The notes under the pieces: generated by a model | The model's input: only the letters and a program-made list of their open reading frames with translations | The model's database searches: none | What the model was told of the DNA's origin: nothing | Program-made: the position numbers and the translations under genes | From: an uncultured Acidobacteriota bacterium | GTDB taxonomy: Bacteria; Acidobacteriota; Terriglobia; Acidiferrales; UBA7541 | NCBI GenBank assembly: GCA_963846235.1 | Contig: CAWJVF010000003.1 | Span: 205,372-269,371, forward strand | DNA: 64,000 nucleotides | Direction: 5' to 3' | Shown here: one piece after another, positions 1 through 64,000 of the stretch | Position numbering within the stretch: the first letter of the stretch is position 1 | How the letters are laid out: every line of letters begins with the position of its first letter

Positions 1-372
1 AGGCTCGCAGTGCAGCAGCGGGTCCGTATTCTCAGCATCCTTCAATTGTTTGGCTTTCAGAGCTGCCCACGGCTGATAAGGTAGTCCATCGGATTCATAA
101 GCTGGCGCACCAGTTCGCCGACCACTCCCCGCAGGCTTGCCGACAGCGGGATCGGTTCCCAACGCTCCGTACTTCTCGATCCACATTCCAGAGAGGTCCG
201 GATGTCCGTCGGCTGTGCGCGGCGCTGGCTTGGAATGGTCTTTGGATAGAGTCGGAGGCGCGTATTTCTTTGTTCCCTGGTCTTTATCCGCCTGCGCAGC
301 AGCAGATGCCACACAAACGCTCGCGATCATTGCCGCGGCAAGCAAATACCCGAGGACGTGATGAAGCTTCAT
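1..372 (-). CDS. exported hypothetical protein, C-terminal part cut by window edge
   Basis: Not in the ORF track because it runs off the window. ATG at complement 370-372. It reads MKLHHVLGYLLAAAMIASVCVASAAAQADKDQG (signal-peptide-like) and stays open in frame to position 1 (124 codons). Confidence 0.45.
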   Translation of the reverse strand, partial: MKLHHVLGYLLAAAMIASVCVASAAAQADKDQGTKKYAPPTLSKDHSKPAPRTADGHPDLSGMWIEKYGALGTDPAVGKPAGSGRRTGAPAYESDGLPYQPWAALKAKQLKDAENTDPLLHCEP

Positions 373-401
373 AGAGTTCCTCCTGGCGACTATCTCCGCC
401 A

Positions 402-812
402 CTACGGGTTGTCGTCTCCCGCCTTCGGCCCGATCGGAATCACTTTGCCGTCCGGCAGCACGAAGTCTAGACCGAACATCAGTTTTGACCCGTCCTTAGC
501 GAGACGTCCATGAATCGTTACTTCTTTCCCTACCAGCGCCAGCATATCCGTCCTCGAAACGCCATTACGGTGCAGATAGCTCGGAGGCAAGCCCTCCACT
601 GACCAACGCGTCACAGCGCCGCCCTCATCCTTTGCTTCGACGTTCCAATAAACGTGCGGATTATCCCACTCCACCTTCGTGAGGATTCCCTTCAACTCCG
701 TGGGCTTGCCCATCTGGAACTCAGCGTTAAGCGAGTGATGTGCAAGGGCGGGCAGCGCCGCCAAAAGCAACCCACAAAAAATCACCGCCATACTCGAAGC
801 TCTGCGAGTCAT
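402..812 (-). CDS. small exported protein, DUF6152-like
   Basis: Internal start MTRRASSMAVIFCGLLLAALPALAHHS is preceded by AGGAGG. Signal peptide followed by an AHHS..AEF motif. The longer 172-aa ORF start is unlikely. Confidence 0.6.
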   Translation of the reverse strand: MTRRASSMAVIFCGLLLAALPALAHHSLNAEFQMGKPTELKGILTKVEWDNPHVYWNVEAKDEGGAVTRWSVEGLPPSYLHRNGVSRTDMLALVGKEVTIHGRLAKDGSKLMFGLDFVLPDGKVIPIGPKAGDDNP

Positions 813-977
813 TTTGGGTTCTTCCTCCTGTCCGATTCTCCGTTTTTGGGAGTCGTTATGGAGAGCAGACGAGAAACTGATCGTGCCCGAACATAGCATT
901 GCCGCTGAAAAAAGTGTCAAGGTACCGCTCGGCTATCCCTATGACGGGAGCTGCTGAAATTCGTTTCGTCGATTATA

Positions 978-2135
978 TCAGGGAGTTGGCGGTTTTGGCG
1001 GCGCCGGTTTGCCGAATTTGGCGGCGTCTATCGGTACGTTCGGCTGAATCTGGGTCGCCGTGAAGACCGTCTGGCCATCCAGCCAGCTCGTCGTCCATTT
1101 AAAGGGCATCTTCACGCCGGCAACGTCACGATAATCTTCATAGTCAACCTGCGTCGCTGAGAGACCCACTTTCGTATCCGTATAACGCACCTGCCGTACC
1201 AGCAACCCGGTCTTACTGTCGAAGTAAAGGTTCACTGGAGTGCGGCCGTCGACGGTCCCTTGCACAACCTCGACGTCTTTGTCGTTGATAGTTATCGGCA
1301 TGGTGACGCGCCACTGCGTAAGCGCCTGCTTTATAGCAGTGGGGAAGCAGATCGTTGCGTCCAGCTTGGCGCCGATCAGATCGCCTTGGACCAGCGGAAG
1401 TAGCGGAATCGGCTTGTCGTCTCGGGGCATAGCCACCCAGCCGTTGCGGCCGTCGTACGCGATGGTCCTGTCGCCCGCCTCCGTGTGCGTGATCGTCGAC
1501 ATTTGGTTCGGTGCTTTTGCATAGAGTTCGAATGGATAAGCAAGCTCGGCATAGGCCTGGGAAGTTCCCTTCGCCACAAAGCTCGTGAGCTTCGCCAAAT
1601 TCTGCGCTCCGCCGAGCGCCTGAATGTATTTGTCCAGGATTTGATCGGCGGACATCTCGGGTGTGGGTGTTGGTGGAAGCAGTTGGTCCGGTTCGATCGG
1701 GTTGAATGTGGAGTTATATACGTCCGCAATTGTCGGCGTAACGCGCGGAATGCGGTCGCCGCGATGGCAGGTATAGCACGTTACCTCGCGCTTGCCGCCA
1801 AAATTGGCCTGATTGATGGAGTTCATCATCACGACCATCCTGCGGGCGGCCGACTTCAGCTGAGTATTGTCGGCATAATGTTCCCAGCTGCCGGCGCTGG
1901 CATCGCCATGGCAAGTGGTGCAGTTCGCCGTCAGTGAGACGGCAAAGAACCCCATGGTCTCTATGAACTCGCCGGCCGGAATTCCTCGCAATACCTGCAC
2001 GTCTTTGAACGCGTCTTCGGACATCAGCGGCTTTTGTGCTGCATCGGTTTGTGCCTTCACTGACGCAACACCAAATACGAACGTGGCGGTTATTGCAACG
2101 CCACTAAGGAAGCGCGATTTTATTCCCCAAAACAT
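978..2135 (-). CDS. exported di-haem c-type cytochrome (reaction-centre cytochrome c-like haem motifs)
   Basis: Two CxxCH motifs (CTTCHGD, CYTCHRG). Signal peptide begins at MFWGIKSRFLSG with AGGAGA upstream. Paralogous to the divergent neighbour. Confidence 0.8.
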   Translation of the reverse strand: MFWGIKSRFLSGVAITATFVFGVASVKAQTDAAQKPLMSEDAFKDVQVLRGIPAGEFIETMGFFAVSLTANCTTCHGDASAGSWEHYADNTQLKSAARRMVVMMNSINQANFGGKREVTCYTCHRGDRIPRVTPTIADVYNSTFNPIEPDQLLPPTPTPEMSADQILDKYIQALGGAQNLAKLTSFVAKGTSQAYAELAYPFELYAKAPNQMSTITHTEAGDRTIAYDGRNGWVAMPRDDKPIPLLPLVQGDLIGAKLDATICFPTAIKQALTQWRVTMPITINDKDVEVVQGTVDGRTPVNLYFDSKTGLLVRQVRYTDTKVGLSATQVDYEDYRDVAGVKMPFKWTTSWLDGQTVFTATQIQPNVPIDAAKFGKPAPPKPPTP

Positions 2136-2425
2136 AGTAATTTTCTCTCCTTCGTCTCCGTGACGCTGATGCTGCTTTCGGTTAGCCTCGCTAGCCCCGG
2201 ACTTTCCGTTTCTCGAGCGCTTGGGAGTGGACGGGCGAGGATACAATGCTCAAGCTCAGTTTTCAATCGTGCGACTCAGGTGGATACAAAGGATCGGCGC
2301 GGAGCGATCTTCCAACCAGCACGGCAAGAGTGTATGCTACCGCTCGCCGGAGAAGTCAAATCGCACATTCGGTCGTTGCGAACGGAAGCAGGATTCGAAG
2401 ATTTGCCCGGAGGACTGTCTCGTCA

Positions 2426-3571
2426 ATGCGTGACTCACTGATGCGTGTGCAAAGAATTGGCGTACTCATAGGGTTGATAGTCGCGAGCGTGCTGATTGCG
2501 CGGGCGCAAGGCGCTCCGCCGACCATGGATGGAAAAACGGCCGAGCAAGTCTATAAGAATATCAAAGCGATGAATGGAACTCCGGCCGACCAGCTCATCG
2601 AGTCTATGCACCTGATCCGCGGCGCGCTCGGAGTGGATTGCGAATTCTGCCATGACGACCCGGATCGCTCGACAGACACCAAAAAACCAAAAGAAGTCGC
2701 GCGCGACATGATCCGCATGATGATGGCGATCAACAAGAATAACTTCAACGGCGGGCAGGAAGTCACTTGCTACACCTGCCATCGCGGCAATGCCATTCCA
2801 GCAACCACGTTGGTTCTGCCCACTGTTCCGAAAGACGTCGAGACCGACGCCCAGCTCCAACTGCCCTCGGTTGATCAGATCGTGACTAAATACGTTCAGG
2901 CGCTCGGCGGTGAGCAGGCGCTCAGAAAAGTCACGTCCCGGGTGATCACCGGAACTCAGACAGTCCCTACCGGTCCCGGAGGAACTGTGCCCATGCCGGC
3001 GGCGCTTGAACGCAGCCAGAAGGCGCCTAACCTTGTCGTCAACACTTACAAGACGCCAACTTATACGATCTCCGACGGTTTCGATGGAACGAAGGCCTGG
3101 GCACAGGATTTCAGAGGGCGTGTCGCTGAGCCCGGCGCAATCGATCAAACGCGCGCCAAGCGCGATGCGGATTTCTATCTGCCGCTCGATTTGAAACAGG
3201 CATACGCGAAGATGCAAGTAGAGGGCGTCGAAAACGTGAACGGGCACGACGCTTACGTTGTAACCGCGCAGCCACAGGGTGAACGCGAGGAGCGGCTCTA
3301 TTTCGACGTGCAGACGGGATTGCTTCTGCGGAAGTGGAGCTCGTTACCCACTCCCGTGGGCGATGCTCCATTTCAAGTGAATTATGACGATTACCGCGAC
3401 ACGGGAAGCGGCGTTCGGTTTCCCTATCTGATCACCATGAATCCCGCCGGCCCCCGCCTTGAACCGTCCACTAGTGTGACCATTCGCGTCATCAAGGTGC
3501 AGGACAACGCGCCACTCGATAGCTCGAAATTCACAAAGCCCGAATCCAAGACGGCAGCGGCAGCTCAGTAA
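2426..3571 (+). CDS. exported di-haem c-type cytochrome, paralog of 978..2135
   Basis: CEFCHDD and CYTCHRG motifs. Same domain order and a similar C-terminal half (YDDYRD.. motif). Start taken at MRDSLMRVQRIGVLIG; the ATG at 2441 is also possible. Confidence 0.8.
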   Translation: MRDSLMRVQRIGVLIGLIVASVLIARAQGAPPTMDGKTAEQVYKNIKAMNGTPADQLIESMHLIRGALGVDCEFCHDDPDRSTDTKKPKEVARDMIRMMMAINKNNFNGGQEVTCYTCHRGNAIPATTLVLPTVPKDVETDAQLQLPSVDQIVTKYVQALGGEQALRKVTSRVITGTQTVPTGPGGTVPMPAALERSQKAPNLVVNTYKTPTYTISDGFDGTKAWAQDFRGRVAEPGAIDQTRAKRDADFYLPLDLKQAYAKMQVEGVENVNGHDAYVVTAQPQGEREERLYFDVQTGLLLRKWSSLPTPVGDAPFQVNYDDYRDTGSGVRFPYLITMNPAGPRLEPSTSVTIRVIKVQDNAPLDSSKFTKPESKTAAAAQ

Positions 3572-3595
3572 TTCAACACAGTATTTCGTGGAATA

Positions 3596-3630
3596 AAATC
3601 GGCGGCGCGATCATTGTGCTGCCGATTTTT
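3596..3630 (+). terminator. candidate rho-independent terminator
   Basis: AATCGGCGGC / GCTGCCGATT stem (9 of 10 pairs) with an 11-nt loop, followed by TTTTT, 25 nt after the cytochrome stop codon. Confidence 0.5.
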
Positions 3631-4025
3631 CATCGTGTATTAGACGCCAAAACGCAGAGCCGGCTTGCCAAAACGAAAATGCATTTTGCAGGAAAGGGAA
3701 TCTCAAGGCGAACTTGCCGGACCGAGCAGCCTCCAGACCGTTTCATAGCGGTACTCATGTTTCGATTCCGAACAGCCCCAAACCTGCCAATGCTTTCTTC
3801 CCCTCTTTTCTCGCCAGAAATTCCTGATCTTTCAGAGTCAACGAATTAGGTCAAACCAGCGTTTGTGGCCAGCAGCGTGCGTCTGGGAATTGCGGGCGTA
3901 GTAGTGTGGGCAGCCGCCGAATTGGGGTAACGCTCGGGAAATAGGGCCCGCCTCGTGAAGCGCGTCGCTTACGCCAATGTGGGATGGATTCTTTGAACTC
4001 ACCACTCCAATGCCCGCAATTGCCG

Positions 4026-4589
4026 ATGCCCGTATCAAGAGTGGGCTGGATTCTATCCGCGCTCATCGTTGGCGCGTTCGTTTGCACCATCGCTGCGGCG
4101 CAATCTGAGCAGCCCGGCGAGTACGACGTGAAGGCGGCTTTTTTATTCAACTTCACGAAATTCGTGGAATGGCCGGAAAACGCTTTTGTCGATCCTCACG
4201 CGCCGATTGTGATCGGCGTCATTGGAGACGATCCCTTTGGCGAAAGTCTCGTGAGTATCGTCGCGGGACAGAAGGCTCAGGGCCGCAGCATCGAAATCGT
4301 TAAGTACCGCTATGGTGACAACCTGCGCCGTTGTCATGTTCTTTTCATCAGCGCCTCCGAACGCCAGCGCAGAGCGCCGATCCTGGCCAGCCTTCAGGAA
4401 GCCAGCGTCTTGACGGTCAGCGACATTGATGGGTTTGCCGAAGCCGGAGGCGCAATTCAATTTGTGGTGCAAGAGAACCGAGTGCGCTTCGTCGTGAACT
4501 TGGAAGTTGCCACGCAGAGCAAACTGCGCGTAAGCGCAAAGCTGCTGGCGTTGGCGCGCGTGATCAACCGCAGCGAGGCCGCGAGATGA
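4026..4589 (+). CDS. YfiR/DUF4154 family periplasmic protein
   Basis: Signal peptide, then YDVKAAFLFNFTKFVEWP, which is typical of DUF4154. It lies directly upstream of a sensor kinase. Alternative start at 3984. Confidence 0.7.
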   Translation: MPVSRVGWILSALIVGAFVCTIAAAQSEQPGEYDVKAAFLFNFTKFVEWPENAFVDPHAPIVIGVIGDDPFGESLVSIVAGQKAQGRSIEIVKYRYGDNLRRCHVLFISASERQRRAPILASLQEASVLTVSDIDGFAEAGGAIQFVVQENRVRFVVNLEVATQSKLRVSAKLLALARVINRSEAAR

Positions 4590-4593
4590 ACAT

Positions 4594-7500
4594 ATGACGT
4601 CGTTCCGCGATTTGTCGATTCGCCGCAAGCTCACCTTGATCGTCATGATCACCACGTGCACTGCGATCTTGTTGGCTTGCGGCGCCTTCTTTGCTTTCGA
4701 TATTCACACCTTGCGCCAATCCAGGATGCACGATCTCGAAACGCTGGCGGAAGTGCTGGGTTCCAATAGCACCGCAGCGTTGACCTTCAACGATCCCGCC
4801 GCCGCCCGCGAGGTTCTGCAATCGCTTTCAGCCAAAGAGCACGTCATGGCGGCCGCTCTTTATCGCATCGATGGAGCAGCAAGTTTTGCCACTTATGTTC
4901 GGGATCCAGCGCTAGCGCCTTTTTCCTTTCCGGCGCCCGAATCGAGCGGGACGCGATTTGAGTCCAAACGTCTTGTGGTTTTCCACACGATTGTTCTGGA
5001 CGGCCATCGCCTCGGCACGGTCTTTCTTGCCTCCGATTTAGGGGAATTCGCTGAACTCATGCGGCTGTATTTCGCCTTGTTCGGACTCATCGTGGTGAGC
5101 TTGTCGGTGGGTGCTTTCTTTTTGGCGGCTCGGATGCAGCGAGCCATTTCTGATCCGATTCTGATGCTGGCGCAGACAACCAGGCAGGTTACCAGCGAAA
5201 AAGACTTCTCGCTTCGCGCCACCCGTGGCGCCAACGACGAAATCGGCGTGCTGATCGACGGTTTCAACGGCATGCTTACTGAGATCCAGCGCCGCGACCG
5301 AGCTCTGCAGCTGGCTCGCGATGAGCTCGAACTTCGCGTCGAGCAGCGAACAGCGGAATTGCGTCAGGAAATCTCTGTGCGCAAAGAGGCCGAAGGAGCA
5401 CTGCGCGAAAGCGAACAGCGCACACGCCTTCTGCTCGATTCCACGGCCGAGGGCATCTATGGGCTCGATCTTCAGGGGCAATGCACGTTTTCAAACCGGG
5501 CCACGCTGCGCCTGTTGGGTTACTCGGATGTCAGCGAGCTGCTGGGGCGAAACATGCATAATCTGGTGCATCATACCCGCTCCGATGGGTCACGTTACGC
5601 TGCCTCGGAATGTCCTATATATGCGACCCTTAGCACCAGTCAAGCCTCTCACAGCGACATGGAAGTTCTCTGGCGATCTGATGGAACGAGCTTTCCGGCG
5701 GAATATTGGTCATATCCCATCGAGCGGGATGGCCAGATCGTCGGCGCGGTAGTCACGCTTATCGATATCACGGCTCGACGTGCGGCGCAGGAGGCGATGC
5801 TCTTGGCCAAGCAAGCGGCAGAATCCTCCAATCGCGCCAAGAGCGAATTCCTCGCCAACATGAGTCACGAGATTCGCACGCCGATGAACGGAATCATCGG
5901 CATGACTGAATTGGCGCTCGATACTCCGCTGAATGAAGAACAAAAACAGTATCTGGAACTGGTGCGTTCTTCGGCAGACAGCCTGCTGCGCGTCGTGAAT
6001 GACGTCCTCGACTTTTCCAAGATCGAGGCCGGGCGGCTCGATCTGGATCAAACCGATTTTGATTTGCCGGAACTCGTGAATCAGACCCTAAAAACACTTG
6101 CCGTTCGGGCGCACAAGAAAGGGCTCGAGCTTTCCTCTCGTATCGCGCCCAATGTCCCGCAGATGTTCTCCGGAGATCCGGACCGCGTCCGGCAAATCCT
6201 CGTCAACTTAGTCGGAAACGCCATCAAGTTCACTCAAAAAGGGGGCGTTGTGATCGAGGTCGGCCGGGAGATCATCAGTCCGGAAACGGACCCCTTTCGA
6301 TTTCATTTCATTGTTCGCGATACGGGTATTGGCATTCCCCTGGAGAAACAAAAAATTATCTTCGACGCATTCTCCCAGGTTGATGGCTCGACCACCCGGA
6401 AATACGGGGGTACTGGTCTAGGGCTGACGATCACCAAGCGTCTTGTGGAGATGATGGGCGGAAAGGTGTGGGTGGAAAGCCATCTGGGTGAGGGCAGCGT
6501 CTTTCATTTCACGTTGAAGCTCGCTCCGCCTGAAACGAGCGGATCGGGGCGCAACTTGCGTCGCACCGAACTCGAGAGTTTGCATGTTCTGATCGTCGAC
6601 GATAACGAGACCAATCGCATGATCCTCGATGAAATGCTGAAGAACTGGCGGATGGTCCCCACTTTAGCGGATGGCGGTGAGGCCGCGCTGATGGCCATGC
6701 GCTGGGCCCGCGATCAAGGGAACAGCTTTCCTCTGGTTCTCCTGGATGGCCACATGCCCGCTATGGATGGGTTCGAAGTCGCCCGGAGAATCAAAGCCGA
6801 TCCTTCACTCGCGGGCGCCACGATCATGATGCTCACTTCGGATCGTCAGGTGGGCGACGCAGCCAGATGTCGCGAACTCGGGATCACAGTTTATCTCGTG
6901 AAGCCCATTGGACAATCCGATTTGCTCGACGGAATTCTGAATGCTCTCGGAACGCAAATCCTGGACTCTGCTTCGGCCGTCGTTCCTGATAAACGGCACA
7001 AAGCCACGCGTCCCATGCGCCTGCTTCTGGCCGAAGACAACGCGGTCAACGCAAAGCTGGCACTGACGATCTTACGGAAGTGGGGCCACGAGGTTGTGCT
7101 GGCCACGAACGGCCGGGAAGCACTCGATTTGCTCGAAGGAGCAGGGTTTCAGGGATTTGACGCGATTTTGATGGACATTCAGATGCCGGAAATGGATGGG
7201 ATGGAGGCAACGGCGGCTATCCGCGCTCGCGAGCGAACTCTGGGAAGTCACATACCCATCATCGGAGTAACCGCACACGCCATGAAAGGTGATCGCGAGC
7301 GCTGCCTGGAGGGAGGCATGGACGGCTATGTAACCAAACCGATCCGGCCGGACACACTTTTCTCAGAGTTGGCTCGCCTCGATCCGACTGCTGTGCAGCA
7401 TGAACTGGAGCCGGCGACGGGTACCACCACGGATTCCGGAGCAATCGGCGCGTTGGATCGGGTCGCGCTGCTCGACCGCGTCGAAGGTGATATGGAGCTG

Positions 7501-7791
7501 CTTGGCGACATCATCGAGCTTTTCAAGGAGGATTCCGTTCGCCAAATGACTGCCATTCGGGAAGCCATCGATAAGAAACAACCCGATATCCTGCGGCGTG
7601 CCGCGCACACATTGAAAGGAACATGCGGAAATCTGGGCGCGGTGGAAGCAGCCGCCACAGCTCTGGAACTCGAAAAACTCGCGGCCGCGGGAGACCTGTC
7701 TCATGCTCCAGAGAGCTCGCGATTGCTGGAAGAGCAAATCCAGCGAGCAAGCAAGCTCCTCGACGAACTCAGGCAGGAGTGCGTGCGATGA
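4594..7791 (+). CDS. hybrid sensor histidine kinase / response regulator (sensor-HAMP-PAS-HisKA-HATPase-REC-REC-Hpt)
   Basis: Two TM segments flank a sensor domain. H-box SHEIRTPMNGI, G-box GGTGLGL, two receiver domains (VLIVDDN.., LLLAEDN..) and a C-terminal Hpt (HTLKGTCGNLG). Confidence 0.9.
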   Translation: MTSFRDLSIRRKLTLIVMITTCTAILLACGAFFAFDIHTLRQSRMHDLETLAEVLGSNSTAALTFNDPAAAREVLQSLSAKEHVMAAALYRIDGAASFATYVRDPALAPFSFPAPESSGTRFESKRLVVFHTIVLDGHRLGTVFLASDLGEFAELMRLYFALFGLIVVSLSVGAFFLAARMQRAISDPILMLAQTTRQVTSEKDFSLRATRGANDEIGVLIDGFNGMLTEIQRRDRALQLARDELELRVEQRTAELRQEISVRKEAEGALRESEQRTRLLLDSTAEGIYGLDLQGQCTFSNRATLRLLGYSDVSELLGRNMHNLVHHTRSDGSRYAASECPIYATLSTSQASHSDMEVLWRSDGTSFPAEYWSYPIERDGQIVGAVVTLIDITARRAAQEAMLLAKQAAESSNRAKSEFLANMSHEIRTPMNGIIGMTELALDTPLNEEQKQYLELVRSSADSLLRVVNDVLDFSKIEAGRLDLDQTDFDLPELVNQTLKTLAVRAHKKGLELSSRIAPNVPQMFSGDPDRVRQILVNLVGNAIKFTQKGGVVIEVGREIISPETDPFRFHFIVRDTGIGIPLEKQKIIFDAFSQVDGSTTRKYGGTGLGLTITKRLVEMMGGKVWVESHLGEGSVFHFTLKLAPPETSGSGRNLRRTELESLHVLIVDDNETNRMILDEMLKNWRMVPTLADGGEAALMAMRWARDQGNSFPLVLLDGHMPAMDGFEVARRIKADPSLAGATIMMLTSDRQVGDAARCRELGITVYLVKPIGQSDLLDGILNALGTQILDSASAVVPDKRHKATRPMRLLLAEDNAVNAKLALTILRKWGHEVVLATNGREALDLLEGAGFQGFDAILMDIQMPEMDGMEATAAIRARERTLGSHIPIIGVTAHAMKGDRERCLEGGMDGYVTKPIRPDTLFSELARLDPTAVQHELEPATGTTTDSGAIGALDRVALLDRVEGDMELLGDIIELFKEDSVRQMTAIREAIDKKQPDILRRAAHTLKGTCGNLGAVEAAATALELEKLAAAGDLSHAPESSRLLEEQIQRASKLLDELRQECVR

Positions 7792-8775
7792 AGATTCTGA
7801 TTGCTGATGACGATCCGGTCTCCTCCCGCCTGCTTGATCGCCTGCTAGTTAAATGGGGTTACGAGGTAATCGCTGTTCACGATGGCGCGGAGGCTTGGGA
7901 AGTGCTGCAGGCGGAGAATGCTCCCCGGGTAGCTTTGCTCGATTGGATCATGCCCGGAATCGACGGCCTGGAGATTTGCCGCCGCGTGCGGGCGCGATCT
8001 GGCGCAGCCCTACGTGTACATCATGCTCCTCACCGCAAACGACAAAGTGGGGAATCTGGTGGAGGGGCTGGAATCGGGAGCGGACGATTACCTGACCAAG
8101 CCTTTTCATCCACAGGAATTGAGGGCGCGTCTGCGCGTCGGTTTGCGCATGCTGGACCTCGAAAGCCGTCTTGTGGAGGCGCGCGAGAGCCTGCGCTTCA
8201 AAGCCAGCCACGACTCGCTGACCACTATCTGGAATCGCGGTGCGATTATCGAGATGCTCGAGCGGGAATTGAGCCGCGCGCGCAGAGACGGCAGTTCGGT
8301 AGGCATCCTGCTCGCGGATATCGATCACTTCAAAAGAGTCAATGACACGCGGGGACACCTGGTGGGCGATGAAGTCCTTCGCGCCGTGACGGGCCGACTG
8401 AAAGGGGAAGTTCGCTCCTATGATTCGGTGGGGCGTTATGGAGGGGAGGAGTTTTTGATCTTACTGCCCGGCTGCGATAATCCGAAACTCACTACAAAGG
8501 CCGAACAGCTCGTAAAAGTAGTGGAGCGCAGCTCGATCGGGACGTCGACCGGCACGGTGGCGGTCACTATCAGCATCGGTGGTATTGCCAGTGGCGACTG
8601 CCCGCACGCCGAAGTGAACAAGCTTCTGCGTGCCGCGGATACCGCCCTCTATCGGGCGAAAGTCTCGGGGCGAAACCGCTCGGAGATGGCCCGGCTATCC
8701 GATATGGAAGTGCTTCCCACAATTAACGCGCCGGCTGCATCCGAGCCAGTGGAATCGCCTACTTCAGGTAAGTAG
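7788..8775 (+). pseudogene. response regulator-diguanylate cyclase (REC-GGDEF) with one frameshift near 7996
   Basis: MKILIADDDPV starts in an ATGA overlap with the kinase stop codon. The REC domain breaks after ICRRVRAR and resumes in another frame as LAQPYVYIMLLTANDK. The GGEEF motif is present. Removing one base restores a single ORF, so a sequencing error is possible. Confidence 0.75.
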
Positions 8776-10810
8776 CCAGCCAGTCGAAAAAGTTTTTGTA
8801 CCAGAGCCTGCTATTTTGCGGCTTCCCGACCCAGTGGCCTTCATCTGGGAAAATAAGCAGCTTGGAAGGCACGTTTTGGCGCTGCATGTCGGTGAAGAAT
8901 TCGAGCGACTGCGTGTAGGGAACGCGATAATCCATCTCTCCGGCGATGACGAGCGTGGGAGTCTTGAATTTTCCGAGTTCGCCGGCGTAGGTGCTGGGAG
9001 ACCATTTGCTATAGCTTTCCGGATTCGACCATGGCATTCCCGCCAAGTCGTGCTCCACGAACCACAGCTCCTCAGTTCCTCCATACATGCTTACGTTGTC
9101 GTAGGGACCGGCGTGGGAGATGAGCGCCTTGAATCGGCCGGTGCGCGTCGCGAACCAATCCATCATGTAGCCGCCGTACGAGCCTCCCGCTGCAGCCGTG
9201 CGGCTAGCATCGATAAATGGGTAATGCGCCAGCGCATAGTCCGTGCCCTTCATCAAATCGTCATAAACTTTTCCGCCCCAATCGTCCCTGATCTCGTCAA
9301 CGAACTTCTGGCCATATCCCGTCGAGCCGCGAGGATTGATCATCACAGCGACATACCCCGGCGAAGCGAAGAGCTCTTCATTCCAGCGGTAGCCCCAATC
9401 GTCAGCCCAGGATCCCTGTGGACCGCCGTGCACGAGCAGAAGCAGCGGATACTTTTTCGAGGCGTCGAAGTGGGGCGGCCGGATCAGGAACCCTTCCACG
9501 CGTGAGCCTCCGGCGCCCTCGAACCAGAACGGTTCGGGCGGATTCATCTCCACCGTAGAGAGCAGGGCAGTATTGTGATGGGTGAGCTGAGTTGCGTGCG
9601 CTCCGTCAGGGTGAGCGGTGAAGATTTCGGATGGCATGGTCACGCTGGAGCGCGTGAAAGCGAGAGTATTTCCATCTGCGTTCACGCTGAGTTCGGAGTT
9701 GTAGCTACCGGGCGCGATAGGATGCGGCGTGCCGCCAGACTTGATATCGACCGCGTAAATAGGCTGTTCGGCCTGATCTTCGGCGACAAAATAGATGCGG
9801 CGGCCATCGGGTGACCAGAGCGGTTCCTGGATGCTGCGGTCGAAATTTTCCGTAAGATTTGTCGTCTTCTGCGTCGCGCGGTCATAAAGCATCAGGCGCC
9901 AGCGATCGCTTTCATAACCGGGCACGAGCTGCGCGTGATAGGCGATGGAATGTCCGTCGGGAGAGTAGATGGGATGACCGTCGAAACCGGGATTCGTGGT
10001 GATTCGCCGGGGTTCGCCGCCCGCCAGCGATACCGTGAAAAGATCGGCGTTGGTGGTCGTGGCTTCCGGCCGATCAGTAATGGCAGTAAAGCAAAGCTCC
10101 TTGGAATCGGGAGAAAAGGCGAAATCCGCGGCATCGCCTCGCTCATCGGGTGGCACGTCGTAATCCGCGCCGGGCGTAAGGTCGCGCGGCGCGCCTCCCG
10201 AAGCGGCAATTACAAACAGATGGCTGCGCTTGCCATCGCTCCAATGAGTCCAGTGACGAAACAGAAGGTGGTCATAGATGCGCGCCTTCACCGGGTCCTT
10301 TTCTCGCGCCTCATCGCGCTGACGATTGCAGGCGTCGTCATGACAATCGGGATAAACCGCCGAGGTGAACGCGATCCACTGGCCATCGGGCGACCATTGT
10401 TCATTGCCAGCTCCGGTTGAAAATTTAGTGAGAGGGTCGCCCTCACCGCCATTCAGTGAGAGCAGATAAATCTGCTCGGTCCCGCCACGGCTGGAGACAA
10501 ATGCCAGCCGTTTGCTGTCGGGCGCCCAGCGTGGCCGACCATCCGAGCCGCCGCGCGTCAGTTGCCGTGGCTCGCTCGTTCCATTTGTACTCACGATCCA
10601 GATATTTCGCGTCAGGCGGTTAGCCGTAATATCCGCTTTCGCGACCGTGTAGGCGACCCACTGCCCGTCGGGCGACACCATCGGCTCGCTGATCCGATCG
10701 ATGGCCATTAGATCGTCGAAACTAAGCGGGCGCTTCTGCTGGGCCCAAACAGGACCGGTGGCCAGGATCAGTAAAGCAAGAAGGAACCAAGTTCCGAGCA
10801 GATGTTTCAT
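8759..10810 (-). CDS. S9 family serine peptidase (prolyl oligopeptidase / dipeptidyl peptidase type) with N-terminal beta-propeller
   Basis: GGSYGGYM nucleophile elbow, C-terminal Asp and His region (MDYRVP, DEGHW), signal peptide MKHLLGTWFLLALLILA, GGAGA upstream. Confidence 0.85.
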   Translation of the reverse strand: MKHLLGTWFLLALLILATGPVWAQQKRPLSFDDLMAIDRISEPMVSPDGQWVAYTVAKADITANRLTRNIWIVSTNGTSEPRQLTRGGSDGRPRWAPDSKRLAFVSSRGGTEQIYLLSLNGGEGDPLTKFSTGAGNEQWSPDGQWIAFTSAVYPDCHDDACNRQRDEAREKDPVKARIYDHLLFRHWTHWSDGKRSHLFVIAASGGAPRDLTPGADYDVPPDERGDAADFAFSPDSKELCFTAITDRPEATTTNADLFTVSLAGGEPRRITTNPGFDGHPIYSPDGHSIAYHAQLVPGYESDRWRLMLYDRATQKTTNLTENFDRSIQEPLWSPDGRRIYFVAEDQAEQPIYAVDIKSGGTPHPIAPGSYNSELSVNADGNTLAFTRSSVTMPSEIFTAHPDGAHATQLTHHNTALLSTVEMNPPEPFWFEGAGGSRVEGFLIRPPHFDASKKYPLLLLVHGGPQGSWADDWGYRWNEELFASPGYVAVMINPRGSTGYGQKFVDEIRDDWGGKVYDDLMKGTDYALAHYPFIDASRTAAAGGSYGGYMMDWFATRTGRFKALISHAGPYDNVSMYGGTEELWFVEHDLAGMPWSNPESYSKWSPSTYAGELGKFKTPTLVIAGEMDYRVPYTQSLEFFTDMQRQNVPSKLLIFPDEGHWVGKPQNSRLWYKNFFDWLATYLK

Positions 10811-10848
10811 CGTGACTCTCCTACTCCGCTCCTTCATCTCCTAAGGGG

Positions 10849-12783
10849 CTATCGCCCGTCCGAACGGGCCGTCTCACGGGCATTTCCATGTTGCGTGAGT
10901 GGCCGCAGCGTATCGCTCAACAGGTCCGGCTCCGCGCTATTTCTCACCAAATGAGGGTAGCGTTCGCCGCCATGATATTGAACATTATAAGTGAGCACGA
11001 AGCCGCCGTTGTCGGCAGTGATGACGATAGGCTTGCTTCCGTTCTTCGTTTCGGAAATGGCCTCGTGAAGAGCGCCGGGCGTGAATCCCCGGCCATTGAC
11101 GGAAAGCAGGCGCATGCCCGGAGCGAGACCCGACTCCGCGGCCGGCATCCCGGGGATCACATCGGCTAACCGGCCATTTTCTTCGCCGCTGCCAATTTGA
11201 ACGAGCATGCCCAGAGAAAAGCTGAGGTCAACCATTTCGTCCACGCTCTCGCGCACGCGCATCACGGCGTTTTCCTCGTCGTTGTAAGTGAGCTGCCAGC
11301 CGCCGCGTTCGATTCCACCGATCGGGGCGTGGGGATTGATTTCGTAAACGCGGGCGTTGAAGAAGCCGCGCCAGTCATAAGGAACCGTCGCGTTCAATGC
11401 GGCGATGACATCATCGAGGGTGTAAGGCACGAGCTTGGGGCTTGAGTCCGGCGGCCCATAAAATCGGCGGCAGAAATCGTCGAGAGATTTTTGCCCGTGC
11501 GACTGCTGGCGGATCAGCGTGTCCGCATCGAGCCAGATGAGCCAGCCTTCGTCGTAGAAATCGACGCTGCGTCTCCAGGACTCCCAATTGTGAGGAGCAT
11601 CGTAAAGGAGCGACGCAGCGAGAGCCGTGTCTTCCAGACTTCTCCAGGATCGGCCCGGCCGATTATCTAGGTAAGCCGCGACGCGGGCGAGCGCCTCACG
11701 GTAGTCTTCCTGCGTCCGCAACCCCGAGCGGGCTGCGAGAAATTCACCGATGTATTGCGTCAGCCCCTCGTAAATCCACAGAAGATCGTCTTTCATCGGC
11801 TGCTCGTAATCGGCAGTCGCAAGACCCGCGGGCCGTCGATATTTCCCGTTCCAGGAATGCGTGAATTCATGGGAGAGCAGAGAATTCGAGCTCTCTTCCT
11901 GGTCGCTGTTGATGAAGGTGCGTTCGGCAATCCGTTCGTCGCTGGATTGATGATGCTCAAGACCGTTGGGATAAAAGTAGTTCGTCAGCGAGACAAGAAA
12001 ATCGTAGTGATCGTAGTGGCGAGCGCCGAAAAGCGCCCCAGCCTCACGCACCAGCCGACTATAAGCTGCGATCTGATCGTCCGAAATCGCCAGCGCAGCA
12101 GCGCTATCCGCCGCGATATCCAAGTGATGCGGAGGTTTGACGTCGGGAGCGAGGGGGATGGACCGGAAATTCTGTCCGGTAAGCACCGGTGAATCCACGA
12201 GCGTGGTTAGAGAGACGGGTGCGAAGAGAATCTCTTCAGCGTCCTGTTTCTCCACCGTTAGGGAGCTAGCGAACTTCCAGCCTTGGGGAAGGCGCACGCT
12301 GGCCTGATAAGTGAGCGAATCGGTTGGGGCTCCGGAAGGGTAGAAGGCGAGCAGATTCCACTCCAGCACAGCCAGCATTTGGTCGGCCGAGGGGCCGGCA
12401 GAGAAGCCTTCGCCATTCGCGGGCGACAAATAATCATAGGTGGCTTCCAGAGTGGTTGCACCAGCGGGAGCGTCGATATGGAACATGTACATGTCCACAT
12501 CGTCTCGCCGCCAAGGAATGGTCTTGCCGTTGGCGGAAAACTTCAGGCCAACAACGTCGGCAATGGGGCCGTCGGGCGCGTGCTCGCCAGGGATCCACTT
12601 CGGGTAGAGCAGTGTGAGCGGGCCGGGTTTAACCGGCAGCTCCAGGCGGGCGTGAAAGATGCGGCGGGGGGCTTCGCGCAAGTCGGCGGAGAGGCGGACC
12701 GTACCAGTCTGGGCCTGCGCCGACGGCATGTAGACCAGCGCCGCAAACAACAGAAGGATCAGACGCCTTTTAGCTTGGCCCAT
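10849..12783 (-). CDS. M61 family glycyl aminopeptidase-like metallopeptidase with C-terminal PDZ
   Basis: HEFTHSWNGK zinc motif, PDZ-like GMRLLSVNG, signal peptide at MGQAKRRLILLLFAAL with AGGAGG upstream. Confidence 0.85.
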   Translation of the reverse strand: MGQAKRRLILLLFAALVYMPSAQAQTGTVRLSADLREAPRRIFHARLELPVKPGPLTLLYPKWIPGEHAPDGPIADVVGLKFSANGKTIPWRRDDVDMYMFHIDAPAGATTLEATYDYLSPANGEGFSAGPSADQMLAVLEWNLLAFYPSGAPTDSLTYQASVRLPQGWKFASSLTVEKQDAEEILFAPVSLTTLVDSPVLTGQNFRSIPLAPDVKPPHHLDIAADSAAALAISDDQIAAYSRLVREAGALFGARHYDHYDFLVSLTNYFYPNGLEHHQSSDERIAERTFINSDQEESSNSLLSHEFTHSWNGKYRRPAGLATADYEQPMKDDLLWIYEGLTQYIGEFLAARSGLRTQEDYREALARVAAYLDNRPGRSWRSLEDTALAASLLYDAPHNWESWRRSVDFYDEGWLIWLDADTLIRQQSHGQKSLDDFCRRFYGPPDSSPKLVPYTLDDVIAALNATVPYDWRGFFNARVYEINPHAPIGGIERGGWQLTYNDEENAVMRVRESVDEMVDLSFSLGMLVQIGSGEENGRLADVIPGMPAAESGLAPGMRLLSVNGRGFTPGALHEAISETKNGSKPIVITADNGGFVLTYNVQYHGGERYPHLVRNSAEPDLLSDTLRPLTQHGNARETARSDGR

Positions 12784-13180
12784 GCCGCCTCCTTTACCGG
12801 TACCACTTTTGCGGGTAGATGCTACCGCAGCCCCAAAGGAGGCCATTATGGCACCTACGCTCGACGTCGACGAAAACCGAAGTGGACTGGGTGCGAAACA
12901 GGGTGGCACCCCCCTCCCCCTTTTTTGTGTAAGTGCGCATTCTAGACACAAGCGATATGTTCGCATTTCGTTGATAGCTCGTAACTTATTGATATATAGT
13001 CATTTCATGGCTTCAGTAACAATGCTTATTATGCTTAAGATGCTTATTATGGACGGATTCGCAGTTCAAACACAGAGCAAATCCACTGCTGCCGACTGAT
13101 CACTGGCGCGACGACCGCGACACTTTCGGGCGAGCATTGCGTGCCCATACCTAGCCCAGCTCAACATGAGCCGGGCTGGC

Positions 13181-13387
13181 TCACGCAGCCGTACTACGAC
13201 TTAGTGGGCGGCCTCTTTCCCCGCAGCGAGGGCAGTTACCATCAAACTCCTCAATCGAGTATGTCTCTTTTGGGAGTACCAATTGTTGGGCTGAGGCCTC
13301 GGCCTCGTGGTGGGTCTTAAAAACTTCCCAATCTAATTTGGAACCGGACCAGCGGATGTGAAAGTGTTGCACGGTAGCCTCCTCCAC
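13181..13387 (-). CDS. small hypothetical protein
   Basis: 68-aa ORF in AT-richer DNA with a C-terminal CPRCG motif. No other support. Confidence 0.3.
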   Translation of the reverse strand: MEEATVQHFHIRWSGSKLDWEVFKTHHEAEASAQQLVLPKETYSIEEFDGNCPRCGERGRPLSRSTAA

Positions 13388-13864
13388 GTTCCTCCAACGT
13401 GATTTGAGAAAGTCGTTAAGTGCGGATGGGCTTGGGACGGAAAATATTTTATTAATTAGAAAGCGGCTGTCAAGTTCTCTTCGCCGGTAGGCGGGCTTTC
13501 AGATTGACCAAATCATATCGCCCGGCGATATATATAAGACACTGAAAGGACTAATTCGGTGTAGCCTTAGCGGAGGTTTCGTTTCCGGCTGCGGCGTTCC
13601 CTGAGAAGTTGAGGGAACGAGCGGAGGGTACAGTCGGGAAAGTATCGGACGATCTCTCTCCCCATTCGTTGACATCTCGGCGTCCGCAGACTTTAAGGTT
13701 TTTCCGGTATTGAACAGACGAGCTTGTAAACGCATTATTAGCGGCCCGCCCAGGGCCTTGCAGCGGCTTTCCGGGTAGTCTGGTGATTTTGCTCGGAGCA
13801 CCATTGCCAGCAAGAATCGAATCTCCAACGACGAACTGGGCAGCGCCATAAAGACAACAACTAA

Positions 13865-14476
13865 ATGTGTGCAATCGGACTTGAGGAGGGAGTGTTGGCT
13901 GGTTTCAATTACCGCATTTTAGTTGTCGATGACGATCCAAGTGTGCGACAGACCTCGCTTCTAGTTCTGAAGACCAAGGGGTACGAGGTGCGGGCGGCAG
14001 GGGATGGCTTTGTGGCCCTTGCGGAACTTCGGCGCTCTGTGCCGGACGTTATCATCTCCGATTTGGGTATGCCCAATATGAGTGGCTTTGAGCTTCTGTC
14101 AATCGTTAGGCGGCGTTTCCCGCACATTCCCGTGATCGCCATCAGCGCACAATTCGAGGGCTCACCGAACGGGGTGATTGCAGATGCTTTTTTCAGTAAA
14201 GCCCAGTACACCCCCGAGCAACTGTTCGCAAAGATTGTGGAATTATTAGAACAGTCACCGCTACGGCCTCACCTTGCCAGGCCAGACGGGGCTCCGGTAT
14301 GGGTTCCGAAAAGCGATACAGGATACTTTGTGGTGACGTGTACTGAATGCTTGCGTTCGTTTTCTGTCCCCGATGAACAAGCAGCAAATGAGTTGCACGA
14401 GACGAACTGTTTCTTTTGCGATGCTCCCGTTCGTTATCTAGCGAATTTGCAGGCTTTTCGGAAAAAGGCGAATTAG
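13865..14476 (+). CDS. orphan response-regulator receiver protein with C-terminal CxxC..CxxC zinc-ribbon-like tail
   Basis: ILVVDDDPSVRQ...DVIISDLGMPNMSG receiver motifs. C-terminal CTEC...CFFC. No adjacent kinase. Confidence 0.75.
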   Translation: MCAIGLEEGVLAGFNYRILVVDDDPSVRQTSLLVLKTKGYEVRAAGDGFVALAELRRSVPDVIISDLGMPNMSGFELLSIVRRRFPHIPVIAISAQFEGSPNGVIADAFFSKAQYTPEQLFAKIVELLEQSPLRPHLARPDGAPVWVPKSDTGYFVVTCTECLRSFSVPDEQAANELHETNCFFCDAPVRYLANLQAFRKKAN

Positions 14477-14543
14477 GTGCGTACGGTACGAGGCCAATCC
14501 TACGCTGTTGATTGGTGCGGGCGCACCAGTGGCTCAGCTGGTC

Positions 14544-14804
14544 CTATAGTCCACTCAACATCCAGCTAGGTACTTCCACCAAAAATTCTAGCATTCGCTT
14601 TCTCAAGGACTTCTCAGGTTCCGTATTACCGTGGTCCAGCAAGTGCTTGAGGCCGAGTTGAACCCATTCCATGCGCAGCGCATGGGCCATATCGGATTGT
14701 TTGGTATCGGCGGAAACATGGCGAGCAACGTTTGCACACAATTCCGCTAATCCGGTCAGATCGACTTCGTGCAGGGGTTTCCGATAGATGTTTTCGCGGT
14801 CCAT
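14544..14804 (-). CDS. hypothetical protein
   Basis: 86-aa ORF with no recognisable motif. Confidence 0.35.
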   Translation of the reverse strand: MDRENIYRKPLHEVDLTGLAELCANVARHVSADTKQSDMAHALRMEWVQLGLKHLLDHGNTEPEKSLRKRMLEFLVEVPSWMLSGL

Positions 14805-14942
14805 ATAGCCTCCTTCGGCTTATGTCCCGCACGCTTCCAGGAAAGTATTTTCGGGGCAGGGATGCACTGTAGCACGCAAAAGTTTACTTCGGTCACTTCT
14901 TTAGCCGAGAGGTGTCTCGTTAGCGAAGGAAATTGCGGTACG

Positions 14943-15584
14943 TTAGTTTAATTTTTCGCCCGACCGACACAGCGTTGCTCCGTACGCCCGAAATTTGTCA
15001 AACATCTCGCGCCTACCGCGTTTCTGCGTGTAATCGGGATTCAGAATTTTGAACCAAGACATCGGAGCCGTCGTGTAAGGTCCTAGCCGATGCTTCGCCA
15101 CGATGCCTTCGCAATCGCGTTCGCACACTGCACTGTAGAGCCCGACGCCAGATTCCTCAACGTAGTCGGCAAAGAATACGCCGCTGACTTTATTGCTGCT
15201 CAGGACATGCCGCAGGACGCGCTTCCGATGCATCAGAGCCAGCGGTCGAAGATCCTGGCCGTCCAGCCATAAACAATCAAAAGCGTAGAAGAGAACGTCT
15301 CGGCTGGACCGTCGCATCAGTGTATTGAATTGGCTGCGACCTTCGTTGTCGAGACAGACCAATTCTCCGTCCAATATCGCGTCTTGCTTGAGCCCGGCCA
15401 ATGCCTTGGCGACCGCAGTGAAGCTCTTGTACACGATATTTTTCCGGGAGATTAACTGGCATGTTCCGGCCTCGATGTATGCCGTGGCGCGGAAACCGTC
15501 ATGCTTCAGCTCGAAGAACCAGTCGTGATGGTCAAACGGCGTGGCGATGCGGACGGGCGCGATGGGTGTGATGGCGGGCAGCAT
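14943..15584 (-). CDS. minimal ATP-dependent DNA ligase (nucleotidyltransferase domain only)
   Basis: Motif I ELKHDGFR (KxDG), motif III FYAFDCLWLDG, motif IV EGIVAKH, motif V WFKILNP. The protein ends about 25 aa after motif V, so no OB domain is present. Confidence 0.75.
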   Translation of the reverse strand: MLPAITPIAPVRIATPFDHHDWFFELKHDGFRATAYIEAGTCQLISRKNIVYKSFTAVAKALAGLKQDAILDGELVCLDNEGRSQFNTLMRRSSRDVLFYAFDCLWLDGQDLRPLALMHRKRVLRHVLSSNKVSGVFFADYVEESGVGLYSAVCERDCEGIVAKHRLGPYTTAPMSWFKILNPDYTQKRGRREMFDKFRAYGATLCRSGEKLN

Positions 15585-15658
15585 TCATTAATTATCTTGG
15601 CCGTTCGGACATGCGTCAAATCGCGGATAACAGCCATCAGCGATGCTAACCTATCACC

Positions 15659-16264
15659 ATGCCAAACGAGATTCTTCCGTGGGAAGACGCTCTACTAGAG
15701 CGCAAGCTGGAATCAGATTTAAACGATCTTCTTAAGACGCTCGTGGCGTTTGCCAATTCTGTTCGGCCTGATCACACGGCTGTGATTCTGATAGGAGAGC
15801 GCGATGACGGTGCGGTGCAGGGCGTTACGAATCCTGATGCCATCCAGAAGAGAGTGAGAAGGGAATGCGACAAAATTTATCCTCCTATTCCGTGGCGCTC
15901 ACGGGTGTATGAGAAGGACGGGAAGCCGTGTGTGCGTGTCGAAATTGAATTCAGCGGCGATACTCCGCACTTTGGCGGTAGTGCGTGGGTTCGACACGGT
16001 TCGGTTACGATCGTTCGGGAACTGGCGAAGTGGCTGGACAAAGAGATTCTGGTGGCCGGTGATGAGGGAACAGTGGACTATCGGGAGCGTCATCTTTCCG
16101 GTCATCCCAGATGGTCGGGAACACGAAAGGCGACACTTCGCTTCTTCAATAACTTTTGGGCGACGTTCTTTGTCGAAGGTAGGACGGTGTCGGAGCCAAT
16201 TGAGAAGTTGATCTTAAGCTGGGATGAGCAATCGAAATGTTTGAAGGTGCTCGTTAAGCTTTAA
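15659..16264 (+). CDS. AlbA_2 / Schlafen-like putative DNA-binding domain protein
   Basis: The N-terminus WEDALLERKLE...LLKTLVAFANS...ILIGERDDGAVQGV resembles the AlbA_2 domain signature. Confidence 0.5.
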   Translation: MPNEILPWEDALLERKLESDLNDLLKTLVAFANSVRPDHTAVILIGERDDGAVQGVTNPDAIQKRVRRECDKIYPPIPWRSRVYEKDGKPCVRVEIEFSGDTPHFGGSAWVRHGSVTIVRELAKWLDKEILVAGDEGTVDYRERHLSGHPRWSGTRKATLRFFNNFWATFFVEGRTVSEPIEKLILSWDEQSKCLKVLVKL

Positions 16265-16584
16265 CGCTCTATTCTCTCGTCTCCGTGGAGAGCTTGTCCA
16301 ACAACGGCGGGAGCACGTCGTCGGCGGCAGTGATCAGTTTCAGAAGTTGACTCAGTTCGAAATTCAGGGGTTTTGATTATCGCGAAGGGGCGTTCCATCG
16401 TGACGCCCCGCACCTTCTCCAAGTTAGCGGGCTTAGTTGCTTGATTGCCGATGCCACCCCGCTGCTCTTTTTAACAAGCACAACGTCGTGCAGAGGGTAT
16501 ACTCGCAGCCGAATTAAGCGTGTGCGCACCATGAGAGCGGCCCTAGGCACCCATGCTAGAAAGCGAGGGGAAAAGGAGCGAGCT

Positions 16585-17151
16585 ATGAGAGCATCCCAAA
16601 ACAAAATCTTGGCCATTCTCGCAGCAATGTCGTTGTTGCCGTTTGCCGCATCGACCAAGGAAAAAGAGCAGCCGAAAGAGCCGATTCGCATATTTGTTAG
16701 CACCGCCCAGCCGGAACGAGGATCGTTCGTCCCTGCCGACCAAAATCCTGAAAGAATGGAGATGTTGGCGACTGAAATCCGCAAATGGGGATTCGGCAAG
16801 AAACAAGTAGAGCACTATGGAACTGAACTTGTTAGCACCCCGGAGGGGGCGGACGTAGTAATCAAAGTGGTCGGTGCGGCAATGGTCCAGTCGGCCACCT
16901 ATCATCAAGAGCAGTATGAAAGCACAAGCGTTCCGCAGAAAGTCGAATTAGTAAAGTTGATCGTAACCGTAGGTAGCCACAACGAAACTGTCGAAGGGCG
17001 CAACGACGGCACAGCGATTTGGTTCGCTGGACCGGATACCTACTGGAAAAATGCAGCCGAGCTAGCGTATGAGCAGGCACGCGATGGCGAAGAAGATGGC
17101 AGGTCAGAAGCCGGTTTCCTGAGCCTAAGCGAACGACTGCATCGGAAATAA
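16585..17151 (+). CDS. exported hypothetical protein
   Basis: Signal peptide MRASQNKILAILAAMSLLPFAAS. No recognisable domain. The longer upstream start is unlikely. Confidence 0.5.
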   Translation: MRASQNKILAILAAMSLLPFAASTKEKEQPKEPIRIFVSTAQPERGSFVPADQNPERMEMLATEIRKWGFGKKQVEHYGTELVSTPEGADVVIKVVGAAMVQSATYHQEQYESTSVPQKVELVKLIVTVGSHNETVEGRNDGTAIWFAGPDTYWKNAAELAYEQARDGEEDGRSEAGFLSLSERLHRK

Positions 17152-17952
17152 GTCTGACTTAATAAAGAAGGATTCGAACTTTGAGGCGAGAGCAACGCAC
17201 ATCTGAGGCGGCATAACTGGTCGCTCGACACGACGTGGGACTCCGTCGTAAATTCGGCCTTCAAGCTTTCTACCGGTCGCCGACTTGCGGACGCCTCCCC
17301 ACTGTTTGAAAAAGAAAGGAATCTTATTTAGTCGGCACTGATCCCTTATGGAAGTCACCCATTCTTTTTCCATCGGCCGAGCGCCGGGGCCACTCTCTCC
17401 GCCCACGATCACCCATTGGATACCTTTTAGATCTAACGCCCCTAGATCCTCCAGCAACGGCTCAATCGAGAGGAAACGAACAGGCACCCGAGCATTCCGT
17501 AAATCCTCGATCCTCGGTACGCCATGCTTCTTATCTTCGACACTAACTCCCCACCAGATATGTGGTTGATGCGCAGCAAATTGCAGAGAAGAATTGAGGA
17601 GTCGCCGGAGACGTTCAGAGCGTTTCGTAAGGACTTGGTAAGTGTGCCAGTTTGCCGCCACCATCACCTGTGCCACAGCACGGATATAAGCTTCTGGTAC
17701 GCCATCATGAAACAAATCACTCATTGAATTTACAAAGATCATCTTTGGTCTGCGCCAACGCAGAGGTTCTCCGAGCTTTTCAGGGACTGGACGCAAATCA
17801 AATCCGCGCTCGTACGGATGACCTTTCACGCCTCGAAAACGCTGTGCAAAGGTTTCCGCGTAGCAGTGCTTGCATCCGGGACTGAGCTTGGAGCAGCCGC
17901 GCACCGGATTCCAAGTTGCGTCAGTCCACTCGATCTTCGACCGTCCGCTCAT
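17125..17952 (-). CDS. phage Gp37/Gp68 family protein (DUF5131, three-Cys motif)
   Basis: KIEWTDATWNPVRGCSKLSPGCKHCYAE is the characteristic N-terminal signature. Length is typical at about 275 aa. Confidence 0.85.
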   Translation of the reverse strand: MSGRSKIEWTDATWNPVRGCSKLSPGCKHCYAETFAQRFRGVKGHPYERGFDLRPVPEKLGEPLRWRRPKMIFVNSMSDLFHDGVPEAYIRAVAQVMVAANWHTYQVLTKRSERLRRLLNSSLQFAAHQPHIWWGVSVEDKKHGVPRIEDLRNARVPVRFLSIEPLLEDLGALDLKGIQWVIVGGESGPGARPMEKEWVTSIRDQCRLNKIPFFFKQWGGVRKSATGRKLEGRIYDGVPRRVERPVMPPQMCVALASKFESFFIKSDLFPMQSFA

Positions 17953-17983
17953 AAAAGTGACTATAGCATTACGAATAGGGGCG

Positions 17984-18523
17984 TTAGTTACGGCGCTCTG
18001 GCCGTATATACGGAACCTGCAATAGTGAGAACAATTCTTGCTCGGTGCTCGCTCTTAACAGTTGACCGTTTGCATCTTCGATTCCATCACCTGAGGCACG
18101 CAGTTTCATTCCAAGCTCTCTCGCTCTCTGAGCCAACTTAATGTTGTGTTCCTTACTACCCGTGCGGATGAGAAGCAATGTTGTCCAAGTTTCCGGTGTT
18201 GCGATGTAGAGGTCCACGGGAATTCCAGTTTTTGCCGCTATGAAGCACTTTATCTTCTCCTTGCCACGTACCTCGGTTAGGCTACCTCGCTCAACGAGCT
18301 GCCGTAAGATTTGATCAATCGGCGTTTCGTCTCCCAGAACAAACTGGTCCGAGCCTCTTTGTGGTATCAGAACAATGTCGATATCGTGGACGGTGGGGCT
18401 ACCCCGACGCAAGGATCCTGCGATCTCGATGAGGTGAGAGACTGGCCTCAATTCCTCGACGATTAGGCGTGCCACCGCTAGTGCAATTGCCGCCGGAAAT
18501 CTTGTGGTTTCGGCCAAGATCAT
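17984..18523 (-). CDS. mini family-X (Pol beta-like) nucleotidyltransferase, palm plus thumb only
   Basis: GSLRRGSPTVHDIDIVL (GS motif plus DxD), PVDLYIA (third Asp), RTGSKEHNIKLAQRA and C-terminal EQELFSLLQVPYIRPERR match bacterial PolX cores. No 8-kDa, fingers or PHP domains. Confidence 0.7.
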   Translation of the reverse strand: MILAETTRFPAAIALAVARLIVEELRPVSHLIEIAGSLRRGSPTVHDIDIVLIPQRGSDQFVLGDETPIDQILRQLVERGSLTEVRGKEKIKCFIAAKTGIPVDLYIATPETWTTLLLIRTGSKEHNIKLAQRARELGMKLRASGDGIEDANGQLLRASTEQELFSLLQVPYIRPERRN

Positions 18524-19659
18524 TCCTTACCGAATCGAATGACGGTTCCGTTAGGAAACTGGCCTTTCCGTCGATTTTCCTTGGCTTTAACGACTAACAA
18601 TTCGCCTTGCGATTCCATTGGCTTCAGAATTTGCAACTTAAAATGCGTCCTCATGAATGGCGTTTCGGAAATAACGAAATCCGTCAACTCTTCAATGGTT
18701 AGATCTGTGCCCTGAAATTTCGCCAGAATCATCCCCTTGAGCTGATCAAAGTTCGGTTCGTCGGGAAACAACTTGATAGTTTTGTCCGCGTCTGTGAAAT
18801 CCGAGAAGTGGAAGGAACCAGCAGGGTCAGCCTTCCACATTGCCTCCTTCATCTTTTCCAGACCCCGAAGGTTGTGCGTGCCGAAGAAGAGAAAATAGTC
18901 AGTCCGATTGCCACGGTTCAACATTTCGAAAGAGCGAACGTATTCGATCCCTGCCCCGCGCAACTGGTCACGATAGATGTCGTGAATCAGACGATGTCTC
19001 TCTTCGGGTTCGGCAACCTCCAGTACCTTCCTCCACTCCGTCGTTCCAAAGAGTCGGTCATACGTTTGGGCATAATCGGGAAGGTTCAGGAATCGATTGA
19101 TCTCCTCGTACATGAAGGTAATTAGAATCTCGCAACGTGGATTTTGCATGATGCGTTGCACGATGTGGAACGGTGTATGGGAAAAGCCGAATGGATCGAT
19201 GAAGACGAGACTGGGCGCTATTCTCTTCCTCTGTGCGTCGAGATCATCTAGCACACTACTCATCTGATCATCGAATTCCCCATGGACACAGTTCACATGG
19301 AATTTCGCGGGCAACGTCGGTTTGATGTCTGCAACTACTGCTTCCAGATGCTCGAAGCGATCTTGTTCCTTCTCAATAAAGATGAAAACAATCTCTGCCT
19401 TGGGTTTCGCACGGTGGTCGCGTGCCGCCGTGAGCGCGACCAGCGGTGATCCGTCTTTACCTCCACGGTATTTACCCGGTCCTGCAAATCCGTCTATGTA
19501 AAGCAGTCGCTGGCTGAAGGTGGCCATTATGGGAAGCCAAGCCTCCCAATAGCGGCGAAGGATGGTGTGCTTCGCTTGGGTATGTGGGTCTATCTCCCAG
19601 ATCGTCTCTAGTTTCTTAGCCAAAGTGACCAACCTTGCTGGTGACGAGTATATCAGCAT
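18520..19659 (-). CDS. tcmP: three-Cys-motif partner protein TcmP-like
   Basis: N-terminal WEIDPHTQAKHTILRRYWEAWLPIM, size about 380 aa, and the same operon as a DUF5131 gene. ATGA overlap with the PolX-like gene. Confidence 0.65.
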   Translation of the reverse strand: MLIYSSPARLVTLAKKLETIWEIDPHTQAKHTILRRYWEAWLPIMATFSQRLLYIDGFAGPGKYRGGKDGSPLVALTAARDHRAKPKAEIVFIFIEKEQDRFEHLEAVVADIKPTLPAKFHVNCVHGEFDDQMSSVLDDLDAQRKRIAPSLVFIDPFGFSHTPFHIVQRIMQNPRCEILITFMYEEINRFLNLPDYAQTYDRLFGTTEWRKVLEVAEPEERHRLIHDIYRDQLRGAGIEYVRSFEMLNRGNRTDYFLFFGTHNLRGLEKMKEAMWKADPAGSFHFSDFTDADKTIKLFPDEPNFDQLKGMILAKFQGTDLTIEELTDFVISETPFMRTHFKLQILKPMESQGELLVVKAKENRRKGQFPNGTVIRFGKE

Positions 19660-19769
19660 GTGAATTATCGTCTGAGTAAGAGTCTCGGCTAGCGAACGCG
19701 CTCACCGAGCTTGGCACGAACCTTCTGTCTTGCCGTCACGTCCCTCGGGGCACCTCCCGTCCGTTTAAG

Positions 19770-19994
19770 TCACGCTTCAAGTTCTGCGACTTTGAGATTG
19801 TAAAAAGCGGACTCGCAAACCTCGACGCGGAGCGTACCCGTATCGAGAGATCCTTCACGGCTCCAATCGCTGCGCCGGAATTGCTGCAACGCCAAAGCGC
19901 CAGCTTCGAACAAGCTTCCAGCCGCGACCTCCGCTACGTGTTCCACGCCTTCGCCATCGCGGAACGACACCACGCAGCGGCGCGGCTGGCCCAT
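19770..19994 (-). CDS. small hypothetical protein upstream of the tcmP operon
   Basis: 74-aa ORF on the same strand, 110 nt upstream of tcmP. Confidence 0.35.
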   Translation of the reverse strand: MGQPRRCVVSFRDGEGVEHVAEVAAGSLFEAGALALQQFRRSDWSREGSLDTGTLRVEVCESAFYNLKVAELEA

Positions 19995-20121
19995 GAACGC
20001 ATTCTATCATCTTCGCCATATATTCGCCTTGCGTGCTAAGATGCGCAGCACCGGAGGACTAGTCGTGAATCCGAACCTGGAATAGAATTGCGGCCCCGCA
20101 ACGAATCCGAAGGAGACACTT

Positions 20122-21318
20122 ATGAAACCGCGCTGCTTGTTTTGGCATTCGGTGATCGGCTTCTTCGCGTTCGTCTTAATGATTTTGAGTGGCAGTCAAA
20201 CAGCGGAGGCGCAGGGCGCACAAAACGGATTACCTCAAATCACTGAGTTGAAGGCAATCTCATTCCAGAAGACAAACGCGCTCAATGTCACATCGCTCTC
20301 GTACCAAGATTTGGCAAACACGATCAGGTTAGCTGAGGACTACACCCGCGGGAACCAAGCACTTTCGGGTTATCACGAGCCGGTGCTTACACGCGGTGCC
20401 ACAGGAGTCGCGGTATTCAGAAACGTCTCGCCAAGCGTCGTACTCATCGTCGTAGGCAACGATAAAGACGTCACTGGCCTGGGCGCTGGCGTGATACTAA
20501 ATCAATCCGGCAATATATTAACGAATTGGCATGTAATCACTGGCACAACGTCTGGAATCGCATTCCTGAAGCCTCAGGGAAGCGCGGACGTCGCAAATAG
20601 TACTGCCTACGGACTCCGGCTAATCGCTCAAGACGAAACTTTAGACCTCGCCCTTCTTCAGATTGTAAAACCGCCTACTGATCTGCATCCAGTCGCGATG
20701 GGAAATATTTCCTTGGTCCAGATCGCGCAAGATATACACGTGATCGGTCATCCCGAAGGTAATCTATGGTCGTACAGCACTGGCGTCGTCAGCCAGATAA
20801 GGGATAATTACGAGTGGTCATACACTGACGGCTCAAAGCACAAATCCAAAGTACTTCAACTGCAAACCGCGATTAATCCTGGGAACTCTGGCGGGCCTGT
20901 TGTTGACGATCAGGGACGACTCCTTGGGTTGGTAGCTATGAGCCAAGAGGGCCAGAATCTGGATTACGCCGTTGCAGCTGATGTTATTCAGGGGTTCCTT
21001 CAGACGGCGGTCTCAAGCCGCGCCAGAGGCGGTGCCAGCGAAGGATCTGGTCAGCACGCCGAATATTCATCTGGTCGTCTACAGGATGGCCGACCCGTCC
21101 TGAAAGCTGTGTACCCAGACTTTACTGAGTATGTGGTTACGGATCAGAATGGGAAAGCGGTCGAACTCGCTCTTGAGACATCGGCCGGCGTGCGTCTTGT
21201 GGGTTCGGAGCCGAACTCGTTTTCTGGATTCAAAGAATGGTTAATTACACTGCCAAACGGAGCTTCAGTCCGAGCACAAGGGAACGGTGCGATTCCCGAT
21301 CACTTCAGCGCCAGATAA
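20122..21318 (+). CDS. secreted trypsin-like (S1C/HtrA-type) serine protease without PDZ
   Basis: Catalytic triad contexts TNWHVI, DLALLQI and GNSGGPVVD. N-terminal signal peptide. Confidence 0.85.
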   Translation: MKPRCLFWHSVIGFFAFVLMILSGSQTAEAQGAQNGLPQITELKAISFQKTNALNVTSLSYQDLANTIRLAEDYTRGNQALSGYHEPVLTRGATGVAVFRNVSPSVVLIVVGNDKDVTGLGAGVILNQSGNILTNWHVITGTTSGIAFLKPQGSADVANSTAYGLRLIAQDETLDLALLQIVKPPTDLHPVAMGNISLVQIAQDIHVIGHPEGNLWSYSTGVVSQIRDNYEWSYTDGSKHKSKVLQLQTAINPGNSGGPVVDDQGRLLGLVAMSQEGQNLDYAVAADVIQGFLQTAVSSRARGGASEGSGQHAEYSSGRLQDGRPVLKAVYPDFTEYVVTDQNGKAVELALETSAGVRLVGSEPNSFSGFKEWLITLPNGASVRAQGNGAIPDHFSAR

Positions 21319-21325
21319 GAGCCAA

Positions 21326-24300
21326 CTAATCACCGATCAGGATGAACGGAGCCCAGTAGAAGGGATTACTGAAGGGCTTGCCCTTCGCAAAGAGGAACGA
21401 GCGTGCTCCTGCGAGGGCCTCGGCTTTGGATTTACCAGCAATTAGATTTCTATAATATTCTTCCATAAGTATCTGCGTTGACTCGTCTGAAACCTGCCAA
21501 AGGCTAACGGTAACGCTTTCGGCTCCGGCGCTCATAAAGGCTCTCCCTAAGCTCATTACACCCTCAGTCCGACTGAGAACACCGCTGCCGGTGTTACATG
21601 CCGAAAGCACAACGGTGTCCGCTTGAATTTTGAATCCGAGTATCTCGGAGATTGAGAGCAGCATGTGTTCAGGAGCAAAGCCGTCATACGAAAGAACGAG
21701 AGCGGGTTCTTTTATGTTCGAATTGACGGGCAATATTCCATGCGTAGCAAAGTGCAAAAACCGGAATCTGGTCAAGTCTGTGTCTGAAAGTCTCTCCTTG
21801 GTCGCATCTGAGCCCAAACGGAGTTCAGCAGTTTGCCCCTTACTCTCGAATAGTTTCGCAATTTCCTCAACCTCTGTAGCGGTTCCGGGTAATCTCTCAA
21901 AAGATAGTCCACGAGACTTGATTTTCTCGACGGTTTGGACTTCCAGTTCGGAGTCAGTCTCATTGGCTGTGGGTAGCGGACCTCGTTTGGGCGAGAGAAC
22001 GCTGACCAACTCGTACCGATTGTCCTCGGGAGAAGTTATGGGATCGCCTATTCCCAAGAAAGCCTCTTCCCAACTCCCAACGCGCCCAGCTGTCCGAGCG
22101 AGTCGGAGTGCCGCAGCTGAAGGGTAATAGGCGGTAGGAATACCCAACAATGGAAAGCGGCCCCTTGAAGCCTCGGGCGACAGTAGCTCAAACGGTAAGA
22201 CGGAGAGCACATCGTCAGGGATGAAAACGATGCTCTTTGAATCCAGCAAAGTTTTCGATAACGATTCGGGAAATAGTGCGATGAAGAGTTCTTCCGAATT
22301 CCGCCAGTCAATCTGGTCAGGTCGGGCGCTATTGAGGGCGGCTCGTAATTTAGATACTCGGTCCTCAAACCACTGCCGCGGCTTTGATACTTGGTCAAAA
22401 TCTAAGAGTTCGACCTTATTCCCTGTGTTTCTCGCGATCCAAATTAGCGTGGACTCGTCTGTAACCTTCAATTCGACTAAGGTCTCGCCCTTTCGCACAG
22501 GCAAGCTATCCAAGGTTACTTGCTGCGGATAGGCCACAGCCGCATATTGAGGATGTGTCAGTCTGAGACTCTCAACGAAACTCTCTATTTCCTTTTCGAC
22601 TGCTGGGTCCGCCTTCAAGCCCTGGTCTTCGTCCCGAAGCTGATCGCGTCTTACGAGTAATGCATGTTCCTTCTGCTGCAGATCTGCCGGCAGTGTCCGT
22701 CTCAATGCTGCAGTAAAGCTTCGGCCCCACGAATCTGAAAATTGGCGGGCCTTATTTGTCTCGGTGTACTGCAGTGCTAGTGATGCCAGTCTGCTTCGTT
22801 CTGCCTCGGATTTAGCGGCGGCGCTCATCGCGTATAGGGTCGAGGTCATTTCGTCGTATATGAATGCATAAGATTCAGAAACTGACCGTTGAGTATTTGG
22901 ATCGCCTTGGCCTTTAACGTTTTCAAGTAGTGAAATCAGTTCTTTGTAGAACCTAAAAGCCTGCTCTAGATTACCTCTTGCTCGTTCCAGACCTGCCTCT
23001 CCGTAGAGCAAACGACCTTGTAAGTACAAGTCCTTAGAATTAGCGGCGAGATGTCTCGCCTGATTTAGAGACGATGTCGAGGCTGCAAGATCTCCATTCT
23101 TCCGCTGGGCTTCCGCCAAACTGGTTAGCCAACCCGCTTGACAGTCGGTGTCGCGACTCCGAACGCATGAGTGATAGCCGGTCTCTGACGTTGTTATAGC
23201 CTCAGCGAAGCGCCCTGTTTGGACATACATTTCTACGAGTTCTCCATCAAGTTGGGATCGAAAGGGACCAATCTTTATCCCCTCAGAGTAGTACTTCATC
23301 GCCTTGTCGAAATCCCTAACTGAAGAGGCGCGGTCGCCGAAAATGTTCACAAGCGCGGTGTACGCCGTCACGGTGCCCTGTGGATTGTTTAAGGATTGAA
23401 AAAGTTCCAGAGATTTTTCTGCAGCGGTCGCCGCGTCCTCTGAACGTCCCAGAATGCCGTAGAATGTGGACAACGTCATGTAAGCGTATGCTGTCTGCGT
23501 CAAATCTCCAGACTGATTCACGAATTGCACAGCTTTTTGCGCAGCTATAATCGTAGATTCGATCTCACCCTGCTGGTAATAGATTTGACTCAGAGTTCCC
23601 TGTATCCAGTACCGGGTAATCGGGGGCGCATCGGCGTGCGTGGCAATGCTCTCCGAGTCGAGACAAACTTTCAAAGCTGAATCGTATTGCTTTTGCAAAA
23701 AGAGATCTTCACAAACGAAGAAAAGCGCTACAGCCTCCAATTTGGCGTCACCTAGTTGATGCTCCTCAGTCGCTGCTCTCCGATGGAAGTCAACCGCATT
23801 GCGGTAGTCTCGTAACAATTGGTAGGCAGTGCCCGTGCTCACGGACGCTTGGGCAATAAGTGGATGATTGTTTATTCCAGAAGCCAATTGTTGAGCATCC
23901 CGGAAGTATGCCAGCGCGGTTTTGTTGTCGGTGTTTGCGGAATAATAAGAACCAATCGCCAGCTTCACTACGGCTTCAGCGCTCAAGTTCTTGGCTTGGT
24001 GATATAGGGTTTCCGCGGTCTTCAAAGATTCGAGCCGCATGTTCTTGAATTCTTGGGAGTCTGCCGCCGCTAAAGCGTCGGCCATGCGAACCCAAGTATT
24101 CGCGACGGCAGCAGCATTCCCTGCGGTTCCATAAAGTTCAATTGCTTGCTTAAACTCGGCTATAGCTTCTTTGTATAATTTGGTACCAGCCAAAGCAGAA
24201 GCTACGGCAGAGTGCAGTTCTGGGTCTTTGGGACTGGCGGCGAGGAACTTTTGTAGAGAAGCGAGAGCCGAAGTCAGATCATTAACTGCGATTTGGGCCG

Positions 24301-26371
24301 TCGTTATTGCTGCATTCGCCAGATTGGTGGTTTGTACGTCCTGAGTCCTCTCCGCCGTCTCTTTGCATTCCGCGGCCTCCTGTTTTGCCAGTTCCGGCTT
24401 ATGTTGCTGGGCATATGCAATCGTCAATTGGCAAAGCGGGGTGACAAGAACTGCGTCAGAATTCGGAATTTGCCTTGCAGCCGATTCGGCCTGCTTTGCG
24501 TAGCGCTCAGCGAGGTCAGGCTTCGCTTCCGCCGTCAGAAAGTGATTTGATAAGGCATTAAGAATTGGAAGTTCGGGGATGCCGAGTAGAGGGCCTATTT
24601 GGTCAATAATTTGCTCCAAAGCCGCTGGGCCATCGGGCTCTTGCACAACTTGGGACGGCAGATTCAGCACGCGATTCCAGTTGTCGTCTTTACTCAGTTC
24701 TGCCGGAACACCATTCCAAATAAATAAGATTTCTGAGTACCACAAAGCATCAGTGAGTTTTCCGTCGGTCATTGCTTTCGTAACGGCGTCTTGGACCTTC
24801 AGTGCTTCCAGTCGCCCTCTCACGTAGGTAATGGTCTGCTGAAGTGCTTGGTCATCCTTCAGTTTCTGAAGCACTGGAACGGCCTTTTCGAGTTCAACTA
24901 ATTCGTTGATTGGAAGCTGAAGACCCTTGTAAACATCTGCGAGTCGGGCGTACATCTCGATAACGAGTTTGCCGTCAATCTCCGAATCCGTAGGACCGGG
25001 CTTTATGAGAGTTTGCGCATTTTCGAGCACCGTCCTAGCTTCTTGAAGCTTGCCCGCCGGCTGATAAATTTCGGCCAACACAAGGTTTGTCGTAAATTGA
25101 CTCTGTCTGCTATGGTGTTTCTCCGCAAGATCTAGTACCTGTTCTTCTAACGGAACCGCTTCCTCTCCTCTTTTGTTCCGAATAAGCAGCTGAGATTCGG
25201 CAACTAGTGCTTGGGACAGCTGATCGTCATTTCCCAGACCACGCCATGACTCGATTGATTTGGTAAAGAAATTCAGCGCATTCGGAACGTCATTCTTGGT
25301 CTTATAAATTCCAGCAATCTTAGCCGCGGCCTCCGCCTCAGCGAATCTGAAACCGGCTTCTATTGAGAGCGAATACAGTTCATTCCAAACCTGAAGAGCC
25401 TTATCGGTTTGCTGAGCTGCCTCGTAGCCTTGAGCTAGAGCCTCCAATAACGTCGCTTTTATGAACGGCAATGTCGCAGCTGTTCTAAATGGTCCGGGCA
25501 GTTGTTCGGCGTGGCCATCCTTCAGAACCTCTCCGTTTCGAGTCGCCTCCAGGAAAGCGACACCCTTCTCCGGTTCGCCGTTGTGAACGTAAATGGCCCC
25601 TAGTGCGTTCTGCGCCTGTACGAGGGCTATGTAGTTTTGCTGGCGGACAGCTAAATCCCGTGCTGCTTCAAATTCGGAGATTGCTTTGGCTAGATCGGGT
25701 TGTGGTTGCGATATGGTTGCAAATGCTGCATAGACTCTGTGAAGGGCTTCGAACGTATAGTGATTAACTTGATCGATATTTAGCGCTTCCTCAACTGACT
25801 TTCGTCCTTGATCAATTTGACCAGATGCTATCTGCAGCCGGGCCAATTCACCTAGGACATGAGCCCTCTCATAAAGGCTCTTGCTTTGATTAGCACGGTC
25901 TAGAGCTTTGGAGACAAGTTCAATTGCTCCTGGGAAATTTGCTTGAAACTGAGGCGCGATTGAAAGCGCAACCAACACTTCTGCTTGAAGGACGAGGTTC
26001 GAAGACTCGATTGCATCCTGAAAACTTGCTTGATAGAGCTTTACGGATTCATCCAGCTTCCCTAAGACGAAATATCCAATTGCTACAGAGTCCTCCGCAA
26101 TCGCACGGTCTCCTACCAACCCCTTCGTCTTAGCCAAATCAAGAGCCGCTTTCGCATCTGCGAAGGCACTTTCGTAATCGCCGGAATCAGATTTCGATTC
26201 AGCCGATGTGAGTAAGTTTCTAACTTCTTGATCGCTCGCCTGTAATTCGGGTGGAGTGTAACGGTTTGCGGCGGGCTCTTGCTGGGTATGAGCGACTAGG
26301 GACAATAATAGACAGACGAATACACCCACAAAGAACCTGAGCTTCGGACAATCAATTGGGCTGGCTTCCAT
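21326..26371 (-). CDS. giant TPR-repeat protein with C-terminal CHAT (caspase-like) domain, N-terminal signal/anchor
   Basis: About 1300 aa of TPR-like repeats, then CHAT His and Cys contexts HFATHG and VVLSACNTG. Hydrophobic N-terminus FFVGVFVCLLLSLVAHT. Confidence 0.85.
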   Translation of the reverse strand: MEASPIDCPKLRFFVGVFVCLLLSLVAHTQQEPAANRYTPPELQASDQEVRNLLTSAESKSDSGDYESAFADAKAALDLAKTKGLVGDRAIAEDSVAIGYFVLGKLDESVKLYQASFQDAIESSNLVLQAEVLVALSIAPQFQANFPGAIELVSKALDRANQSKSLYERAHVLGELARLQIASGQIDQGRKSVEEALNIDQVNHYTFEALHRVYAAFATISQPQPDLAKAISEFEAARDLAVRQQNYIALVQAQNALGAIYVHNGEPEKGVAFLEATRNGEVLKDGHAEQLPGPFRTAATLPFIKATLLEALAQGYEAAQQTDKALQVWNELYSLSIEAGFRFAEAEAAAKIAGIYKTKNDVPNALNFFTKSIESWRGLGNDDQLSQALVAESQLLIRNKRGEEAVPLEEQVLDLAEKHHSRQSQFTTNLVLAEIYQPAGKLQEARTVLENAQTLIKPGPTDSEIDGKLVIEMYARLADVYKGLQLPINELVELEKAVPVLQKLKDDQALQQTITYVRGRLEALKVQDAVTKAMTDGKLTDALWYSEILFIWNGVPAELSKDDNWNRVLNLPSQVVQEPDGPAALEQIIDQIGPLLGIPELPILNALSNHFLTAEAKPDLAERYAKQAESAARQIPNSDAVLVTPLCQLTIAYAQQHKPELAKQEAAECKETAERTQDVQTTNLANAAITTAQIAVNDLTSALASLQKFLAASPKDPELHSAVASALAGTKLYKEAIAEFKQAIELYGTAGNAAAVANTWVRMADALAAADSQEFKNMRLESLKTAETLYHQAKNLSAEAVVKLAIGSYYSANTDNKTALAYFRDAQQLASGINNHPLIAQASVSTGTAYQLLRDYRNAVDFHRRAATEEHQLGDAKLEAVALFFVCEDLFLQKQYDSALKVCLDSESIATHADAPPITRYWIQGTLSQIYYQQGEIESTIIAAQKAVQFVNQSGDLTQTAYAYMTLSTFYGILGRSEDAATAAEKSLELFQSLNNPQGTVTAYTALVNIFGDRASSVRDFDKAMKYYSEGIKIGPFRSQLDGELVEMYVQTGRFAEAITTSETGYHSCVRSRDTDCQAGWLTSLAEAQRKNGDLAASTSSLNQARHLAANSKDLYLQGRLLYGEAGLERARGNLEQAFRFYKELISLLENVKGQGDPNTQRSVSESYAFIYDEMTSTLYAMSAAAKSEAERSRLASLALQYTETNKARQFSDSWGRSFTAALRRTLPADLQQKEHALLVRRDQLRDEDQGLKADPAVEKEIESFVESLRLTHPQYAAVAYPQQVTLDSLPVRKGETLVELKVTDESTLIWIARNTGNKVELLDFDQVSKPRQWFEDRVSKLRAALNSARPDQIDWRNSEELFIALFPESLSKTLLDSKSIVFIPDDVLSVLPFELLSPEASRGRFPLLGIPTAYYPSAAALRLARTAGRVGSWEEAFLGIGDPITSPEDNRYELVSVLSPKRGPLPTANETDSELEVQTVEKIKSRGLSFERLPGTATEVEEIAKLFESKGQTAELRLGSDATKERLSDTDLTRFRFLHFATHGILPVNSNIKEPALVLSYDGFAPEHMLLSISEILGFKIQADTVVLSACNTGSGVLSRTEGVMSLGRAFMSAGAESVTVSLWQVSDESTQILMEEYYRNLIAGKSKAEALAGARSFLFAKGKPFSNPFYWAPFILIGD

Positions 26372-26475
26372 TGCTGAAGTTCGTGGCCAAGAGGGTATCA
26401 CCTAACGGGCGAGTCATGGTACGGCACTGGTACGTGCGGCGGATGGGACACCCGACTCTGCGTTATTACTATCCG

Positions 26476-26673
26476 CTACTTCTTCTTCGCGGGTGGTGGC
26501 GGAGGAGGCGGTGGAGGGGGCGGCGGCGGAACGTAGCCCTTCTTGACCGGGGGAGGGGATGGTGGAGGAGGAACATAACCCCTCTTCTCCGGTGGAGGAG
26601 GTGGAGGCGTGTAGCCGTCACCGGTCTGACTTCTCTTGCCGCTTCCTAAACCGCCTGATTTGCCCGGTTTCAC
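26476..26673 (-). CDS. possible proline-rich microprotein, or C-terminal tail of the upstream membrane protein
   Basis: GTG start with GAGGTG upstream, directly after the stop codon of 26682..27110. It encodes three (K/R)(K/R)GY(V/T)PPPP repeats and ends in a P13 run. It could be non-coding G-rich DNA. Confidence 0.3.
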   Translation of the reverse strand: MKPGKSGGLGSGKRSQTGDGYTPPPPPPEKRGYVPPPPSPPPVKKGYVPPPPPPPPPPPPPAKKK

Positions 26674-26681
26674 GGAGCACC

Positions 26682-27110
26682 TCAATTCTTGATGTTGGCG
26701 AGCGAAAACCACGCGAGTAGTACGATCCCAGCGACACAGCTCAGACCGGAAATAACATTCAGCACTCCGGTCAGAATCGAAAAGCCTCCGCCAACTCTTC
26801 CGTCGCCCACCGTTCCGTCGTCTACTTGCGTTATCGCCTTGCGAAGCGCCCACTGGCTGAAGAGCATGGACGCCAAAATTAACAATAGACTGAGACTGAG
26901 GCACATCCACGACCATTCCAATCGCTGAATAGAGACTCTCGTTGATTGACCAATGATATCTTTCAGAAACGTAATCGACAGACCCAATGCGCCACCGGAC
27001 AACGTCATGACGGTCTTGTCGTAGGCCTCAGACGCCTTTTGATCGGCGGCAATTAGGAAATCCCGGTAAGCGGACATCTCCGCCGACGAAGCTTCGCGCT
27101 CTGCAGCCAT
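26682..27110 (-). CDS. small integral membrane protein
   Basis: 142 aa with three hydrophobic segments. No recognisable family. Confidence 0.5.
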   Translation of the reverse strand: MAAEREASSAEMSAYRDFLIAADQKASEAYDKTVMTLSGGALGLSITFLKDIIGQSTRVSIQRLEWSWMCLSLSLLLILASMLFSQWALRKAITQVDDGTVGDGRVGGGFSILTGVLNVISGLSCVAGIVLLAWFSLANIKN

Positions 27111-27230
27111 CGGGCCACCCCGGCCGATTATAGGCCCATTGGTCCCCGATTGAATCTCGGGTCAGGGCGTTGGTTTCCGGCCTCTAACTTTTTAAGATAG
27201 AATCGCCGCCCCGCTCTAACGGAGCATTCA

Positions 27231-27461
27231 ATGACAAAGCGCACAGGGTTCTTACAGCTTGAAGAAATACCGCTGAGCCGAGTCGGCGTATCTATACGGG
27301 CATATGGCAAGAGAAAGAATTATGTGGGCCGCGTGGAAATCAATCACGCCGGACTCGCCGCCTTTACCGGGCCGAAAGGTAAGAAGTGCATTGCGAATCT
27401 AAGTTGGGAAAAGCTGTTCGCAACGTTGTCGAATCACGTGAGGAAAACTCCGGCCCGCTGA
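27231..27461 (+). CDS. hypothetical protein
   Basis: 76-aa basic ORF with no motif. Confidence 0.3.
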   Translation: MTKRTGFLQLEEIPLSRVGVSIRAYGKRKNYVGRVEINHAGLAAFTGPKGKKCIANLSWEKLFATLSNHVRKTPAR

Positions 27462-27795
27462 CTTGCACTACAGATCGTGCCCCCTTCAACAGACGGGCGA
27501 GATTTTCAGCCTGCGAATAACTCAGCTCGTAGATACCATTTCAATTGACAGGCGCTTGCACCACATGCATAGTGTGCGCGACTTTCTCCTCTCTCAAGCG
27601 AACATCCGGGAAAATCAATACTCGACTTGAGCCGGAAGGGCCCAGGTTCACGGTGTTTTCCGCTTACGTAAACGATTGGCAAGACAGAGGACTTATGAAA
27701 AAGAACGCTGTGGCTAAAGAACTGTTTGCTGGCAGTTATCCTTTTTATCGCTGTAATGTCATTTCCTGGGGGCGCGTTAGCCCAGGGTTTCCGCG

Positions 27796-29051
27796 ATGAA
27801 ATCCAAAAACGTCTTTAGGTCATCGTGTGGGCGCATCGTGCTCACGATGTTTGTATTTGTTGTGCTATTTTCAAACAAGGCTCACGCTTGTGATGTCGTG
27901 TATGCCAATGGATTGCTACCAACGACCCTTAACTTTGGACACTTTGGCGGAGCAAATCCCGTTTTGGTGATCCTCTCATACGGTAATGCCTGTGTTGTCC
28001 CGGCGGCAACGGTTGTCCCCGCGGCAACAACCTGGATCGTAGGCCTATCTCCTCCGGTATCATTCTCAGCGCCTGGGGGCGGAGAAGATACTCTCGATTT
28101 TGGTGTGCTGCCGAATCCTTATAATGTAAGCCGGACCGCCATCGTAAGCTGGTGGGGTTATTCGTACACCGTCATCCAGGCCGCTAATCCTTCGGGTGTT
28201 AAGTGTCAAACTGGCGACCCGAATTGTACACCGCAGCTCCAGATCACGCTTCAGTTAAGTGCCAATAATTCGCAGCCCAGCAACGCAGTCTCAGTCAATG
28301 GCAACTACACTGAGTTAGTGGGAGTCACAGCGACCGTCTCACCGGCTCAGCAGACAAACGTAGACTTTACCGCCACACCCACTGACCTCACAACTTCTGG
28401 ACATCTTCACAGCATTAATGGATTTCCAATAGCGAGTTTTGAGTCAAGTTCATCTTTCAATCAGGTCACTTCGTGTGTTACAGACGCCACTACCGGTTCT
28501 TGCGATGTGCTGTACGTAGTTCCCGAAATCAGCGGATCTTACACACTCACGGGAACCGTTCAGACTAGTAACAGTGCATCCGCTCCGCTAAGCGTCGGTT
28601 TCGGACCGCTAATCTCGCTACCCACCGGACAGTACTATGTTACGGACGGAACTTTCGGCGAACCGAGTGTTGTTTCCATGCATTCGCCGAATCACTTTGC
28701 CACGACATTTCTGATTAACGCCATTGAAACCCTTGCCATCGAGTATCACACCGATACTGGTGGGACCCTGGGAGTAAATGACATGAGTTTGCCCTCCGGT
28801 GGGTTATTCGACGTTTGTAATGATTGGACGAGCGCGAAGGTAGGGCTTGTGGAGGCCACAACCTACATCGCACTGGCACGAGCGTTGATATTGATCATAC
28901 GGATATCATTACTGGCGCGAATGTGAACGAATTTATCTTAGACCTAGAGGCCGACCTTCTCGGGTTAACGCGGATATATGAATGTAAGCAAGGCTTCGCC
29001 CCTCCATGTCCAGGATCACAAAATTACTCGATTCACTATGAGGCGCAATGA
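27796..29051 (+). pseudogene. exported protein with C-terminal LAS/M15-type metallopeptidase-like motif, frameshift near 28830-28850
   Basis: Signal peptide at the N-terminus. The frame changes after CNDWTSA to GGHNLHRTGTSVDIDH (H..H..G..VDI pattern). The second frame ends in an ATGA overlap with the next gene, which argues it is the true C-terminus. Confidence 0.55.
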
Positions 29052-29950
29052 TGATCAAGGCCATCATCCGAAGCCTTCTGGGATTAATTATTATTCTGAT
29101 CGCATCGAGTAGCAGTCCACTCTATGGACAGCTTACCGCGACCGTGAATGCCCAAATTTCGACTGGGCCTAACGGCACTCTCGTCTACTCATACACAATC
29201 GCAAACTCACCTTCATCAATGAGCGGCATATGGCTGATTAAAGTAGATGTTTCACAGCCGAATGGTTCGGTGAATTTAAGCAGTGACGGTTTATTAAATG
29301 GACCTGGTTTTCTCTCCAATATAGCTTCCTTCGTGCAGCAGCAAACGACTGCTGTTGTGAGTGTTCCGGTTGGCATTCAAGCCCCCGCTCTGTGGTTCGG
29401 CAGCATGGGTGTGGACGGTACAGTGACATGGGGAGCACAAGATGCTGACGTTCTCATCGCGCCAAGCCAAACCGTCGCCGGATTCCAATTGACGACACGC
29501 GGATTGCCAGCGATTCGCTCCGCGTTCCTCCAGCCCCATCTGGACTATACAAATTTGCCTTTTCTTTCCCCATCTGGTCCAAGCGACCTCAATCGCTACA
29601 ATCAACAATTGAAAGCGTTTAAACAGACCTTATCGTTGCAGGTTTCCACGATTGCGCCCAGCGCTCCACCGTCAAACTTCGTGGCCTTAACATTCCTTCA
29701 AAACATCCAGAGCTATAAAGACGCAGCCGTGAAGCAAGGTTGGATCACGAATGCAGGAGTTGCAAACAGTCTCGATGCGAAGTTGAACGCTGCATTGGCT
29801 GCTTTACAAGTTCAGCACTTCACAGCAGCCAAGAACATCCTGGGAGCATTTCTCAACGAAGTCAGTGCTCAATCTGGTAAGTTCCTAACAACCGAAGCCG
29901 TAGGATTATTAGAATTTAATGTGCAATATTTACTGGCCAAATTACCATGA
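29048..29950 (+). CDS. exported hypothetical protein
   Basis: Signal peptide MMIKAIIRSLLGLIIILIASSSS. Translationally coupled to the upstream gene. Confidence 0.6.
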   Translation: MMIKAIIRSLLGLIIILIASSSSPLYGQLTATVNAQISTGPNGTLVYSYTIANSPSSMSGIWLIKVDVSQPNGSVNLSSDGLLNGPGFLSNIASFVQQQTTAVVSVPVGIQAPALWFGSMGVDGTVTWGAQDADVLIAPSQTVAGFQLTTRGLPAIRSAFLQPHLDYTNLPFLSPSGPSDLNRYNQQLKAFKQTLSLQVSTIAPSAPPSNFVALTFLQNIQSYKDAAVKQGWITNAGVANSLDAKLNAALAALQVQHFTAAKNILGAFLNEVSAQSGKFLTTEAVGLLEFNVQYLLAKLP

Positions 29951-30185
29951 TTCACTTCAGAGTAAAATCCAAATGAAACAGCGCAGGCCGACACCGATCT
30001 CTATGGCAAAAGCTGAAGGCGCAGCCGCATCTCAGCAGCGCGAACCCCGAGACTGTAAGTGGAATGATTCCAACAGCCGATGCGACAGCTTTTTGACGAC
30101 GGGATAAACTGAATCCAGCATGTTGCCTCCTCTACAGGCGACTTGGTTAGGGGCGTTCGGCTGCTTCAACAGCCGGGCGTCCCGC

Positions 30186-30371
30186 TTACTTGCTTAGTCT
30201 TTCGCTCTCCTTTCTTGCGGCTATGATTTTGTCGGCGTACTTGCGCCGAACTTTCGCAACTCCTGACAACAGTTCCGCCAACGACGGCATCTCGCCAGCG
30301 GCAATCAGGCGTTCCGCTTCACGTCGCAGTCGGCGTCTGTCGGATCGCTTAAGTTTCGGTTGGCTCACCAT
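30186..30371 (-). CDS. small basic hypothetical protein (third of three)
   Basis: Internal start MVSQPKLKRSDRRRLRRE of the 171-aa track ORF. The start codon shares one base with the preceding stop codon. Confidence 0.35.
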   Translation of the reverse strand: MVSQPKLKRSDRRRLRREAERLIAAGEMPSLAELLSGVAKVRRKYADKIIAARKESERLSK

Positions 30372-30637
30372 CAATGCACCGCCGTCGATGCTGGCTGTTC
30401 GGGTTTCGGCGTCTCCCAAAATAATTCTCGGCCAATCAAAGCAATGATTGCGCCTGCGGTGCTGCCGCAGCCGCCCATAGAGTTGGTGTCGCCAAAAAGC
30501 GCGAACAACAAGCTCATGATGTCGCACAAAGGCAGCCCCGGCAGTTCTTTGGGGTCGATATCGAAAGCCCGACCTAAGCGAGCCTCTAACGCGGTGCGAA
30601 GTCGTACGTAAATTATCTTTTGAGTTTCTAATTTCAT
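30371..30637 (-). CDS. small hypothetical protein (second of three)
   Basis: 88 aa. ATGA overlap upstream and TGATG overlap downstream. Confidence 0.4.
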   Translation of the reverse strand: MKLETQKIIYVRLRTALEARLGRAFDIDPKELPGLPLCDIMSLLFALFGDTNSMGGCGSTAGAIIALIGRELFWETPKPEQPASTAVH

Positions 30638-30882
30638 CGACGCACCTCCAAACCCGACTCACGAATCCCTTCGAGAATCGGGCCGAAGTGGCGAGGCTCA
30701 ATTACGATGGTCGGGTAATACGGCTGGTAGCCGTTGTCACGTCCGATATGTTCGTGAATCCAGTTGCGGGCGGGTTCGGTGCAGGGAGTTAAGAGAAGAA
30801 TTGAGCCTTCATCTTGAATGGTGAAATCAGGACCGCTTGAAGGTGAGGTACCGCTCGATTGAAATTCATTTTTGTGGGTCAT
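30634..30882 (-). CDS. small hypothetical protein (first of three overlapping genes)
   Basis: 82 aa. ATGA overlap with the next ORF. Confidence 0.45.
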   Translation of the reverse strand: MTHKNEFQSSGTSPSSGPDFTIQDEGSILLLTPCTEPARNWIHEHIGRDNGYQPYYPTIVIEPRHFGPILEGIRESGLEVRR

Positions 30883-31343
30883 TCGTTTTTGCTCCTTTAG
30901 AGCCGCATCGTTTTACCACCGCGTCGGTTGAGGAAACCGCTCGGTTGGTGGAGGCTTTAGCCTCGCTCTGGATGCGTAATTTGTGAAGTTTATCAGCAGT
31001 TCATCAGAAAACCTATCGTTATGTTCGCACGCGATACTTGCAGCTGGCTTGACGATACTGACTTTCTAGTAGTAACCTAGTCTTCAGCATCAAGAGTAGC
31101 CCGCAAGGGCGACGCCAAACGCGCCAGCGCAACGCTGGAACCGTTGGACAAATGATGCGCCTGAAAAGGAAGCCTTATGAGAAAAAATCCCCAGACGCTC
31201 GCTGGTTCCGACCTGCCGCGCACGAATATTGCGCCGCCCTCTCACGAAGAACTTGAACCGCAGGAACTATCGACGCTGCTCAAATTGCTGATTAAAGAGG
31301 CGCTGAAGGCACGCGGAATCGAAACACGCGGGAAGAAAAATCA

Positions 31344-32948
31344 ATGAGCAAAGTTCCGACTCAGCCTGATGACGAGCGCCGCAAACGTATATTAGACAGT
31401 TTGCCTCCCGGTACTCCTGAGCCCGAAATGGATGCGGATGGCAATATTGTCGGCACCGAGGATTACGGCGGGACACCACTCCGACCCGAAATAGATGCGA
31501 AGGGCAACATCGTCGGCACCGGCGGGCCAGTCGGGAAATTTCCGCCGAGTGCCAAAAAGAGTATCGCGGAATTTAGCCAGCGATGGAAAAACTGGCGTCT
31601 TAATGATCTACAGCAGTGGTTGATGGAGCTGGCCCGTCGCGCTCTTCGGAGATCAGATCAGAAAGCGCAAATCTCATGGGCGAATAAATACGTACAGAGC
31701 ATCATAGATATCTTTCCACGGCGAGGCCCACGTAAAAAACTTGGGGGCCCGCAAACAGCGGCGCAGCGGCAGCAGAAGCATCGACAACGTGAAAAGGATT
31801 GGGCGTGGCTACCATTTCCGATCATTGCGCATGCTGGTTACTTAGTAATTGAGTCTGATAACCCGTTGTCGGCGTTTGATACTCGACGTGCGCAAGTCAT
31901 GATCGGATTTGAATTACAACAAATGATGGATGCTCATCATAAGGATTATCCCGGTCCAGATCTTAAAAATTATGGCCCAGAAAACGCCGGGCGTCAGACC
32001 GAGTTTTTCACTGACATGGGCGAAGTAGAAAACGTTGTCGTGCTTAAATATCCAGACAAAGTTGTTTACATAGTTCCTGCCGTCGAAGAACCCCATAGCA
32101 CCGCCGATGTTCTCTCAGCTGCGCTTAATCGCGGGATGTTCATGCCTGATGCGCCGAGCGGTAAAGGAAAACTCGTGACCGGCTGGGGGCATGAGAAAGG
32201 ATACGACAAAAATAAATCGGCATTTGAACCCGGACTAGATGATGCCGGTGATTTTTATGCCGACGAATTTGCAAACGAAAATGATGATAATGATGACAGT
32301 CCATCTTCACAGCCGGGAGAATTTGCTGACCCCGACGAACGAGAACTAGACTTCGGCAATCGAGCCAGACGAAAACTATTCGAAAATCCGAATAATCCAG
32401 AACTTCATGATCCGAAGGAATTGGATGAAGCTGTTGAAAAGTACGAACAAGATAACCAGCAGGAAGATGAATCGACAAACGAAGAACCAAAGTGCCGGAT
32501 CTGCAAAGAAGTTCTCGAAGGGGATGATGGGGAGAGTGATGACACCCTTCTCATGAAGCATCTTAAAGACCGGCACCACGATGATTACCAGCGAATCTGC
32601 GCAATGTTGGAAGAGTCGTGGCGCAAAGAACGAACAAAGAAGCAGAACCGACTGCGCCGTATTTTACAAAAGCAGAAACATTGTCGAGAAGATCATGATG
32701 CGCTGTTCGCTCGTCAACTTGAAAAGACCGGCCCGGATGCATATTTTTGCGGAAAATGTGATGTGCTACTCTGCAAGGGCACGCACATAAAGCAAGTTGA
32801 AGAGGTGCTTACTGAGCGCGAGGCGCAACGTGCCCGGCTTTCGAACGATGAGCGGAAAGATGCGAGCAAGAGGAAACCGGCCCCGATCTACTGCAAGTAC
32901 TGCCACAAGGCAATCTGGACAATCGAATACGACAAGCCAAAGTACTGA
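31344..32948 (+). CDS. acidic hypothetical protein with internal repeat and C-terminal CxxC pairs
   Basis: 534 aa. Direct repeat PE(M/I)DA(D/K)GNIVGT, long D/E-rich tract, CRIC / CGKC / CKYC motifs. Mobile-element-type ORFan. Confidence 0.6.
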   Translation: MSKVPTQPDDERRKRILDSLPPGTPEPEMDADGNIVGTEDYGGTPLRPEIDAKGNIVGTGGPVGKFPPSAKKSIAEFSQRWKNWRLNDLQQWLMELARRALRRSDQKAQISWANKYVQSIIDIFPRRGPRKKLGGPQTAAQRQQKHRQREKDWAWLPFPIIAHAGYLVIESDNPLSAFDTRRAQVMIGFELQQMMDAHHKDYPGPDLKNYGPENAGRQTEFFTDMGEVENVVVLKYPDKVVYIVPAVEEPHSTADVLSAALNRGMFMPDAPSGKGKLVTGWGHEKGYDKNKSAFEPGLDDAGDFYADEFANENDDNDDSPSSQPGEFADPDERELDFGNRARRKLFENPNNPELHDPKELDEAVEKYEQDNQQEDESTNEEPKCRICKEVLEGDDGESDDTLLMKHLKDRHHDDYQRICAMLEESWRKERTKKQNRLRRILQKQKHCREDHDALFARQLEKTGPDAYFCGKCDVLLCKGTHIKQVEEVLTEREAQRARLSNDERKDASKRKPAPIYCKYCHKAIWTIEYDKPKY

Positions 32949-33435
32949 ATTAGCGTGACATTGGACCAAAATTTCTGGAAGTAATAGACCGGCAAGGATT
33001 TAACCCCTATCGACACCCCTCCCCAGAACGCCCACCCTATTATTAGAAGGGAAAGATGGGCCCAGTCGGCGCAAGGCTGGCCGTCACGATGTAGATATCT
33101 GGTTCTTAATGGAGCCCAGATAATCACGGTGTAAATCCGCAGTTCCTATAGAGGCATAGAGCCTCAAGAGTTTCCCGGCGGAATGCCGGGCGCAAGTTTC
33201 CATGCCTGCCACATGGATGCAGTACGTTCTCACGGGGTTCAGCCCCAAAACTGAACCCCACTCGCCATTCGGCAGAATGACGATAGAGAACACGGCAAAG
33301 AAGTAGATGGCGAGCGAGAATGCCTCTGGCAGGAATTCCCGCTAATTAAAATTTGAATTCGGTTCGCATCATCGGATGCATGCGGATTTTTGTTTTCGGT
33401 CGCCTTATGGCGGCAATTCTTATGAGGAGCAGCAC

Positions 33436-33747
33436 ATGGCGTATTTCGGCGACGGCCAAGAAGTCTTACGGATCTTGGATGAACTAAAAATGTCTCAGCC
33501 ATTCCTGACCGGGCTGCTGGATAACAAGCCCAGCAATTCCACGCTCAGCGCATGGCTCAAAGGCCAACAGTTCCTGCCCGGAGATCGCGTGCAACGAATC
33601 GTCGATATGGCTCGCCGACTGAAAAAGATTTCGGATGAAGTTGCGCCACTGCCGTTGATGTTCAAGGACGTGAATCTTTGGAAAGTAATTCTGGAGCAGC
33701 GTGAACTGTGCGACACGAGCAAATTACTGGAGCACGTCGGCGAATGA
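33436..33747 (+). CDS. possible HTH regulator
   Basis: Start at MAYFGDGQEVLRILDELKMSQPFLTGLL...STLSAWLKG, which is helix-turn-helix-like. Weak call. Confidence 0.4.
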   Translation: MAYFGDGQEVLRILDELKMSQPFLTGLLDNKPSNSTLSAWLKGQQFLPGDRVQRIVDMARRLKKISDEVAPLPLMFKDVNLWKVILEQRELCDTSKLLEHVGE

Positions 33748-33859
33748 AACGAGTTCTTGTCTTCAAATGACTGCCGGGAATAGTCCGGCACGCGAACCGC
33801 GCTCCGTCGGTGACGGCTCGGAAAGACGAGCAAGCAGTAACTCAAGCAGTGGAGGCAAC

Positions 33860-34153
33860 ATGAACACATCACTGGTTCTTAAAATTGCAGGAATCATCTA
33901 CACGCCACACTTTGGAGCGAAGAGCGTGGAGACGGCTGTCGTACATGCAAGAGTAATTATCAGCACCACGATAACGAAAATGGGGCCCTGCGATCCTTCA
34001 ACAGTTGCATCAGCTTGTGAAACAGCCGCCCATATATTCGCTACCGCGAAAGACGCTGGCGGCATTCCTAGTGCCGTTGCTCAAACCATCGAATTGATGA
34101 AAGAGATCGAAGTACCCCGCAGTGGATCGAAGTACCCCGCAGTGCAGTGGTAG
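33860..34153 (+). CDS. hypothetical protein whose 3' end contains a 20-bp tandem duplication
   Basis: Start MNTSLVLKIAG with GGAGG 6 nt upstream. The C-terminus crosses the duplication at 34105-34144. Confidence 0.4.
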   Translation: MNTSLVLKIAGIIYTPHFGAKSVETAVVHARVIISTTITKMGPCDPSTVASACETAAHIFATAKDAGGIPSAVAQTIELMKEIEVPRSGSKYPAVQW

Positions 34154-34240
34154 ACAGATCCCGGCAGCAACACATAGGCCCGAACATTCGAAGAATGTGA
34201 GGTGATCTTATGGACGGTTAAACCGTATTGGAGAAGTTTT

Positions 34241-34438
34241 ATGAGCGGCAAAGTGATTCGGTTCACGCCGAGCGGGTTCACCATCGGAGTGACCGGTTCG
34301 AAAATGGAGTACTTGGCGATACCGCAGCGGATCATCGCTCACCCTGAGCGATTGAAACTCGGCGCAGAATGCACCTTCAAGGTCGGTCGGACGATCTGGC
34401 CGGGTGAATATGCAGTCGCAAACTATATCGAGTTGTAA
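34241..34438 (+). CDS. small hypothetical protein
   Basis: 65-aa ORF from MSGKVIRFTPSG. Confidence 0.4.
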   Translation: MSGKVIRFTPSGFTIGVTGSKMEYLAIPQRIIAHPERLKLGAECTFKVGRTIWPGEYAVANYIEL

Positions 34439-34549
34439 GCAGTAGCAGTCGGCAAATATGACCGCGCTTGCATGCGATCTCATCGCCGCTAAGTAGCGAG
34501 CACACCGTCCTATTGAGCGGCGTGTAAATAAAAACAAAAAGGCAAGCAT

Positions 34550-34849
34550 ATGAAAATTGAAGGTCGGCTGTGTAACTGGAATTCGCGCAAGCTTTTCGGG
34601 GTTGTTGAAGTCCGGATTCGCGAAGGCGTGGGTTATAGATTTGAAAAGTATTTTTTGACCCAGTCGCATGTTGTCTATTCGGCTGTGGAACCACCGGAAG
34701 AAGGATGCATCGTTCTCTTTACGCCCAGAACGTTAGGCAAGCTGCGACCGGGCCTGCTGCCGACTGCAACTGAGGCAGAGATTTTTGAAAGCTTGGAACA
34801 GATGAAAGCTGTGATCAGCGAGAAAGGCGGCGAAGGAAGTGTATCGTGA
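34550..34849 (+). CDS. small hypothetical protein coupled to the primase gene
   Basis: 99 aa. GTGA overlap with the start of 34846..37107. Confidence 0.45.
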   Translation: MKIEGRLCNWNSRKLFGVVEVRIREGVGYRFEKYFLTQSHVVYSAVEPPEEGCIVLFTPRTLGKLRPGLLPTATEAEIFESLEQMKAVISEKGGEGSVS

Positions 34850-37107
34850 TTCGCACATGGATGGCAGAAGATCAAGCACGTATTGACGCAGTGTTTGCGA
34901 AAACGGCGGCAGTAGCTGAACCGGTCACAGAAGTTAAAGTGACCCACGGGATTGCTGTGTCAAGCGAAGCGAGAACAGCGGGACTGTCGACGGCGATACA
35001 GACGCCATTAGACGGAGCCTTGCACGTCGCATCGAAAGCTGTGCCACAGATCCCATTGAAGCCCAGGACGAAGATCGCATTCTCGAACGACTGGCCGAGT
35101 ATGGCGACAACCGATCCGGCGCAGCTGAATGCGTGGGCCATTCAGTATCCTAATTGCAACTTTGCCGGCGTTGCTCTGGCTCAGCCCAGTGGTATCTGGA
35201 TATTTGAAATCGATAATCAGGAAGCGGCCAAAGCTCTCAGCGTTCCCAAACTACCAAGGACGTTTCGTGTTCGCAGTCGTCCTGGTCGCGGGCACATCTA
35301 TTTCCGGCACAACGCCGCGAGTATTGCGTTGGCCGCCTCAACTGACAAGGCGTACATCAGTATCAAAGACACCAATGGTAAGGAGATCGCGTCGGCTCGC
35401 CTGAATCATGCCTACTGTGTCAGCGCGGGTTCGACTCATCCAGATACTCAGCTGCCGTACGAGATCGTCAACGATGTCGATCTGATCGAAGCGCCGCAGG
35501 AATTGATCGACTGGATTCGTGAGCATACCGCGCAGGATAAGAAACTGCCAGCGACGGCCAGCAGTGATGGCCCCCGTGTACCCAGAGGTTCGCATGACGT
35601 CGAGCTTACTAGGATAGCGGGCGCACTGCGTGCGAAAGGATTAACCGAAGAAGAGATGTTGCCGGTGCTCATTCGTAACGTCGAAGAAAGATTTGATGAT
35701 TACGGAAATGATTACATCTCCATGTGTGAAAAGGTAGCTCACAGCATCGGTAAGAAACCAGCTGGAACTTCCTCGATTCCATTGACAAGCAATGGCAAGA
35801 CTGCTGAGCAGATCATGCAGGACGCTCAGCCGGTTCTGATGGTTACGGACGAGGCTGTTCCCGAGGAAGTAGATGAAAACTCGGAGGCTGCTATACCGCC
35901 GTTTGATCGAAGCGTGATCAACGGCATCTACGCCGACTTCGTCGATCTTGTCACCCGTGGAACTACACTGAATCCACAATTCGCCTATGCCATTGCGAAG
36001 ACCATCGTCGGCATCCGCATGGCAGGCAAAGTCCGATTCGAGGATCTGGATGTTGAGCCGCGATTCTATACCGCGCTAATCGGGGAGACTGGCACCGGCA
36101 AAGGCGAAGCATGGCGAAGGACGTACCAAATCCTCACTGCGCCGGGTGCATTAAGCGGTTACGGATTCAAGGTAACGAACGATGCCGACTCAGGCGCGGG
36201 ATTGAAAGATCTGTTCTTTCCCTCATCGCCGAAGACATCAATGGTTGGTTGGAATCCCGAAGCTGTTCTTTGCTACGTGGACGAAATCACTACACTTGGG
36301 CACAAGTCATCGGATACTCGTAATCCTGGCATTCTCGATGAGATGATCACGCTCGCGAATAGCACGTCGATTACGCGGTCGCTGTGTGAGCGCAATGGCG
36401 GCAATCGGAGCACTGATCGGGCGCGGCTTGCCATCGTGATGTGTGGGCAGAGTGGCGAAGTCTTCATAAAAGCGTTCGCCGGACGAACTAAACTCGGGTG
36501 GTATGACAGAATTACTCCTGAGTTCGGAGTTCCTGTTGAAGTCGGGGATTTGCCCCCGATTGACACAATAGCTGCCATTAATTTGGTGCAGAAACTCAAC
36601 GCGCTCGATTACTCGGGCACGATGACAATGTCACCGGAAGCGAAGGCGCTCTTGGACGAATGTTGGAATGCGCAATCGGCTAAGACCAAGAGCAAGGCGC
36701 GGTGGCGCAGCAACCTGAAACTGGAAGCCTACATGTCCGCCTTCGGGCGCGGCCTCAAGGTGGTGGAACCGGAAGACGCCACGGTCGCCATCAAGAACTT
36801 CGAACGGCAACTAATCATTCGAAGGGTCTGCTTCACAATGGATGCGCCGGATAGGGTCGGCTACTATCTCGGGCTGATCAAGCGGATCACCCAACACATG
36901 ACCGAACAGCTAGCGGCTGGGACGCCGCCGGACCGAGTTGCCAAGAGCAGGCGTGACTACGAGACGGCAACGAACGCACACAGGGACAACGAAGAGCACA
37001 TCTTCGCCAAGGCATGGGAGACGCATTCCCGCGTCTGGCTGGAACCTGTGACGGTCCGGAAGACGAATGGTCATCGGTACACGAAGTATCTCCCCGTCGT
37101 CGAGTGA
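34846..37107 (+). CDS. bifunctional DNA primase-polymerase / helicase-type replication protein
   Basis: Prim-Pol motifs IWIFEIDNQE and RSRPGRGHIYFRH. PriCT-like segment PRGSHDVELTRIAGALRAKGLTEEEM. Walker A-like IGETGTGKGE in the C-terminal half. Iterons lie immediately downstream. Confidence 0.8.
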   Translation: MIRTWMAEDQARIDAVFAKTAAVAEPVTEVKVTHGIAVSSEARTAGLSTAIQTPLDGALHVASKAVPQIPLKPRTKIAFSNDWPSMATTDPAQLNAWAIQYPNCNFAGVALAQPSGIWIFEIDNQEAAKALSVPKLPRTFRVRSRPGRGHIYFRHNAASIALAASTDKAYISIKDTNGKEIASARLNHAYCVSAGSTHPDTQLPYEIVNDVDLIEAPQELIDWIREHTAQDKKLPATASSDGPRVPRGSHDVELTRIAGALRAKGLTEEEMLPVLIRNVEERFDDYGNDYISMCEKVAHSIGKKPAGTSSIPLTSNGKTAEQIMQDAQPVLMVTDEAVPEEVDENSEAAIPPFDRSVINGIYADFVDLVTRGTTLNPQFAYAIAKTIVGIRMAGKVRFEDLDVEPRFYTALIGETGTGKGEAWRRTYQILTAPGALSGYGFKVTNDADSGAGLKDLFFPSSPKTSMVGWNPEAVLCYVDEITTLGHKSSDTRNPGILDEMITLANSTSITRSLCERNGGNRSTDRARLAIVMCGQSGEVFIKAFAGRTKLGWYDRITPEFGVPVEVGDLPPIDTIAAINLVQKLNALDYSGTMTMSPEAKALLDECWNAQSAKTKSKARWRSNLKLEAYMSAFGRGLKVVEPEDATVAIKNFERQLIIRRVCFTMDAPDRVGYYLGLIKRITQHMTEQLAAGTPPDRVAKSRRDYETATNAHRDNEEHIFAKAWETHSRVWLEPVTVRKTNGHRYTKYLPVVE

Positions 37108-37114
37108 GGCAGTG

Positions 37115-37398
37115 AAAACGACTTGCTGTCAAACGGTCGAAAAACGACTTGCTGTCACGGGTCAAAACGACTTGCTGTCACGCTCAAAAAAGTAATCAAA
37201 AAATGAATGAAAAATGGAAAAGTGTTGACAGCAAGTCGAGGTACTTAACCTCTTTGCCATCAGTACTTATTTTTTCAAAACGACGCGCTGTCTAAAGGTG
37301 TGTGTGTCATTAAAAATATAGTGAAAAATCGACTTGCTGTCATGGTTTCTTTGTCTTGCACACACACCTCTGACAGCAGGTCGTGACAGCAAGTCGTT
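37115..37398. repeat. iteron array with AT-rich core: candidate origin of replication
   Basis: AAAACGACTTGCTGTCA at 37115-37131, 37141-37157 and 37164-37180. Variants at 37277-37293 and 37325-37342. Inverted copies TGACAGCA(A/G)GTCG at 37226-37238, 37371-37383 and 37384-37398. 10-bp inverted repeat GGTGTGTGTG / CACACACACC at 37297-37369 brackets an AT-rich stretch. Confidence 0.7.
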
Positions 37399-37980
37399 GG
37401 TCGCCTCACCATATGCATACCCACTCACTTCGGCTATGGCCGCGCCGAGATCTTTCGCGAGATGATCACAAATTATTTCCGCCGGTCGGTCGGGCTACGA
37501 TTGCCGTTGACGCCGTGCTGGTCGAATCGCGGCGCAAACATAGCAAATACATTACAAAATGTGGTCGGCGCGTCCGTAAGTCGTTTGTTAACGTCGTTCT
37601 AAGTGTTTATATAGAACGCTTGCTGTTGTTATCGGCATCGAAACCCTCCGGCCCCGTTGCGTTTCCGTCGGCCCCACCGTCAGGATCTGGACATAGGCAG
37701 TCGGATTGAATGAATGGTAGCCGCAAACTTCTGATTATGCGGTAAATAGGGGACCCTTTCACCTATTACACAGAAAATTTCGCCCCCCAAGGGTACTTGC
37801 CCCGAAGCCGGACTTTGGCCGCGCATTGCGGTTCAAATCAAGAGGACAAAACTCACATCTCCCACAAATATTCGTAACTGCATGGATCGGATAAGAATAG
37901 ACTGAATTGTTGGGTTAATTAATTTTAAGGTTCTGCTGATTTTACGGGGTTTACGCGCTGAACATCACGGCTTTTCGTCG

Positions 37981-38108
37981 TGGATTATCTGCTTTTCATC
38001 GCGGATTAACTGCTTCTTCCAGTTACTTCCAGTTGGTTATCCCTCTATCATGGATTATCTGCTTTTCATTGCGGATTAACTGCTTCCACTTAGTTATCCC
38101 TCTATCAA
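37981..38108. repeat. two tandem units (70 and 58 bp)
   Basis: TGGATTATCTGCTTTTCAT(C/T)GCGGATTAACTGCTTC...GTTATCCCTCTATCA occurs twice head to tail. Unit 1 has an extra internal CTTCCAGTTA duplication. Confidence 0.8.
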
Positions 38109-38416
38109 CCAAGCCGGCGCCTGCGCATTCAACCTGATCGAAATAATCCCGCAATTTTTTGCCCGAGCGCGTTATCCGGTCTATTTGGGGCCGTTTTGCC
38201 GTCGGGCGGATCGACTGGGGGGTATGTCTAGCTTCCCTGCTTAATGCCTCCAGCAAGCTGGAAAGAGGACTGGTATGGGTTTAACGAATTAGACCGTACT
38301 TATTGTGATACGGAAACTTTCTGGATGAGTATTTGTGACACAGAAAGGTGCTGGCACGTCTTCAAAATTCAACTGGTTCTTGAATGGCAAATAGCCCTGA
38401 AAACAGGCTCGTCGAA

Positions 38417-39022
38417 TCAGGCGTTTACAGCCTCTGGGAAATGAGGTTTTTTGAACGCTGCCGCATGGACCGTGCCGACCGAGATGCCGAGGGTCTGGGC
38501 AATGGCTTTGTAGGACAGCCCCTGCTTACGCAGGGAGCCTATCTGGGCGACGTTTACAGCGGCTTTTGGTCTGCCTAACCGGCGACCCTTCGCCTTGGCG
38601 TTGCGCAGCCCTGCCCGAATGCGTTCTCGGGTCAATTCACGTTCCATTTGACCCACGGCTCCAAGGATCGTGAACACCATCTTTCCGACTGGGGTGCTGG
38701 TGTCGATGGATTCGGTAAGGCTAATGAACTCGATCCCGAGGGATTGGAATGTTTCCAACGCTCGCAACAGATGAGATGTTGAACGTGCGAACCTGTCAAA
38801 CTTCCAGACCGCGACCGCATCAAAGCGGCGTTTGTGAGCGTCAGCCATTAGACGGTTTAATTCGGGTCGGCTGTCTTTTGAGCCGCTGATGCCATTGTCA
38901 ACATATTCGCTAACGATTTCCCAGCCACGACGCTGAAAATGTTCTCGGAGTTCACGCAATTGGAGTTCGCTGTCCTGACCGTGATTGCTGGTGCTGATTC
39001 TGGCGTACAAAGCAGTTCGCAT
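38417..39022 (-). CDS. small serine recombinase (resolvase/invertase family) with C-terminal HTH
   Basis: ALYARISTSNHGQDSELQ (catalytic Ser context), FDAVAVWKFDRFARS, C-terminal GLSYKAIAQTLGISVGTV. The track start at 39028 is a GTG. ATG at 39022 used here. Confidence 0.85.
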   Translation of the reverse strand: MRTALYARISTSNHGQDSELQLRELREHFQRRGWEIVSEYVDNGISGSKDSRPELNRLMADAHKRRFDAVAVWKFDRFARSTSHLLRALETFQSLGIEFISLTESIDTSTPVGKMVFTILGAVGQMERELTRERIRAGLRNAKAKGRRLGRPKAAVNVAQIGSLRKQGLSYKAIAQTLGISVGTVHAAAFKKPHFPEAVNA

Positions 39023-39024
39023 GG

Positions 39025-39186
39025 TCACCTCAGGCCGAGTTTCAGCCGGATGTAATCGCTGACGGACATCTTGACTTCGCGGGCAGCCCGCTCAAGCGCC
39101 TTACGGTCAGCAGGCTTCAGCCGCAGTATAACGAAACGGCTCTGCCGCTCAGTTGCCTTTATTGACGGTCTTCCCATCTTCGCCAT
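39025..39186 (-). CDS. ribbon-helix-helix (CopG/MobC-like) small DNA-binding protein
   Basis: Below the track size cutoff. My translation is MAKMGRPSIKATERQSRFVILRLKPADRKALERAAREVKMSVSDYIRLKLGLR, a typical RHH strand-helix-helix pattern. The stop codon abuts the recombinase start. Confidence 0.55.
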   Translation of the reverse strand: MAKMGRPSIKATERQSRFVILRLKPADRKALERAAREVKMSVSDYIRLKLGLR

Positions 39187-39194
39187 AGACTTAG

Positions 39195-39239
39195 TGTGTT
39201 ACACAAAACAGTGTATTGTCAAGAATAATGTGTAACACA
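39195..39239. promoter_or_regulatory. paired palindromic operator-like sites upstream of the RHH-recombinase operon
   Basis: TGTGTTACACA at 39195-39205 and its complement TGTGTAACACA at 39229-39239, 34 bp centre to centre, 9 nt upstream of the RHH start codon. Confidence 0.45.
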
Positions 39240-39319
39240 TCAAGTCGCGTCTTCACGCATTCGAAAGCGTTACCGATTTCGGCCGCACGCTGGCGAGATC
39301 GCGAGCAACTTTCGCAAAG

Positions 39320-39658
39320 CTAATCAGCAATAGAGAAAGGAATAAGCATTCTTTTTGGTGAATGATCGACCGGGGGTAGAACCCCCATCGATCCGCCGCA
39401 GCTTGAAGGGCCTAGGCCGTGTGGCCATTCATCCGTCTTGATCTTGCGGGTGATTTTCATTTGCGTGAGGTGCACCACTGCAATTTCTCCGTCCGCCGTA
39501 GTATCGACTACGCCGATTTTGCCGTTTGACGCTACCGTCATATTCAACGGGAAGTGACCGACGGCCAGCGTCGGGCCCGGCTTCAGAAAAATCAGTTGCA
39601 CGAAAGTAGCAACAAATCGAGAGCACTGCACACTTGCAAGTTGGCCAGTTTTTGACAC
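39320..39658 (-). pseudogene. possible remnant of a beta-propeller (YncE-like repeat) gene
   Basis: Only about one blade-like segment (NGKIGVVDTTADGEIAVVHL..., WPHGL). No plausible N-terminus or C-terminus. Weak call. Confidence 0.2.
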
Positions 39659-39791
39659 TTTCCGGAAAGCAACTGCCTGAGCTTTCGCTCAGATAGGGAC
39701 AGTCTTATCACATCCGACCCACGGCCTCGCGGCGGCTTGCCTCTCCATACTACTAAATCATCGTATGTGATAAGGTATCGCCAACCTTAAC

Positions 39792-42700
39792 ATGAAAACC
39801 GTTTGCTCGAATATTGCGGCTATAATCGCGATATTGGTCTTGCCGACCCTCGCCCGAGCGGCAGATCCGTGGGACATTCCCTTCTCCGCCGACTCAAAAG
39901 CGATTGTCGAGGCTGCACAGAAGGTTGTAGTTCCAGCGGACCAGGAACTCGTCATCTTACTCGATCAGCACGAATACAAGATCGATGAGGTTGGACGGAC
40001 TCTTTCGACGTCTCGCAGAATCTTCCGCATTCTCAAACAAGATGCGCTCGAAGACTGGTCGTCTGTAGAGCAGGAATATCACCCCTGGTATGAATCCAGA
40101 CCTGAGTTTCGCGCTCGTGTTATTGATGTAGATGGAGGCGTGCACTGGTTAGATCCGAAAACGATTGCAGACAACTCCGCAAATGAAGACGACCCTACTA
40201 TTTTTTCGGATAGCCGCATTTTACGTGCGCCATTGCCGTCCATGGCTCCAGGTGTAGTTGTCGAGTACGAAATCGTACTGCGCGAAACGGCACCGCTCTT
40301 TGACGCTGGCGTAACTCGCCGAATCAATATCTTCAATGGCATTCCGATTCACACGTTTCGACTCTCGATTGAAGCTAACAAGAACACTAGTCTCAGAATC
40401 GCGAGCCAACTCATTCCGGAAGCTGCAATTCGTCGAGAAAGCATAGACGGCCTAACGCGCATCACTTGCGAACTCGGTCCGCTGGATGCACTAAAGACAT
40501 TTGAATCGAACTTGCCGCCGGATATGTCGGCGTTTCCATATGTCTCGTTCTCAACAGGAAATTCATGGCAAGCGATCGCGGCGCGTTACGAGTCCATTGT
40601 GGATCGGCAGATTCAATCGGCCGATCTTAAGCCCACGCTTGAAGGACTGGATCTCAAAGCCACTCCTCAGATGATTGCGGCGGGAATTGCCGCCAAGCTT
40701 CACCGTCAGGTTCGATACACAGGAGTCGAGTTTGGCGAGGCTGAAATCATCCCCAGAACTCCCGATGAGACACTTAAAAGAGCTTATGGAGATTGCAAGG
40801 ATAAGGCTGCGCTCATGGTGGCGATGTTGCGCGCAGCTGGGCTGAAAGCCTATGTGGCCATTCTTCACCCAGGATTTGGTACGGATGTTGACCAGGATCT
40901 TCCTGGGCTGGGCGTATTCGATCACGCGATCGTGTACGTCGATGGCAATGATCCAATGTGGATCGATGCGACGGCCGATCAGATACGCGTCGGCGATTTG
41001 CCAATTGCCGACCAGGGGCGGCTCGCGTTAATCGCTAGCCGAACGTCAACAGCCCTTGTCCATACACCCGAATCGCAGTCGAGTGCAAATGTGCGGACTC
41101 ATACCATTGAGATCCACATGAGCGATTTGGGCCCGGCGAATATTACCGAGACCATTACGGCTCATGGTTCGATGGAAGCGCGAATGCGGAGTCTGTACGA
41201 CGGTGCAAACCAGGAGAAGACCAAGGAGGCATTAGAGCGCTACGTCAAGAACGACTATTTGGCGAAGTCCCTTGGAAAGTTTGATGTAAGTAAGAAAGAC
41301 GATTTAACCGAACCGTTCCACCTGAAGGTTGAGGCAGTGGAAGCAAGACGTTCTCTGACTGAAATCGACGACGCTGTTGCAGTTTTGAATCCTAACCTGA
41401 TCTTTCGTGATCTGCCGTACGAACTGAGGGAAGCCCTACAGGTTCAGACGACTCAAGACAACACTGAACGCCGACACGATTTCATTTTCCCTGAAGAGTA
41501 TCAAGTTGAGTATGACTATAAGATTTTCCCGCCCTCGCTCTTCGGAGCAAAAAGTCTGCCTCCATCTGTCAATACGAAGCTCGGCTCCACGGGAGAGTTC
41601 ACAGCTAAGTACACAAACAATTCGGACGGAACCATTGAGGCTGTATTTCGTTTAGATACGGGTAAGCGGCGGCTTACGCCCCAGGAGTTTGAGTCATTTC
41701 GCCAAACAGTAAGGGAACATGACAGCCAGATTCCGGAATTAATAACGTTTGTGTCCCAGGCAAGCGAGTACGTCGCACTCGGAGAGATCGACAAAGCTCT
41801 GAAACTAGTTCGCGAGAACGCATCAAAGCATCCCGACAACGAGGCAGCACAAGTAAGGCTTTCGCGAATGCTTGTAACGGCCGGATCCGTGGACGCCGCA
41901 AGAGTACTCTCGAAAACACTCATCGAGCGAGATCCCAATTCGGCGGAAGCGTGGCGATCACAAGGTTCGGCATTCGAACACGACAGTTTCGGTCGTGCAT
42001 TCGCGGGGAACTGGAGTCTCGCGGACGCCGAGAAATCATATCGCGAGGCGGTCAGACTTGCGCCGGAAGATTTCGTAATGGAAGTGGAACTCGCTACCTT
42101 GTTAGAACACAATTCTCGCGGGCAACTATTTGGTAATGGAGCACAGCTTGATGAGGCTATCAGCGTGTTTCGTAACGTCCTGAAGACCACGCCAGAATCG
42201 TCGATACGCCAGAATCTTGCAGTGGCGCTCCTCTATGCCGGCCGTTATTCAGAGGCCAAGGAAGAAATCAAACGGCTTCCGGCATCAGTACCGCAAGCAG
42301 CGCTGTCCGCATTCGTTTCTGCAGCTACTGAGAATCCCGCACGAGCAATCATAGAAACGCAAAGCACATTTCCAGATGACCAGACGCGTGCAGCCATTCT
42401 TTCGAATGCGGCACTGTTGCTCCTGGCAGCTCGTCAATACGATCGTGCCACTGAACTCGTGGGAGCAGTCGTCCGTCTGACGAACGTTCCTGGCGTCCGG
42501 ACGCAAGTCGAGATGCTCAGCAAGTTGAAGCGGCATGAAGATCTACTTCTTCCGTCAACCGACCCTCGATATCCCGTGCAGCAGATGGTTTTAGAAGTGG
42601 TTTCCGATCAGCCTGACGTAGCTAGGTTGAAGGCGTTTTTCACCAAACGGCAGGACTGGACGACTTGGAATGCCAAGCTGATGAAATTGAAACAACAGGT

Positions 42701-43898
42701 AGCAGGTATCCGTACTGTGGCTGCCGGGCTGGGACTTCAGCAAGAAGGCGTCGTGGATTTAGCGATTAGCTTCCTGGATTTGACGAAGATAGGCGATGAG
42801 GATCGAGGATACCGAATCACTGGAAAGTTTTTTGCGAAAGAAGGATTCAGTCCGAGGTATGTAATTCGTGAAGACGGCGAGTACAAGATACTCGGTTCAG
42901 CCGATAGCGTTGAAAATATCGGAAGTTTAGTGCTTGAACTTCTCGCAAAGAAGGACATCTCCTCAGCGCAATGGTGGCTTGACACGGTTGTTCCGGACTT
43001 GCAGCCGGATTCTGAATATGAGAGAGGAGGTCCGGCGGCTCGTTTCCTTTGGGCAGGAAGGACTACAGAGATGCGCGGCCCTGCGATGATCGAGATTGCG
43101 GCGGCTAGCCTGATCGGGCGTGATTCTGCATCTCAGAGAGCTATACAGATCCTCACCCGTGCCCATTCTGCTCCAAGAAATCAGGCGATTGATGAACAGA
43201 TTGACCTTGCATTGTGTGAGAGTCTCGAAAAAGCGCAGAAATGGGATGAACTGCTGATCGTGGCGAAGCGGCGTGCCACCGTACCAATGTTTGCAGCCGA
43301 TAGTTTTCCGTTTTACGCAACTGCCTATTCCCATCTGGGTCGCTGGAGGGAATTGCAGGACGAAGCACAGCGCCGTTTGGGTAATACAAACAGTCGTAGC
43401 GCGCTGAGAATCATGGCGACGAGCATGGCTCAAACCGGAAATCGAGCCGGAGAGATTCAGTACCTGAAGAAGTTGGCAGATGACCCATTCGTCGGAGAGG
43501 ATGATGCGCAATTTGTTATTTGGCGTCACATGTTACTCGGGGATGTCGATATGGATCTCTTGACCAAGTTCGATGCCTACCGCAAGAATCACCCCGAAGA
43601 CGACGCGAACTATTGGTACACCGTTGGTATGCTCCAGGTGTCCTTGCATAGAGCCGATGACGCGAAGCGTTCTCTCGCTTCGGCCCTCGACCGCGACGAT
43701 TACGCCGCGCTCGATGCTCGGCCGTGGATCCTGCTCGGAAAAATCTACGATGAGTATGGCGAAGCAGACGCAGCAAGAAACGCCTATCAAAAAGCACGAT
43801 CCAGTCCTCACACGGAGGAAACGGCGAACTGGGCTCTCTCATTGATCTCAACGGAGAAAGAGAAAACAAACACGGCTACCGGCGCGACCGGTCGGTGA
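39792..43898 (+). CDS. exported giant transglutaminase-like protein (DUF3857-like N-terminal region, transglutaminase core, TPR-rich C-terminal half)
   Basis: Signal peptide. Catalytic Cys context YGDCKDKAALMVAMLRAAG, then FDHAIVYV and WIDAT. The C-terminal 700 aa is TPR-like. Confidence 0.85.
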   Translation: MKTVCSNIAAIIAILVLPTLARAADPWDIPFSADSKAIVEAAQKVVVPADQELVILLDQHEYKIDEVGRTLSTSRRIFRILKQDALEDWSSVEQEYHPWYESRPEFRARVIDVDGGVHWLDPKTIADNSANEDDPTIFSDSRILRAPLPSMAPGVVVEYEIVLRETAPLFDAGVTRRINIFNGIPIHTFRLSIEANKNTSLRIASQLIPEAAIRRESIDGLTRITCELGPLDALKTFESNLPPDMSAFPYVSFSTGNSWQAIAARYESIVDRQIQSADLKPTLEGLDLKATPQMIAAGIAAKLHRQVRYTGVEFGEAEIIPRTPDETLKRAYGDCKDKAALMVAMLRAAGLKAYVAILHPGFGTDVDQDLPGLGVFDHAIVYVDGNDPMWIDATADQIRVGDLPIADQGRLALIASRTSTALVHTPESQSSANVRTHTIEIHMSDLGPANITETITAHGSMEARMRSLYDGANQEKTKEALERYVKNDYLAKSLGKFDVSKKDDLTEPFHLKVEAVEARRSLTEIDDAVAVLNPNLIFRDLPYELREALQVQTTQDNTERRHDFIFPEEYQVEYDYKIFPPSLFGAKSLPPSVNTKLGSTGEFTAKYTNNSDGTIEAVFRLDTGKRRLTPQEFESFRQTVREHDSQIPELITFVSQASEYVALGEIDKALKLVRENASKHPDNEAAQVRLSRMLVTAGSVDAARVLSKTLIERDPNSAEAWRSQGSAFEHDSFGRAFAGNWSLADAEKSYREAVRLAPEDFVMEVELATLLEHNSRGQLFGNGAQLDEAISVFRNVLKTTPESSIRQNLAVALLYAGRYSEAKEEIKRLPASVPQAALSAFVSAATENPARAIIETQSTFPDDQTRAAILSNAALLLLAARQYDRATELVGAVVRLTNVPGVRTQVEMLSKLKRHEDLLLPSTDPRYPVQQMVLEVVSDQPDVARLKAFFTKRQDWTTWNAKLMKLKQQVAGIRTVAAGLGLQQEGVVDLAISFLDLTKIGDEDRGYRITGKFFAKEGFSPRYVIREDGEYKILGSADSVENIGSLVLELLAKKDISSAQWWLDTVVPDLQPDSEYERGGPAARFLWAGRTTEMRGPAMIEIAAASLIGRDSASQRAIQILTRAHSAPRNQAIDEQIDLALCESLEKAQKWDELLIVAKRRATVPMFAADSFPFYATAYSHLGRWRELQDEAQRRLGNTNSRSALRIMATSMAQTGNRAGEIQYLKKLADDPFVGEDDAQFVIWRHMLLGDVDMDLLTKFDAYRKNHPEDDANYWYTVGMLQVSLHRADDAKRSLASALDRDDYAALDARPWILLGKIYDEYGEADAARNAYQKARSSPHTEETANWALSLISTEKEKTNTATGATGR

Positions 43899-43901
43899 CG
43901 A

Positions 43902-44075
43902 TTATTCCCCGCCAAACCCAATTTTCTTGCTGAGTTCCGGCGTCATCCCGCCCATCTTCTGAAATCGTTCAGTTAAGCTGTGCTGGATTTTTGCAGCTTC
44001 AGGCGTGTCGCCGAAGGGTAGGAACCGGTACCAGCGGGCAAGTTGCTCGCGGTCGGCTTTCTCGACTTGATCCAT
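43902..44075 (-). CDS. small hypothetical protein
   Basis: MDQVEKADREQLARWYRFLPFG... ORF. The longer start at 44138 would overlap the neighbouring gene. Confidence 0.4.
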   Translation of the reverse strand: MDQVEKADREQLARWYRFLPFGDTPEAAKIQHSLTERFQKMGGMTPELSKKIGFGGE

Positions 44076-44103
44076 GGTGGGGAAATAGGGGCGGTCCAGT
44101 CTC

Positions 44104-45568
44104 CTACTGCTTTCGTGGCGCGTGGTGATCGGCTCCATTCTGATGAAGGATCAACTCTATCGCTCGTCCGCTGCTATCAGTCACAAACGTAAGCTCTGCG
44201 TTGACGATTGTCGCAAAAAATTGATGATCATTCTCCGGGAATATCTCTACCGGTTTTTGCCCCGTCGCTTGGGTCATGAAGTGATCGCCGTCACGCGTAA
44301 CCGTCATGACGAAATCAGGCGCTAATTGATAAGTGCCGACATACGTATCGAAAACATTGGGATCAATCTTGCTGATGGAATACAGCCCAGGCTGGAAATC
44401 CGGCCATTTGTATTCGAACGCGATTGTACTGACAATGTCCTCGGCAAGCTGGCCCCCGCTATCGCCGTTTGTCATCACCACGGCCCCATCGCCGCTGTCA
44501 TAAGCGACGAGGTAGCATTGATAGCCCTCATTCGAGCCACCATGTGCGAATAACGGATGTTCCTTGCCGCCGACTTGTAGGCCCAAACCCCAATCGCCCA
44601 TCCCCGGAGCTAGCATTTGACGCACCATGGTAGTGGAGAGCACGTGGTTCGACTTGCCTGACAACGCGTTTTGTATCTCCAGGGCAAAGAGGGCAAGATC
44701 CGAAGCCGTAGTCCACAGGCCGGCGGGTGCCATTTCCGGATAAACATGCGGCCCGTCTGCTATCGGCAGACCGTTGCGATCGTAAGGAATTGCCACCTCC
44801 GCCATCCGGGCAGGCGGGAGCGGCTGTTCGTAGGTGCTGTTTCATGCCGATTGGATCCAGCACCAACTCATGCATGATTTGGGGGAAGGGCTTGCCAGCC
44901 ACATCTTCCAGTAACTGCTGCGTGATCACGTACCCCCCGCCAGAATATCTCCAGATAGTCGCGGGCTCTACGTCCACGCGAATCGGTGGACTATTGGCCG
45001 GCTTCTCGCCATTCAAAACTTGAACTAGTGTTGGCAGCTGCTCGCCCGAGGCATACCCGCCAAATCCATGCACGGTGGTACCAGCGGTATGGCTGAGCAA
45101 CTCACGGAGCGTTACCTTTTTCTTGTCAGTAAATTCGTTCTCCGGCACCTTCCAGGTTTTGAGATATTCATTCACATCGTGATCAAGGTTGAGCTTTCCA
45201 GATTCGACCAGACGTAGCACAGCCATTGCCGTTACAGGCTTGCTGATTGAAGCCGCTTGAAAGAGAGTCTCGGAGGTAACTGCCGCTCCTCCGGCCTTTG
45301 TTACACCGAAGCCCTGAGCGCGTTCAATTTTCCCTTGATGAATCACAGCAACGCTTGCACCTGGAACGTGCAGTTCCTGCATCCGATCTGCGAGTTTCCT
45401 TGTTTGGCTCGACAGACTTCGGCCATTAATGAGCACAGGTGGCAGGAGGCTATCCTGGATGCGCTGTTCAATCGTGGTGTGTGTGTCGGTGATCTGAGCC
45501 GCGAACAAACCCGTTGCGATGAAGGCAACAACAGGGGCGGAAACCAAGGCTGTACGGGAGGAGGACAT
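44104..45568 (-). pseudogene. beta-lactamase-family serine hydrolase with C-terminal extra domain, frameshift near 44838-44842
   Basis: Signal peptide, SxxK as ASISKPV and HGG triad element. The frame breaks right after PIGMK at an AAA run and resumes as STYEQPLPPARMAEVAIPY. AGGAG precedes the ATG at 45568. Confidence 0.8.
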
Positions 45569-45669
45569 TTGGCGCTCCTTTGATTGATCGGAGTGGCCCT
45601 TATTTGTCCGGTCGTAATGATAGCTCAGATTGACTGTCGTTTTAGCACGCCACACGAGCAATGCGCCTT

Positions 45670-47063
45670 TCAGTTCCTTTTGGGAGCCAACAGTTCCAAA
45701 GCTTTGTCGAGAGCGGAATCGCGTCCGTTCGTAAGGTCCTCAGCGGTAAAGGTAGGAACCTCGATATCTGACGGTACACCGGTTACGTCAAAAGCTTTGC
45801 CGTCCTTGGTTAGATAAATCTCATTCGGAAGCCCAAATCTCCATCCATTGGGCAGGTGGCGAACCAGAATGTCCGAGAAAACGCCCTGAGTGCTCGTGCC
45901 GATGCGCGTGACGTGGGGGTCTCGGCCGATAAGAGCCATGGCGAACGTTTCCGCTCCGCTGTTACTATCCCCGCTGGTCAGTAGAGCCACTGGCCCATGA
46001 AAACTTGGCCGCGAACTCACCGGGACCATAATCTGCTGAGGAGCGGTTCGATGGTTCGGGTCGTGAATATCCTTGCGGATAACTTTGGAATAGGCGAGGT
46101 ATTCGCGTGTCGCCAAGCGCGACGCAATCTCAACTCCAAACGGATCGAACCCACCCGGATTGATGCGCACGTCGATCACCAGCCCAGCCAGCCTGGCGGA
46201 ACCTTTAAAAATATCGTCTAGAGCCTCTTCAAGTGCCTTGAATTGCTGAACGAAATCTTCCGTATTGGAATACTCCGCAAAAGAATTAATTCGCAGGTAA
46301 CCGACAGACGTTGTATTCCCTCCGGGAAGCGAACGCAAAAATCCGAATTGCATCTTTTTATTACAATAGCCGCGCAAGCCGCCACTTATGTATTCGGTAT
46401 CGATAATCTCGTAGATCCGCGGCCGATTTTTTCTTTGCCTGGGATCGGCGGAAGGTCGGTAGCCCTCGAATCGGCGTTTGAGAGACGGCGCGGTAAGCGT
46501 CGTGTGTGCGTCATGCAATGGCTCGATCAATCCAGTCAGAAGGCCGAAAAGCTCTTCTGGTTTTGTCTCGGGTGTCACCTGTGGTCGAAATCGCTTGTCT
46601 ACTGCATGCCAGTCCATTTTGTGCAAAGCAAAAAAGGGATATTGCTCAGCGTAGCTTTCCCAGAAAATCTCATAATTGGTAAGGGGAGTATCTGCCGGCG
46701 TTTGCCTGCACGGTTGTGGGCGCGCCTTTGTGCGGCGTAAGAAACGTTGGAAATGCTTCCGTCATCATGGAGCCACCGCGTGTCGGCGGAATTCGCTGGA
46801 GAGATGCGCACGGTATCGCCAGCGCCGGAAAAAGCGATTTCGTTTGCCGATCCGCCGTCAGGCTTGCGAGTCTCCTGTGTTGCCAATATGCAACTCACGC
46901 TTGTAACTTCATAGATGCGCAGGTGATCTCCTTGAACCTCCAACAGCTCTCCATAGCCATCAGTGAGCCACAGGCCATCAAGAGATTGTGCGGCAGGACG
47001 GGTCTGCGCTAAGGCACCGGCTGTAACCAGCGCCAAAAGGGAGAGCAAGGATTCGTGAAGCAT
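45670..47063 (-). pseudogene. S41 family (tail-specific-type) peptidase, frameshift near 46722-46735
   Basis: Signal peptide MLHESLLSLLALVTAGALA. The N-terminal frame ends at ..SNVSYAAQ. The other frame continues RPQPCRQTPADTPLTNYEIFWESYAEQYPFF. Nucleophile context GDSNSGAETFA. Confidence 0.75.
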
Positions 47064-47404
47064 GATTCCTCCCACGATTCACCATATGGGAGGCTCAGAT
47101 GGCTTAAGCGGACGTTAAGACAACTGAGGATGAAATCGGCGCACTACCCGTTTGTGGGCGCAACGGGCAGCCGCATTTTAAGGATGAGTATAGGCAGAAG
47201 ATGGCGGAGCGGTGGGATTCACACTGTTGTAGATAGCTGTTGGTGGCTATTTAGAGCTGTCGAGAACCCAGCTAACATCAGTCGCTTGCGAGGATGTGAA
47301 AGTTTGGCAGTGTTCATACGGGTCAGAACGGCCTCCAAACCTGCTACTCCGTAGCTAAAAACAGCTAAGTAACACGCTGCTCCGGCGTATCGTCGATGAA
47401 TAGT

Positions 47405-48943
47405 TTACTGACGCATCTGCCGCGTTTGTGATCGATTTCGTGAACTTTCAACGTCCAACGCAGAAGCCGCGTCCACGAGTAGCTGCGCCTTTTCAGGAGA
47501 GGGAACGAGATTCTGGAGAAACATCATTGCGAACGAAGGATCATTCTCCATCGCGATCTGAAGTAAAGGTCCTAGGCCGCCCTCGACATGATCTTTCATT
47601 ACTATCTCAAAACCGCGCTGCAAAAGTTCGCGCACATCGTCGTTCTTCTTCTCAGCGGCGGCCACAGAGGCCTCGGACGTAATCAAACTTAATTGCGTAC
47701 GAACGTCAACGCTTTTCACGTTCGTTTTGGCTTCGGTGATAAGTTTGGACGCTCGTTGCGGTTCATGGTCAGCAATGTCCCCGGCGATACGCAGGAGCGT
47801 CTGGACCCGTAGGTTTTCATCTGTTATCTGCTGAGCCTTCGCAATTGCGGCATCCGTATTGATATGCTCGAACTGCATAGCGTCTGCTTGCAACTGCACA
47901 TTCGGGTTCCTCAGTCGCGTGTTCTGGGGATTTGGTCCGATCTTTAGAGAGCGCTGACACCCAGCCGTTGTCTCTTCTATCGCTGACCGCAACGCTGGAC
48001 GGCCCGTTTGAAGCTGCTGGGCTAGTTCCGGCTCAACCCGATTCATCAGCGAAGCCAGCCGTAGCAGCACCGCGTCAATGGCATTGTCCGCTTTAACTTC
48101 GCGGCCATCACAAGCAAACATCTGCGCTTGAACTTGATATGCCTTCGTATCTGTCATGAGTAAGTTTTGCACCAACAGGTCCAAAGCGGGCCGCAAGACC
48201 TCGGTCGGCAACGATCCTCCAAGGTGGATAAGCATGTCTCCGAAAGCGTAATCCTCGGAATAGCTAGCCGGTCGGTCTCTATACCTGGCAAATGCTCGCT
48301 CGAAAGTTGCTTGGATAAGTGAAACCGCCCGATCTCGGTCACTGCGCCAGTCTTTCATCGCGGCTGCATTTGCCGCTGCGCCCAAAGCACCGTAAGGATA
48401 TGTATCATCAATAGCCAGCAACTCAGCTTCATGCTCCACGAGCGGAAGCGCATTTACACCGTCGCGTGCGATTAGCGCGGCGAATATCGGGCTTGCTGCC
48501 GCTGACCTGGCTGAGATCATCGCTTGCTTTTGGCTATCATTCGTCGTACTCATCCGATTCAGCAGATTGAGCGCAGCATCGGGATCAATTTGAGACAAAT
48601 CAGTGATGGCCATCTGCTGAGTCACAACAACAGGCGACGCTTTCCGCTGCTCAAACGATAACGCGAATAGTTCGTCGATCCATTTCCGGGCCAACTCAGG
48701 GTTCCGGCGTAAGATCAGCGTAATTTGTCTCTCCAACAGATAAACCTGTGAATTCACATCCGACTTCGAGTTTAGGTCATGGCTCTGTTGCGCAAGGCTG
48801 ATGATGGTCGCGCTCGGGTCCTGAACATCGCGCAGATTCGAACCTGCGCTCTCTTGTGGAATCTGAGCTGTAGAAGATTGGCTTTGGGGAAAAGCAACCA
48901 ACGCGAGCAAAACACCAAAAACGGCCCAGATTGATCGCCGCAT
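47405..48943 (-). CDS. exported hypothetical protein (helical-repeat-like)
   Basis: Signal peptide MRRSIWAVFGVLLALVAFP with GGAG upstream. No recognisable catalytic motif. Confidence 0.6.
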   Translation of the reverse strand: MRRSIWAVFGVLLALVAFPQSQSSTAQIPQESAGSNLRDVQDPSATIISLAQQSHDLNSKSDVNSQVYLLERQITLILRRNPELARKWIDELFALSFEQRKASPVVVTQQMAITDLSQIDPDAALNLLNRMSTTNDSQKQAMISARSAAASPIFAALIARDGVNALPLVEHEAELLAIDDTYPYGALGAAANAAAMKDWRSDRDRAVSLIQATFERAFARYRDRPASYSEDYAFGDMLIHLGGSLPTEVLRPALDLLVQNLLMTDTKAYQVQAQMFACDGREVKADNAIDAVLLRLASLMNRVEPELAQQLQTGRPALRSAIEETTAGCQRSLKIGPNPQNTRLRNPNVQLQADAMQFEHINTDAAIAKAQQITDENLRVQTLLRIAGDIADHEPQRASKLITEAKTNVKSVDVRTQLSLITSEASVAAAEKKNDDVRELLQRGFEIVMKDHVEGGLGPLLQIAMENDPSFAMMFLQNLVPSPEKAQLLVDAASALDVESSRNRSQTRQMRQ

Positions 48944-49076
48944 ACGGACTCCGGTGCCCGGATCATTTACATGCTGTTCGTCAAAGAGTAATCCTGTCTT
49001 CGGCCTAAGTCGAGCCTTGCACAATCAGGCCCCGAACAAGCAAAAGCAAATTTCAACGGCAGAGCTGAAATCATCG

Positions 49077-49541
49077 TCATTTTATGCGGATCGGCGCAGA
49101 AACCACGCTGCGTAGCTCAGCAGGCCGAGGTGGTGGCCCCGATTTTGCAGGTGAGACGACGTACCACACGCGAACGCGATATTCACCGGCATCCGGAACG
49201 CCGATCTCGTATTCATTTGTTTCTCCGGGTGCAATTTGGGAAGAAGCTCTCAATACCCGGCCGTGCAAGGCTGATGGGATTTCTTCCCAGCCCAGCCGTT
49301 TTCTTCGCTCAATGTCTACTGGGTCTGAAGGTGCAGCCTGGTAACGTGCTCGACTGAACGAGTACAGCGGAAAAGCTAGTTCGATGGTCGTCGTAGTCAG
49401 GTTAGTGACGCGGACGAGAATGGGATCAAGCTGTTGCGGAGCAGTTTTCACGATTTCCACTCGCAGAGGTTTGTCTTGGGCCAGCCCTCGTTCCGATGCA
49501 AGGGCCATCACAGCTAATAAAACGATTGCTAGTCGGCGCAT
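49077..49541 (-). CDS. exported hypothetical protein
   Basis: Signal peptide MRRLAIVLLAVMALASE. 154 aa. Confidence 0.55.
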   Translation of the reverse strand: MRRLAIVLLAVMALASERGLAQDKPLRVEIVKTAPQQLDPILVRVTNLTTTTIELAFPLYSFSRARYQAAPSDPVDIERRKRLGWEEIPSALHGRVLRASSQIAPGETNEYEIGVPDAGEYRVRVWYVVSPAKSGPPPRPAELRSVVSAPIRIK

Positions 49542-49549
49542 GCATTTGC

Positions 49550-50347
49550 CTAATCGATGATGCTTAATTGTAGGTAGGGCTTGGATATCTTCACGATTCT
49601 GTCACTACGACCTTCGATCTGAGTGATCCGACCGTCCGCGTCGCGGCTCGGGCGACCGATTGCCTCGAACTCGACATCGACTTTGAAATACGGGCAGTCA
49701 CGACTGACAAACGTCCTTTGTAATCGTGTAAACTGACCGCCCTCGGTTGTAAACACCTTGAGCAGATCAGTTCGGGTCATTCCTGGCTTGATCGTCTGTA
49801 TCCGCTTCAAAGCTGCGGCCACCCACGCCACATGGTCCCGCTGCTTACCTGCTCCGGACTCCGCCTTCAAGATAAGTGGTTCCGCAGTGTTGTCCCACAA
49901 GGCCGAAGCATGGAACCAGTGACCCTCGACTCCATGCAGTATCGAAGACGTGTTCAATCGGTACCACTCCTCCGTCCGTGCCGGTAGGTACACGTATCCT
50001 GATTTCGTCAACGGCTCATAACGATAGTAGACCACGTAGGAAGGGCCCTGCCGGTCCGTTGTGTAGAACGAGACTTGGTATTGCGGAAGTTCTTTTAAGG
50101 GTTCAGCAGTCATACCTTGGTGCCAACGGATAATGAATCCTTCAGGGTATGTCGTTTGGTCTCTAACTTGGACGCCCGGCCCCGTCCAGACATTGAAATT
50201 GTTGAGGATTGTTGGATCGGTTATCTCGACCGGGCCGGAAAGATTTACGCCTTCGATGACGATCCTAAGTGTGCGCCCTTTTGCTGCAAGCGGCCACGGC
50301 ATGAAACCTGTCACCAACAAAACCACGGTGGCGAGCGTCTTTTTCAT
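49550..50347 (-). CDS. exported hypothetical protein
   Basis: Signal peptide MKKTLATVVLLVTGF with GGAG upstream. 8-nt gap to the downstream gene. Confidence 0.6.
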   Translation of the reverse strand: MKKTLATVVLLVTGFMPWPLAAKGRTLRIVIEGVNLSGPVEITDPTILNNFNVWTGPGVQVRDQTTYPEGFIIRWHQGMTAEPLKELPQYQVSFYTTDRQGPSYVVYYRYEPLTKSGYVYLPARTEEWYRLNTSSILHGVEGHWFHASALWDNTAEPLILKAESGAGKQRDHVAWVAAALKRIQTIKPGMTRTDLLKVFTTEGGQFTRLQRTFVSRDCPYFKVDVEFEAIGRPSRDADGRITQIEGRSDRIVKISKPYLQLSIID

Positions 50348-50490
50348 AATCGGCTCCATCACTCTCTGAGCAATTAGACTGCTGACCGTCTCGATGAGTC
50401 AACGGCGGGCGCACCCAAGTTGATGACAATCAATACGCAATGATTGGCCGAACGCTCTCTAGTCCAGATGGTGCATCGACCAGTTGATGT

Positions 50491-50563
50491 GGCACTGCGT
50501 ATCGGCACCTGGCTTTTTCGGCGATTCCCAGTTGCCGAGAATGCCGTTTTTCGGGAGTTAGAA
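50491..50563 (+). repeat. cassette-type repeat copy A
   Basis: TATCGGCACCTGGCTTTTTCGGCGATTCCCAGTTGCCGAGAATGCCGTTTTTCGGGAGTTAGAA aligns almost base for base with copy C. Confidence 0.7.
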
Positions 50564-50597
50564 CAGTTCGTTTGGAGGTGAGTCTCACCAGAAACAA

Positions 50598-51773
50598 CTA
50601 TCGCGCTGGCCAATTCCATGCGGGAAGGTCCATTTTCTTCATCCCCGCAATTGAAGTTTCGCCGAGGTTCTTTTCAAGCGTGATCGAATGGCAAGGAGCC
50701 TGATCCCGGAGAGCCACGATAAGCGGCGCTGCGTGCGTCACGACAACGATTTGTGTGCGTTTAGATGTCTGCGCAATCAAGCGCCCAAGCGGGGGCAGAA
50801 GGTCTGGGTGGAGGCTTGTCTCAGGCTCATTCAACACCATTAATGCGGGCGGTCTTGGGGTTAAGAGTGCGGCAATCCAAAGTAAGTACCGCAGCGTCCC
50901 GTCCGAAAGTTCCGCAGCATCCAAGGGTCTCAGCAATCCATGCTGTTCCATCGTCAGGGCAAATCGCCCGGAGTTAACCTCTATGGACAAACGACTGCCC
51001 GGAAAAGCGTCTGCGACAGCAGCAGCCAGTGCCTCACCGTCGCCAATCTCGCGGATAGTCTGAACCGCTGCTGCGAGATCGGCTCCGTCGTTACCGAGCA
51101 CTGGAGTGTGCGTACCAATCTGGGGAGAGCGCGCTGGTGCATCGGCATCTGTGCTGAAGTGGTCGTAGAAACGCCAGGCGCGTATGGATTCGCGCAGAGT
51201 TAACATCTCCGGTGCGTTTCTGGGATCGGCAACGTGAGTCATCATGCTATCGAAAGCGGAGAGGTGATCCGTCACCAGATTCCAGTCTTGCCCATCTCCA
51301 CGAATGCGCACGAGAGGTCCCTCCCGATCCACCAGCATCGTCGAGGGGCGAAGCGTTGGCCCATGCCAAATGCACTCGCGCTTAATCTCAGGATCAAGCA
51401 TGAACGCCGAAGGCTTCGCTTTGTCGTAGGCGGGCAAACCCAGGTCAATCAAATATCCGAACTCGTCGCCTGCAAAGCCGAGCCGAAGGTTTACCGGCTT
51501 CTTTCGTCTGGTGCCTTGAACGGGATACTCGCCCTTCTTCATAGAACGCGAAATCGATTCAGGACCAGCCCAAAGCGTCGATTGAAGGCCACCTTCGTGG
51601 GCCAGTGAGGGAACTACTCGGCCTTGCGCCGTGTCCGCCAGAAGTCGCAGTGCCCGGTAGAGACTCGATTTCCCGGTTCCGTTCGCGCCAGTGATGACGT
51701 TCAGCAACTGCAGGGGAATAATGAGATTCCGCAAGGAGCGATAGTTGCCGATGGCAAAGGTCGTCAGCATCAA
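50598..51773 (-). CDS. ABC/SMC-like ATPase (AAA_21-type) without a nuclease domain
   Basis: Walker A ITGANGTGKSS near the N-terminus. Walker B and D-loop LMVLNEPETSLHP. 391 aa. Confidence 0.8.
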   Translation of the reverse strand: MMLTTFAIGNYRSLRNLIIPLQLLNVITGANGTGKSSLYRALRLLADTAQGRVVPSLAHEGGLQSTLWAGPESISRSMKKGEYPVQGTRRKKPVNLRLGFAGDEFGYLIDLGLPAYDKAKPSAFMLDPEIKRECIWHGPTLRPSTMLVDREGPLVRIRGDGQDWNLVTDHLSAFDSMMTHVADPRNAPEMLTLRESIRAWRFYDHFSTDADAPARSPQIGTHTPVLGNDGADLAAAVQTIREIGDGEALAAAVADAFPGSRLSIEVNSGRFALTMEQHGLLRPLDAAELSDGTLRYLLWIAALLTPRPPALMVLNEPETSLHPDLLPPLGRLIAQTSKRTQIVVVTHAAPLIVALRDQAPCHSITLEKNLGETSIAGMKKMDLPAWNWPAR

Positions 51774-51802
51774 AGGTGATCGATCTTGGGAGTTCTAGGA
51801 AA

Positions 51803-53167
51803 CTATTGGATGGGAATTTGCGGACCGCCCAACAGTTTTGCATTCAGTAAGCCACCGGAGAAAAGCATTTCGTCCAAAGCCGAAGTCAGATCGTCGAGCG
51901 TGAGCTGCCCAGCCTGATAATTGTCTAAGGAAAACTGTGCCGAGCGGCGCATGAGTTCCTTGATGAAGGCGCCGCTTGCATTTTCTGTACGGCGCACGAT
52001 CTCTTGAACCACATTTTCAGGAACCTGGAGACCGCAGGCGTAAAGATGCACAAGTTGTCGGCGCCCTGCGGCGTCGGGCAGAGGGAACTCAATCGCCTGG
52101 TCGATCCGGCCCGGGCGCGATGCGATAGCGGCTTCGAGTTGTTGCGGGCGGTTGGTTGTAAGGACGAAGATTACCTCCGCGTCTTCGCGCAGACCATCCA
52201 TCTCATTTAGAAGCTTGTTTAATAGACTTTCCTCACAGGCACTGTCCATGGATTCACGAGAGCGGGCGATAAGATCGACGTCTTCGATGACAACGATGGA
52301 GGGTTGAAGGAACCTAGCGAGTTGGAAATAATGATCTAGCAGACCTACCTGTTCAGCGGTGATCAAAAGCGTAGTGTGATCGGGCAGTTGGCTCGCCAGA
52401 TAGTGAATTGTGTGAGTTTTCCCGGTTCCAGGCTGGCCATAAAAGAGCAAGCCCTTCTTAACGGGCATTCCAAGCTTTCTCAGTTCCCCGCGTTGTCTAA
52501 TGAATTCGGAAACGTTGCGTTCCAGCAACTGAAGAGTCTTGGCAGGGAGAACTAATTCACGACGGCTCACAGAACGGAGTTTGTGAACACGGACGCTGCC
52601 GGCTTGGCCAGAGTAATTGTCCGTCTGCTCTAGAGATATTACCTTTCCACGGTACGAAGTGGCGCGTTTAACGAGTTTCTCGATCTCGTCGAATAGCCGA
52701 CGTGAGAGAGCGGCACCCTCTTCACCGGGTGGCACAGCAATCTCCAGATGCGTCCCACTGTCACGGCCATAATTGATCGCAGGGGTGAGTAAAAGTGCAA
52801 ACCGAAGGTCGTTGCTCCTGGACAGCCAAAGACCATTGCTCAAACAGCGCGCAGGCACTAGTTCACCGATATCGACTTCGAAATGTTGTAGAGGTGCAAC
52901 GAGTGCTGGGTAATTGTCGATTGTCAGAAGCTCGGAGAATGTCATCGTTTCATGTCCGAAACGCCGGTGCAGGCCGATCAGCTCGGCCGTAAATTCTTCC
53001 CCAAATATTTTGGTGACGGCGAACTGCAGGTCAATCCGCGCAGAGACTGGAAATTTGCGACTAGCCGTAACCAACTGCTCTAGAGGCTGCTTCCTGAAAT
53101 GTCGCGCTAGTCTATGCGCAACGAGTGGTGGTGCGTTCGTTTTCTTGTTTCGCTTTGGGGTTCTCAC
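51803..53167 (-). CDS. classical AAA+ ATPase with a novel ~230-aa N-terminal domain
   Basis: Walker A GQPGTGKT, Walker B IVVIEDVD, second region of homology TTNRPQQLEAAIASRPGRID. The start is uncertain. GTG at 53167 was chosen because the 585-aa track ORF would overlap repeat copy B and the next gene. Confidence 0.75.
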   Translation of the reverse strand: MRTPKRNKKTNAPPLVAHRLARHFRKQPLEQLVTASRKFPVSARIDLQFAVTKIFGEEFTAELIGLHRRFGHETMTFSELLTIDNYPALVAPLQHFEVDIGELVPARCLSNGLWLSRSNDLRFALLLTPAINYGRDSGTHLEIAVPPGEEGAALSRRLFDEIEKLVKRATSYRGKVISLEQTDNYSGQAGSVRVHKLRSVSRRELVLPAKTLQLLERNVSEFIRQRGELRKLGMPVKKGLLFYGQPGTGKTHTIHYLASQLPDHTTLLITAEQVGLLDHYFQLARFLQPSIVVIEDVDLIARSRESMDSACEESLLNKLLNEMDGLREDAEVIFVLTTNRPQQLEAAIASRPGRIDQAIEFPLPDAAGRRQLVHLYACGLQVPENVVQEIVRRTENASGAFIKELMRRSAQFSLDNYQAGQLTLDDLTSALDEMLFSGGLLNAKLLGGPQIPIQ

Positions 53168-53227
53168 ACTAATATTTTGCCGTATGCGGCCAAAATGGGA
53201 AGTGTTTTGGGATGAGTACACACTCAA

Positions 53228-53287
53228 TTGACAACCTGTGGGAGCGCGGAAAGTCACATTCCGATAATCCCGTTTCTCAGGCGCTAT
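53228..53287 (+). repeat. cassette-type repeat copy B
   Basis: Right arm CACATTCCGATAATCCCGTTTCTCAGGCGC. The left arm is degenerate. Confidence 0.6.
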
Positions 53288-53320
53288 CTCGACCCCACAT
53301 GTGACGGCTATACTTTTCTG

Positions 53321-53980
53321 ATGGAGCAGCCCATTCACGTTGACCTGACCACAGCCTCGCTTGACGAGTTCGTCCTGTTTCTTTTTGACCGAGAGATACC
53401 CGCTTATTCTCAAAAGCAAGAGCCGTGGTATTGGCATGTGGAAGTGGAATTTGATGCAGCGAAGATCTGCACCTATTACGTGCAGTTGTTTCTGCAGCCG
53501 GAATTTCTGCTGACGCGTTTCACAAAACCTCAGCTTGAAGAAGGCTTCTGGGCCGTACAAGGCCCGAATCTAAGCTGTTCCGTGCAAAGGCTAATCGAAG
53601 ACTCAAGCCTACCGTTATCGCGTCGGGAAGAATGCATCCGTTCCATGTTTGATTTGTACAAGCGTCTTTTTGCGACGAAGCCACTGGATACTTCAGTTCA
53701 GATGTGGTGGGACTCCTTATGCTACGACTGGCATTGCGGGAACAAACAGCGCGAGCGGGGTGGTGAGGATTTGGAATTGCAAGAAGTCTTTTTTCAAACT
53801 CTCGTTAGGGTGCTTTCGATTGACTCAGAGATTTGTCAGCAAGCGGCCCTTCATGGATTGGGTCATCTCCATCATCCACAAACGGCGGAACTCATCGAGC
53901 AGTATCTTCGAGAACACCCTTCGTTACCGAAAGAGCGCAAAGAATATGCCCTTGCCGCTGCTAGGTTTGAGGTGCAGTAA
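53321..53980 (+). CDS. hypothetical cassette protein
   Basis: Start MEQPIHVDL just after copy B. 219 aa. Copy C begins 36 nt after the stop codon. Confidence 0.55.
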   Translation: MEQPIHVDLTTASLDEFVLFLFDREIPAYSQKQEPWYWHVEVEFDAAKICTYYVQLFLQPEFLLTRFTKPQLEEGFWAVQGPNLSCSVQRLIEDSSLPLSRREECIRSMFDLYKRLFATKPLDTSVQMWWDSLCYDWHCGNKQRERGGEDLELQEVFFQTLVRVLSIDSEICQQAALHGLGHLHHPQTAELIEQYLREHPSLPKERKEYALAAARFEVQ

Positions 53981-54015
53981 GCAGGATTCATTTGATCCTA
54001 AAATGTAAGACTCAG

Positions 54016-54099
54016 CGAACTCCTGATAAGTCTTATCGGCAACTGGATTTTTCGACGATTCGCAGTTGCCGAGAATCCCGTGTTCCTCCAAGGTTGGCT
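54016..54099 (+). repeat. cassette-type repeat copy C
   Basis: CGAACTCCTGATAAGTCTTATCGGCAACTGG, 16-nt loop, GCAGTTGCCGAGAATCCCGTGTTCCTCCAAGGTTGGCT. The arms are imperfect reverse complements. Confidence 0.75.
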
Positions 54100-54175
54100 G
54101 AGCGCTCAATTCGAGTTGGCCTGTGGTTGGAAAAGATTGCAAAATTGGGCCCTGATGCATTCCGGAGAAAATGTA

Positions 54176-54619
54176 ATGTCAGTTCCTACGGAAGCAGACT
54201 GGGGCGACTATCAATCCGATCTGGACCAGAATTATGCTCACAAGATATTCGCTGGCCGCACAAACCAAGAGATGCTTCCTCGCTTTCGCAACAATGTAAT
54301 TGAGGCAACCGATGAACTGCGATGGATGCCGGAAGTGCCGTTTCGATATTACATACTTGGCTTTCGGGATTTCGTGATGGCAGGAGAATTTAACCACTTG
54401 GAGGCTTCGGACGCGGCAAGTTGCTTTATACGTCTTGTTTTGGAGAAACTCGAAAAACAACCAAGCTATATCCTGCCTGTCATGCCGCAGTTACTTCCGG
54501 CTATTCAGCACGTCGCGATGAATCAGGCGTCATTTGAAGCAAGTGAGGACATTTATGGAAATTTTCAAGAGAAATTGGGGCGCATCGAAGCGCTCTACGA
54601 CACCCTCGGTCGCTCGTAA
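54176..54619 (+). CDS. hypothetical cassette protein
   Basis: Start MSVPTEADWGDY with GGAG 9 nt upstream. 147 aa. The TAA stop codon lies inside the first bases (GTAAC) of copy D. Confidence 0.55.
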   Translation: MSVPTEADWGDYQSDLDQNYAHKIFAGRTNQEMLPRFRNNVIEATDELRWMPEVPFRYYILGFRDFVMAGEFNHLEASDAASCFIRLVLEKLEKQPSYILPVMPQLLPAIQHVAMNQASFEASEDIYGNFQEKLGRIEALYDTLGRS

Positions 54620-54700
54620 CTCCTTATAAGTCGCATTTCCGAAACCTGGCTCTAGGCAGAAAAGCCAGTTAGCGATAATCCCGTTTTCCGGGACTTGGGC
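54618..54700 (+). repeat. cassette-type repeat copy D
   Basis: AACTCCTTATAAGTCGCATTTCCGAAACCTGGCT, loop, AGCCAGTTAGCGATAATCCCGTTTTCCGGGACTTGGGC. 18 of 32 arm positions pair. Confidence 0.75.
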
Positions 54701-54889
54701 TTACAATGTTTCCCATGTCCTCCGGAGGTCTAGCTCCTGGTATTTGCTTTATTCTCGCTGCGGGCCGTTGCGGCGATCTCTCTGTGTGGCGTTAGGGTTC
54801 GCGATTCGAGACGCCGGCTATAGGCTGCCTAATGCGAGGGTATTCGTTGCGGCTGGCAATCACGCGAATATCCCTGACCGGGCTGTAAT

Positions 54890-55387
54890 ATGCACAGTCT
54901 AATCCTTCCAGAGCGAGTCACGATTCAACTTGTCGACAAAAATAAGGTTCCGGTTAAGTTATCCAATATCTTGTTTGGGATTAGGGCTTTTGCGAGACGC
55001 AAGAACGATTTTAATCTCCAGCCATTTCCAACCGGCAATGACGGACTCGTTACAATCACCAGCAAGGAATTAGAAGCAGACGTTACCGCGAACTATGACT
55101 CGGGCGTAATGGACTATGCGCACATTAGCGACTGTTCACCATCGGTAGAAATACGGATTCTAACCGAGGAAGAGATAAAAAGTGCCGTGGACGCCAGGAA
55201 AATATGGACAAAACTCTTGGCCGGAGAACGGGATCGATGGAAATCGTTAGAACAACTGCTGACGCTCTATAGAAATGCCAACAATGGAAGACTGCTCGCC
55301 GACGAGTGCCCTCCTATGCGCGTAGAGTGGAGAGAGGGTGGAGCTGAATACTCATACAAGTTTGTTGTGGCATACAAGTACCCGTGA
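54890..55387 (+). CDS. hypothetical cassette protein
   Basis: 165-aa ORF followed by repeat copy F. Confidence 0.5.
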   Translation: MHSLILPERVTIQLVDKNKVPVKLSNILFGIRAFARRKNDFNLQPFPTGNDGLVTITSKELEADVTANYDSGVMDYAHISDCSPSVEIRILTEEEIKSAVDARKIWTKLLAGERDRWKSLEQLLTLYRNANNGRLLADECPPMRVEWREGGAEYSYKFVVAYKYP

Positions 55388-55454
55388 TTTTGGTGGTGAT
55401 CCAAGAGGAAATGTTCTCTGTCTGGTTGTGAGCGCTGTCGTCGAGATCCGATGA

Positions 55455-55512
55455 CGGATGGCACCAAGAAATCGCGGCGCACACTCCGATAAGACCGTTT
55501 CTCTGGAGCGGA
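55455..55512 (+). repeat. cassette-type repeat copy F
   Basis: Right arm CACACTCCGATAAGACCGTTTCTCTGGAGCGG closely matches copy B. The left arm is degenerate. Confidence 0.55.
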
Positions 55513-55605
55513 GTCGCCTCCGCCAGTTTCAACAGCGGAACATTTGCGTTTGTAGGACGGCACTGAGTAGAAAATGATATTAGAATCAGAGCAAGCGTGC
55601 CGGGA

Positions 55606-55836
55606 TCAGGCGGATACAGATTCGAGTTCGTGGGCAAAGACCCGTTGGCATTTCGGGTCAGCGCACGCTGCGGCGACGGCACGCCCCATTCCCATCTCCA
55701 TCCCAAACACAATGGCGTTGAGCGGGCTCTCGGTGTACACATGAGCGTTTGGGAAGACTATGAACAGCAGAAAGGCTAACCACGTCGAGAGCCAATACAG
55801 TCCAGCCGTGAGTAGGAAATTTCGAAGGTTCGACAC
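55606..55836 (-). CDS. possible small membrane protein
   Basis: 76 aa with two hydrophobic segments. Sole plausible ORF between copies F and E. Confidence 0.3.
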   Translation of the reverse strand: MSNLRNFLLTAGLYWLSTWLAFLLFIVFPNAHVYTESPLNAIVFGMEMGMGRAVAAACADPKCQRVFAHELESVSA

Positions 55837-55938
55837 AATTCATTCTAGAACGGTGTCAGACAGGTGGACGGCGTTACGAATTAGCCAGTTTCCAGCTGTG
55901 TACCCTGCCGGGCTCGGCTTTCGTAGCGTCTATCCGCG

Positions 55939-56013
55939 ATAAGTCCTGTGAAGTCGGGTTCTCGGAAACTGGGATTTCCCGCATTCCGAAGATCGCGTCT
56001 ATCGGGAGGTGGT
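55939..56013 (+). repeat. cassette-type repeat copy E (uninterrupted reference for the IS target)
   Basis: GATAAGTCCTGTGAAGTCGGGTTCTCGGAAACTGGGATTTCCCGCATTCCGAAGATCGCGTCTATCGGGAGG. Confidence 0.75.
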
Positions 56014-56334
56014 ATCGGGCTGCATTGAATCACTTCTTTTGTGGTTGGTTCTCGAATAAAAGTACCCTGATAGGGCTAGAGCCAAAGAAATAAGCGCAAC
56101 AAGTGCGATCCATTCGTCACGCGGATGCTGTAGCTGATAAGGAATATAAGGGTGGTTAGTCTGAAGGTCACACGACATGTTTGAATAGTCGAAACTCCCG
56201 TGAAGAGCAGACAGGCATCGGTCGACCATCAGCCATTCACGCGAAAAACGATAGGTGACAGAGATTAGAGCGCCCCCAGCAAGGAAGGCGAGAATCAGCC
56301 GCCAACATATCCTCATGATCGAATGAGACACCAT
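55999..56334 (-). CDS. small integral membrane protein
   Basis: Hydrophobic segments ICWRLILAFLAGGALISV and WIALVALISLALALSGYF. The start is uncertain (56334, 56316 or 56403). Confidence 0.45.
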   Translation of the reverse strand: MVSHSIMRICWRLILAFLAGGALISVTYRFSREWLMVDRCLSALHGSFDYSNMSCDLQTNHPYIPYQLQHPRDEWIALVALISLALALSGYFYSRTNHKRSDSMQPDTTSR

Positions 56335-56398
56335 TCTTGCCCTACAAGTTCCCCAAAACGTCAGGAGATCGTCGAAAGCATAACCTTTGGCAAACGAT

Positions 56399-56428
56399 GC
56401 CAAGTCCTGCTAAGTCGGTTTTTCGGAA
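56399..56428 (+). repeat. cassette-type repeat copy H, left arm (split by IS copy 1)
   Basis: GCCAAGTCCTGCTAAGTCGGTTTTTCGGAA aligns with the left arms of copies D and E. Confidence 0.75.
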
Positions 56429-56676
56429 TGTATGGTCCGCCGCCGAGTTGCAAGCGGAAAGATGAGCTTGGCAGTTGGTCTGCGCCAATGTATTCGGCCT
56501 TTGGTGGAGTCAATGACTCCTGGCCTTGATGGACATCCGCTCGCCTTCGCCCCTATAAACTGGACGGTCTGGTTAGGACCTTTTCCGAAAGCAGGTTCCG
56601 AAAGCGTGGGATCGACCCATTGCCATCAACTCTCCGCAAGCAAACCGGGAAGGAACTTTTTTCTAAACCGGGATTT
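56429..56676 (-). ncRNA. candidate bridge/seek guide RNA locus in the IS 3' non-coding end
   Basis: 248-bp non-coding end conserved in both IS copies. It contains two TTCCGAAAG motifs (56583-56591, 56596-56604) and AAACTGG (56557-56563) matching the target core, and AATGTAT (56487-56493) matching the IS left junction. No structure was computed. Confidence 0.35.
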
Positions 56677-57708
56677 TTAGGTGGACACAGCAAGGACGGG
56701 AGCGCGATAGCGTTCCCCCTTGCACAACACGGCCCAGGCCATTCGGACTAGCTTATTGGCCAACGCTACGATGACCACGTTCTGGTGTTTGCGAGCCAAC
56801 AATTGAGCCAACCACGAACTGAGACCCGGAGCCTGCCGGTGTCGCTGCTGCAGGACGCTGCGTGCGCCCTGCACGAAGAGTCGTCGTAGGTAGGAGTTGC
56901 CGCGTTTGCTGATGCCCAGTAAGGTTTGCTTTCCTCCGCTGGAATGCTCGCCGGGCACCATGCCGATCCAGGCCGCTAGGTCTCGACCTCTGCCAAACGC
57001 ACTCCCGTTACCCACGGCAGCGATCACGGCGGTGGCCGTGACTGGGCCCACTCCTGGGATGGTGGTGAGTCGCTGGCAGGCCTCATCCTCTTTGGCTCTT
57101 TCCAGGATAGCCACATCCAGCTGATCAATGCGTGCGGAGAGTTGCTCGAGTTCCAGCTTCAGCTGAGCCAACAACAGCCGAAACGAACCCGATAACGGCA
57201 ACTCGGCATCTTCCAAGATCCGCGGCAGAGCTTCCTCCACATAACGTCGGCCTTTGGGTAGTGTCAATCCACGTTCTAGAAGAAGACTGCGGATCTGGTT
57301 GACCACCGCCGTGCGTCGCATGACCCAGCGTTCCCGCACGCGATGCAGCGTTTGCAAATCCAGCTGCTCCTCGCTCTTAATTGGCACAAAACGCATCCGC
57401 GGCCGTTGCACTGCTTCGGCTATAGCTTCCGCATCGATGTAGTCGCTCTTGTTGGTCTGCACGTACGGCTTCACGTACTGCGCGGGCATCAATCGCACGT
57501 CGTGTCCCTGATCGCGCAGAGCGCGGCCCAGAAAGTGCGAGCCACTACAAGACTCCATGCCAATCAACTGCACTTGCAAAGTCGCGGTGAAGGCCAACAA
57601 CTGCCCGCGGGAACATCTCTTGCGAATTACCACCTTCCCAGTCGAATCCAAACCCACCAGATGGAAAACGGTCTTACCCAAATCGATGCCGAGTACGTGA
57701 AGTTTCAT
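56677..57708 (-). CDS. IS110 family DEDD transposase/recombinase
   Basis: MKLHVLGIDLGKTVFHLVGLD N-terminus and C-terminal IPGVGPVTATAVIAAVGNG...GISKRGNSYLRRL motif. AGGAGG upstream of the ATG at 57708. Confidence 0.9.
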   Translation of the reverse strand: MKLHVLGIDLGKTVFHLVGLDSTGKVVIRKRCSRGQLLAFTATLQVQLIGMESCSGSHFLGRALRDQGHDVRLMPAQYVKPYVQTNKSDYIDAEAIAEAVQRPRMRFVPIKSEEQLDLQTLHRVRERWVMRRTAVVNQIRSLLLERGLTLPKGRRYVEEALPRILEDAELPLSGSFRLLLAQLKLELEQLSARIDQLDVAILERAKEDEACQRLTTIPGVGPVTATAVIAAVGNGSAFGRGRDLAAWIGMVPGEHSSGGKQTLLGISKRGNSYLRRLFVQGARSVLQQRHRQAPGLSSWLAQLLARKHQNVVIVALANKLVRMAWAVLCKGERYRAPVLAVST

Positions 57709-57769
57709 GGAATGCCTCCTGGCCCCGGACTCTACACTCAAAGAGTCTCGGCGGCGGACCATCCCATTA

Positions 57770-57822
57770 ACTGGGATTTCCGAATCCCACATTCCGAAAA
57801 TCCCGTTTGTCAGGAGTTGGCT
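57770..57822 (+). repeat. cassette-type repeat copy H, right arm
   Basis: ACTGGGATTTCCGAATCCCACATTCCGAAAATCCCGTTTGTCAGGAGTTGGCT. The outer end CAGGAGTTGGC is the complement of the left-arm start GCCAAGTCCTG with one mismatch. Confidence 0.75.
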
Positions 57823-57949
57823 TTAGTCAAGTGAGACTGTACTTCGGAACAGTATAGGTTTCGACAGTGATTCAGGACTTTAATCTCAAAGCCTCACTCT
57901 CCCAGTTAAAATCGACTCTCGTGGCGATTCGCAGGCGGAGGGACGACGA

Positions 57950-58432
57950 ATGAATGCGACCCAAACGATGACATCTCCCGTCCACACGGCTCACAAGCCT
58001 ATTCGAGTGTTTTGGAAATGGTCTTTCTTCATCACGGCCATAGTGCTTGCTTTCTTTATGTGGCAGTGCGGTTCGGGACTCCTTCAGGGTCGGCGTTCGT
58101 CGAACGAGGCCGTTCGACAATTCCACCAACAGCTAAATGCTGGTGAGTATGAGCTAATCTGTCAGGAAGCCAGCGAGGGCTTTACGCGTTCGGCCAAACA
58201 CGATGAATTAGTGAACTTCCTCAATGGGGTGCATACGAAACTCGGCTCTGCAGCAAGCGAAAGCCTCCTCAATATCGGCGTCAATGCGAATACAAACGGA
58301 ACTTTCATCACCACTCGCTATAACACGCAATTCGCAAATGGGTCAGCTGTTGAGACATTCACTTGGATAAAGTCAGCGGGCACCTTGAAACTACACGGAT
58401 ACAACGTGCAGTCTCAAGCGCTCCTCAAGTGA
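57950..58432 (+). CDS. membrane-anchored hypothetical cassette protein
   Basis: N-terminal TM segment FWKWSFFITAIVLAFFMW. 160 aa. Confidence 0.5.
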   Translation: MNATQTMTSPVHTAHKPIRVFWKWSFFITAIVLAFFMWQCGSGLLQGRRSSNEAVRQFHQQLNAGEYELICQEASEGFTRSAKHDELVNFLNGVHTKLGSAASESLLNIGVNANTNGTFITTRYNTQFANGSAVETFTWIKSAGTLKLHGYNVQSQALLK

Positions 58433-58543
58433 AAAGGGTCCTTCTCCAAGAAGGCCGCACCGCCAGACCTACCGATTGTGTAGGAGTCGGTTGGTACTGG
58501 TAGTCTAGGCTGAGATTCGGCCATACCTTCAAACGAGGACACG

Positions 58544-59122
58544 ATGCCATATTCGTGGCGGCGGCTGATATTGGGACTCGTGGTTGGTGGCTCTGTTTTT
58601 TGGGGTGTCATGACACTCCTGCGAACGTCGCGTTTGATTCCGCCACCCCCAAGAGATACGCAAGCCAACACTTGTCTATCTGGCAGTACGTGTATCGTTA
58701 CGTTGGGAGACGAAAGCTATACGGTACAGGGACCTTGCGACGTCACAAGCGTCTCTTCAATCAGTACTTGCCATGTGCTGTTCACTCTTCCGAAGGGCAC
58801 GATCGACGATGCCCGTCTCGCCATGCTCCCGTTCATGGTCTTCTTATGGGCTTTAGCGTGGTGTCTGCGCTATATGCCACCGCGCATCACGAACCCATGG
58901 ATAAAGGTGCCGTTAATCGTGTTATTAGCCGTTGGAACTGGCGGGCCCGCGATAGGTGAGCTCGTCGTTTTTCGTGCGAGGGCTGGAATTAAAGGAGAAC
59001 TGTTCAAAGGAGACCCCTTTTCGTTCGCAATTTTTATTGCTGGAGAACTTCTCGTCCTCTGTATCATGTTCAGCAGCGCAACCGCTCGGAAGAAAAGACA
59101 GCAAATTATAAAACCCGCCTAA
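58544..59122 (+). CDS. integral membrane hypothetical protein
   Basis: 192 aa with four hydrophobic segments. Confidence 0.5.
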   Translation: MPYSWRRLILGLVVGGSVFWGVMTLLRTSRLIPPPPRDTQANTCLSGSTCIVTLGDESYTVQGPCDVTSVSSISTCHVLFTLPKGTIDDARLAMLPFMVFLWALAWCLRYMPPRITNPWIKVPLIVLLAVGTGGPAIGELVVFRARAGIKGELFKGDPFSFAIFIAGELLVLCIMFSSATARKKRQQIIKPA

Positions 59123-59186
59123 GAAGTGTACGTCTGAGACCTCGACTCTGGAGCCATCGCAAGCCCGCGGGCTCTTCTTTTGAAAC

Positions 59187-59216
59187 GCCAAGTCCTGGAA
59201 AGTCGTCTTTCCGGAA
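59187..59216 (+). repeat. cassette-type repeat copy I, left arm (split by IS copy 2)
   Basis: GCCAAGTCCTGGAAAGTCGTCTTTCCGGAA. Confidence 0.75.
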
Positions 59217-60546
59217 TGTATGGTCCGCCGCCGAGTTGCAAGCGGAAAGATGAGCTTGGCAATTGGTCTGCGCCAATGTATTCGGCCTTCAGTGGAGTCA
59301 GCGACTCCGGGCCTTGATGGACATCCGCTCGCCTTCGCCCCTATAAACTGGACGGTCTGGTTAGGACCTTTTCCGAAATCAGGTTCCGAAAGCGTGGGAT
59401 CGACCCATTGCCATCTTTCCGCGAGCAAACCGGTGAGAGAACTGTTTTCTAAACCGGGGTTTTAGGTGGCAAGAACGGGAGCGCGATAGCTTTCGTTCTT
59501 GTACAACACCGCCCAGGCCATTCGGACCACCTTATTAGCCAGTGCTACGACGACAACATTCTGGTGTTTGCGAGCCAGCAATTGCGCTAGCCAGGAGCTA
59601 AGACCGGGAGCCTGCCGGTGTCGTTGTTGCAAGACGCTGCGGGCGCCTTGTACGAAGAGGCGTCGCAAGTAGGAGTTACCTCGCTTGCTGATGCCCAGTA
59701 ACGTTTGCTTTCCGCCGCTGGAATGCTCGCTCGGCACCATGCCGACCCACGCCGCCAAATCTCGGCCCCTTTTAAAAGCGCTTCCGTTACCAACCGCAGC
59801 AATCAGAGCGGTGGCAGTGACTGGGCCCACTCCTGGAATCGCGGTGAGTCGCTGACAGGCGTCATCCTCTTTGGCTCTTTTCAGGATGACTGCATCCAGC
59901 TGATCGATGCGTGCGGAGAGTTGCTCGAGTTCCAGCTTCAGCTGAGCCAACAGCAGCCGAAACGAGCCCGCCAGCGCAACTCTGCATCTTCTAGGATCCG
60001 TGGCAAGGCTTCCTCCACATAACTTCGGCCCTTGGGTAATGTGAATCCGCGTTCCAAAAGGAGGCTGCGGATCTGGTTCACTACGGCCGTGCGTCGCATC
60101 ACCCAACGCTCACGCACTCGATGGAGAGCTTGCAGATCCAGTTGCTCTTCCGACTTGATCGGCACAAACCGCATCCGCGGCCGTTGCACCGCTTCCGCTA
60201 TAGCTTCCGCATCGATGTAATCGCTCTTGTTGGTCTGCACATAAGGTTTCACGTACTGCGCGGGCATCAACCGCACCTGGTGCCCCTGATCGCGCAGAGC
60301 GCGGCCCAGAAAATGCGAGCCACTACAAGACTCCATGCCAATCAACTGCACTTGCAAATTCGCGGTGAAGGTCAGTAACTGTCGGCGGGAACATCTCTTG
60401 CGAATCACTACCTTCCCAGTCGAATCCAAACCCACCAGATGGAAAACCGTTTTACCCAGGTCAATGCCGAGTACATGTAGTTTCATGGAATGCCTCCTGG
60501 CCCCGGACTCTACACTTCAAAGTCTCGGCGGCGGACCATCCCATTA
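59217..60546 (-). mobile_element. IS110 family insertion sequence, copy 2 (about 1.33 kb), defective
   Basis: Collinear with copy 1 across its whole length with scattered substitutions. Same ends (TGTATGGTCCGCC ... GGACCATCCCATTA). Confidence 0.85.
59462..60486 (-). pseudogene. IS110 family transposase, frameshifted
   Basis: Split into 182-aa and 214-aa ORFs. Compared with copy 1 there is a 1-bp deletion in the segment encoding AELPLSGSF (about 59975-59990). Confidence 0.85.
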
Positions 60547-60600
60547 ACTGGCTTTCCGCTGATTTCCAGTTGCCAAAAATCCCGTTTCGCAGGACTCGTG
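60547..60600 (+). repeat. cassette-type repeat copy I, right arm
   Basis: ACTGGCTTTCCGCTGATTTCCAGTTGCCAAAAATCCCGTTTCGCAGGACTCGTG. Confidence 0.75.
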
Positions 60601-60829
60601 CATCCCGGCAAGAACAAACTTCCAGCTAATCGTTCTGTTCCACTTCCATTGTCAGCCTAGCACAGCCAGTGCGAAACTGTAAGGCTGCGCTTACGAGCGG
60701 AATTCACCAGAGTGCCTCACTGGCGATAACGATGGTCCCAATCGGCTAGGTCTATACTAAGGCCCGTTTTAGCGTCACACGGTTTTTATATCTCCGGCGG
60801 GTTGTCATAGCAGGTTCGTCGCCGAACAT

Positions 60830-62554
60830 CTAATGCTTTGCGGTAGCACCCTGCTCGTGAGATTCCATGGTGCTCCCCATCAGCACGATCAGGCCGTCCG
60901 CAAGAGTGCCCCGCCAACTCAAGTAATCGTGCCCACCTACGAATTCCTGGTAGTGAACTTCATATCCTTTAGCGAGGAGCACATCGCGCATGTGCCGGTT
61001 AGGCACCAAAATGGCACCACCGTGCCCTGTTACATCAATTTCATCGCTGCCCGCATCGATATAAAATCGCAGCGGCAGATGAGGACTCATGATGTATTGA
61101 TTTGCCAACCAATTGGGTTCGGCATTCGGATCGAAATCATCGGGGTTGTCATTCCGTGGCGGCGTCCACCAATAAGAGCCTGATTGCGAGAGAATGTTTC
61201 CGAATGTCTCCGGGTGACGGAATCCCGCATAAGCAGCCGCGAGCCCACCATAACTCGACCCGCCAACGACGGTCTGCTGCGGATCATTGGTGATGTTAAA
61301 CAATCGCCGTACCCATGGAACTAGCTCAAAGTTCAAAAAATCGGCGAAAGTGGGGTTGCAAGGAAGCTCGCGGGATCGCGCATCTCCGTTGGGATTGTCG
61401 ATCAGCACCGCAACCATTCGCGGAATCCGATTTTCAGCAATAAGGTTATCGAGAATTGTAGGTGTGGGAATAATCTTGTCGTCCGTGTAAGGCTTTTCAT
61501 CAAAGAGAACAATCAGACCGTAAGGTTTTGCATCACTTGAATATCCCGGTGGTGTATAGACCGTGACTTCACGTTCATTCTTCAGTAGGGCGCTTTTGAA
61601 CTGGTGTTTCTCGACTTTACCCGTGGGCACGCCTTTTCGTTGTGCGACCCACGGCTGAGTTGGTGCGCCGGGCATTTCAACGGCTGAGACACCCAAGTGC
61701 TCGGGAACGTCGGGATTTAACGGATTTATGAGCCAGTGTTTCTGGTTGAGCGGGTCCACTTGGGCCGCCGCGAACGCGAACATGGTGGTCTCGTCAGACG
61801 GGTCCTGGAATGGACGAATTGGAGGACCATTTACGACGAGTTGGTAGATAAATCTTTTCCGTTTATCTACCGGCACGCTTCTGTACCAGACATTCGTTTC
61901 GCCAACTCGAATCAGCCGATAATCATCCGGGCGTTCAACAACAAAGGGATACCACAACACCGTCACGTTTTTAGTGTTTGCGTTTCCCTGCCACAGAAAC
62001 GTGACGAGCATCTCCTTTTCATTGCCTTCTAGCGGCTCAATCAAGGGCGCGCCCTTCGCTTTGACATCTTGCCAGAACGTTTCGATAGCATTTGCCTGCC
62101 CCTGATCTAGGGCGGTCCTGAATGCCTTGATTCGCGGGCTCTGGTATTTGTCGCCGACTGGAGCGATTCGATCTGCCAGGGCGACGATTCTTGTGAGCGT
62201 AATTGTGTACGATCCCTCTTTTGTAGTCGCGTCCAGAGCCACTTCGAGCCGGTATCCACCTGGATCATCGGCAATGAACTGAATTTTCCGGCCCGGGCCA
62301 TCGAAGCGGAAACCACGCACTTTGCTGCCGGAGGGACCGTAGATGGTGATGATGAGTTTGCTTCCATGCGTCACGACATTCGTTTCAGCCAGATCGCCTG
62401 CTTTCAATGTCAGAGAGTACGAGTCGGTTTTCGGGGCACTCAATGTGCCATCATGAGCTTTCCCGCCTTGGAGTTCGGTATCTGCTGCCCACGATCCTAA
62501 GCAGCTAACGAGGAGAAGCAGGACGGGTGTGAGGAGGGAGAATCTCTTGAGCAC
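60830..62554 (-). CDS. exported esterase (enterochelin-esterase-like alpha/beta hydrolase) with N-terminal beta-sandwich domains
   Basis: Signal peptide. GGSSYGGLAA nucleophile elbow. C-terminal His region GGHDY. Confidence 0.8.
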   Translation of the reverse strand: MLKRFSLLTPVLLLLVSCLGSWAADTELQGGKAHDGTLSAPKTDSYSLTLKAGDLAETNVVTHGSKLIITIYGPSGSKVRGFRFDGPGRKIQFIADDPGGYRLEVALDATTKEGSYTITLTRIVALADRIAPVGDKYQSPRIKAFRTALDQGQANAIETFWQDVKAKGAPLIEPLEGNEKEMLVTFLWQGNANTKNVTVLWYPFVVERPDDYRLIRVGETNVWYRSVPVDKRKRFIYQLVVNGPPIRPFQDPSDETTMFAFAAAQVDPLNQKHWLINPLNPDVPEHLGVSAVEMPGAPTQPWVAQRKGVPTGKVEKHQFKSALLKNEREVTVYTPPGYSSDAKPYGLIVLFDEKPYTDDKIIPTPTILDNLIAENRIPRMVAVLIDNPNGDARSRELPCNPTFADFLNFELVPWVRRLFNITNDPQQTVVGGSSYGGLAAAYAGFRHPETFGNILSQSGSYWWTPPRNDNPDDFDPNAEPNWLANQYIMSPHLPLRFYIDAGSDEIDVTGHGGAILVPNRHMRDVLLAKGYEVHYQEFVGGHDYLSWRGTLADGLIVLMGSTMESHEQGATAKH

Positions 62555-62675
62555 TGTGTCCTCCTATGAGCACGAAGGATTTGGCGCAAGACTATCACGG
62601 GTTGGTCTAAACCGCGGCAGAGCGTGGGCCGGGGCCACAGGTTCTGGAACTGACAATTACGCAGAAGCTTCTCGG

Positions 62676-63137
62676 CTATTCAACGCGGACCAGTTTTATG
62701 ACTGCTCCCGATGGCTTCTGAGTCAACACCAGCGCCTTCCCATTTACGGCGAATTCGTACTGGTTGCTTGCGCCTATGACGAACGCGCTCTTTGCCACCG
62801 TGGCTTTCGTTGTCAGCATGTTGGCGGTCACTGTGTACGTGCCGGAATTGAGGTAAATCGCATTAAAGACCGCTACCTTGTCAGCGTCGGTTGCCTTGTC
62901 ATTTGAGGGATAGTTGGGCAGTGGTCCCGTGCCGTTGATCCTCATGAAACTGTAGTGTTGTTCCGTAAAAATGTACAGACCCGGCTGAGGATTGGTGATC
63001 GGCGGCCTGCTCGCGTCGTCGATCTCCGTAACCCTCCAAGCTCCCACGAGCGGATTTCGCGTTGCCGGAGATTGACCATAGATTGTCACCGCAACAGCAA
63101 ACAACACGAGAAGTGTAATTCCGATCAGTCGGCGCAC
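62676..63137 (-). CDS. exported lipocalin-like domain protein
   Basis: Signal peptide, then LVGAWRVTEI..., typical of the lipocalin-like domain family. 153 aa. Confidence 0.55.
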   Translation of the reverse strand: MRRLIGITLLVLFAVAVTIYGQSPATRNPLVGAWRVTEIDDASRPPITNPQPGLYIFTEQHYSFMRINGTGPLPNYPSNDKATDADKVAVFNAIYLNSGTYTVTANMLTTKATVAKSAFVIGASNQYEFAVNGKALVLTQKPSGAVIKLVRVE

Positions 63138-63185
63138 TGGAGCCTCCTTTCCGTGTTTCTAGCCTGACGTTACTAAAGGTATTTG

Positions 63186-63440
63186 TTAGCCCTTCGCTTT
63201 CGCGGCCTCGCGCTTGCGCTGTAGGAACGCTTTCCGAACGCCACGACCGATCTTTGCCTTCATTGCCGCCGACATCGGCATTGATACGCGTGTACGTGTT
63301 GCCCCACCGTTGGCACTGGGGCCGCTGCCGTTTGAGAGAATCGCAATGGCTTTGTCAATGCGTCCGAGTTCACGTGCGAGTTCGCTGCGCCTGCTCTTCA
63401 ACGTCGAAATTACATCGTTCATTCGGGTTGTTGCCTCCAC
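63186..63440 (-). CDS. small basic hypothetical protein
   Basis: 84-aa ORF with no motif. Confidence 0.4.
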   Translation of the reverse strand: MEATTRMNDVISTLKSRRSELARELGRIDKAIAILSNGSGPSANGGATRTRVSMPMSAAMKAKIGRGVRKAFLQRKREAAKAKG

Positions 63441-63628
63441 TGAGATTCTATCCTAAACGCGACGCCAAAATAAGAAGTGGAGGCGGAAGCCGATGAATAG
63501 CGGGCCTCTAAGCGCCGATTGAATCTCGGGTCCGGGTCGGCGGCCTCTTCATCTTTCCTAATGCTTCCTGAAAATGCTCGGGTCATGGCTGTGGGCCAGT
63601 TGTGGGAAAATGGGATTTGGAGGCAAAC

Positions 63629-63805
63629 ATGGCGGCTAAAAGAGAACCCTCCAAGAAGGTTGTTGATAAGCACGCGAAGTTTCTTGCGGCATGGGAAGCG
63701 GCGGGATTCCCGGACAAATTTGAGTACGAAGGAACAACGCTTAATAACGTGCGGTCAACCGCTGACTGGTACCGAGAACAAAAGCTAAGAGCCGCCAGGG
63801 ACTAG
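63629..63805 (+). CDS. small hypothetical cassette protein
   Basis: Start MAAKREPSKK. The TAG stop codon lies inside the start of repeat copy G. Confidence 0.35.
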   Translation: MAAKREPSKKVVDKHAKFLAAWEAAGFPDKFEYEGTTLNNVRSTADWYREQKLRAARD

Positions 63806-63872
63806 GCATTCCCGAAGTGTGGCCCGGCTGAAATCCCAGTTTCCGGAAATCCCGTTTCTCAGGCACTAGGAT
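63800..63872 (+). repeat. cassette-type repeat copy G
   Basis: GACTAGGCATTCCCGAAGTGTGGCCCGGCTGAAATCCCAGTTTCCGGAAATCCCGTTTCTCAGGCACTAGG. Confidence 0.7.
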
Positions 63873-64000
63873 TCGCCCCCTGAAGTGACAGTCCATCCGC
63901 TACGGTCACGGCTAGGCAAGCAAGCATTCAGGGGCTGCCCGCTATCGTGCGAAATTGCTTCTGAGATAGAATCCCCGCTGCCCGGAGGCTGTTTTTATGC

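Follow-up and report, generated by a model that had tools for sequence, protein, structure and literature searches.

Nine copies of a repeat, all on the + strand, occupy 13.4 kb (50.5-63.9 kb) of the window, the 64,000-nt stretch of uncultured Acidobacteriota DNA analysed here, and, like integron sites, they form the borders of small modules of accessory genes. The region is read, with a probability of about one half, as one array of Acidobacteriota-specific recombination sites of the tyrosine-recombinase type that delimit accessory modules, and we infer that recombination takes place at the repeats. The system works like an integron, or like the dif modules of Acinetobacter, and belongs to neither. 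A sequence-only reading had offered three options: an attC cluster lacking an integrase, a piece of a rearranged integron, or some other cassette system delimited by repeats. The first two are unsupported. The third survives and is strengthened by the polar clustering of the copies, by the shuffling of their flanks and by a dedicated recombinase of Xer-like type that is encoded beside such sites in related loci.

A search for the core CCGADAATCCCGTTT at up to 3 mismatches returns 17 matches in the window, compared with 5.3 ± 1.9 in shuffles (0 of 100 shuffles reached 17), and the nine best matches are exactly the nine same-orientation copies of the sequence-only reading, each in its place and on the + strand. 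A profile of the right arm finds zero copies at E < 0.05 in positions 1-50,000. Both arms are present in copies C (54016..54099, core 54069-54089 with an indel), D (54618..54700, core 54672-54692) and E (55939..56013, core 55986-56006, right arm degenerate). Copies B (53228..53288, core 53261-53281) and F (55455..55513, degenerate, core 55486-55506) consist of the right arm only. Copy A (50491..50563) keeps a right arm with its core at 50535-50555 (CCGAGAATGCCGTTTTTCGGG) and the inner part alone of the left arm (TATCGGCACCTGG), while copy G (63800..63872) has a right arm (core 63843-63863) and a degenerate left arm. The degeneracy of left arms noted earlier for B and F therefore extends to G, with A truncated. 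The earlier caution over the outer GTT was also justified: a right-end GTT is present in three of the nine copies, and AAC...GTT ends are both present in copy C only (GCGAAC...GTTGGCT). Two stop codons fall within copies as described: the GTAAC of copy D holds a TAA (54617-54619), and copy G a TAG (63803-63805).

An IS interrupts both copy H and copy I, at the identical point, with the junctions ...CGGAATGT/ATGGTCCGCCGCCGAG ... CTCGGCGGCGGACCATCCCATTA/ACTGG.... The left arm of H (56399..56431, +; GCCAAGTCCTGCTAAGTCGGTTTTTCGGAATGT) is separated by the first IS copy (56432..57769, -) from its loop and right arm (57770..57822, +; core 57794-57814; right end GTTGGC), and the left arm of I (59187..59219, +) by the second (59220..60546, -) from its loop and right arm (60547..60600, +; core 60573-60593). 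The first IS, antisense to the array, has 16-bp subterminal inverted repeats (ATGGTCCGCCGCCGAG) and encodes a Transposase_20/DEDD_Tnp_IS110 protein at 56677-57708 (-); in the second, about 85-95% identical, the transposase frame is broken and split over ORFs 59462-60106 and 59938-60486. These elements had rightly been recognised as IS1111-type. That identity does not separate the three options, as other conserved repeats are likewise targeted by IS of this type. Across the repeat family, fixed insertion positions are used by IS110- and IS30-type elements and by bottom-strand group II introns.

With its IS taken out, copy H folds into a ~80-nt hairpin of -25 to -27 kcal/mol (DNA parameters). 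Stable hairpins are possible in complete copies and some forward ORFs stop in or just before a copy, as would suit a cis-acting RNA or DNA signal (terminator, mRNA-stabilising hairpin or operator) that recurs after genes and is unrelated to recombination; one copy in the leader of the recombinase gene described below even has a possible operator place. Such a signal is nevertheless very improbable, since repeat orientation in the window is independent of gene strand, with 4/9 copies following the 5' end of minus-strand genes, and most family members lack one arm, which makes the hairpin impossible. The repeats have no T-run and match no Rfam family, and the polar clusters, shuffled flanks and recombinase association would be left unexplained.

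The right arm of the window copies was found in more than 113 stretches, almost all of them belonging to Acidobacteriota/Terriglobia MAGs, and the repeat family is widespread in soil Acidobacteriota. Single genomes carry it on many contigs, MAG MFD05513.bin.2.62 on at least nine. The conserved unit is the right arm, ~35 nt long, with the dyad core CCGATAA-TCCCGT-TTATCAGG, in which half-sites GATAA/TTATC surround a 6-nt spacer; judged by its sequence, this core looks like a recombination site of the Xer/dif type. About one copy in five also has the inverted left arm 10-22 nt upstream, the reverse complement of the right arm but for the 6-nt spacer (GTCnnC on the left), and the two arms together make up the 85-100-nt imperfect palindrome described earlier. 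Solo right arms (~229) and solo left arms (~105) far outnumber complete pairs (50). In sources with at least two copies the spacing is 0.2-3 kb, and orientation is uniform in 53 of 63 where ~20 would be expected at random.

The window holds no recombinase of any kind, so that the earlier remark on a missing tyrosine recombinase stands for its whole length. In related loci, the gene of an Xer-like recombinase and an inverted right arm are 67-99 nt apart in a fixed layout, and in one locus (L195) a right arm follows 9 nt past the stop codon. Arrays run away from the gene on both sides. Past the recombinase-adjacent site the sequence is different in every locus and changes exactly at the core edge, the core, including a rare CGGG variant, staying with the recombinase. 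Conversely, most metagenome loci picked by the recombinase alone carry repeats at the same relative positions, a result that holds for close recombinase relatives (at least about 78% identity); among relatives at 66-70% identity, a related site is present upstream but arrays are missing. The recombinase scores best with XerC/XerD models. Its module is multi-copy within a genome (L036/L047) and could be one more mobile element targeting the repeat.

Flanks of the repeats are shuffled: 44 copy pairs share the downstream flank only, 22 the upstream flank only and 1 both. An IS or intron within the repeat accounts for many of the pairs with a common flank, and upstream-sharing pairs of the non-IS kind diverge exactly after TCAGG/TCGGG. 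One genome carries a 237-nt module twice, in two arrays, both flanking sites included and at 99.6% identity, and a 765-nt gene module is common to two genomes at ~96%, behind different right-arm alleles. The junctions are heterogeneous: some pairs have theirs at the outer edge of the core of the right arm, the 237-nt duplication has its own at the inner arms, and that of the 765-nt module falls 70 nt before the next site; none of these is at the 6-nt spacer, the place expected for Xer-type exchange. Among the related loci compared, no clean gain or loss of a module was found between otherwise syntenic arrays.

The absence of cassette gain or loss, the excess of solo arms, the dispersal over many contigs per genome and the weak covariation of the hairpin (given below) would all fit a selfish repeat of the REP/MITE kind. 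Palindromes and single arms would then derive from a transposon with inverted right arms as its ends; as non-autonomous remnants they would pile up in flexible IS-rich regions, mark accessory DNA and move no genes. The autonomous form would be the Xer-like gene between two inverted right arms; their outer ends do point outward, like terminal inverted repeats, and the module is duplicated within genomes. This explanation is a serious candidate but a doubtful one. The same-orientation bias is unexpected of independent MITE insertions, and the independence of repeat orientation from gene strand, the change exactly at the core edge with the core retained beside the recombinase, and the modules common behind different right-arm alleles also speak against it, as do element ends without target-site duplications and the contrast between 0 copies in 50 kb and 9 in 13.4 kb of the window. 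Known REP/BIME and MITE-type palindromes are similarly short, imperfect and present in many copies per genome, and are likewise specific targets of IS110-family IS. The present family differs in its polar clusters confined to accessory regions, in conservation that spans a phylum and, apparently, in its tie to a tyrosine recombinase rather than a RAYT-type transposase.

The classical 59-base element of integrons has two 'simple sites', each an inverted pair of binding boxes around a spacer. The anatomy of the complete repeat is attC-like overall, with two inverted simple sites, a mismatched central spacer or bubble and a variable loop. Its outer ends, GCCAAG.../...(C/G)TTGGC, are similar to those in the published attC consensus for Acidobacteria (GCCTAAC/GTTAGGC), and the junction near the outer right end, at or just after CAGG/AC/TTGG, has the position of G/TT in attC. 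As in integron arrays and CALINs (PMC4889954), sites in the same orientation recur every 0.5-3 kb, the intervals hold one or a few accessory ORFs that are poor in promoters and mostly of unknown function, and arrays exist without a recombinase. IS1111-type IS insert antisense in attC and group II introns on its bottom strand (PMC3001079), and the same is seen in the repeat family.

These likenesses would suit a divergent remnant of a true integron (CALIN), in which folded bottom strands of an unusual Acidobacteria attC are recombined by a canonical IntI encoded elsewhere in the genome. Such a remnant is improbable. IntI is absent from the window and from ~1.4 Mb of related loci that contain the repeat or the recombinase, and the tyrosine recombinases of related loci fail the integron-integrase model (48.8 and 177 bits, cutoff 265). 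In a re-implementation of the published attC model for Acidobacteria, the conserved blocks score negative on all seven uninterrupted copies, and the best score in the window, 9.2 bits, is within the range of shuffles (7.9-14.9). AAC/GTT is not conserved, most copies are lone right arms, and there are many arrays per genome, in both directions from the recombinase gene. In a reversal of what holds for attC, sequence is conserved across species and structure hardly co-varies; a folded-strand site is not supported, because the arms of one element co-vary weakly (9.6 vs 9.1 of 14 positions, z = 2.7). For the outer 7-mer of a left arm, pairing with the right end of its own copy (3.52/7) or of the previous copy (3.44/7) is no better than with a random one (3.28/7). 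The sequence-only reading had named four findings that would tell against an integron, and three were made: dispersal of the repeat over many contigs of one genome, a negative attC model and the absence of IntI from the loci searched. The fourth, conserved and syntenic modules, was not, inter-repeat modules being neither.

The dif modules of Acinetobacter (pdif, XerC/XerD; PMC6449649, PMC13141974) share with the repeats a dif-like core, ATAA-N6-TTAT, and inversely oriented sites flanking modules (here the right arm of one element and the left arm of the next). In both, spacer identity sets which sites could pair and the cargo includes defence and toxin-type genes; pdif sites, too, are targeted by dedicated IS families (PMC10132070). 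Dif modules are, however, found on Rep_3 plasmids, with strict C/D alternation of sites and reliance on host XerC/D alone, whereas the repeat arrays are chromosomal, in Acidobacteriota, mostly direct repeats of one type, and have a dedicated Xer-like gene abutting a site. Paired sites of the repeat moreover enclose a mere 10-22-nt loop as 'inner' module, and the junctions seen lie outside the spacer.

In an array of recombination sites, the reading preferred here, the dedicated Xer-like recombinase, encoded elsewhere in such genomes beside a right-arm site, would bind the cores, possibly with a contribution of host XerC/D, and recombine directly oriented right arms. This would allow modules to be excised, captured and reshuffled and would build polar arrays at many chromosomal places; the window, an array without its own recombinase, would correspond to an integrase-less attC cluster. 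Mobile elements that are sequence-guided or site-specific would then use the conserved sites as safe landing pads, as the two IS110/IS1111-type IS do here and IS30-type IS and group II introns do elsewhere.

The cargo of the window is typical of cassettes, consisting mostly of small ORFs without a family and a defence-like pair of ATPases; apart from the IS, it has no homologue among 193 related loci. The pair forms module A-B (50598..53170, -), with an AAA_21/HEC-01A-like ATPase (50598-51773, -) and an AAA+/IetA-like ATPase (51803-53170, -), and looks like defence-related cargo. Single + strand ORFs without a family match make up modules B-C (53321..53980, 219 aa), C-D (54176..54619, 147 aa, the stop lying inside copy D) and D-F (54890..55387, 165 aa). 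Module H-I (57950..59122, +) has two ORFs, of 160 aa (DUF4019) and 192 aa (no family match). The four ORFs of module I-G (60830..63805, both strands) encode an esterase (60830-62554, -), a lipocalin-like protein (62676-63137, -) and products of 84 aa (63186-63440, -) and 58 aa (63629-63805, +). Copy A is the left boundary of the array; on the right the window ends 128 nt past copy G, and the array may continue there.

The array spans window positions 50491–63872 and is built of nine copies of one repeat (in order A, B, C, D, F, E, H, I and G), the genes in the intervals between copies forming its modules. All nine elements proposed by the sequence-only reading are present, on the + strand in 9/9 cases. 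Searching the window for the 15-nt core CCGADAATCCCGTTT with up to three mismatches gives 17 matches, against a mean of 5.3 in 100 dinucleotide-preserving shuffles, none of which (0/100) reaches 17; the top nine matches are these same copies. The reservations made in that reading are also borne out: GTT is found at the right end of 3/9 copies, and the left arm is poor or missing in A, B, F and G. Copy C alone has both AAC and GTT. A folding check that it had suggested gives a hairpin of ∼80 nt for copy H, once its IS is taken out. Copy orientation in the window is independent of gene strand, with four of the nine copies coming after minus-strand genes; base composition does not distinguish the array from its surroundings, and Rfam has no family at the repeats.

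An exact-pattern scan with CCGRDAATCCCGTTTNTCAGG, one genome per species, returns at least 113 stretches, and the family matches listed come nearly all from Acidobacteriota/Terriglobia MAGs. Different species share a conserved sequence for the right arm, (G)CCACATTCCGAtAATCCCGTTTcTCAGGACTTGGC, the family base at the GTT position being C in 56 cases, G in 41 and A in 20. The complete element reads GCCAAGT-CCTGATAA-GTCnnC-TTATCGGAATGTGG, a loop of ∼10 or ∼20 nt, then CCACATTCCGATAA-TCCCGT-TTATCAGG-ACTTGGC; by this consensus the left arm is the reverse complement of the right arm apart from the 6-nt spacer. Integron 59-base elements are classically described as consisting of two simple sites, and complete elements of the family are like them in this anatomy. 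Solo right arms number ∼229, solo left arms ∼105 and left/right pairs 50, and at most sites right arms follow one another as direct repeats, uninterrupted by a left arm. Right arms are uniform in orientation in 53 of the 63 sources that have at least two, where ∼20 would be expected at random (arithmetic on the counts).

Membership of the integrons calls for an integrase of the IntI type, recognised by its additional domain and encoded in the same element or elsewhere in the genome. The window gives no tblastn match to IntI1 (approximate query sequence) or to the Xer-like recombinase of related loci, and Pfam finds no Phage_integrase domain in the array ORFs or in the more than 30 largest ORFs of the window; the earlier statement that the window has no integrase holds for any tyrosine recombinase detectable by these means. 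On TIGR02249, with its cutoff of 265 bits, the recombinases of related loci reach 48.8 and 177 bits. The IntI1 tblastn matches in those loci belong to an IS91-like element, present in 100% identical copies, and are its short recombinases; as none of them adjoins the repeat, they are rejected as the integrase of the array.

Sites of the attC type carry R'' RYYYAAC and R' GTTRRRY at their ends and match the attC model; their structure is conserved and their sequence is not, with compensatory changes maintaining the folded bottom strand. The Acidobacteria attC consensus in the covariance-model supplement of Ghaly et al. 2021 is canonical, GCCUAAC-AacuC-GUUgAAGC ... GCUUAAc-UCGagC-GUUAGGC (PMC8352920). 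When the conserved blocks of that profile are recast as position weights, which approximate one taxon-specific model, both blocks score negative on 7/7 uninterrupted copies; the best block score in the window is 9.2 bits, with a shuffled-sequence range of 7.9–14.9. The copies thus show neither the attC signature nor a match to the approximated model. In the 50 left/right pairs, gathered irrespective of pairing, the inner stems are complementary at 9.6/14 positions versus 9.1 with shuffled partners (z = 2.7), which gives selection for a folded hairpin no more than weak support. The outer 7-mers of the left arms pair with right ends no better than random; pairing with the preceding cassette's right end, as predicted for integrons, is thus unsupported. 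What the array shares with integron cassette arrays is its way of working, same-orientation sites after one or a few ORFs with variable content (9/9 window copies on the + strand; modules not common to loci); it differs in having no integrase in the window, no attC signature and weak covariation, and the integron identity first suggested for it is not supported. Conserved, syntenic modules, which the sequence-only reading had named as evidence against a cassette array, are not what is seen: the loci have no modules in common.

When the ORFs of the repeat loci are clustered, four groups recur: IS110 transposases (23 loci), IS30-type transposases (14 loci), an IS91-type element that brings a recombinase of its own, and a tyrosine recombinase of 313–319 aa (6 loci). 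The start of this last gene always lies 67–99 nt from an inverted right arm, beyond which the sequence differs in every locus, and additional right arms on both sides are directed away from the gene. Because these loci had been chosen by the repeat, a converse scan of metagenomes was made with the recombinase protein alone, giving at least 554 relatives from soil and peat. Where the protein is at least ∼78% identical, right arms occupy the same relative positions in most of the retained loci; several others have a visible site that is IS-split or too diverged for the profile. In locus L195 an IS30-type element splits the upstream site, and a right arm starts 9 nt past the recombinase stop codon. 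The recombinase scores 119 bits on XerC, 111 bits on XerD and 48.8 bits on the integron-integrase model (cutoff 265); the XerC and XerD scores are far below the cutoffs, so that it is not the housekeeping enzyme. Its relatives are annotated as XerD or integrase in public databases. Those at 66–70% identity (L142–L193) have a conserved site upstream of the gene, ..CCTGAnAAACGCCcCAGGGTGCGATAGACC..., with only CCTGAnAAACG in common with the site of the array-associated clade, and no arrays are seen around the gene in those loci.

Comparison of all pairs of copies finds 44 that share the downstream flank only, 22 the upstream flank only and one both. Many of these pairs are accounted for by mobile elements at fixed positions in the repeat; those left over, judged by their sequences, indicate module exchange. 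Pairs sharing the upstream flank diverge directly after TCAGG/TCGGG, and in one of them, 99% identical upstream, both members carry the rare CGGG variant. A 237-nt module is duplicated together with both its sites at 99.6% in two arrays of one genome, and a 765-nt gene recurs at ∼96% in two genomes, where the right-arm alleles before it differ. When loci were compared for cassettes gained or lost, nested IS alone came up, with no clean module gain or loss.

Both arms are themselves dyads, GATAA-N6-TTATC. The dif/pdif site is 28 bp long and has two 11-bp arms whose inner ends, ATAA...TTAT, surround a 6-bp spacer, that is, the form ATAA-N6-TTAT. By its sequence the dyad is of the form of a tyrosine-recombinase core site, specifically dif. 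The cores CCGATAA-TCCCGT-TTATCAGG and, in the left arm, CCTGATAA-GTCnnC-TTATCGG both have this dif-type form, Xer binding being only predicted; about half of the right arms have TTCTC in place of TTATC. In dif modules, crossover takes place at the spacer within the site, and modules alternate between inversely oriented sites. None of the mapped junctions of the family is at the spacer, all lying at the outer edge of the core or in the inner arms, and these positions contradict crossover at the 6-nt spacer. The Acinetobacter dif modules are alike in their way of working and different in crossover position and in site alternation, which most sites here lack (PMC13141974).

The family has a defined site anatomy and polarity, shuffled flanks and a fixed layout of recombinase and site, and it is targeted by other elements. 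An Xer-like protein would bind the cores and recombine right arms in direct orientation, leading to excision and capture of modules; with moderate confidence in this mechanism, the array is read as a cassette array delimited by recombination sites. A simple mechanism of this kind has several observations against it, and the same observations keep alive a MITE/REP-like reading, by which the recombinase flanked by inverted right arms would be an autonomous element and the small palindromes its remnants. Junctions are non-uniform and off the spacer, the left and right arms of one element co-vary weakly, integron-type pairing of the outer ends is not seen, no clean case of module gain or loss was found, and distant recombinase relatives have a related upstream site and no arrays. 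REP/BIME sequences and MITEs are dispersed, facing either way, through ordinary intergenic regions. Copies of the present family occur on many contigs of a genome, yet they are clustered and polar, with none in the first 50 kb of the window (no right-arm profile match at E < 0.05).

To our knowledge, no well-established system other than the integron stockpiles single-gene cassettes and reshuffles them; a Xer-like enzyme is the presumed forerunner of its integrase, and we know of no intermediate. The cassette-array reading, extended to the whole family, is given a probability of roughly 40%: an undescribed Acidobacteriota system paralleling integrons, with polar chromosomal arrays of composite, dif-like sites of the 59-base-element type, serviced by an Xer-like recombinase without the IntI domain from a site beside its own gene. 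Judged by the relatives of its recombinase, of which metagenomes from soil and peat hold at least 554, this system would be an abundant one in soil; it would be either an independent invention of cassette capture or a living analogue of the Xer-like ancestor that has been proposed for integron integrases (PMC4792948). Literature searches gave no description of this repeat family, which is weak evidence of novelty and, their coverage being incomplete, not proof of it. If the reading is true, Acidobacteriota, a phylum among the most abundant in soil, would provide a second independent, or an ancestral-type, example of cassette capture. Some of their accessory-gene turnover, defence genes included, would be accounted for, and tools based on IntI and attC would be overlooking such arrays. 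One recombinase and a 21–35-bp site would suffice for a direct test. If the repeats are inert MITE-like remnants, they are still a phylum-wide landing pad for at least four kinds of mobile element.

An IS breaks copy H and another breaks copy I at the same position (56432–57769 and 59220–60546, both on the minus strand), as the sequence-only reading had placed them. IS of the IS1111 group have a DEDD transposase, subterminal inverted repeats and one fixed target sequence. The assignment of both elements to this group is upheld by Pfam (DEDD_Tnp_IS110 and Transposase_20), subterminal repeats and a fixed target; the transposase is of the DEDD/IS110 family, the 16-bp inverted repeats lie at or up to 3 nt from the left end and up to 7 nt from the right end, and the reading frame of the second copy is broken. 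The IS of the window is up to 95% identical to copies in Acidobacteriota/Terriglobia MAGs, which makes this phylum the probable source of the window. Relatives of the IS occur in ∼12 loci in all, and the IS–left-arm junction of the window, ...CGGA/TATGT^ATGGTCCGCCGC (^ marks the insertion point), is also found in L006, L070 and L110. Across the repeat family each kind of element has its fixed position: the inner left arm for IS110-type IS, AATCCC^G and also left arms for IS30-type IS, CCCGTT^CTATAAA for a further mobile element and, on the bottom strand, the point between CACATT and CCGATAA for an ORF-less group II intron. AAACTGG, a sequence that runs across the insertion point GGAA^ACTGG, is present in the non-coding ends of both window IS (56432–56676 and 59220–59461), and the intact copy has TTCCGAAA twice, the reverse complement of TTTCGGAA in the target; these segments could be seekRNA/bridge RNA guides to the left arm of the repeat.

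ORF-less group II introns (RF02003 and RF00029) lie on the bottom strand of the right arm in L050 (1647–2357, minus strand), L021 (1388–2096, plus strand) and L065 (2–712, minus strand), and another (RF02005) adjoins a repeat copy in L003 (1572–1790, minus strand). The 766-nt flank common to L050, L021 and L065, a candidate for a conserved side of the attI type, is rejected as such, being the ORF-less bottom-strand intron. Group IIC-attC introns in integrons are reported to have the same bottom-strand orientation as the introns in the repeat. Antisense IS and bottom-strand introns, both seen in this family, have been reported at attC sites (PMC3001079). This likeness to integron attC sites is a common property and not membership. 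The IS91-type transposase of L015 (1481–6565), with its own short tyrosine recombinase, forms a 2.5-kb inverted duplication, head to head, and its recombinase segment has identical copies in L034 and L050.

Most modules of the array hold one or two small ORFs without a family match. The first encodes a HEC-01A-like ATPase (E = 4.7e-49) and an IetA-like AAA+ ATPase, and the last an esterase and a lipocalin-like protein. Upstream of the array, a stretch at ∼16000–44000 has a G+C of 0.51–0.52 versus 0.54–0.59 and is probably a separate genomic island. The island-type genes are an ATP-dependent DNA ligase fragment (14943–15584), Schlafen AlbA_2 (15659–16264), DUF5131 (17125–17952), a DNA polymerase beta thumb (17984–18523), a trypsin-like protease adjoining a 1691-aa TPR-CHAT protein (20122–26401) and a Prim-Pol protein (34846–37107). 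A SAM-I/IV riboswitch aptamer lies at 30875–30980 on the minus strand (RF01725, 59.7 bits; gathering score 41.1), and a second RF01725 aptamer at 3477–3588 of the related locus L050. The beta-lactamase-family gene at 44104–45661 (minus strand) is seemingly two overlapping ORFs, 44528–45661 covering profile positions 3–187 and 44104–44805 covering 216–316 plus DUF3471, and may be a frameshift or a pseudogene. Near the start of the window (978–3571) lies a divergent paralogous gene pair with CytoC_RC, a multihaem cytochrome c domain of the photosynthetic-reaction-centre type; a YfiR/HmsC-like gene and a hybrid histidine kinase come next.

Follow-up and report, generated by a model that had tools for sequence, protein, structure and literature searches.

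A mobile two-ATPase cassette in a soil acidobacterium, a candidate accessory module for protein remodelling

What would two ATPase genes do that lie by themselves between two copies of a repeat in a soil acidobacterium, on the strand opposite to the direction of the repeat array? The first-pass annotation of this 64-kb stretch of DNA (the window) had regarded them as a candidate defence or conflict system in a chromosomal integron. We favour another reading, in which they form an accessory module, facultative in occurrence, that uses ATP to remodel proteins in the manner of a chaperone or assembly factor and is not a nuclease-based immune system, and would give it a probability of a little under one half (ca. 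0.45). A phage-defence role is possible, as a minority reading.

A cassette between attC-like repeats

Both ORFs are intact and, by ORF calls on the window, are the sole genes between repeat copies A and B (Table 1), on the minus strand and against the array, as had been described. The ABC gene was called as 50598..51773 with a TTG start (391 aa), but since its homologues start MLTT... the true start is the ATG at 51770. The 29-nt gap originally given between the two genes is correct if counted from the TTG, and becomes 32 nt from the ATG, a spacer that implies a single operon. The AAA+ ORF is open over 51803..53560, and alignments with 15 and then 72 homologues, each ca. 453 aa long, back the GTG at 53167 as its start. 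A scan for the sigma-70 consensus found no site in the leader, the promoter and terminator scan of the cassette gave nothing useful there, and Rfam and tRNA scans detected no RNA element at the locus.

Table 1. Features of the two-ATPase cassette and the repeat array (window coordinates)
Feature	Position	Strand	Basis
Repeat copy A, attC-like imperfect palindrome, downstream cassette boundary	50500..50564	+	nhmmer E 4.3e-15; seven-copy alignment
ABC-type ATPase, AAA_21/AAA_15 kind, 390 aa, no effector domain	50598..51770	-	Pfam
32-nt intergenic spacer between ABC and AAA+ genes	51771..51802	-	sequence
AAA+ ATPase, predicted YjoB/Bcs1-like, 454 aa, GTG start	51803..53167	-	Pfam; AlphaFold2 model; Foldseek; homologue alignment
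Leader, AAA+ start codon to repeat B; putative promoter and ribosome-binding site of the cassette	53168..53226	-	inference
Repeat copy B, upstream cassette boundary	53227..53293	+	nhmmer E 2.1e-12
Repeat copy C	54033-54098	+	nhmmer profile
Repeat copy D	54636-54704	+	nhmmer profile
Repeat copy E	57763-57826	+	nhmmer profile
Repeat copy F	60540-60604	+	nhmmer profile
Repeat copy G	63809-63876	+	nhmmer profile

A profile built from the repeat copies finds seven of them in the 64 kb, all on the plus strand (E 4e-15 to 7e-12), and the sole further match is weak and inverted (55939-55983). With 14 occurrences the core decamer exceeds its expected count of 4.8, and 0 of 100 shuffles reached this number. 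IS110-family elements sit at the same position within two repeats of the array, and the site reconstituted around the IS110 insertion gives an 83-nt hairpin with GCCAAG.../...GTTGGC ends (dG -33, z -11). As classical attC hairpins the repeats gave a mixed picture: the single-strand DNA folds of intact copies were weak and mostly no better than those of shuffled sequence, and only the IS-reconstituted site folded strongly. The locus is an acidobacterial example of an attC-like cassette array that IS110-family elements target.

The two ATPase genes are a mobile repeat-bounded cassette. A related metagenome contig (L006) aligns to 50516..53281 of the window (2777 nt, 92.6% nucleotide identity), with similarity that stops inside copy A at one end and inside copy B at the other. 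As this block runs exactly from repeat to repeat and its flanks are unrelated, the pair moves as a cassette; together with the repeat profile, the alignment bears out the reverse-oriented, repeat-bounded unit that had been proposed. Similarity continues through the leader, to 53281 in this contig and to 53248 in the divergently arranged L100 (82%).

A predicted YjoB/Bcs1-like AAA+ protein and its ABC neighbour

The original domain assignments (AAA+ and ABC/AAA_21-type) are both correct by Pfam, and all the motifs quoted with them are found in the translations, i.e., GQPGTGKT (Walker A) and IVVIEDVD (with the Walker B IEDVD) in the AAA+ protein, which also contains SRPGRID, and GANGTGKSS (Walker A) and LNEPETSLHP in the ABC protein. 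The AAA+ protein is composed of an N-domain (ca. residues 1-215) and one classical AAA module (PF00004 at residues 240-363, 2.5e-23, plus AAA_lid_3). Residues 1-230 match no Pfam family, BCS1_N included, and phmmer against the PDB matched the AAA core alone (residues 217-436). The Walker B reads E-D and not D-E, an order that is a trait of Bcs1.

The N-terminal domain had been left as uncharacterised, with structure prediction suggested as a check. The AlphaFold2 model (pLDDT 83.6) now matches YjoB and Bcs1 over the N-domain plus the AAA module, with YjoB in the first to third ranks of the Foldseek search and Bcs1 entries next. The match to YjoB 7w42 has an E-value of 3.6e-18 over 437 aligned columns (TM 0.51/0.57), and YjoB and Bcs1 align over 435-447 columns vs ca. 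240-350 for most other AAA+ proteins. Judged by the full-length fold of the model, the family is YjoB/Bcs1-like and the protein resembles a chaperone. We rejected an unfoldase of the Cdc48/FtsH type joined to some random N-domain, since the full-length match favours YjoB/Bcs1. A bacterial AAA+ family of no assigned function gains in this way a structural identity.

The ABC protein matches AAA_21 (1.4e-32) and AAA_15 (4e-15) in Pfam, which detects no nuclease, TOPRIM or HNH domain in it, in agreement with the first reading that no nuclease is fused. Its homologues are 68-99% identical, and in their alignment columns the N of the Walker B region (NEPE) is invariant across the family. The best PADLOC profile is HEC-01A (PDLC04177, 4.7e-49, residues 19-386 of 391), and many other defence ABC profiles match too. 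A single-sequence search of the PDB gave no match, a profile search found the Walker A and signature-motif stretches only, and among PHROGs the matches are only to families of unknown function. The AlphaFold2 model, from a 62-sequence alignment, is too poor to use (mean pLDDT 50.9, residues 1-227 below 50). It is chiefly through conflict systems that ABC ATPases of this type have become known (bioRxiv 10.1101/2024.01.29.577857).

Recurrence of the pair and rival explanations

The co-occurrence check proposed with the first-pass annotation had a mixed outcome, as the pair recurs in at least three lineages and is facultative. Tandem pairs are found on L006, L019, L029/L033/L091, L098, L112, L113, L170/L171 and L172-175, with P0164 alone entered in 49 blocks of the collection. 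In other lineages their spacer is 26-33 nt without exception, and a divergent arrangement is found on L010, L100 and the P0021 contig. In the AAA+ tree and in the ABC tree alike, the paired genes belong to at least three clades; the incongruence of the two trees shows that partners have been swapped. The partner is adjacent in ca. 5-10% of sampled loci (4 of 80 AAA+-centred genome loci, ca. 5 of ca. 50 informative ABC-centred metagenome loci), and either gene is commoner alone: the ABC tree has 43 solitary loci vs 11 paired. Among the best 120 matches of a homologue search with P0236 as query, none was an ABC protein encoded on the 4.3-4.7 Mb contigs with the heme-operon AAA+ gene. The AAA+ family is the top neighbour family of the ABC gene (5 loci), tied with several lineage-specific neighbour families. 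We read the pairing as a real, facultative and functionally linked ATPase module. Since most homologues of each gene are solitary, either protein can function with no partner gene beside it, and their link may be loose.

Purifying selection on both genes is strong, the comparison with L006 giving dN/dS of 0.069 (AAA+) and 0.127 (ABC). Sequence conservation is very high, with an amino-acid identity of 55-65% across phyla and dN/dS around 0.1. AAA+ relatives at 54-70% identity have stable places in housekeeping operons, inherited vertically: in Terriglobales the gene lies between hemC and hemD (ccsA-like-hemA-hemC-AAA-hemD) and in the complex I operon of Verrucomicrobiota between nuoK and nuoL (nuoD-I-H-J-K-AAA-nuoL). 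On rhizobial plasmids, AAA+ relatives adjoin groEL/tlpA, fixAB and nif genes. A match to a known housekeeping pair, which was to count against the defence interpretation, is therefore nearly the case for the single AAA+ gene, but not for the pair.

How the module might work can be outlined as follows. The operon, AAA+ gene, spacer and ABC gene in that order, probably relies on its own leader for transcription, which runs counter to the small neighbouring cassettes. By analogy with YjoB and Bcs1, the N-domains of the soluble AAA+ protein would form a chamber atop the AAA ring, holding folded or near-folded client proteins. The ABC protein, a relative of SMC heads and of the OLD family, might form ATP-dependent dimers and, as sensor or adaptor, recruit or gate the AAA+ motor. 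This protein-remodelling reading is supported by the mobility of the unit, the recurrence of the pair, the constant 26-33 nt spacer, the swapping of partners, the YjoB/Bcs1 fold, the relatives in redox and respiratory operons, the purifying selection and the absence of an effector domain. It is weakened by the mostly solitary homologues, the conflict-linked kind of the ABC protein and the mobile-element contexts of the pairs, in the window the attC-like array with its IS110 elements and elsewhere islands rich in toxin-antitoxin pairs, a neighbouring casposon-like PolB+Cas1 or an integrase.

There are other explanations for the two genes being together. One, which we find doubtful, is that they have no functional link and are independently mobile single-gene modules co-captured in hotspots, e.g., cassettes fused after the loss of a repeat. 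The predominance of solitary copies would be expected from this, as would the L007 locus, where repeats of the same family enclose the ABC gene as a cassette of its own, the incongruent gene trees, and the different dS of the two genes between the window and L006 (0.13 against 0.31), which implies partly separate histories. However, the same gene order and spacer are kept in at least three diverged lineages that do not have these repeats, the divergent arrangement also keeps both genes adjacent, and the four adjacencies in three clades compare with ca. 0.04 expected by chance in 80 loci (our estimate, which takes both genes as single-copy and the genome as having ca. 4000 genes). A toxin-antitoxin-like addiction module, with one ATPase toxic, the other neutralising and the cassette array stabilised by both, appears very improbable. 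In chromosomal integrons, cassettes of reverse orientation frequently encode toxin-antitoxin systems, and the L172-175 copies lie among PIN/MazE and PIN/Phd pairs, but both proteins are far larger than typical components of such systems, and an unneutralised toxin is hard to square with genes that are commonly alone, even in essential operons.

The alternative closest to the first interpretation is a new anti-phage or anti-plasmid system, in which the ABC protein would sense an invader cue (cf. PARIS, Gabija, Lamassu) and the AAA+ protein would be effector or regulator, for instance one that unfolds or sequesters a protein of the host or the phage and in this way aborts infection. We consider it unlikely. 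The match to HEC-01A over the full ABC length and those to many other defence ABC profiles point in this direction, as do the neighbours of other pair copies, the patchy distribution across phyla with shuffled partners, and the location of the reverse-oriented cassette in a 50-kb low-GC island with the PADLOC candidate PDC-M30 A/B, a TPR-CHAT protein, a Trypsin_2 protein, a Prim-Pol and a resolvase; integron cassettes have been reported to carry defence systems (bioRxiv 10.1101/2024.07.02.601719). Against this, Pfam and PADLOC find no nuclease, protease, TIR or membrane effector domain in either protein or in the neighbours; HEC-01 requires a TOPRIM partner, absent here, and showed no protection in published assays (10.1101/2024.01.29.577857); the match to IetA/IteA covers the ATPase core only; both families are mostly solitary; and the vertical inheritance of AAA+ relatives in nuo and heme operons and the very high sequence conservation also count against defence. 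What stands of the earlier defence proposal is the reverse cassette and the absence of a known system; neither an effector domain nor any positive evidence of defence was found. Hardly a probable variant, in our opinion, is a nuclease-free conflict or immunity module in which an ABC sensor, with the invariant Walker B Asn, controls a chambered Bcs1/YjoB-type AAA+ effector, repeatedly assembled and spread integron-like among soil Acidobacteriota. It would be compatible with the AAA+ family being a bacterial counterpart of Bcs1 that may aid the assembly of respiratory or redox complexes, with the ABC protein as accessory factor.

Comparison with known systems

The window resembles attC-bounded integron cassettes in its seven imperfect palindromic repeats, all on one strand and separated by one to three ORFs, and in the loss of homology between contigs at these attC-like repeats. 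Unlike in integrons, no integron integrase was found, Pfam scans of 30 window ORFs giving no tyrosine recombinase. The array continues past the end of the window at 64 kb, where an integrase may lie, and the label of chromosomal integron, under which the locus had been placed, is itself unproven. The ABC homologue on Vibrio chromosome 2 is not within a repeat array.

Among defence systems the pair corresponds to no named one, as had been anticipated, and PADLOC gives single-component matches only. HEC-01, PARIS, Gabija and IetAS were rejected because the defining partner or domain is absent. The ABC protein fits the HEC-01A profile nearly end to end, but its partner is an AAA+ ATPase and not a TOPRIM protein; by Pfam and PADLOC, neither this partner nor ten neighbouring ORFs match HEC-01B or TOPRIM, and the single HEC-01B match is weak and to the ABC protein itself. 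PARIS (AriA/AriB), Gabija (GajA/GajB) and OLD-family nucleases share with it the ABC head, the Walker A and (D/E)EPE..LHP-type motifs, in weak matches confined to stretches of ca. 45 residues. However, these systems have a TOPRIM nuclease, fused or as partner, and the window pair does not. The AriA matches fall on generic AAA_21/AAA_15 regions (the one in the PDB covers 47 residues only), and no AriB-like gene (DUF4435/TOPRIM effector) was found among the neighbours by Pfam and PADLOC. The GajA match is limited to residues 1-48 of the 390-aa protein, which has no TOPRIM, and the cassette has no helicase gene (GajB). As in IetAS/IteAS, the AAA+ core matches IetA profiles (9e-22 in PADLOC, 4e-19 in NCBIfam), but NF042959 gives 69 bits against a curated cut-off of 510, over about residues 200-414; the repeats enclose no protease that could be the serine protease IetS, and PADLOC matches none of the neighbours. 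If both proteins work together, they would make a two-ATPase module of an ABC protein and a chambered AAA+ protein with no nuclease, a composition absent from the defence profiles searched.

The best structural match to the AAA+ protein is B. subtilis YjoB (PDB 7w42/7w46), likewise soluble and built from one AAA module and a distinctive N-domain of ca. 200 aa. YjoB is reported to be conserved in Bacilli and to act as a chaperone with specific substrates, KatA and GapB (PMC9565160). The sequence identity is only ca. 20%, with the YjoB N-domain not matched at this level, and YjoB has no described ABC partner. The match to mitochondrial Bcs1/BCS1L (PDB 6sh3, 8t14, 9gs2) is also full-length, although the TM-scores are modest (0.34-0.48) and the window protein has no apparent N-terminal membrane anchor in its sequence. 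Mitochondrial Bcs1 is the translocase of the folded Rieske protein in Complex III assembly. Its respiratory role is reminiscent of the place of the AAA+ relatives in respiratory-chain and heme biogenesis operons, and these settings, with those of fix and nif genes, make a role in the assembly or maintenance of redox complexes directly testable.

The two-ATPase cassette and its low-GC island

Between repeats A and B (50500-50564 and 53227-53293) the sequence holds two intact minus-strand ORFs, an AAA+ gene followed by an ABC ATPase gene. The spacer between them measures 32 nt from the ATG of the ABC gene and 29 nt from its TTG, so that the 29 nt gap reported in the first-pass annotation is correct for the TTG start. 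Its domain assignments are likewise upheld by Pfam, with PF00004 (residues 240-363) plus AAA_lid_3 in the AAA+ protein, and AAA_21 plus AAA_15 without any nuclease domain in the ABC protein. The Walker B of the AAA+ family reads E-D, not D-E (IEDVD). In the ABC family an Asn is invariant where the Walker B Asp is usual, giving NEPE (LNEPETSLHP in the window).

The two genes are mobile together. Their counterparts on a metagenome contig (L006) encode proteins that share 98% and 92% identity with those of the window, and the nucleotide alignment (92.6% identity over window 50516-53281) runs exactly from repeat A to repeat B, the flanks being unrelated. The L006 pair has a repeat copy of the same family on either side, in the same relative orientation as in the window. 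Elsewhere (L007:7825-9259) two copies of this repeat family enclose a lone ABC gene that shares 86% identity with the window's. A cytochrome P460 gene adjoins this lone gene, and P460 is also found near the L006 pair.

A profile search located seven repeat copies in the window, all on the plus strand (50.5-63.9 kb, E 4e-15 to 7e-12). The sole further match is weak and inverted (55939-55983, minus strand, E 0.0013), directly downstream of the minus-strand ORF 55999-56403. Repeats E and F each carry an IS110-family insertion at the same position and in the same orientation, and joining the flanks of one element yields an 83-nt hairpin (GCCAAG.../...GTTGGC ends, dG -33, z -11). IS1111-attC elements behave in this manner. 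Against an attC-like site count the weak folding of the intact copies and the lack of an integron integrase in Pfam scans of 30 of the window's ORFs. On this balance we describe the repeats as attC-like and regard the integron as putative and unproven. The second IS110 copy has a split transposase ORF (59462-60106, 59938-60486) and is probably frameshifted. One cassette of the array is a DUF4019 gene (57950-58432); a Photobacterium plasmid also has a DUF4019 gene (L179:8720-9271), near an ABC homologue that stands alone, a shared neighbourhood that may be coincidence.

The array falls within a 50-kb island of lower GC (ca. 13000-64000; mostly 0.48-0.54, range 0.48-0.56, vs. 0.55-0.59 upstream) that resembles a large integrated or accessory element. 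A 179-aa ORF separates the two PDC-M30 components there. The Trypsin_2 and TPR-CHAT genes face each other with their 3' ends and may form a conflict-type protease pair. A beta-lactamase-fold/DUF3471 gene (44104-45661, minus strand) seems to be divided between the overlapping ORFs 44528-45661 and 44104-44805, pointing to a frameshift or a pseudogene.

Features of the window and operon loci of AAA+ relatives
Feature	Position	Strand	Details
PDC-M30 gene pair (PADLOC candidate system)	17125-19659	-	
PDC-M30 B component, DUF5131 protein	17125-17952	-	4.2e-102
PDC-M30 A component	18520-19659	-	2.3e-81
Trypsin_2 peptidase gene	20122-21318	+	
TPR-CHAT protein gene	21326-26401	-	1691 aa
SAM-I/IV riboswitch, Rfam RF01725	30875-30980	-	59.7 bits; upstream of 171-aa ORF 30186-30701
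Prim-Pol	34846-37107		low-GC part
Resolvase	38417-39028		low-GC part
ATP-dependent DNA ligase fragment			low-GC part
Schlafen AlbA_2 protein			low-GC part
ABC ORF	50598-51773 (from TTG)	-	start set at ATG 51770; 390 aa; homologues begin MLTT...
AAA+ ORF	open to 53560	-	start set at GTG 53167; 454 aa; aligned with ~453-aa homologues
IS110-family element, first copy	56431-57763		terminal inverted repeats ATGGTCCGCCGCCGAG/CTCGGCGGCGGACCAT
IS110-family element, second copy	~59219-60540		terminal inverted repeats as in first copy
hem-operon AAA+ loci	L001:8001-9359; L004:8001-9362; L011, L014, L017, L022, L024, L028		
nuo-operon AAA+ loci	L035:5971-7326; L025, L026, L030, L034, L036, L038, L039		

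Association of the two genes

The first-pass annotation had treated the two genes as one module. The pair does recur, with tandem pairs in three or more clades of both gene trees (neighbour-joining, without support values), but an ABC gene adjoins the AAA+ gene in only 4 of 80 AAA+-centred loci, and an AAA+ gene adjoins the ABC gene in only 5 of ca. 50 informative ABC-centred metagenome loci. The ABC tree has 43 solitary vs. 11 paired loci. There are additional pairs on other contigs. The index of the collection assigns one ABC protein (P0164) to 49 blocks, and at every location listed its gene follows an AAA+ gene. The spacer of tandem pairs is always 26-33 nt long, its sequence having diverged, and at three loci (L010, L100 and the contig of homologue P0021) the genes are divergent and still adjacent. 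Adjacency is far from random, and the data support a functional link that is real and facultative, in which either ATPase can stand alone. On the P0021 contig the divergent pair has as neighbours, at a distance of ca. 2-6 kb, a family-B DNA polymerase (992 aa) and Cas1, a casposon-like combination, with a DUF433/DUF5615 pair also close.

At L010 and L100 the AAA+ genes group with the window's and the ABC genes with those of two other loci (L029 and L091), a tree disagreement that implies partner exchange. Comparison of the window pair with its L006 counterpart gives dN/dS values of 0.069 (AAA+) and 0.127 (ABC), and the difference in synonymous divergence (dS 0.13 vs. 0.31) suggests recombination inside the pair. 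Close ABC homologues (68-99% identity) are plentiful in soil metagenomes, and more distant ones (53-60%) stand alone in genera that include Vibrio, Photobacterium, Pantoea and Arthrobacter.

Fold and genomic contexts of the AAA+ protein

The ATPase core belongs to the classical clade and resembles the D2 domain of Cdc48/p97 (1e-43) as well as PAN and FtsH. Residues 1-230, an uncharacterised domain in the first-pass annotation, have no Pfam match. The AlphaFold2 model (73 sequences, mean pLDDT 83.6) has Bacillus subtilis YjoB as its top Foldseek match in the PDB (E 3.6e-18; 437 columns aligned), with several Bcs1 structures ranking next (435-447 columns), while other AAA+ proteins mostly align over only ca. 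240-350 columns. The modelled N-domain and AAA module therefore resemble YjoB and Bcs1 as a whole. For the ABC protein we obtained no confident model, and found no related solved structure beyond the ABC motifs.

Among species-representative genomes 404 AAA+ relatives were confirmed, and the best 80 (54-82% identity) are spread over Acidobacteriota, Verrucomicrobiota, Planctomycetota and further phyla. At eight Terriglobales loci, which form one clade (64-70% identity), hemC and hemD flank the gene (ccsA-like-hemA-hemC-AAA-hemD). In Verrucomicrobiota, a clade of homologues (63-66%) sits between nuoK and nuoL of the complex I operon (nuoD-I-H-J-K-AAA-nuoL), with tight or overlapping junctions. 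More distant homologues (40-45%) on rhizobial and Burkholderia megaplasmids are solitary, beside groEL/tlpA, fixAB or nif genes. Three on rhizobial symbiotic megaplasmids (L181, L182, L183; 40-42%) neighbour groEL/tlpA, fixA/fixB, or fdxB and NifX-associated genes, none with an ABC partner. These contexts are stable, tied to redox and respiratory machinery, and atypical of immune genes.

Possible roles and known systems

Our preferred reading, to which we give a probability of about 0.45, is that the pair carries out ATP-driven protein remodelling and not nucleic-acid-targeting immunity. The lack of an effector domain, the chaperone-type AAA+ fold and the relatives in respiratory and redox operons point to it. 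The defence role proposed in the first-pass annotation retains some support, as pairs do occur in a cassette array, in toxin-antitoxin-rich islands, and beside an integrase or a casposon-like neighbour, and ABC ATPases of this class have a defence-system record. No TOPRIM or other effector was found in the cassette or ten neighbouring ORFs, and the AAA+ contexts are of housekeeping type. We consider this role unlikely. It is rather doubtful that two mobile single-gene modules were captured side by side by chance, which fits poorly with a spacer whose length is conserved even where lineages lack these repeats. A toxin-antitoxin module is highly improbable, as either gene is often alone within essential operons.

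The best PADLOC profile of the ABC protein is HEC-01A (4.7e-49, almost full length). By definition HEC-01 includes a TOPRIM partner, and in published assays it showed no protective effect (10.1101/2024.01.29.577857). YjoB, the top fold match of the AAA+ protein, is reported to form a chambered hexamer and to keep the catalase KatA and GapB from aggregating (PMC9565160).

What the first reader, a model, noticed from the sequence alone, without database searches (positions are those of the whole stretch)
56399..60600. Two IS110/IS1111-type copies inserted at the same nucleotide position and orientation inside two different copies of the cassette repeat
- The uninterrupted copy E reads ...AAGTCGGGTTCTCGGAAACTGGGATTTCCCGCATTCCGAAGATC...
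- At copy H the same sequence is split as ...AAGTCGGTTTTTCGGAA [IS 56429-57769] ACTGGGATTTCCGAATCCCACATTCCGAAAATC...
- At copy I it is split as ...AAGTCGTCTTTCCGGAA [IS 59217-60546] ACTGGCTTTCCGCTG...
- Both IS have the transposase on the minus strand and the same ends (TGTATGG... and ...CCCATTA).
- Both have a perfect 14-bp subterminal inverted repeat (GGTCCGCCGCCGAG) and an AA at both junctions. The AA may be a shared core dinucleotide.

Sequence-specific, orientation-specific insertion into a palindromic repeat is typical of the IS1111 subgroup of IS110, including the described group that targets attC sites. It also shows that the repeat is a recognised DNA target rather than part of the IS itself.
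Basis: seen in the sequence. Interest (0 to 1): 0.7.

Follow-up and report, generated by a model that had tools for sequence, protein, structure and literature searches.

The report
RNA-guided IS1111 insertions in cassette repeats
Two diverged copies of an IS1111-family insertion sequence sit at the same base of two copies of a palindromic cassette-type repeat, because an RNA encoded in the element's own 3' end base-pairs with that site; this is a new acidobacterial member of a known kind of mobile element.

Summary
Two insertion sequences (56429-57769, intact; 59217-60546, frameshifted) interrupt two copies of an ~85-bp palindromic repeat at the same position and in the same orientation.

They have the full IS1111 anatomy:
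- a DEDD transposase;
- 16-bp subterminal inverted repeats, with 7-bp left and 3-bp right extensions;
- a 248-nt non-coding region 3' of the gene;
- no target duplication.

The positional precision is explained by an RNA guide. The non-coding region carries TTTCGGAA(A), complementary to the right flank, and CCAGTTT, identical to the left flank plus TT. The two words lie on opposite sides of an internal loop closed by covarying stems.

In 67 copies with both flanks readable (65 from Acidobacteriota genomes plus the two window copies), the two words change together with the flanks: 33 and 24 distinct words, and 0 of 10,000 permutations did as well. In 26 further soil-metagenome copies the first word matched at 8/8 positions in 17 and 7/8 in 6; the second, readable with its flank in 19 of them, matched at 5/5 in 11.

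The transposase is only 35% identical to ISKpn4, so this is not the described IS1111-attC clade. The repeats look like attC sites in a cassette array without an integrase. That identity is not proven.

Verdict: new member of a known kind; moderate-to-low interest.

The parts
56429..57769 (-). IS copy H, complete IS1111-family element (1341 bp)
   Evidence: Ends are defined against empty site E and about 110 relatives.
56677..57708 (-). Transposase gene, intact, 343 aa (DEDD/RuvC-like domain plus Tnp_20 domain)
   Evidence: Pfam PF01548 and PF02371. NCBIfam NF033542, 358.6 bits. 35% identical to TnpKpn4, with the SSG motif aligned.
57747..57769 (-). Left end: 7-bp extension TAATGGG (57763-57769) plus 16-bp subterminal inverted repeat (57747-57762)
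   Evidence: Read from the sequence. Conserved in 69 elements with both ends.
56429..56447 (-). Right end: 16-bp subterminal inverted repeat (56432-56447) plus 3-bp extension ACA (56429-56431)
   Evidence: The upstream TTGCAA plus 17 nt plus CA|TAAT would form a sigma-70 promoter on a circular RE-LE junction (my reading of the sequence).
56480..56643 (-). Predicted seekRNA / bridge RNA in the 3' non-coding region (outer stem to outer stem)
   Evidence: Consensus fold of 62 distinct sequences: 40 pairs, 99.2% paired, 9 pairs with compensatory changes, slid controls at most 46%.
56582..56590 (-). Guide T (TTTCGGAAA), complementary to the transposase-strand target T|TTCCGAAA (right flank)
56557..56563 (-). 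Guide B (CCAGTTT), identical to left flank CCAGT plus TT, so it pairs with the other DNA strand
56393..56428 (+). Left half of repeat copy H (R''-L'' arm)
   Evidence: nhmmer profile positions 2-37.
57770..57825 (+). Right half of repeat copy H
   Evidence: nhmmer profile positions 37-95. The rejoined halves fold as an ~80-nt DNA hairpin, -27.2 kcal/mol, z = -8.2.
59217..60546 (-). IS copy I (1330 bp), transposase inactivated by a 1-nt deletion near 59978
59462..60486 (-). Transposase pseudogene of copy I (two overlapping ORFs)
59370..59378 (-). Guide T of copy I (TTTCGGAAA); its own site TTCCGGAA has one mismatch
59345..59351 (-). Guide B of copy I (CCAGTTT)
59184..59216 (+). Left half of repeat copy I
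60547..60603 (+). Right half of repeat copy I
55934..56016 (+). Uninterrupted repeat E; holds an empty near-cognate site (55960-55972, minus strand, 1 mismatch)
63784..63875 (+). Uninterrupted repeat J; holds an empty near-cognate site in the other arm (63836-63848, + strand, 1 mismatch)
50476..50565 (+). Uninterrupted repeat A
54010..54097 (+). Uninterrupted repeat C
54612..54703 (+). Uninterrupted repeat D (the stop codon of the upstream ORF lies in its first arm)
53245..53286 (+). Partial repeat B (right arm only)

Best explanation
These are two members of an IS1111-family insertion sequence lineage that is common in Acidobacteriota. Each was inserted independently by RNA-guided site-specific recombination.

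Proposed mechanism:
1. The 3' non-coding region of the element is transcribed into a structured RNA (a seekRNA, or bridge RNA).
2. One internal loop of that RNA carries two short guides. One pairs with the 8-9 nt to the right of the crossover on one DNA strand. The other pairs with the 5 nt to the left, plus the TT core, on the other strand.
3. The DEDD transposase, loaded with this RNA, joins a circular form of the element to any site reading CCAGT-TT-CCGAAA.
4. That word occurs in one arm of a palindromic, cassette-type (probably attC) repeat, so two different repeat copies were hit at the same base and in the same orientation.

What is shown and what is inferred:
- Shown: the element's anatomy, the family placement, the guide-target complementarity, the covariation of guides with flanks across relatives, and the covarying RNA stems.
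- Inferred from the family (PMC11187229, PMC11208160): transcription of the RNA, its binding to the transposase, the circular intermediate with a junction promoter, and the exact cleavage positions.
- Consequence, also inferred: each insertion splits the repeat and should immobilise the cassette if the repeat is an attC.
For: Anatomy:
- 16-bp subterminal repeats with 7-bp and 3-bp extensions; 61 nt upstream of the gene against 248 nt downstream; no duplication. PMC11187229 gives these as IS1111 hallmarks.

Guides in the window:
- TTTCGGAAA pairs with T|TTCCGAAA.
- CCAGTTT equals CCAGT|TT.
- The strand order is top then bottom, as reported for IS1111 seekRNAs.

Covariation, first set (67 copies with both flanks readable: 65 from 80 genome loci plus the two window copies):
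- Guide T matches its own right flank at 7.37 of 8 positions, and perfectly in 47 of 67. Against non-cognate flanks it matches 5.23 of 8.
- Guide B matches 4.28 of 5 against 2.64 of 5.
- There are 33 distinct T words and 24 distinct B words. No class-level permutation out of 10,000 reached the observed match, for either guide.

Covariation, independent replication (45 metagenome copies found through the right-end sequence alone):
- T could be read in 26 copies: 17 matched 8/8 and 6 matched 7/8.
- B could be read with its flank in 19 copies: 11 matched 5/5 and 7 matched 4/5.
- New guide/target pairs appeared, such as TTGTGGAA with TTCCACAA.

RNA structure:
- The guides lie on opposite strands of an internal loop closed by stems with compensatory changes: GC to AU in 20 sequences, CG to GC in 9.
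- Overall 99.2% of cells are paired, against at most 46% when partners are slid.

Selection:
- The guide-RNA part is 96.3% identical between the two copies and the coding region 85.8%.
- Codon differences run 95 synonymous to 23 non-synonymous.

A junction promoter TTGCAA-17 nt-CATAAT would form across the joined right and left ends (my reading).
Against: - No RNA or circular junction has been observed; everything is computational.
- The single-sequence fold of the RNA is not better than shuffles (z = -0.81). Support for the structure rests on covariation among related, non-independent sequences.
- No convincing donor-binding guide was identified. There are only candidates: an invariant AUACAU, which equals the right end plus T, and UCCAUC.
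- Rfam 15 has no family that matches.
- Copy I sits at a site with one mismatch to its own guide. A few relatives show 1-5 of 8 matches. These may be mis-delimited ends, tolerated mismatches or later guide drift.
- The donor core (TA) and the target core (TT) differ at the second base in the window copies.
Confidence: 0.88

Rival explanations
1. The target repeat is not an integron attC. It is a REP-like or other extragenic palindrome. The element would then resemble the REP-targeting IS1111/IS110 members (ISPa11, ISPpu9, IS621) rather than the attC-targeting ones.
For: - No integron integrase was found in the window or in about 125 related loci. The IntI-like hits are 295-aa recombinases below the NCBIfam IntI cut-off (195-213 against 265 bits). 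In the two loci examined downstream (L076, L042) they are followed by an IS91-family-type transposase read by eye, not Pfam-tested.
- Only 3 of 7 copies have GTT at the outer right box.
- Only copy H folds significantly better than shuffles.
- Related elements lie at several distant places in one genome.
- IS30-type and IS91-associated modules, both read by eye, abut the same repeat in related loci, as is common for intergenic palindromes.
Against: - All 8 copies in the window lie within 13.4 kb (50476-63875), on one strand, with none in the other 50 kb.
- They follow mostly small same-strand ORFs without known domains. One stop codon lies inside the first arm.
- The length of about 85 bp and the outer/inner arm layout fit attC better than a 20-40-nt REP.
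- Related loci show further copies at 0.7-1.2 kb spacing.
- Acidobacteria have taxon-specific chromosomal attCs (PMC8352920).
- Clusters of attC sites without an integrase are common (PMC4889954).
Confidence: 0.3
2. Target choice is made by the protein alone, which recognises the hairpin or cruciform shape of the repeat. This was the pre-2024 view of IS1111 specificity. The guide-like words would be coincidental.
For: The target lies at a 2x2 mismatch in a long hairpin. In many relatives the insertion falls in the 3' arm of a predicted hairpin (35 of 66).
Against: - The guide words change with the flanks in 33 and 24 classes, with no permutation out of 10,000 doing as well, and this was replicated.
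- Empty sites do not fold better than control windows (Mann-Whitney p = 0.50).
- Several relatives sit in non-palindromic sequence that still matches their guides.
Confidence: 0.04
3. The two copies arose by segmental duplication of one IS-bearing cassette, or the shared flanks belong to a longer composite element that includes the repeat arms.
For: The flanks of both copies are similar for about 35-55 bp on each side.
Against: - That similarity is the repeat itself, which also exists uninterrupted in 5 copies.
- Beyond the repeat the flanks are unrelated.
- The two elements differ by 14% in the coding region.
- About 110 relatives have the same sharp ends next to varied flanks.
Confidence: 0.02

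Closest known systems
IS1111-attC group (ISPst6, ISKpn4, ISPa21; Tetu & Holmes 2008; Post & Hall 2009; seekRNA shown for ISKpn4 and ISPst6 in PMC11187229)
   Same: - IS1111 anatomy.
- Insertion at one fixed point in the R''-L'' half of a cassette recombination-type site.
- The transposase is antisense to the cassette genes. I checked this for ISKpn4 in plasmid pHK31_1.
- Guide RNA encoded 3' of the gene.
- Similar TAATGG and CCATA end motifs.
   Different: - Transposase only 35% identical, whereas members of that group are 74-90% identical to one another.
- Different target word and position. ISKpn4 sits 8 nt after ATCTAAC, at AATTCACA|CCTTCAAG. Here the break is 22 nt after the outer box, at TTTTCGGAA|ACTGG.
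- Host phylum is Acidobacteriota, not Pseudomonadota.
- The attC status of the target is unproven.
ISEc11 / ISXne4 (natural reprogramming of an IS1111 seekRNA, PMC11187229)
   Same: Close relatives keep the RNA stems and change only the two target-matching words, together with the flanks (one search compared).
   Different: That case is one pair of elements. Here there are dozens of guide/target classes in one lineage, including sublineages (CCAGT against CCACA) that fit the two arms of the same palindromic repeat.
IS621 and other IS110-group bridge RNAs (PMC11208160, PMC11208158)
   Same: An internal loop with two guides that read opposite strands and overlap at a core dinucleotide. DEDD recombinase with a C-terminal Ser (SSG) domain.
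   Different: - The RNA is at the 3' end, not the 5' end.
- The guide order is reversed.
- The subterminal repeats are long.
- No simple donor-binding internal loop was found. Candidate donor words lie in a multiloop, as that paper notes for many IS1111 elements.
REP-targeting IS1111/IS110 elements (ISPa11, ISPpu9)
   Same: Site- and orientation-specific insertion in a repeated palindrome.
   Different: The target here is about 85 bp, clustered and unidirectional, not short and dispersed.

Membership tests
IS1111 family (within IS110) | DEDD (RuvC-like) transposase with a Transposase_20 C-terminal domain | tested here: met
   PF01548 at 2.8e-21 and PF02371 at 1.3e-25. NF033542 at 358.6 bits, cut-off 140.
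IS1111 family (within IS110) | Subterminal inverted repeats of about 11-17 bp, with asymmetric extensions of 7 bp (left) and 3 bp (right) | tested here: met
   TAATGGG-ATGGTCCGCCGCCGAG ... CTCGGCGGCGGACCAT-ACA in both copies. The criterion comes from PMC11187229.
IS1111 family (within IS110) | Long non-coding region downstream of the transposase gene | tested here: met
   248 nt downstream against 61 nt upstream.
IS1111 family (within IS110) | Specific target, no target-site duplication | tested here: met
   Left flank plus right flank equals empty site E. Flank words are conserved among copies that carry the same guides.
IS1111 family (within IS110) | seekRNA with a top-strand match 5' of a bottom-strand match, the two overlapping in the target | tested here: met
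   In silico only. Expression and protein binding were not testable.
IS1111 family (within IS110) | Circular intermediate whose RE-LE junction forms a promoter | not testable with these tools
   The sequence would give TTGCAA-17 nt-CATAAT across the junction. No reads or PCR were available.
IS1111-attC group | Transposase clusters with ISPst6, ISKpn4 and ISPa21 | tested here: not met
   35% identical to TnpKpn4 and 39% to TnpPa25. Identity within the group is 74-90%.
IS1111-attC group | Same insertion point and target word in attC | tested here: not met
   ISKpn4 breaks at AATTCACA|CCTTCAAG, 8 nt after R''. Here the break is at TTTTCGGAA|ACTGG, 22 nt after the outer box.
IS1111-attC group | Target is an integron attC site | tested here: inconclusive
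   See the attC rows below.
Integron attC site / CALIN (cluster of attC sites lacking an integrase) | At least 2 sites within 4 kb of each other, on one strand, after promoterless ORFs | tested here: met
   8 copies on the + strand within 50476-63875. ORF layout.
Integron attC site / CALIN (cluster of attC sites lacking an integrase) | Outer boxes R'' RYYYAAC and R' GTTRRRY, complementary to each other | tested here: inconclusive
   H has GCCAAG/GTTGGC and C has GCGAAC/GTTGGC. Only 3 of 7 copies have GTT.
Integron attC site / CALIN (cluster of attC sites lacking an integrase) | Single strand folds into a hairpin with extrahelical bases | tested here: inconclusive
   H gives -27.2 kcal/mol, z = -8.2, with bulges in the left arm. 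The other copies give z = -0.5 to -1.8.
Integron attC site / CALIN (cluster of attC sites lacking an integrase) | Detected by the attC covariance model (IntegronFinder or HattCI) | not testable with these tools
   The model is not available here. Rfam has none.
Integron attC site / CALIN (cluster of attC sites lacking an integrase) | Integron integrase nearby (needed for a complete integron, not for a CALIN) | tested here: not met
   No hit in the window. Hits in related loci are IS91-linked recombinases below the IntI cut-off.
IS110-group bridge RNA (IS621 type) | Bridge RNA in the 5' (left) non-coding end, with separate target and donor internal loops | tested here: not met
   The RNA is in the 3' end. 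A target loop is present, but no simple donor loop was found.

The most novel reading that the evidence does not exclude
This acidobacterial lineage acquired targeting of cassette-type recombination sites independently of the Pseudomonas IS1111-attC group, simply by evolving its guide words.

Its sublineages (CCAGT..., CCACA..., CCACT... and others) have diversified to follow the sequence variation of both arms of these palindromic sites. That makes it a natural, many-fold reprogramming series of a bridge/seek RNA.

If the repeats are true attCs, this would be a second, convergent origin of integron-parasitic IS1111 elements.
Probability: 0.5. Interest if true: 0.45.

Novelty: new member of a known kind. 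Interest (0 to 1): 0.35.

Why it matters
- It gives a mechanistic reason for a striking positional coincidence.
- It adds a well-populated natural series to the RNA-guided IS1111 recombinases, which are of interest as programmable genome-insertion tools. The series has more than 100 copies and about 40 guide/target pairs.
- If the repeats are attC sites, cassette arrays of soil Acidobacteriota are parasitised by guide-RNA elements unrelated to the clinical IS1111-attC group. Each insertion would freeze a cassette in place.

Tried and rejected
- **Integron integrase.** tblastn with IntI1 (sequence recalled from memory) found nothing in the window. It found four 295-aa recombinases in related loci. 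NCBIfam puts them below the IntI cut-off. They lack the IntI-specific insertion; I compared the sequences by eye and ran no alignment. In the two loci examined downstream (L076, L042) they sit in front of a protein I read by eye as an IS91-family transposase, and in all four the module abuts the repeat at a GAAC boundary. I rejected them as integron evidence.
- **Group II intron.** A second conserved sequence lies next to many IS targets (GTGCCGGCTCAACCGGTCGATGCAACAC). Rfam gave no hit. In L044 the adjacent ORF looks by eye like an IS30-family transposase.
- **Global hairpin test.** Empty sites do not fold better than control windows (p = 0.50). A strict palindrome test gave only 6 of 65 sites against 15 of 890 controls. 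The structural signal is weak outside close relatives.
- **Exact-protein look-ups.** Two window proteins were looked up to extend the contig; neither is on record.
- **Rfam on the non-coding region.** Only a chance sub-threshold snoRNA hit.
- **Single-sequence fold of the RNA.** Not significant.
- **Tetu & Holmes 2008.** The paper is not held in the library.
- **Not run.** The heavy protein searches and the structure prediction, because they would not change the verdict.

Full report
**Observation.** The region holds two insertion sequences, 56429-57769 (H, 1341 bp) and 59217-60546 (I, 1330 bp). On the + strand both start TGTATGG and end CCCATTA, and both have the transposase on the minus strand. 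H encodes an intact 343-aa protein. In I a 1-nt deletion near 59978 splits the frame. The flanks are ...TTTTTCGGAA|ACTGGGATTT (H) and ...CTTTCCGGAA|ACTGGCTTTC (I). The uninterrupted repeat E reads CTCGGAAACTGGGATTT, so there is no target duplication. A profile built from the repeat copies finds 8 copies. All are on the + strand, all lie between 50476 and 63875, and there are none in the first 50 kb. The profile places both breaks at the same position, 37/38.

**What the elements are.** The protein has the DEDD_Tnp_IS110 and Transposase_20 domains. It passes NCBIfam's 'IS110 family RNA-guided transposase' model at 358.6 bits against a cut-off of 140. Read on the transposase strand, the ends are TAATGGG-ATGGTCCGCCGCCGAG ... 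CTCGGCGGCGGACCAT-ACA. That is a 16-bp subterminal inverted repeat with a 7-bp left and a 3-bp right extension. There are 61 nt before the gene and 248 nt after it. Siddiquee et al. (PMC11187229) give exactly these features as distinguishing IS1111 from IS110.

The two copies are not recent duplicates. The coding region is 85.8% identical, with 95 synonymous against 23 non-synonymous codon differences. The left end is 95.1% identical and the distal 191 nt of the non-coding region 96.3%. The non-coding RNA region is therefore under at least as much constraint as the protein.

**Relatives.** A scan of one genome per species found 542 relatives. The best 80 (70-86% amino-acid identity) are all from Acidobacteriota/Terriglobia metagenome-assembled genomes, so the window probably comes from that phylum. 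This is an inference. A total of 69 elements have both ends, always TAATGGG-ATGGTCCGCCGC ... GCGGCGGACCAT-ACA, next to varied flanks. A metagenome scan with the last 25 nt of the element gave 45 more copies from soils.

**Mechanism.** In the non-coding region of H, TTTCGGAAA (56582-56590) is the reverse complement of T|TTCCGAAA, the right flank. CCAGTTT (56557-56563) equals the left flank CCAGT plus TT. The two matches overlap at TT. The top-strand match lies 5' of the bottom-strand match, as described for IS1111 seekRNAs.

Across relatives these two words change together with the flanks. Examples are TATCGGAA with TTCCGATA, TCTCGTCA with TGACGAGA, AAACCGGAA with TTCCGGTTT, GGGAAAAA with TTTTTCCC, CCACATT with CCACA|TT, and CCACTTT with CCACT|TT.

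In numbers:
- Guide T matches its own flank at 7.37 of 8 positions, and perfectly in 47 of 67 copies. Against non-cognate flanks it matches 5.23 of 8.
- Guide B matches 4.28 of 5 against 2.64 of 5.
- With one representative for each of 33 T words and 24 B words, no permutation out of 10,000 reached the observed match.
- The independent metagenome set replicates this. T matched 8/8 in 17 of 26 copies and 7/8 in 6. B, readable with its flank in 19 copies, matched 5/5 in 11 and 4/5 in 7. New pairs appeared.

A consensus fold of 62 distinct sequences puts the two guides on opposite sides of an internal loop closed by two stems with compensatory changes. Overall 40 pairs are 99.2% paired, 9 pairs show double changes, and slid controls reach at most 46%. 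This is the target-binding-loop design of bridge RNAs (PMC11208160), placed at the 3' end as in IS1111.

An invariant AUACAU in a multiloop equals the right end plus T, and is a candidate donor guide. I could not define the donor loop. Joining the right and left ends would create TTGCAA-17 nt-CATAAT, a junction promoter of the kind known for this family (for the sequence; for the precedent). Transcription, protein binding and circle formation are inferred, not shown.

The AA at 56427-56428 is TT on the transposase strand, the overlap of the two guides. It is a reasonable target core. At the other junction the dinucleotide is TA and belongs to the element. One base (T) is shared at both junctions, so the boundaries are ambiguous by one nucleotide.

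**Orientation.** The rejoined repeat H is a long imperfect hairpin (-27.2 kcal/mol, z = -8.2). Its two arms read CCCAGT|TTCCGAAAA on the bottom strand and CCCACA|TTCCGAAAA on the top strand. Only the first matches the guides, and this explains the orientation. Relatives with CCACATT guides occupy the other arm of similar repeats. Relatives with the window's guides occupy whichever arm carries CCAGTTTCCGAAA. Orientation is therefore set by sequence. Repeats E and J each hold an unoccupied site with one mismatch.

**What the repeat is.**
In favour of attC sites in an integrase-less cluster:
- clustering of the copies;
- a single orientation;
- a size of about 85 bp;
- an outer/inner arm layout;
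- small same-strand ORFs without known domains;
- a stop codon inside the first arm of repeat D;
- further copies at cassette-like spacing in related loci;
- known taxon-specific attCs in Acidobacteria, and the frequency of such clusters in general.

Against:
- no integron integrase anywhere in the data;
- GTT at the outer right box in only 3 of 7 copies;
- weak folding of most copies.

The IntI-like hits turned out to be tyrosine recombinases paired, where I looked downstream, with IS91-family-type transposases. I put attC identity at about 0.6-0.7.

**Comparison with the known group.** TnpKpn4 is 35% identical and TnpPa25 39%. ISKpn4 in a class 1 integron sits 8 nt after the R'' box of the qacL attC, antisense to the cassette. 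The element here is also antisense and in the same half of the site, but at a different word and depth. It works like the IS1111-attC group but is not a member of that clade.

**Verdict.** This is an RNA-guided IS1111-family element, a new acidobacterial member of a known kind. A specialist would not be surprised. The useful extra is the large natural series of reprogrammed guides.

Noticed in passing
L017, L019, L023, L044, L083, L086, L090, L097, L100, L118 (right flank of the IS, about 12-13 nt after the insertion point): Many related IS copies are followed almost at once by a second conserved sequence, (G/T)GCCGGCTCAACCGGTCGATGCAACAC. In L044 this sequence precedes a 360-aa ORF that I read by eye as an IS30-family transposase (not Pfam-tested). 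The same repeat arm appears to be a hot spot for a second IS family.
   Followed up: partly
L031 6090-7004, L076 4380-6541, L042 4652-6860, L049 157-1170: 295-aa IntI/Xer-like tyrosine recombinases lie next to repeat arms, with a conserved boundary TTG|AAC(T/G)AAGCCGC about 105-135 bp upstream of the gene. In L076 and L042 they are followed by ~395-aa proteins that I read by eye as IS91-family transposases. They fall below the integron-integrase cut-off.
   Followed up: partly
window 30875-30980 (-): A SAM-I/IV riboswitch aptamer: Rfam RF01725, 59.7 bits against a gathering score of 41.1.
   Followed up: no
window 50598-53560 (-): Between repeat A and partial repeat B lie two minus-strand ATPase genes. 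One has AAA_21/AAA_15 (AbiEii-type) domains and the other is a classic AAA protein of 585 aa. They could be a defence-type gene pair carried as a reverse-oriented cassette.
   Followed up: no
window 53245-53286 and about 55485-55510: Right-arm-only fragments of the repeat (TTCCGATAATCCCGTTTCTCAGG and TCCGATAAGACCGTTTCTCTGG). They may be decayed or truncated sites.
   Followed up: no
window 37115-37190 and 37957-38107: Short tandem or dispersed repeats (23-nt unit x3.2; 21-nt unit x2.2, plus 39-nt and 25-nt direct repeats) in an intergenic stretch after the 753-aa ORF. Function unknown.
   Followed up: no
window 56436-56458 (-): A conserved hairpin, UCCGCUUGC...GGCGGA, overlaps the right subterminal repeat and the predicted -35 box. 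It could end the guide RNA or be part of end recognition.
   Followed up: no
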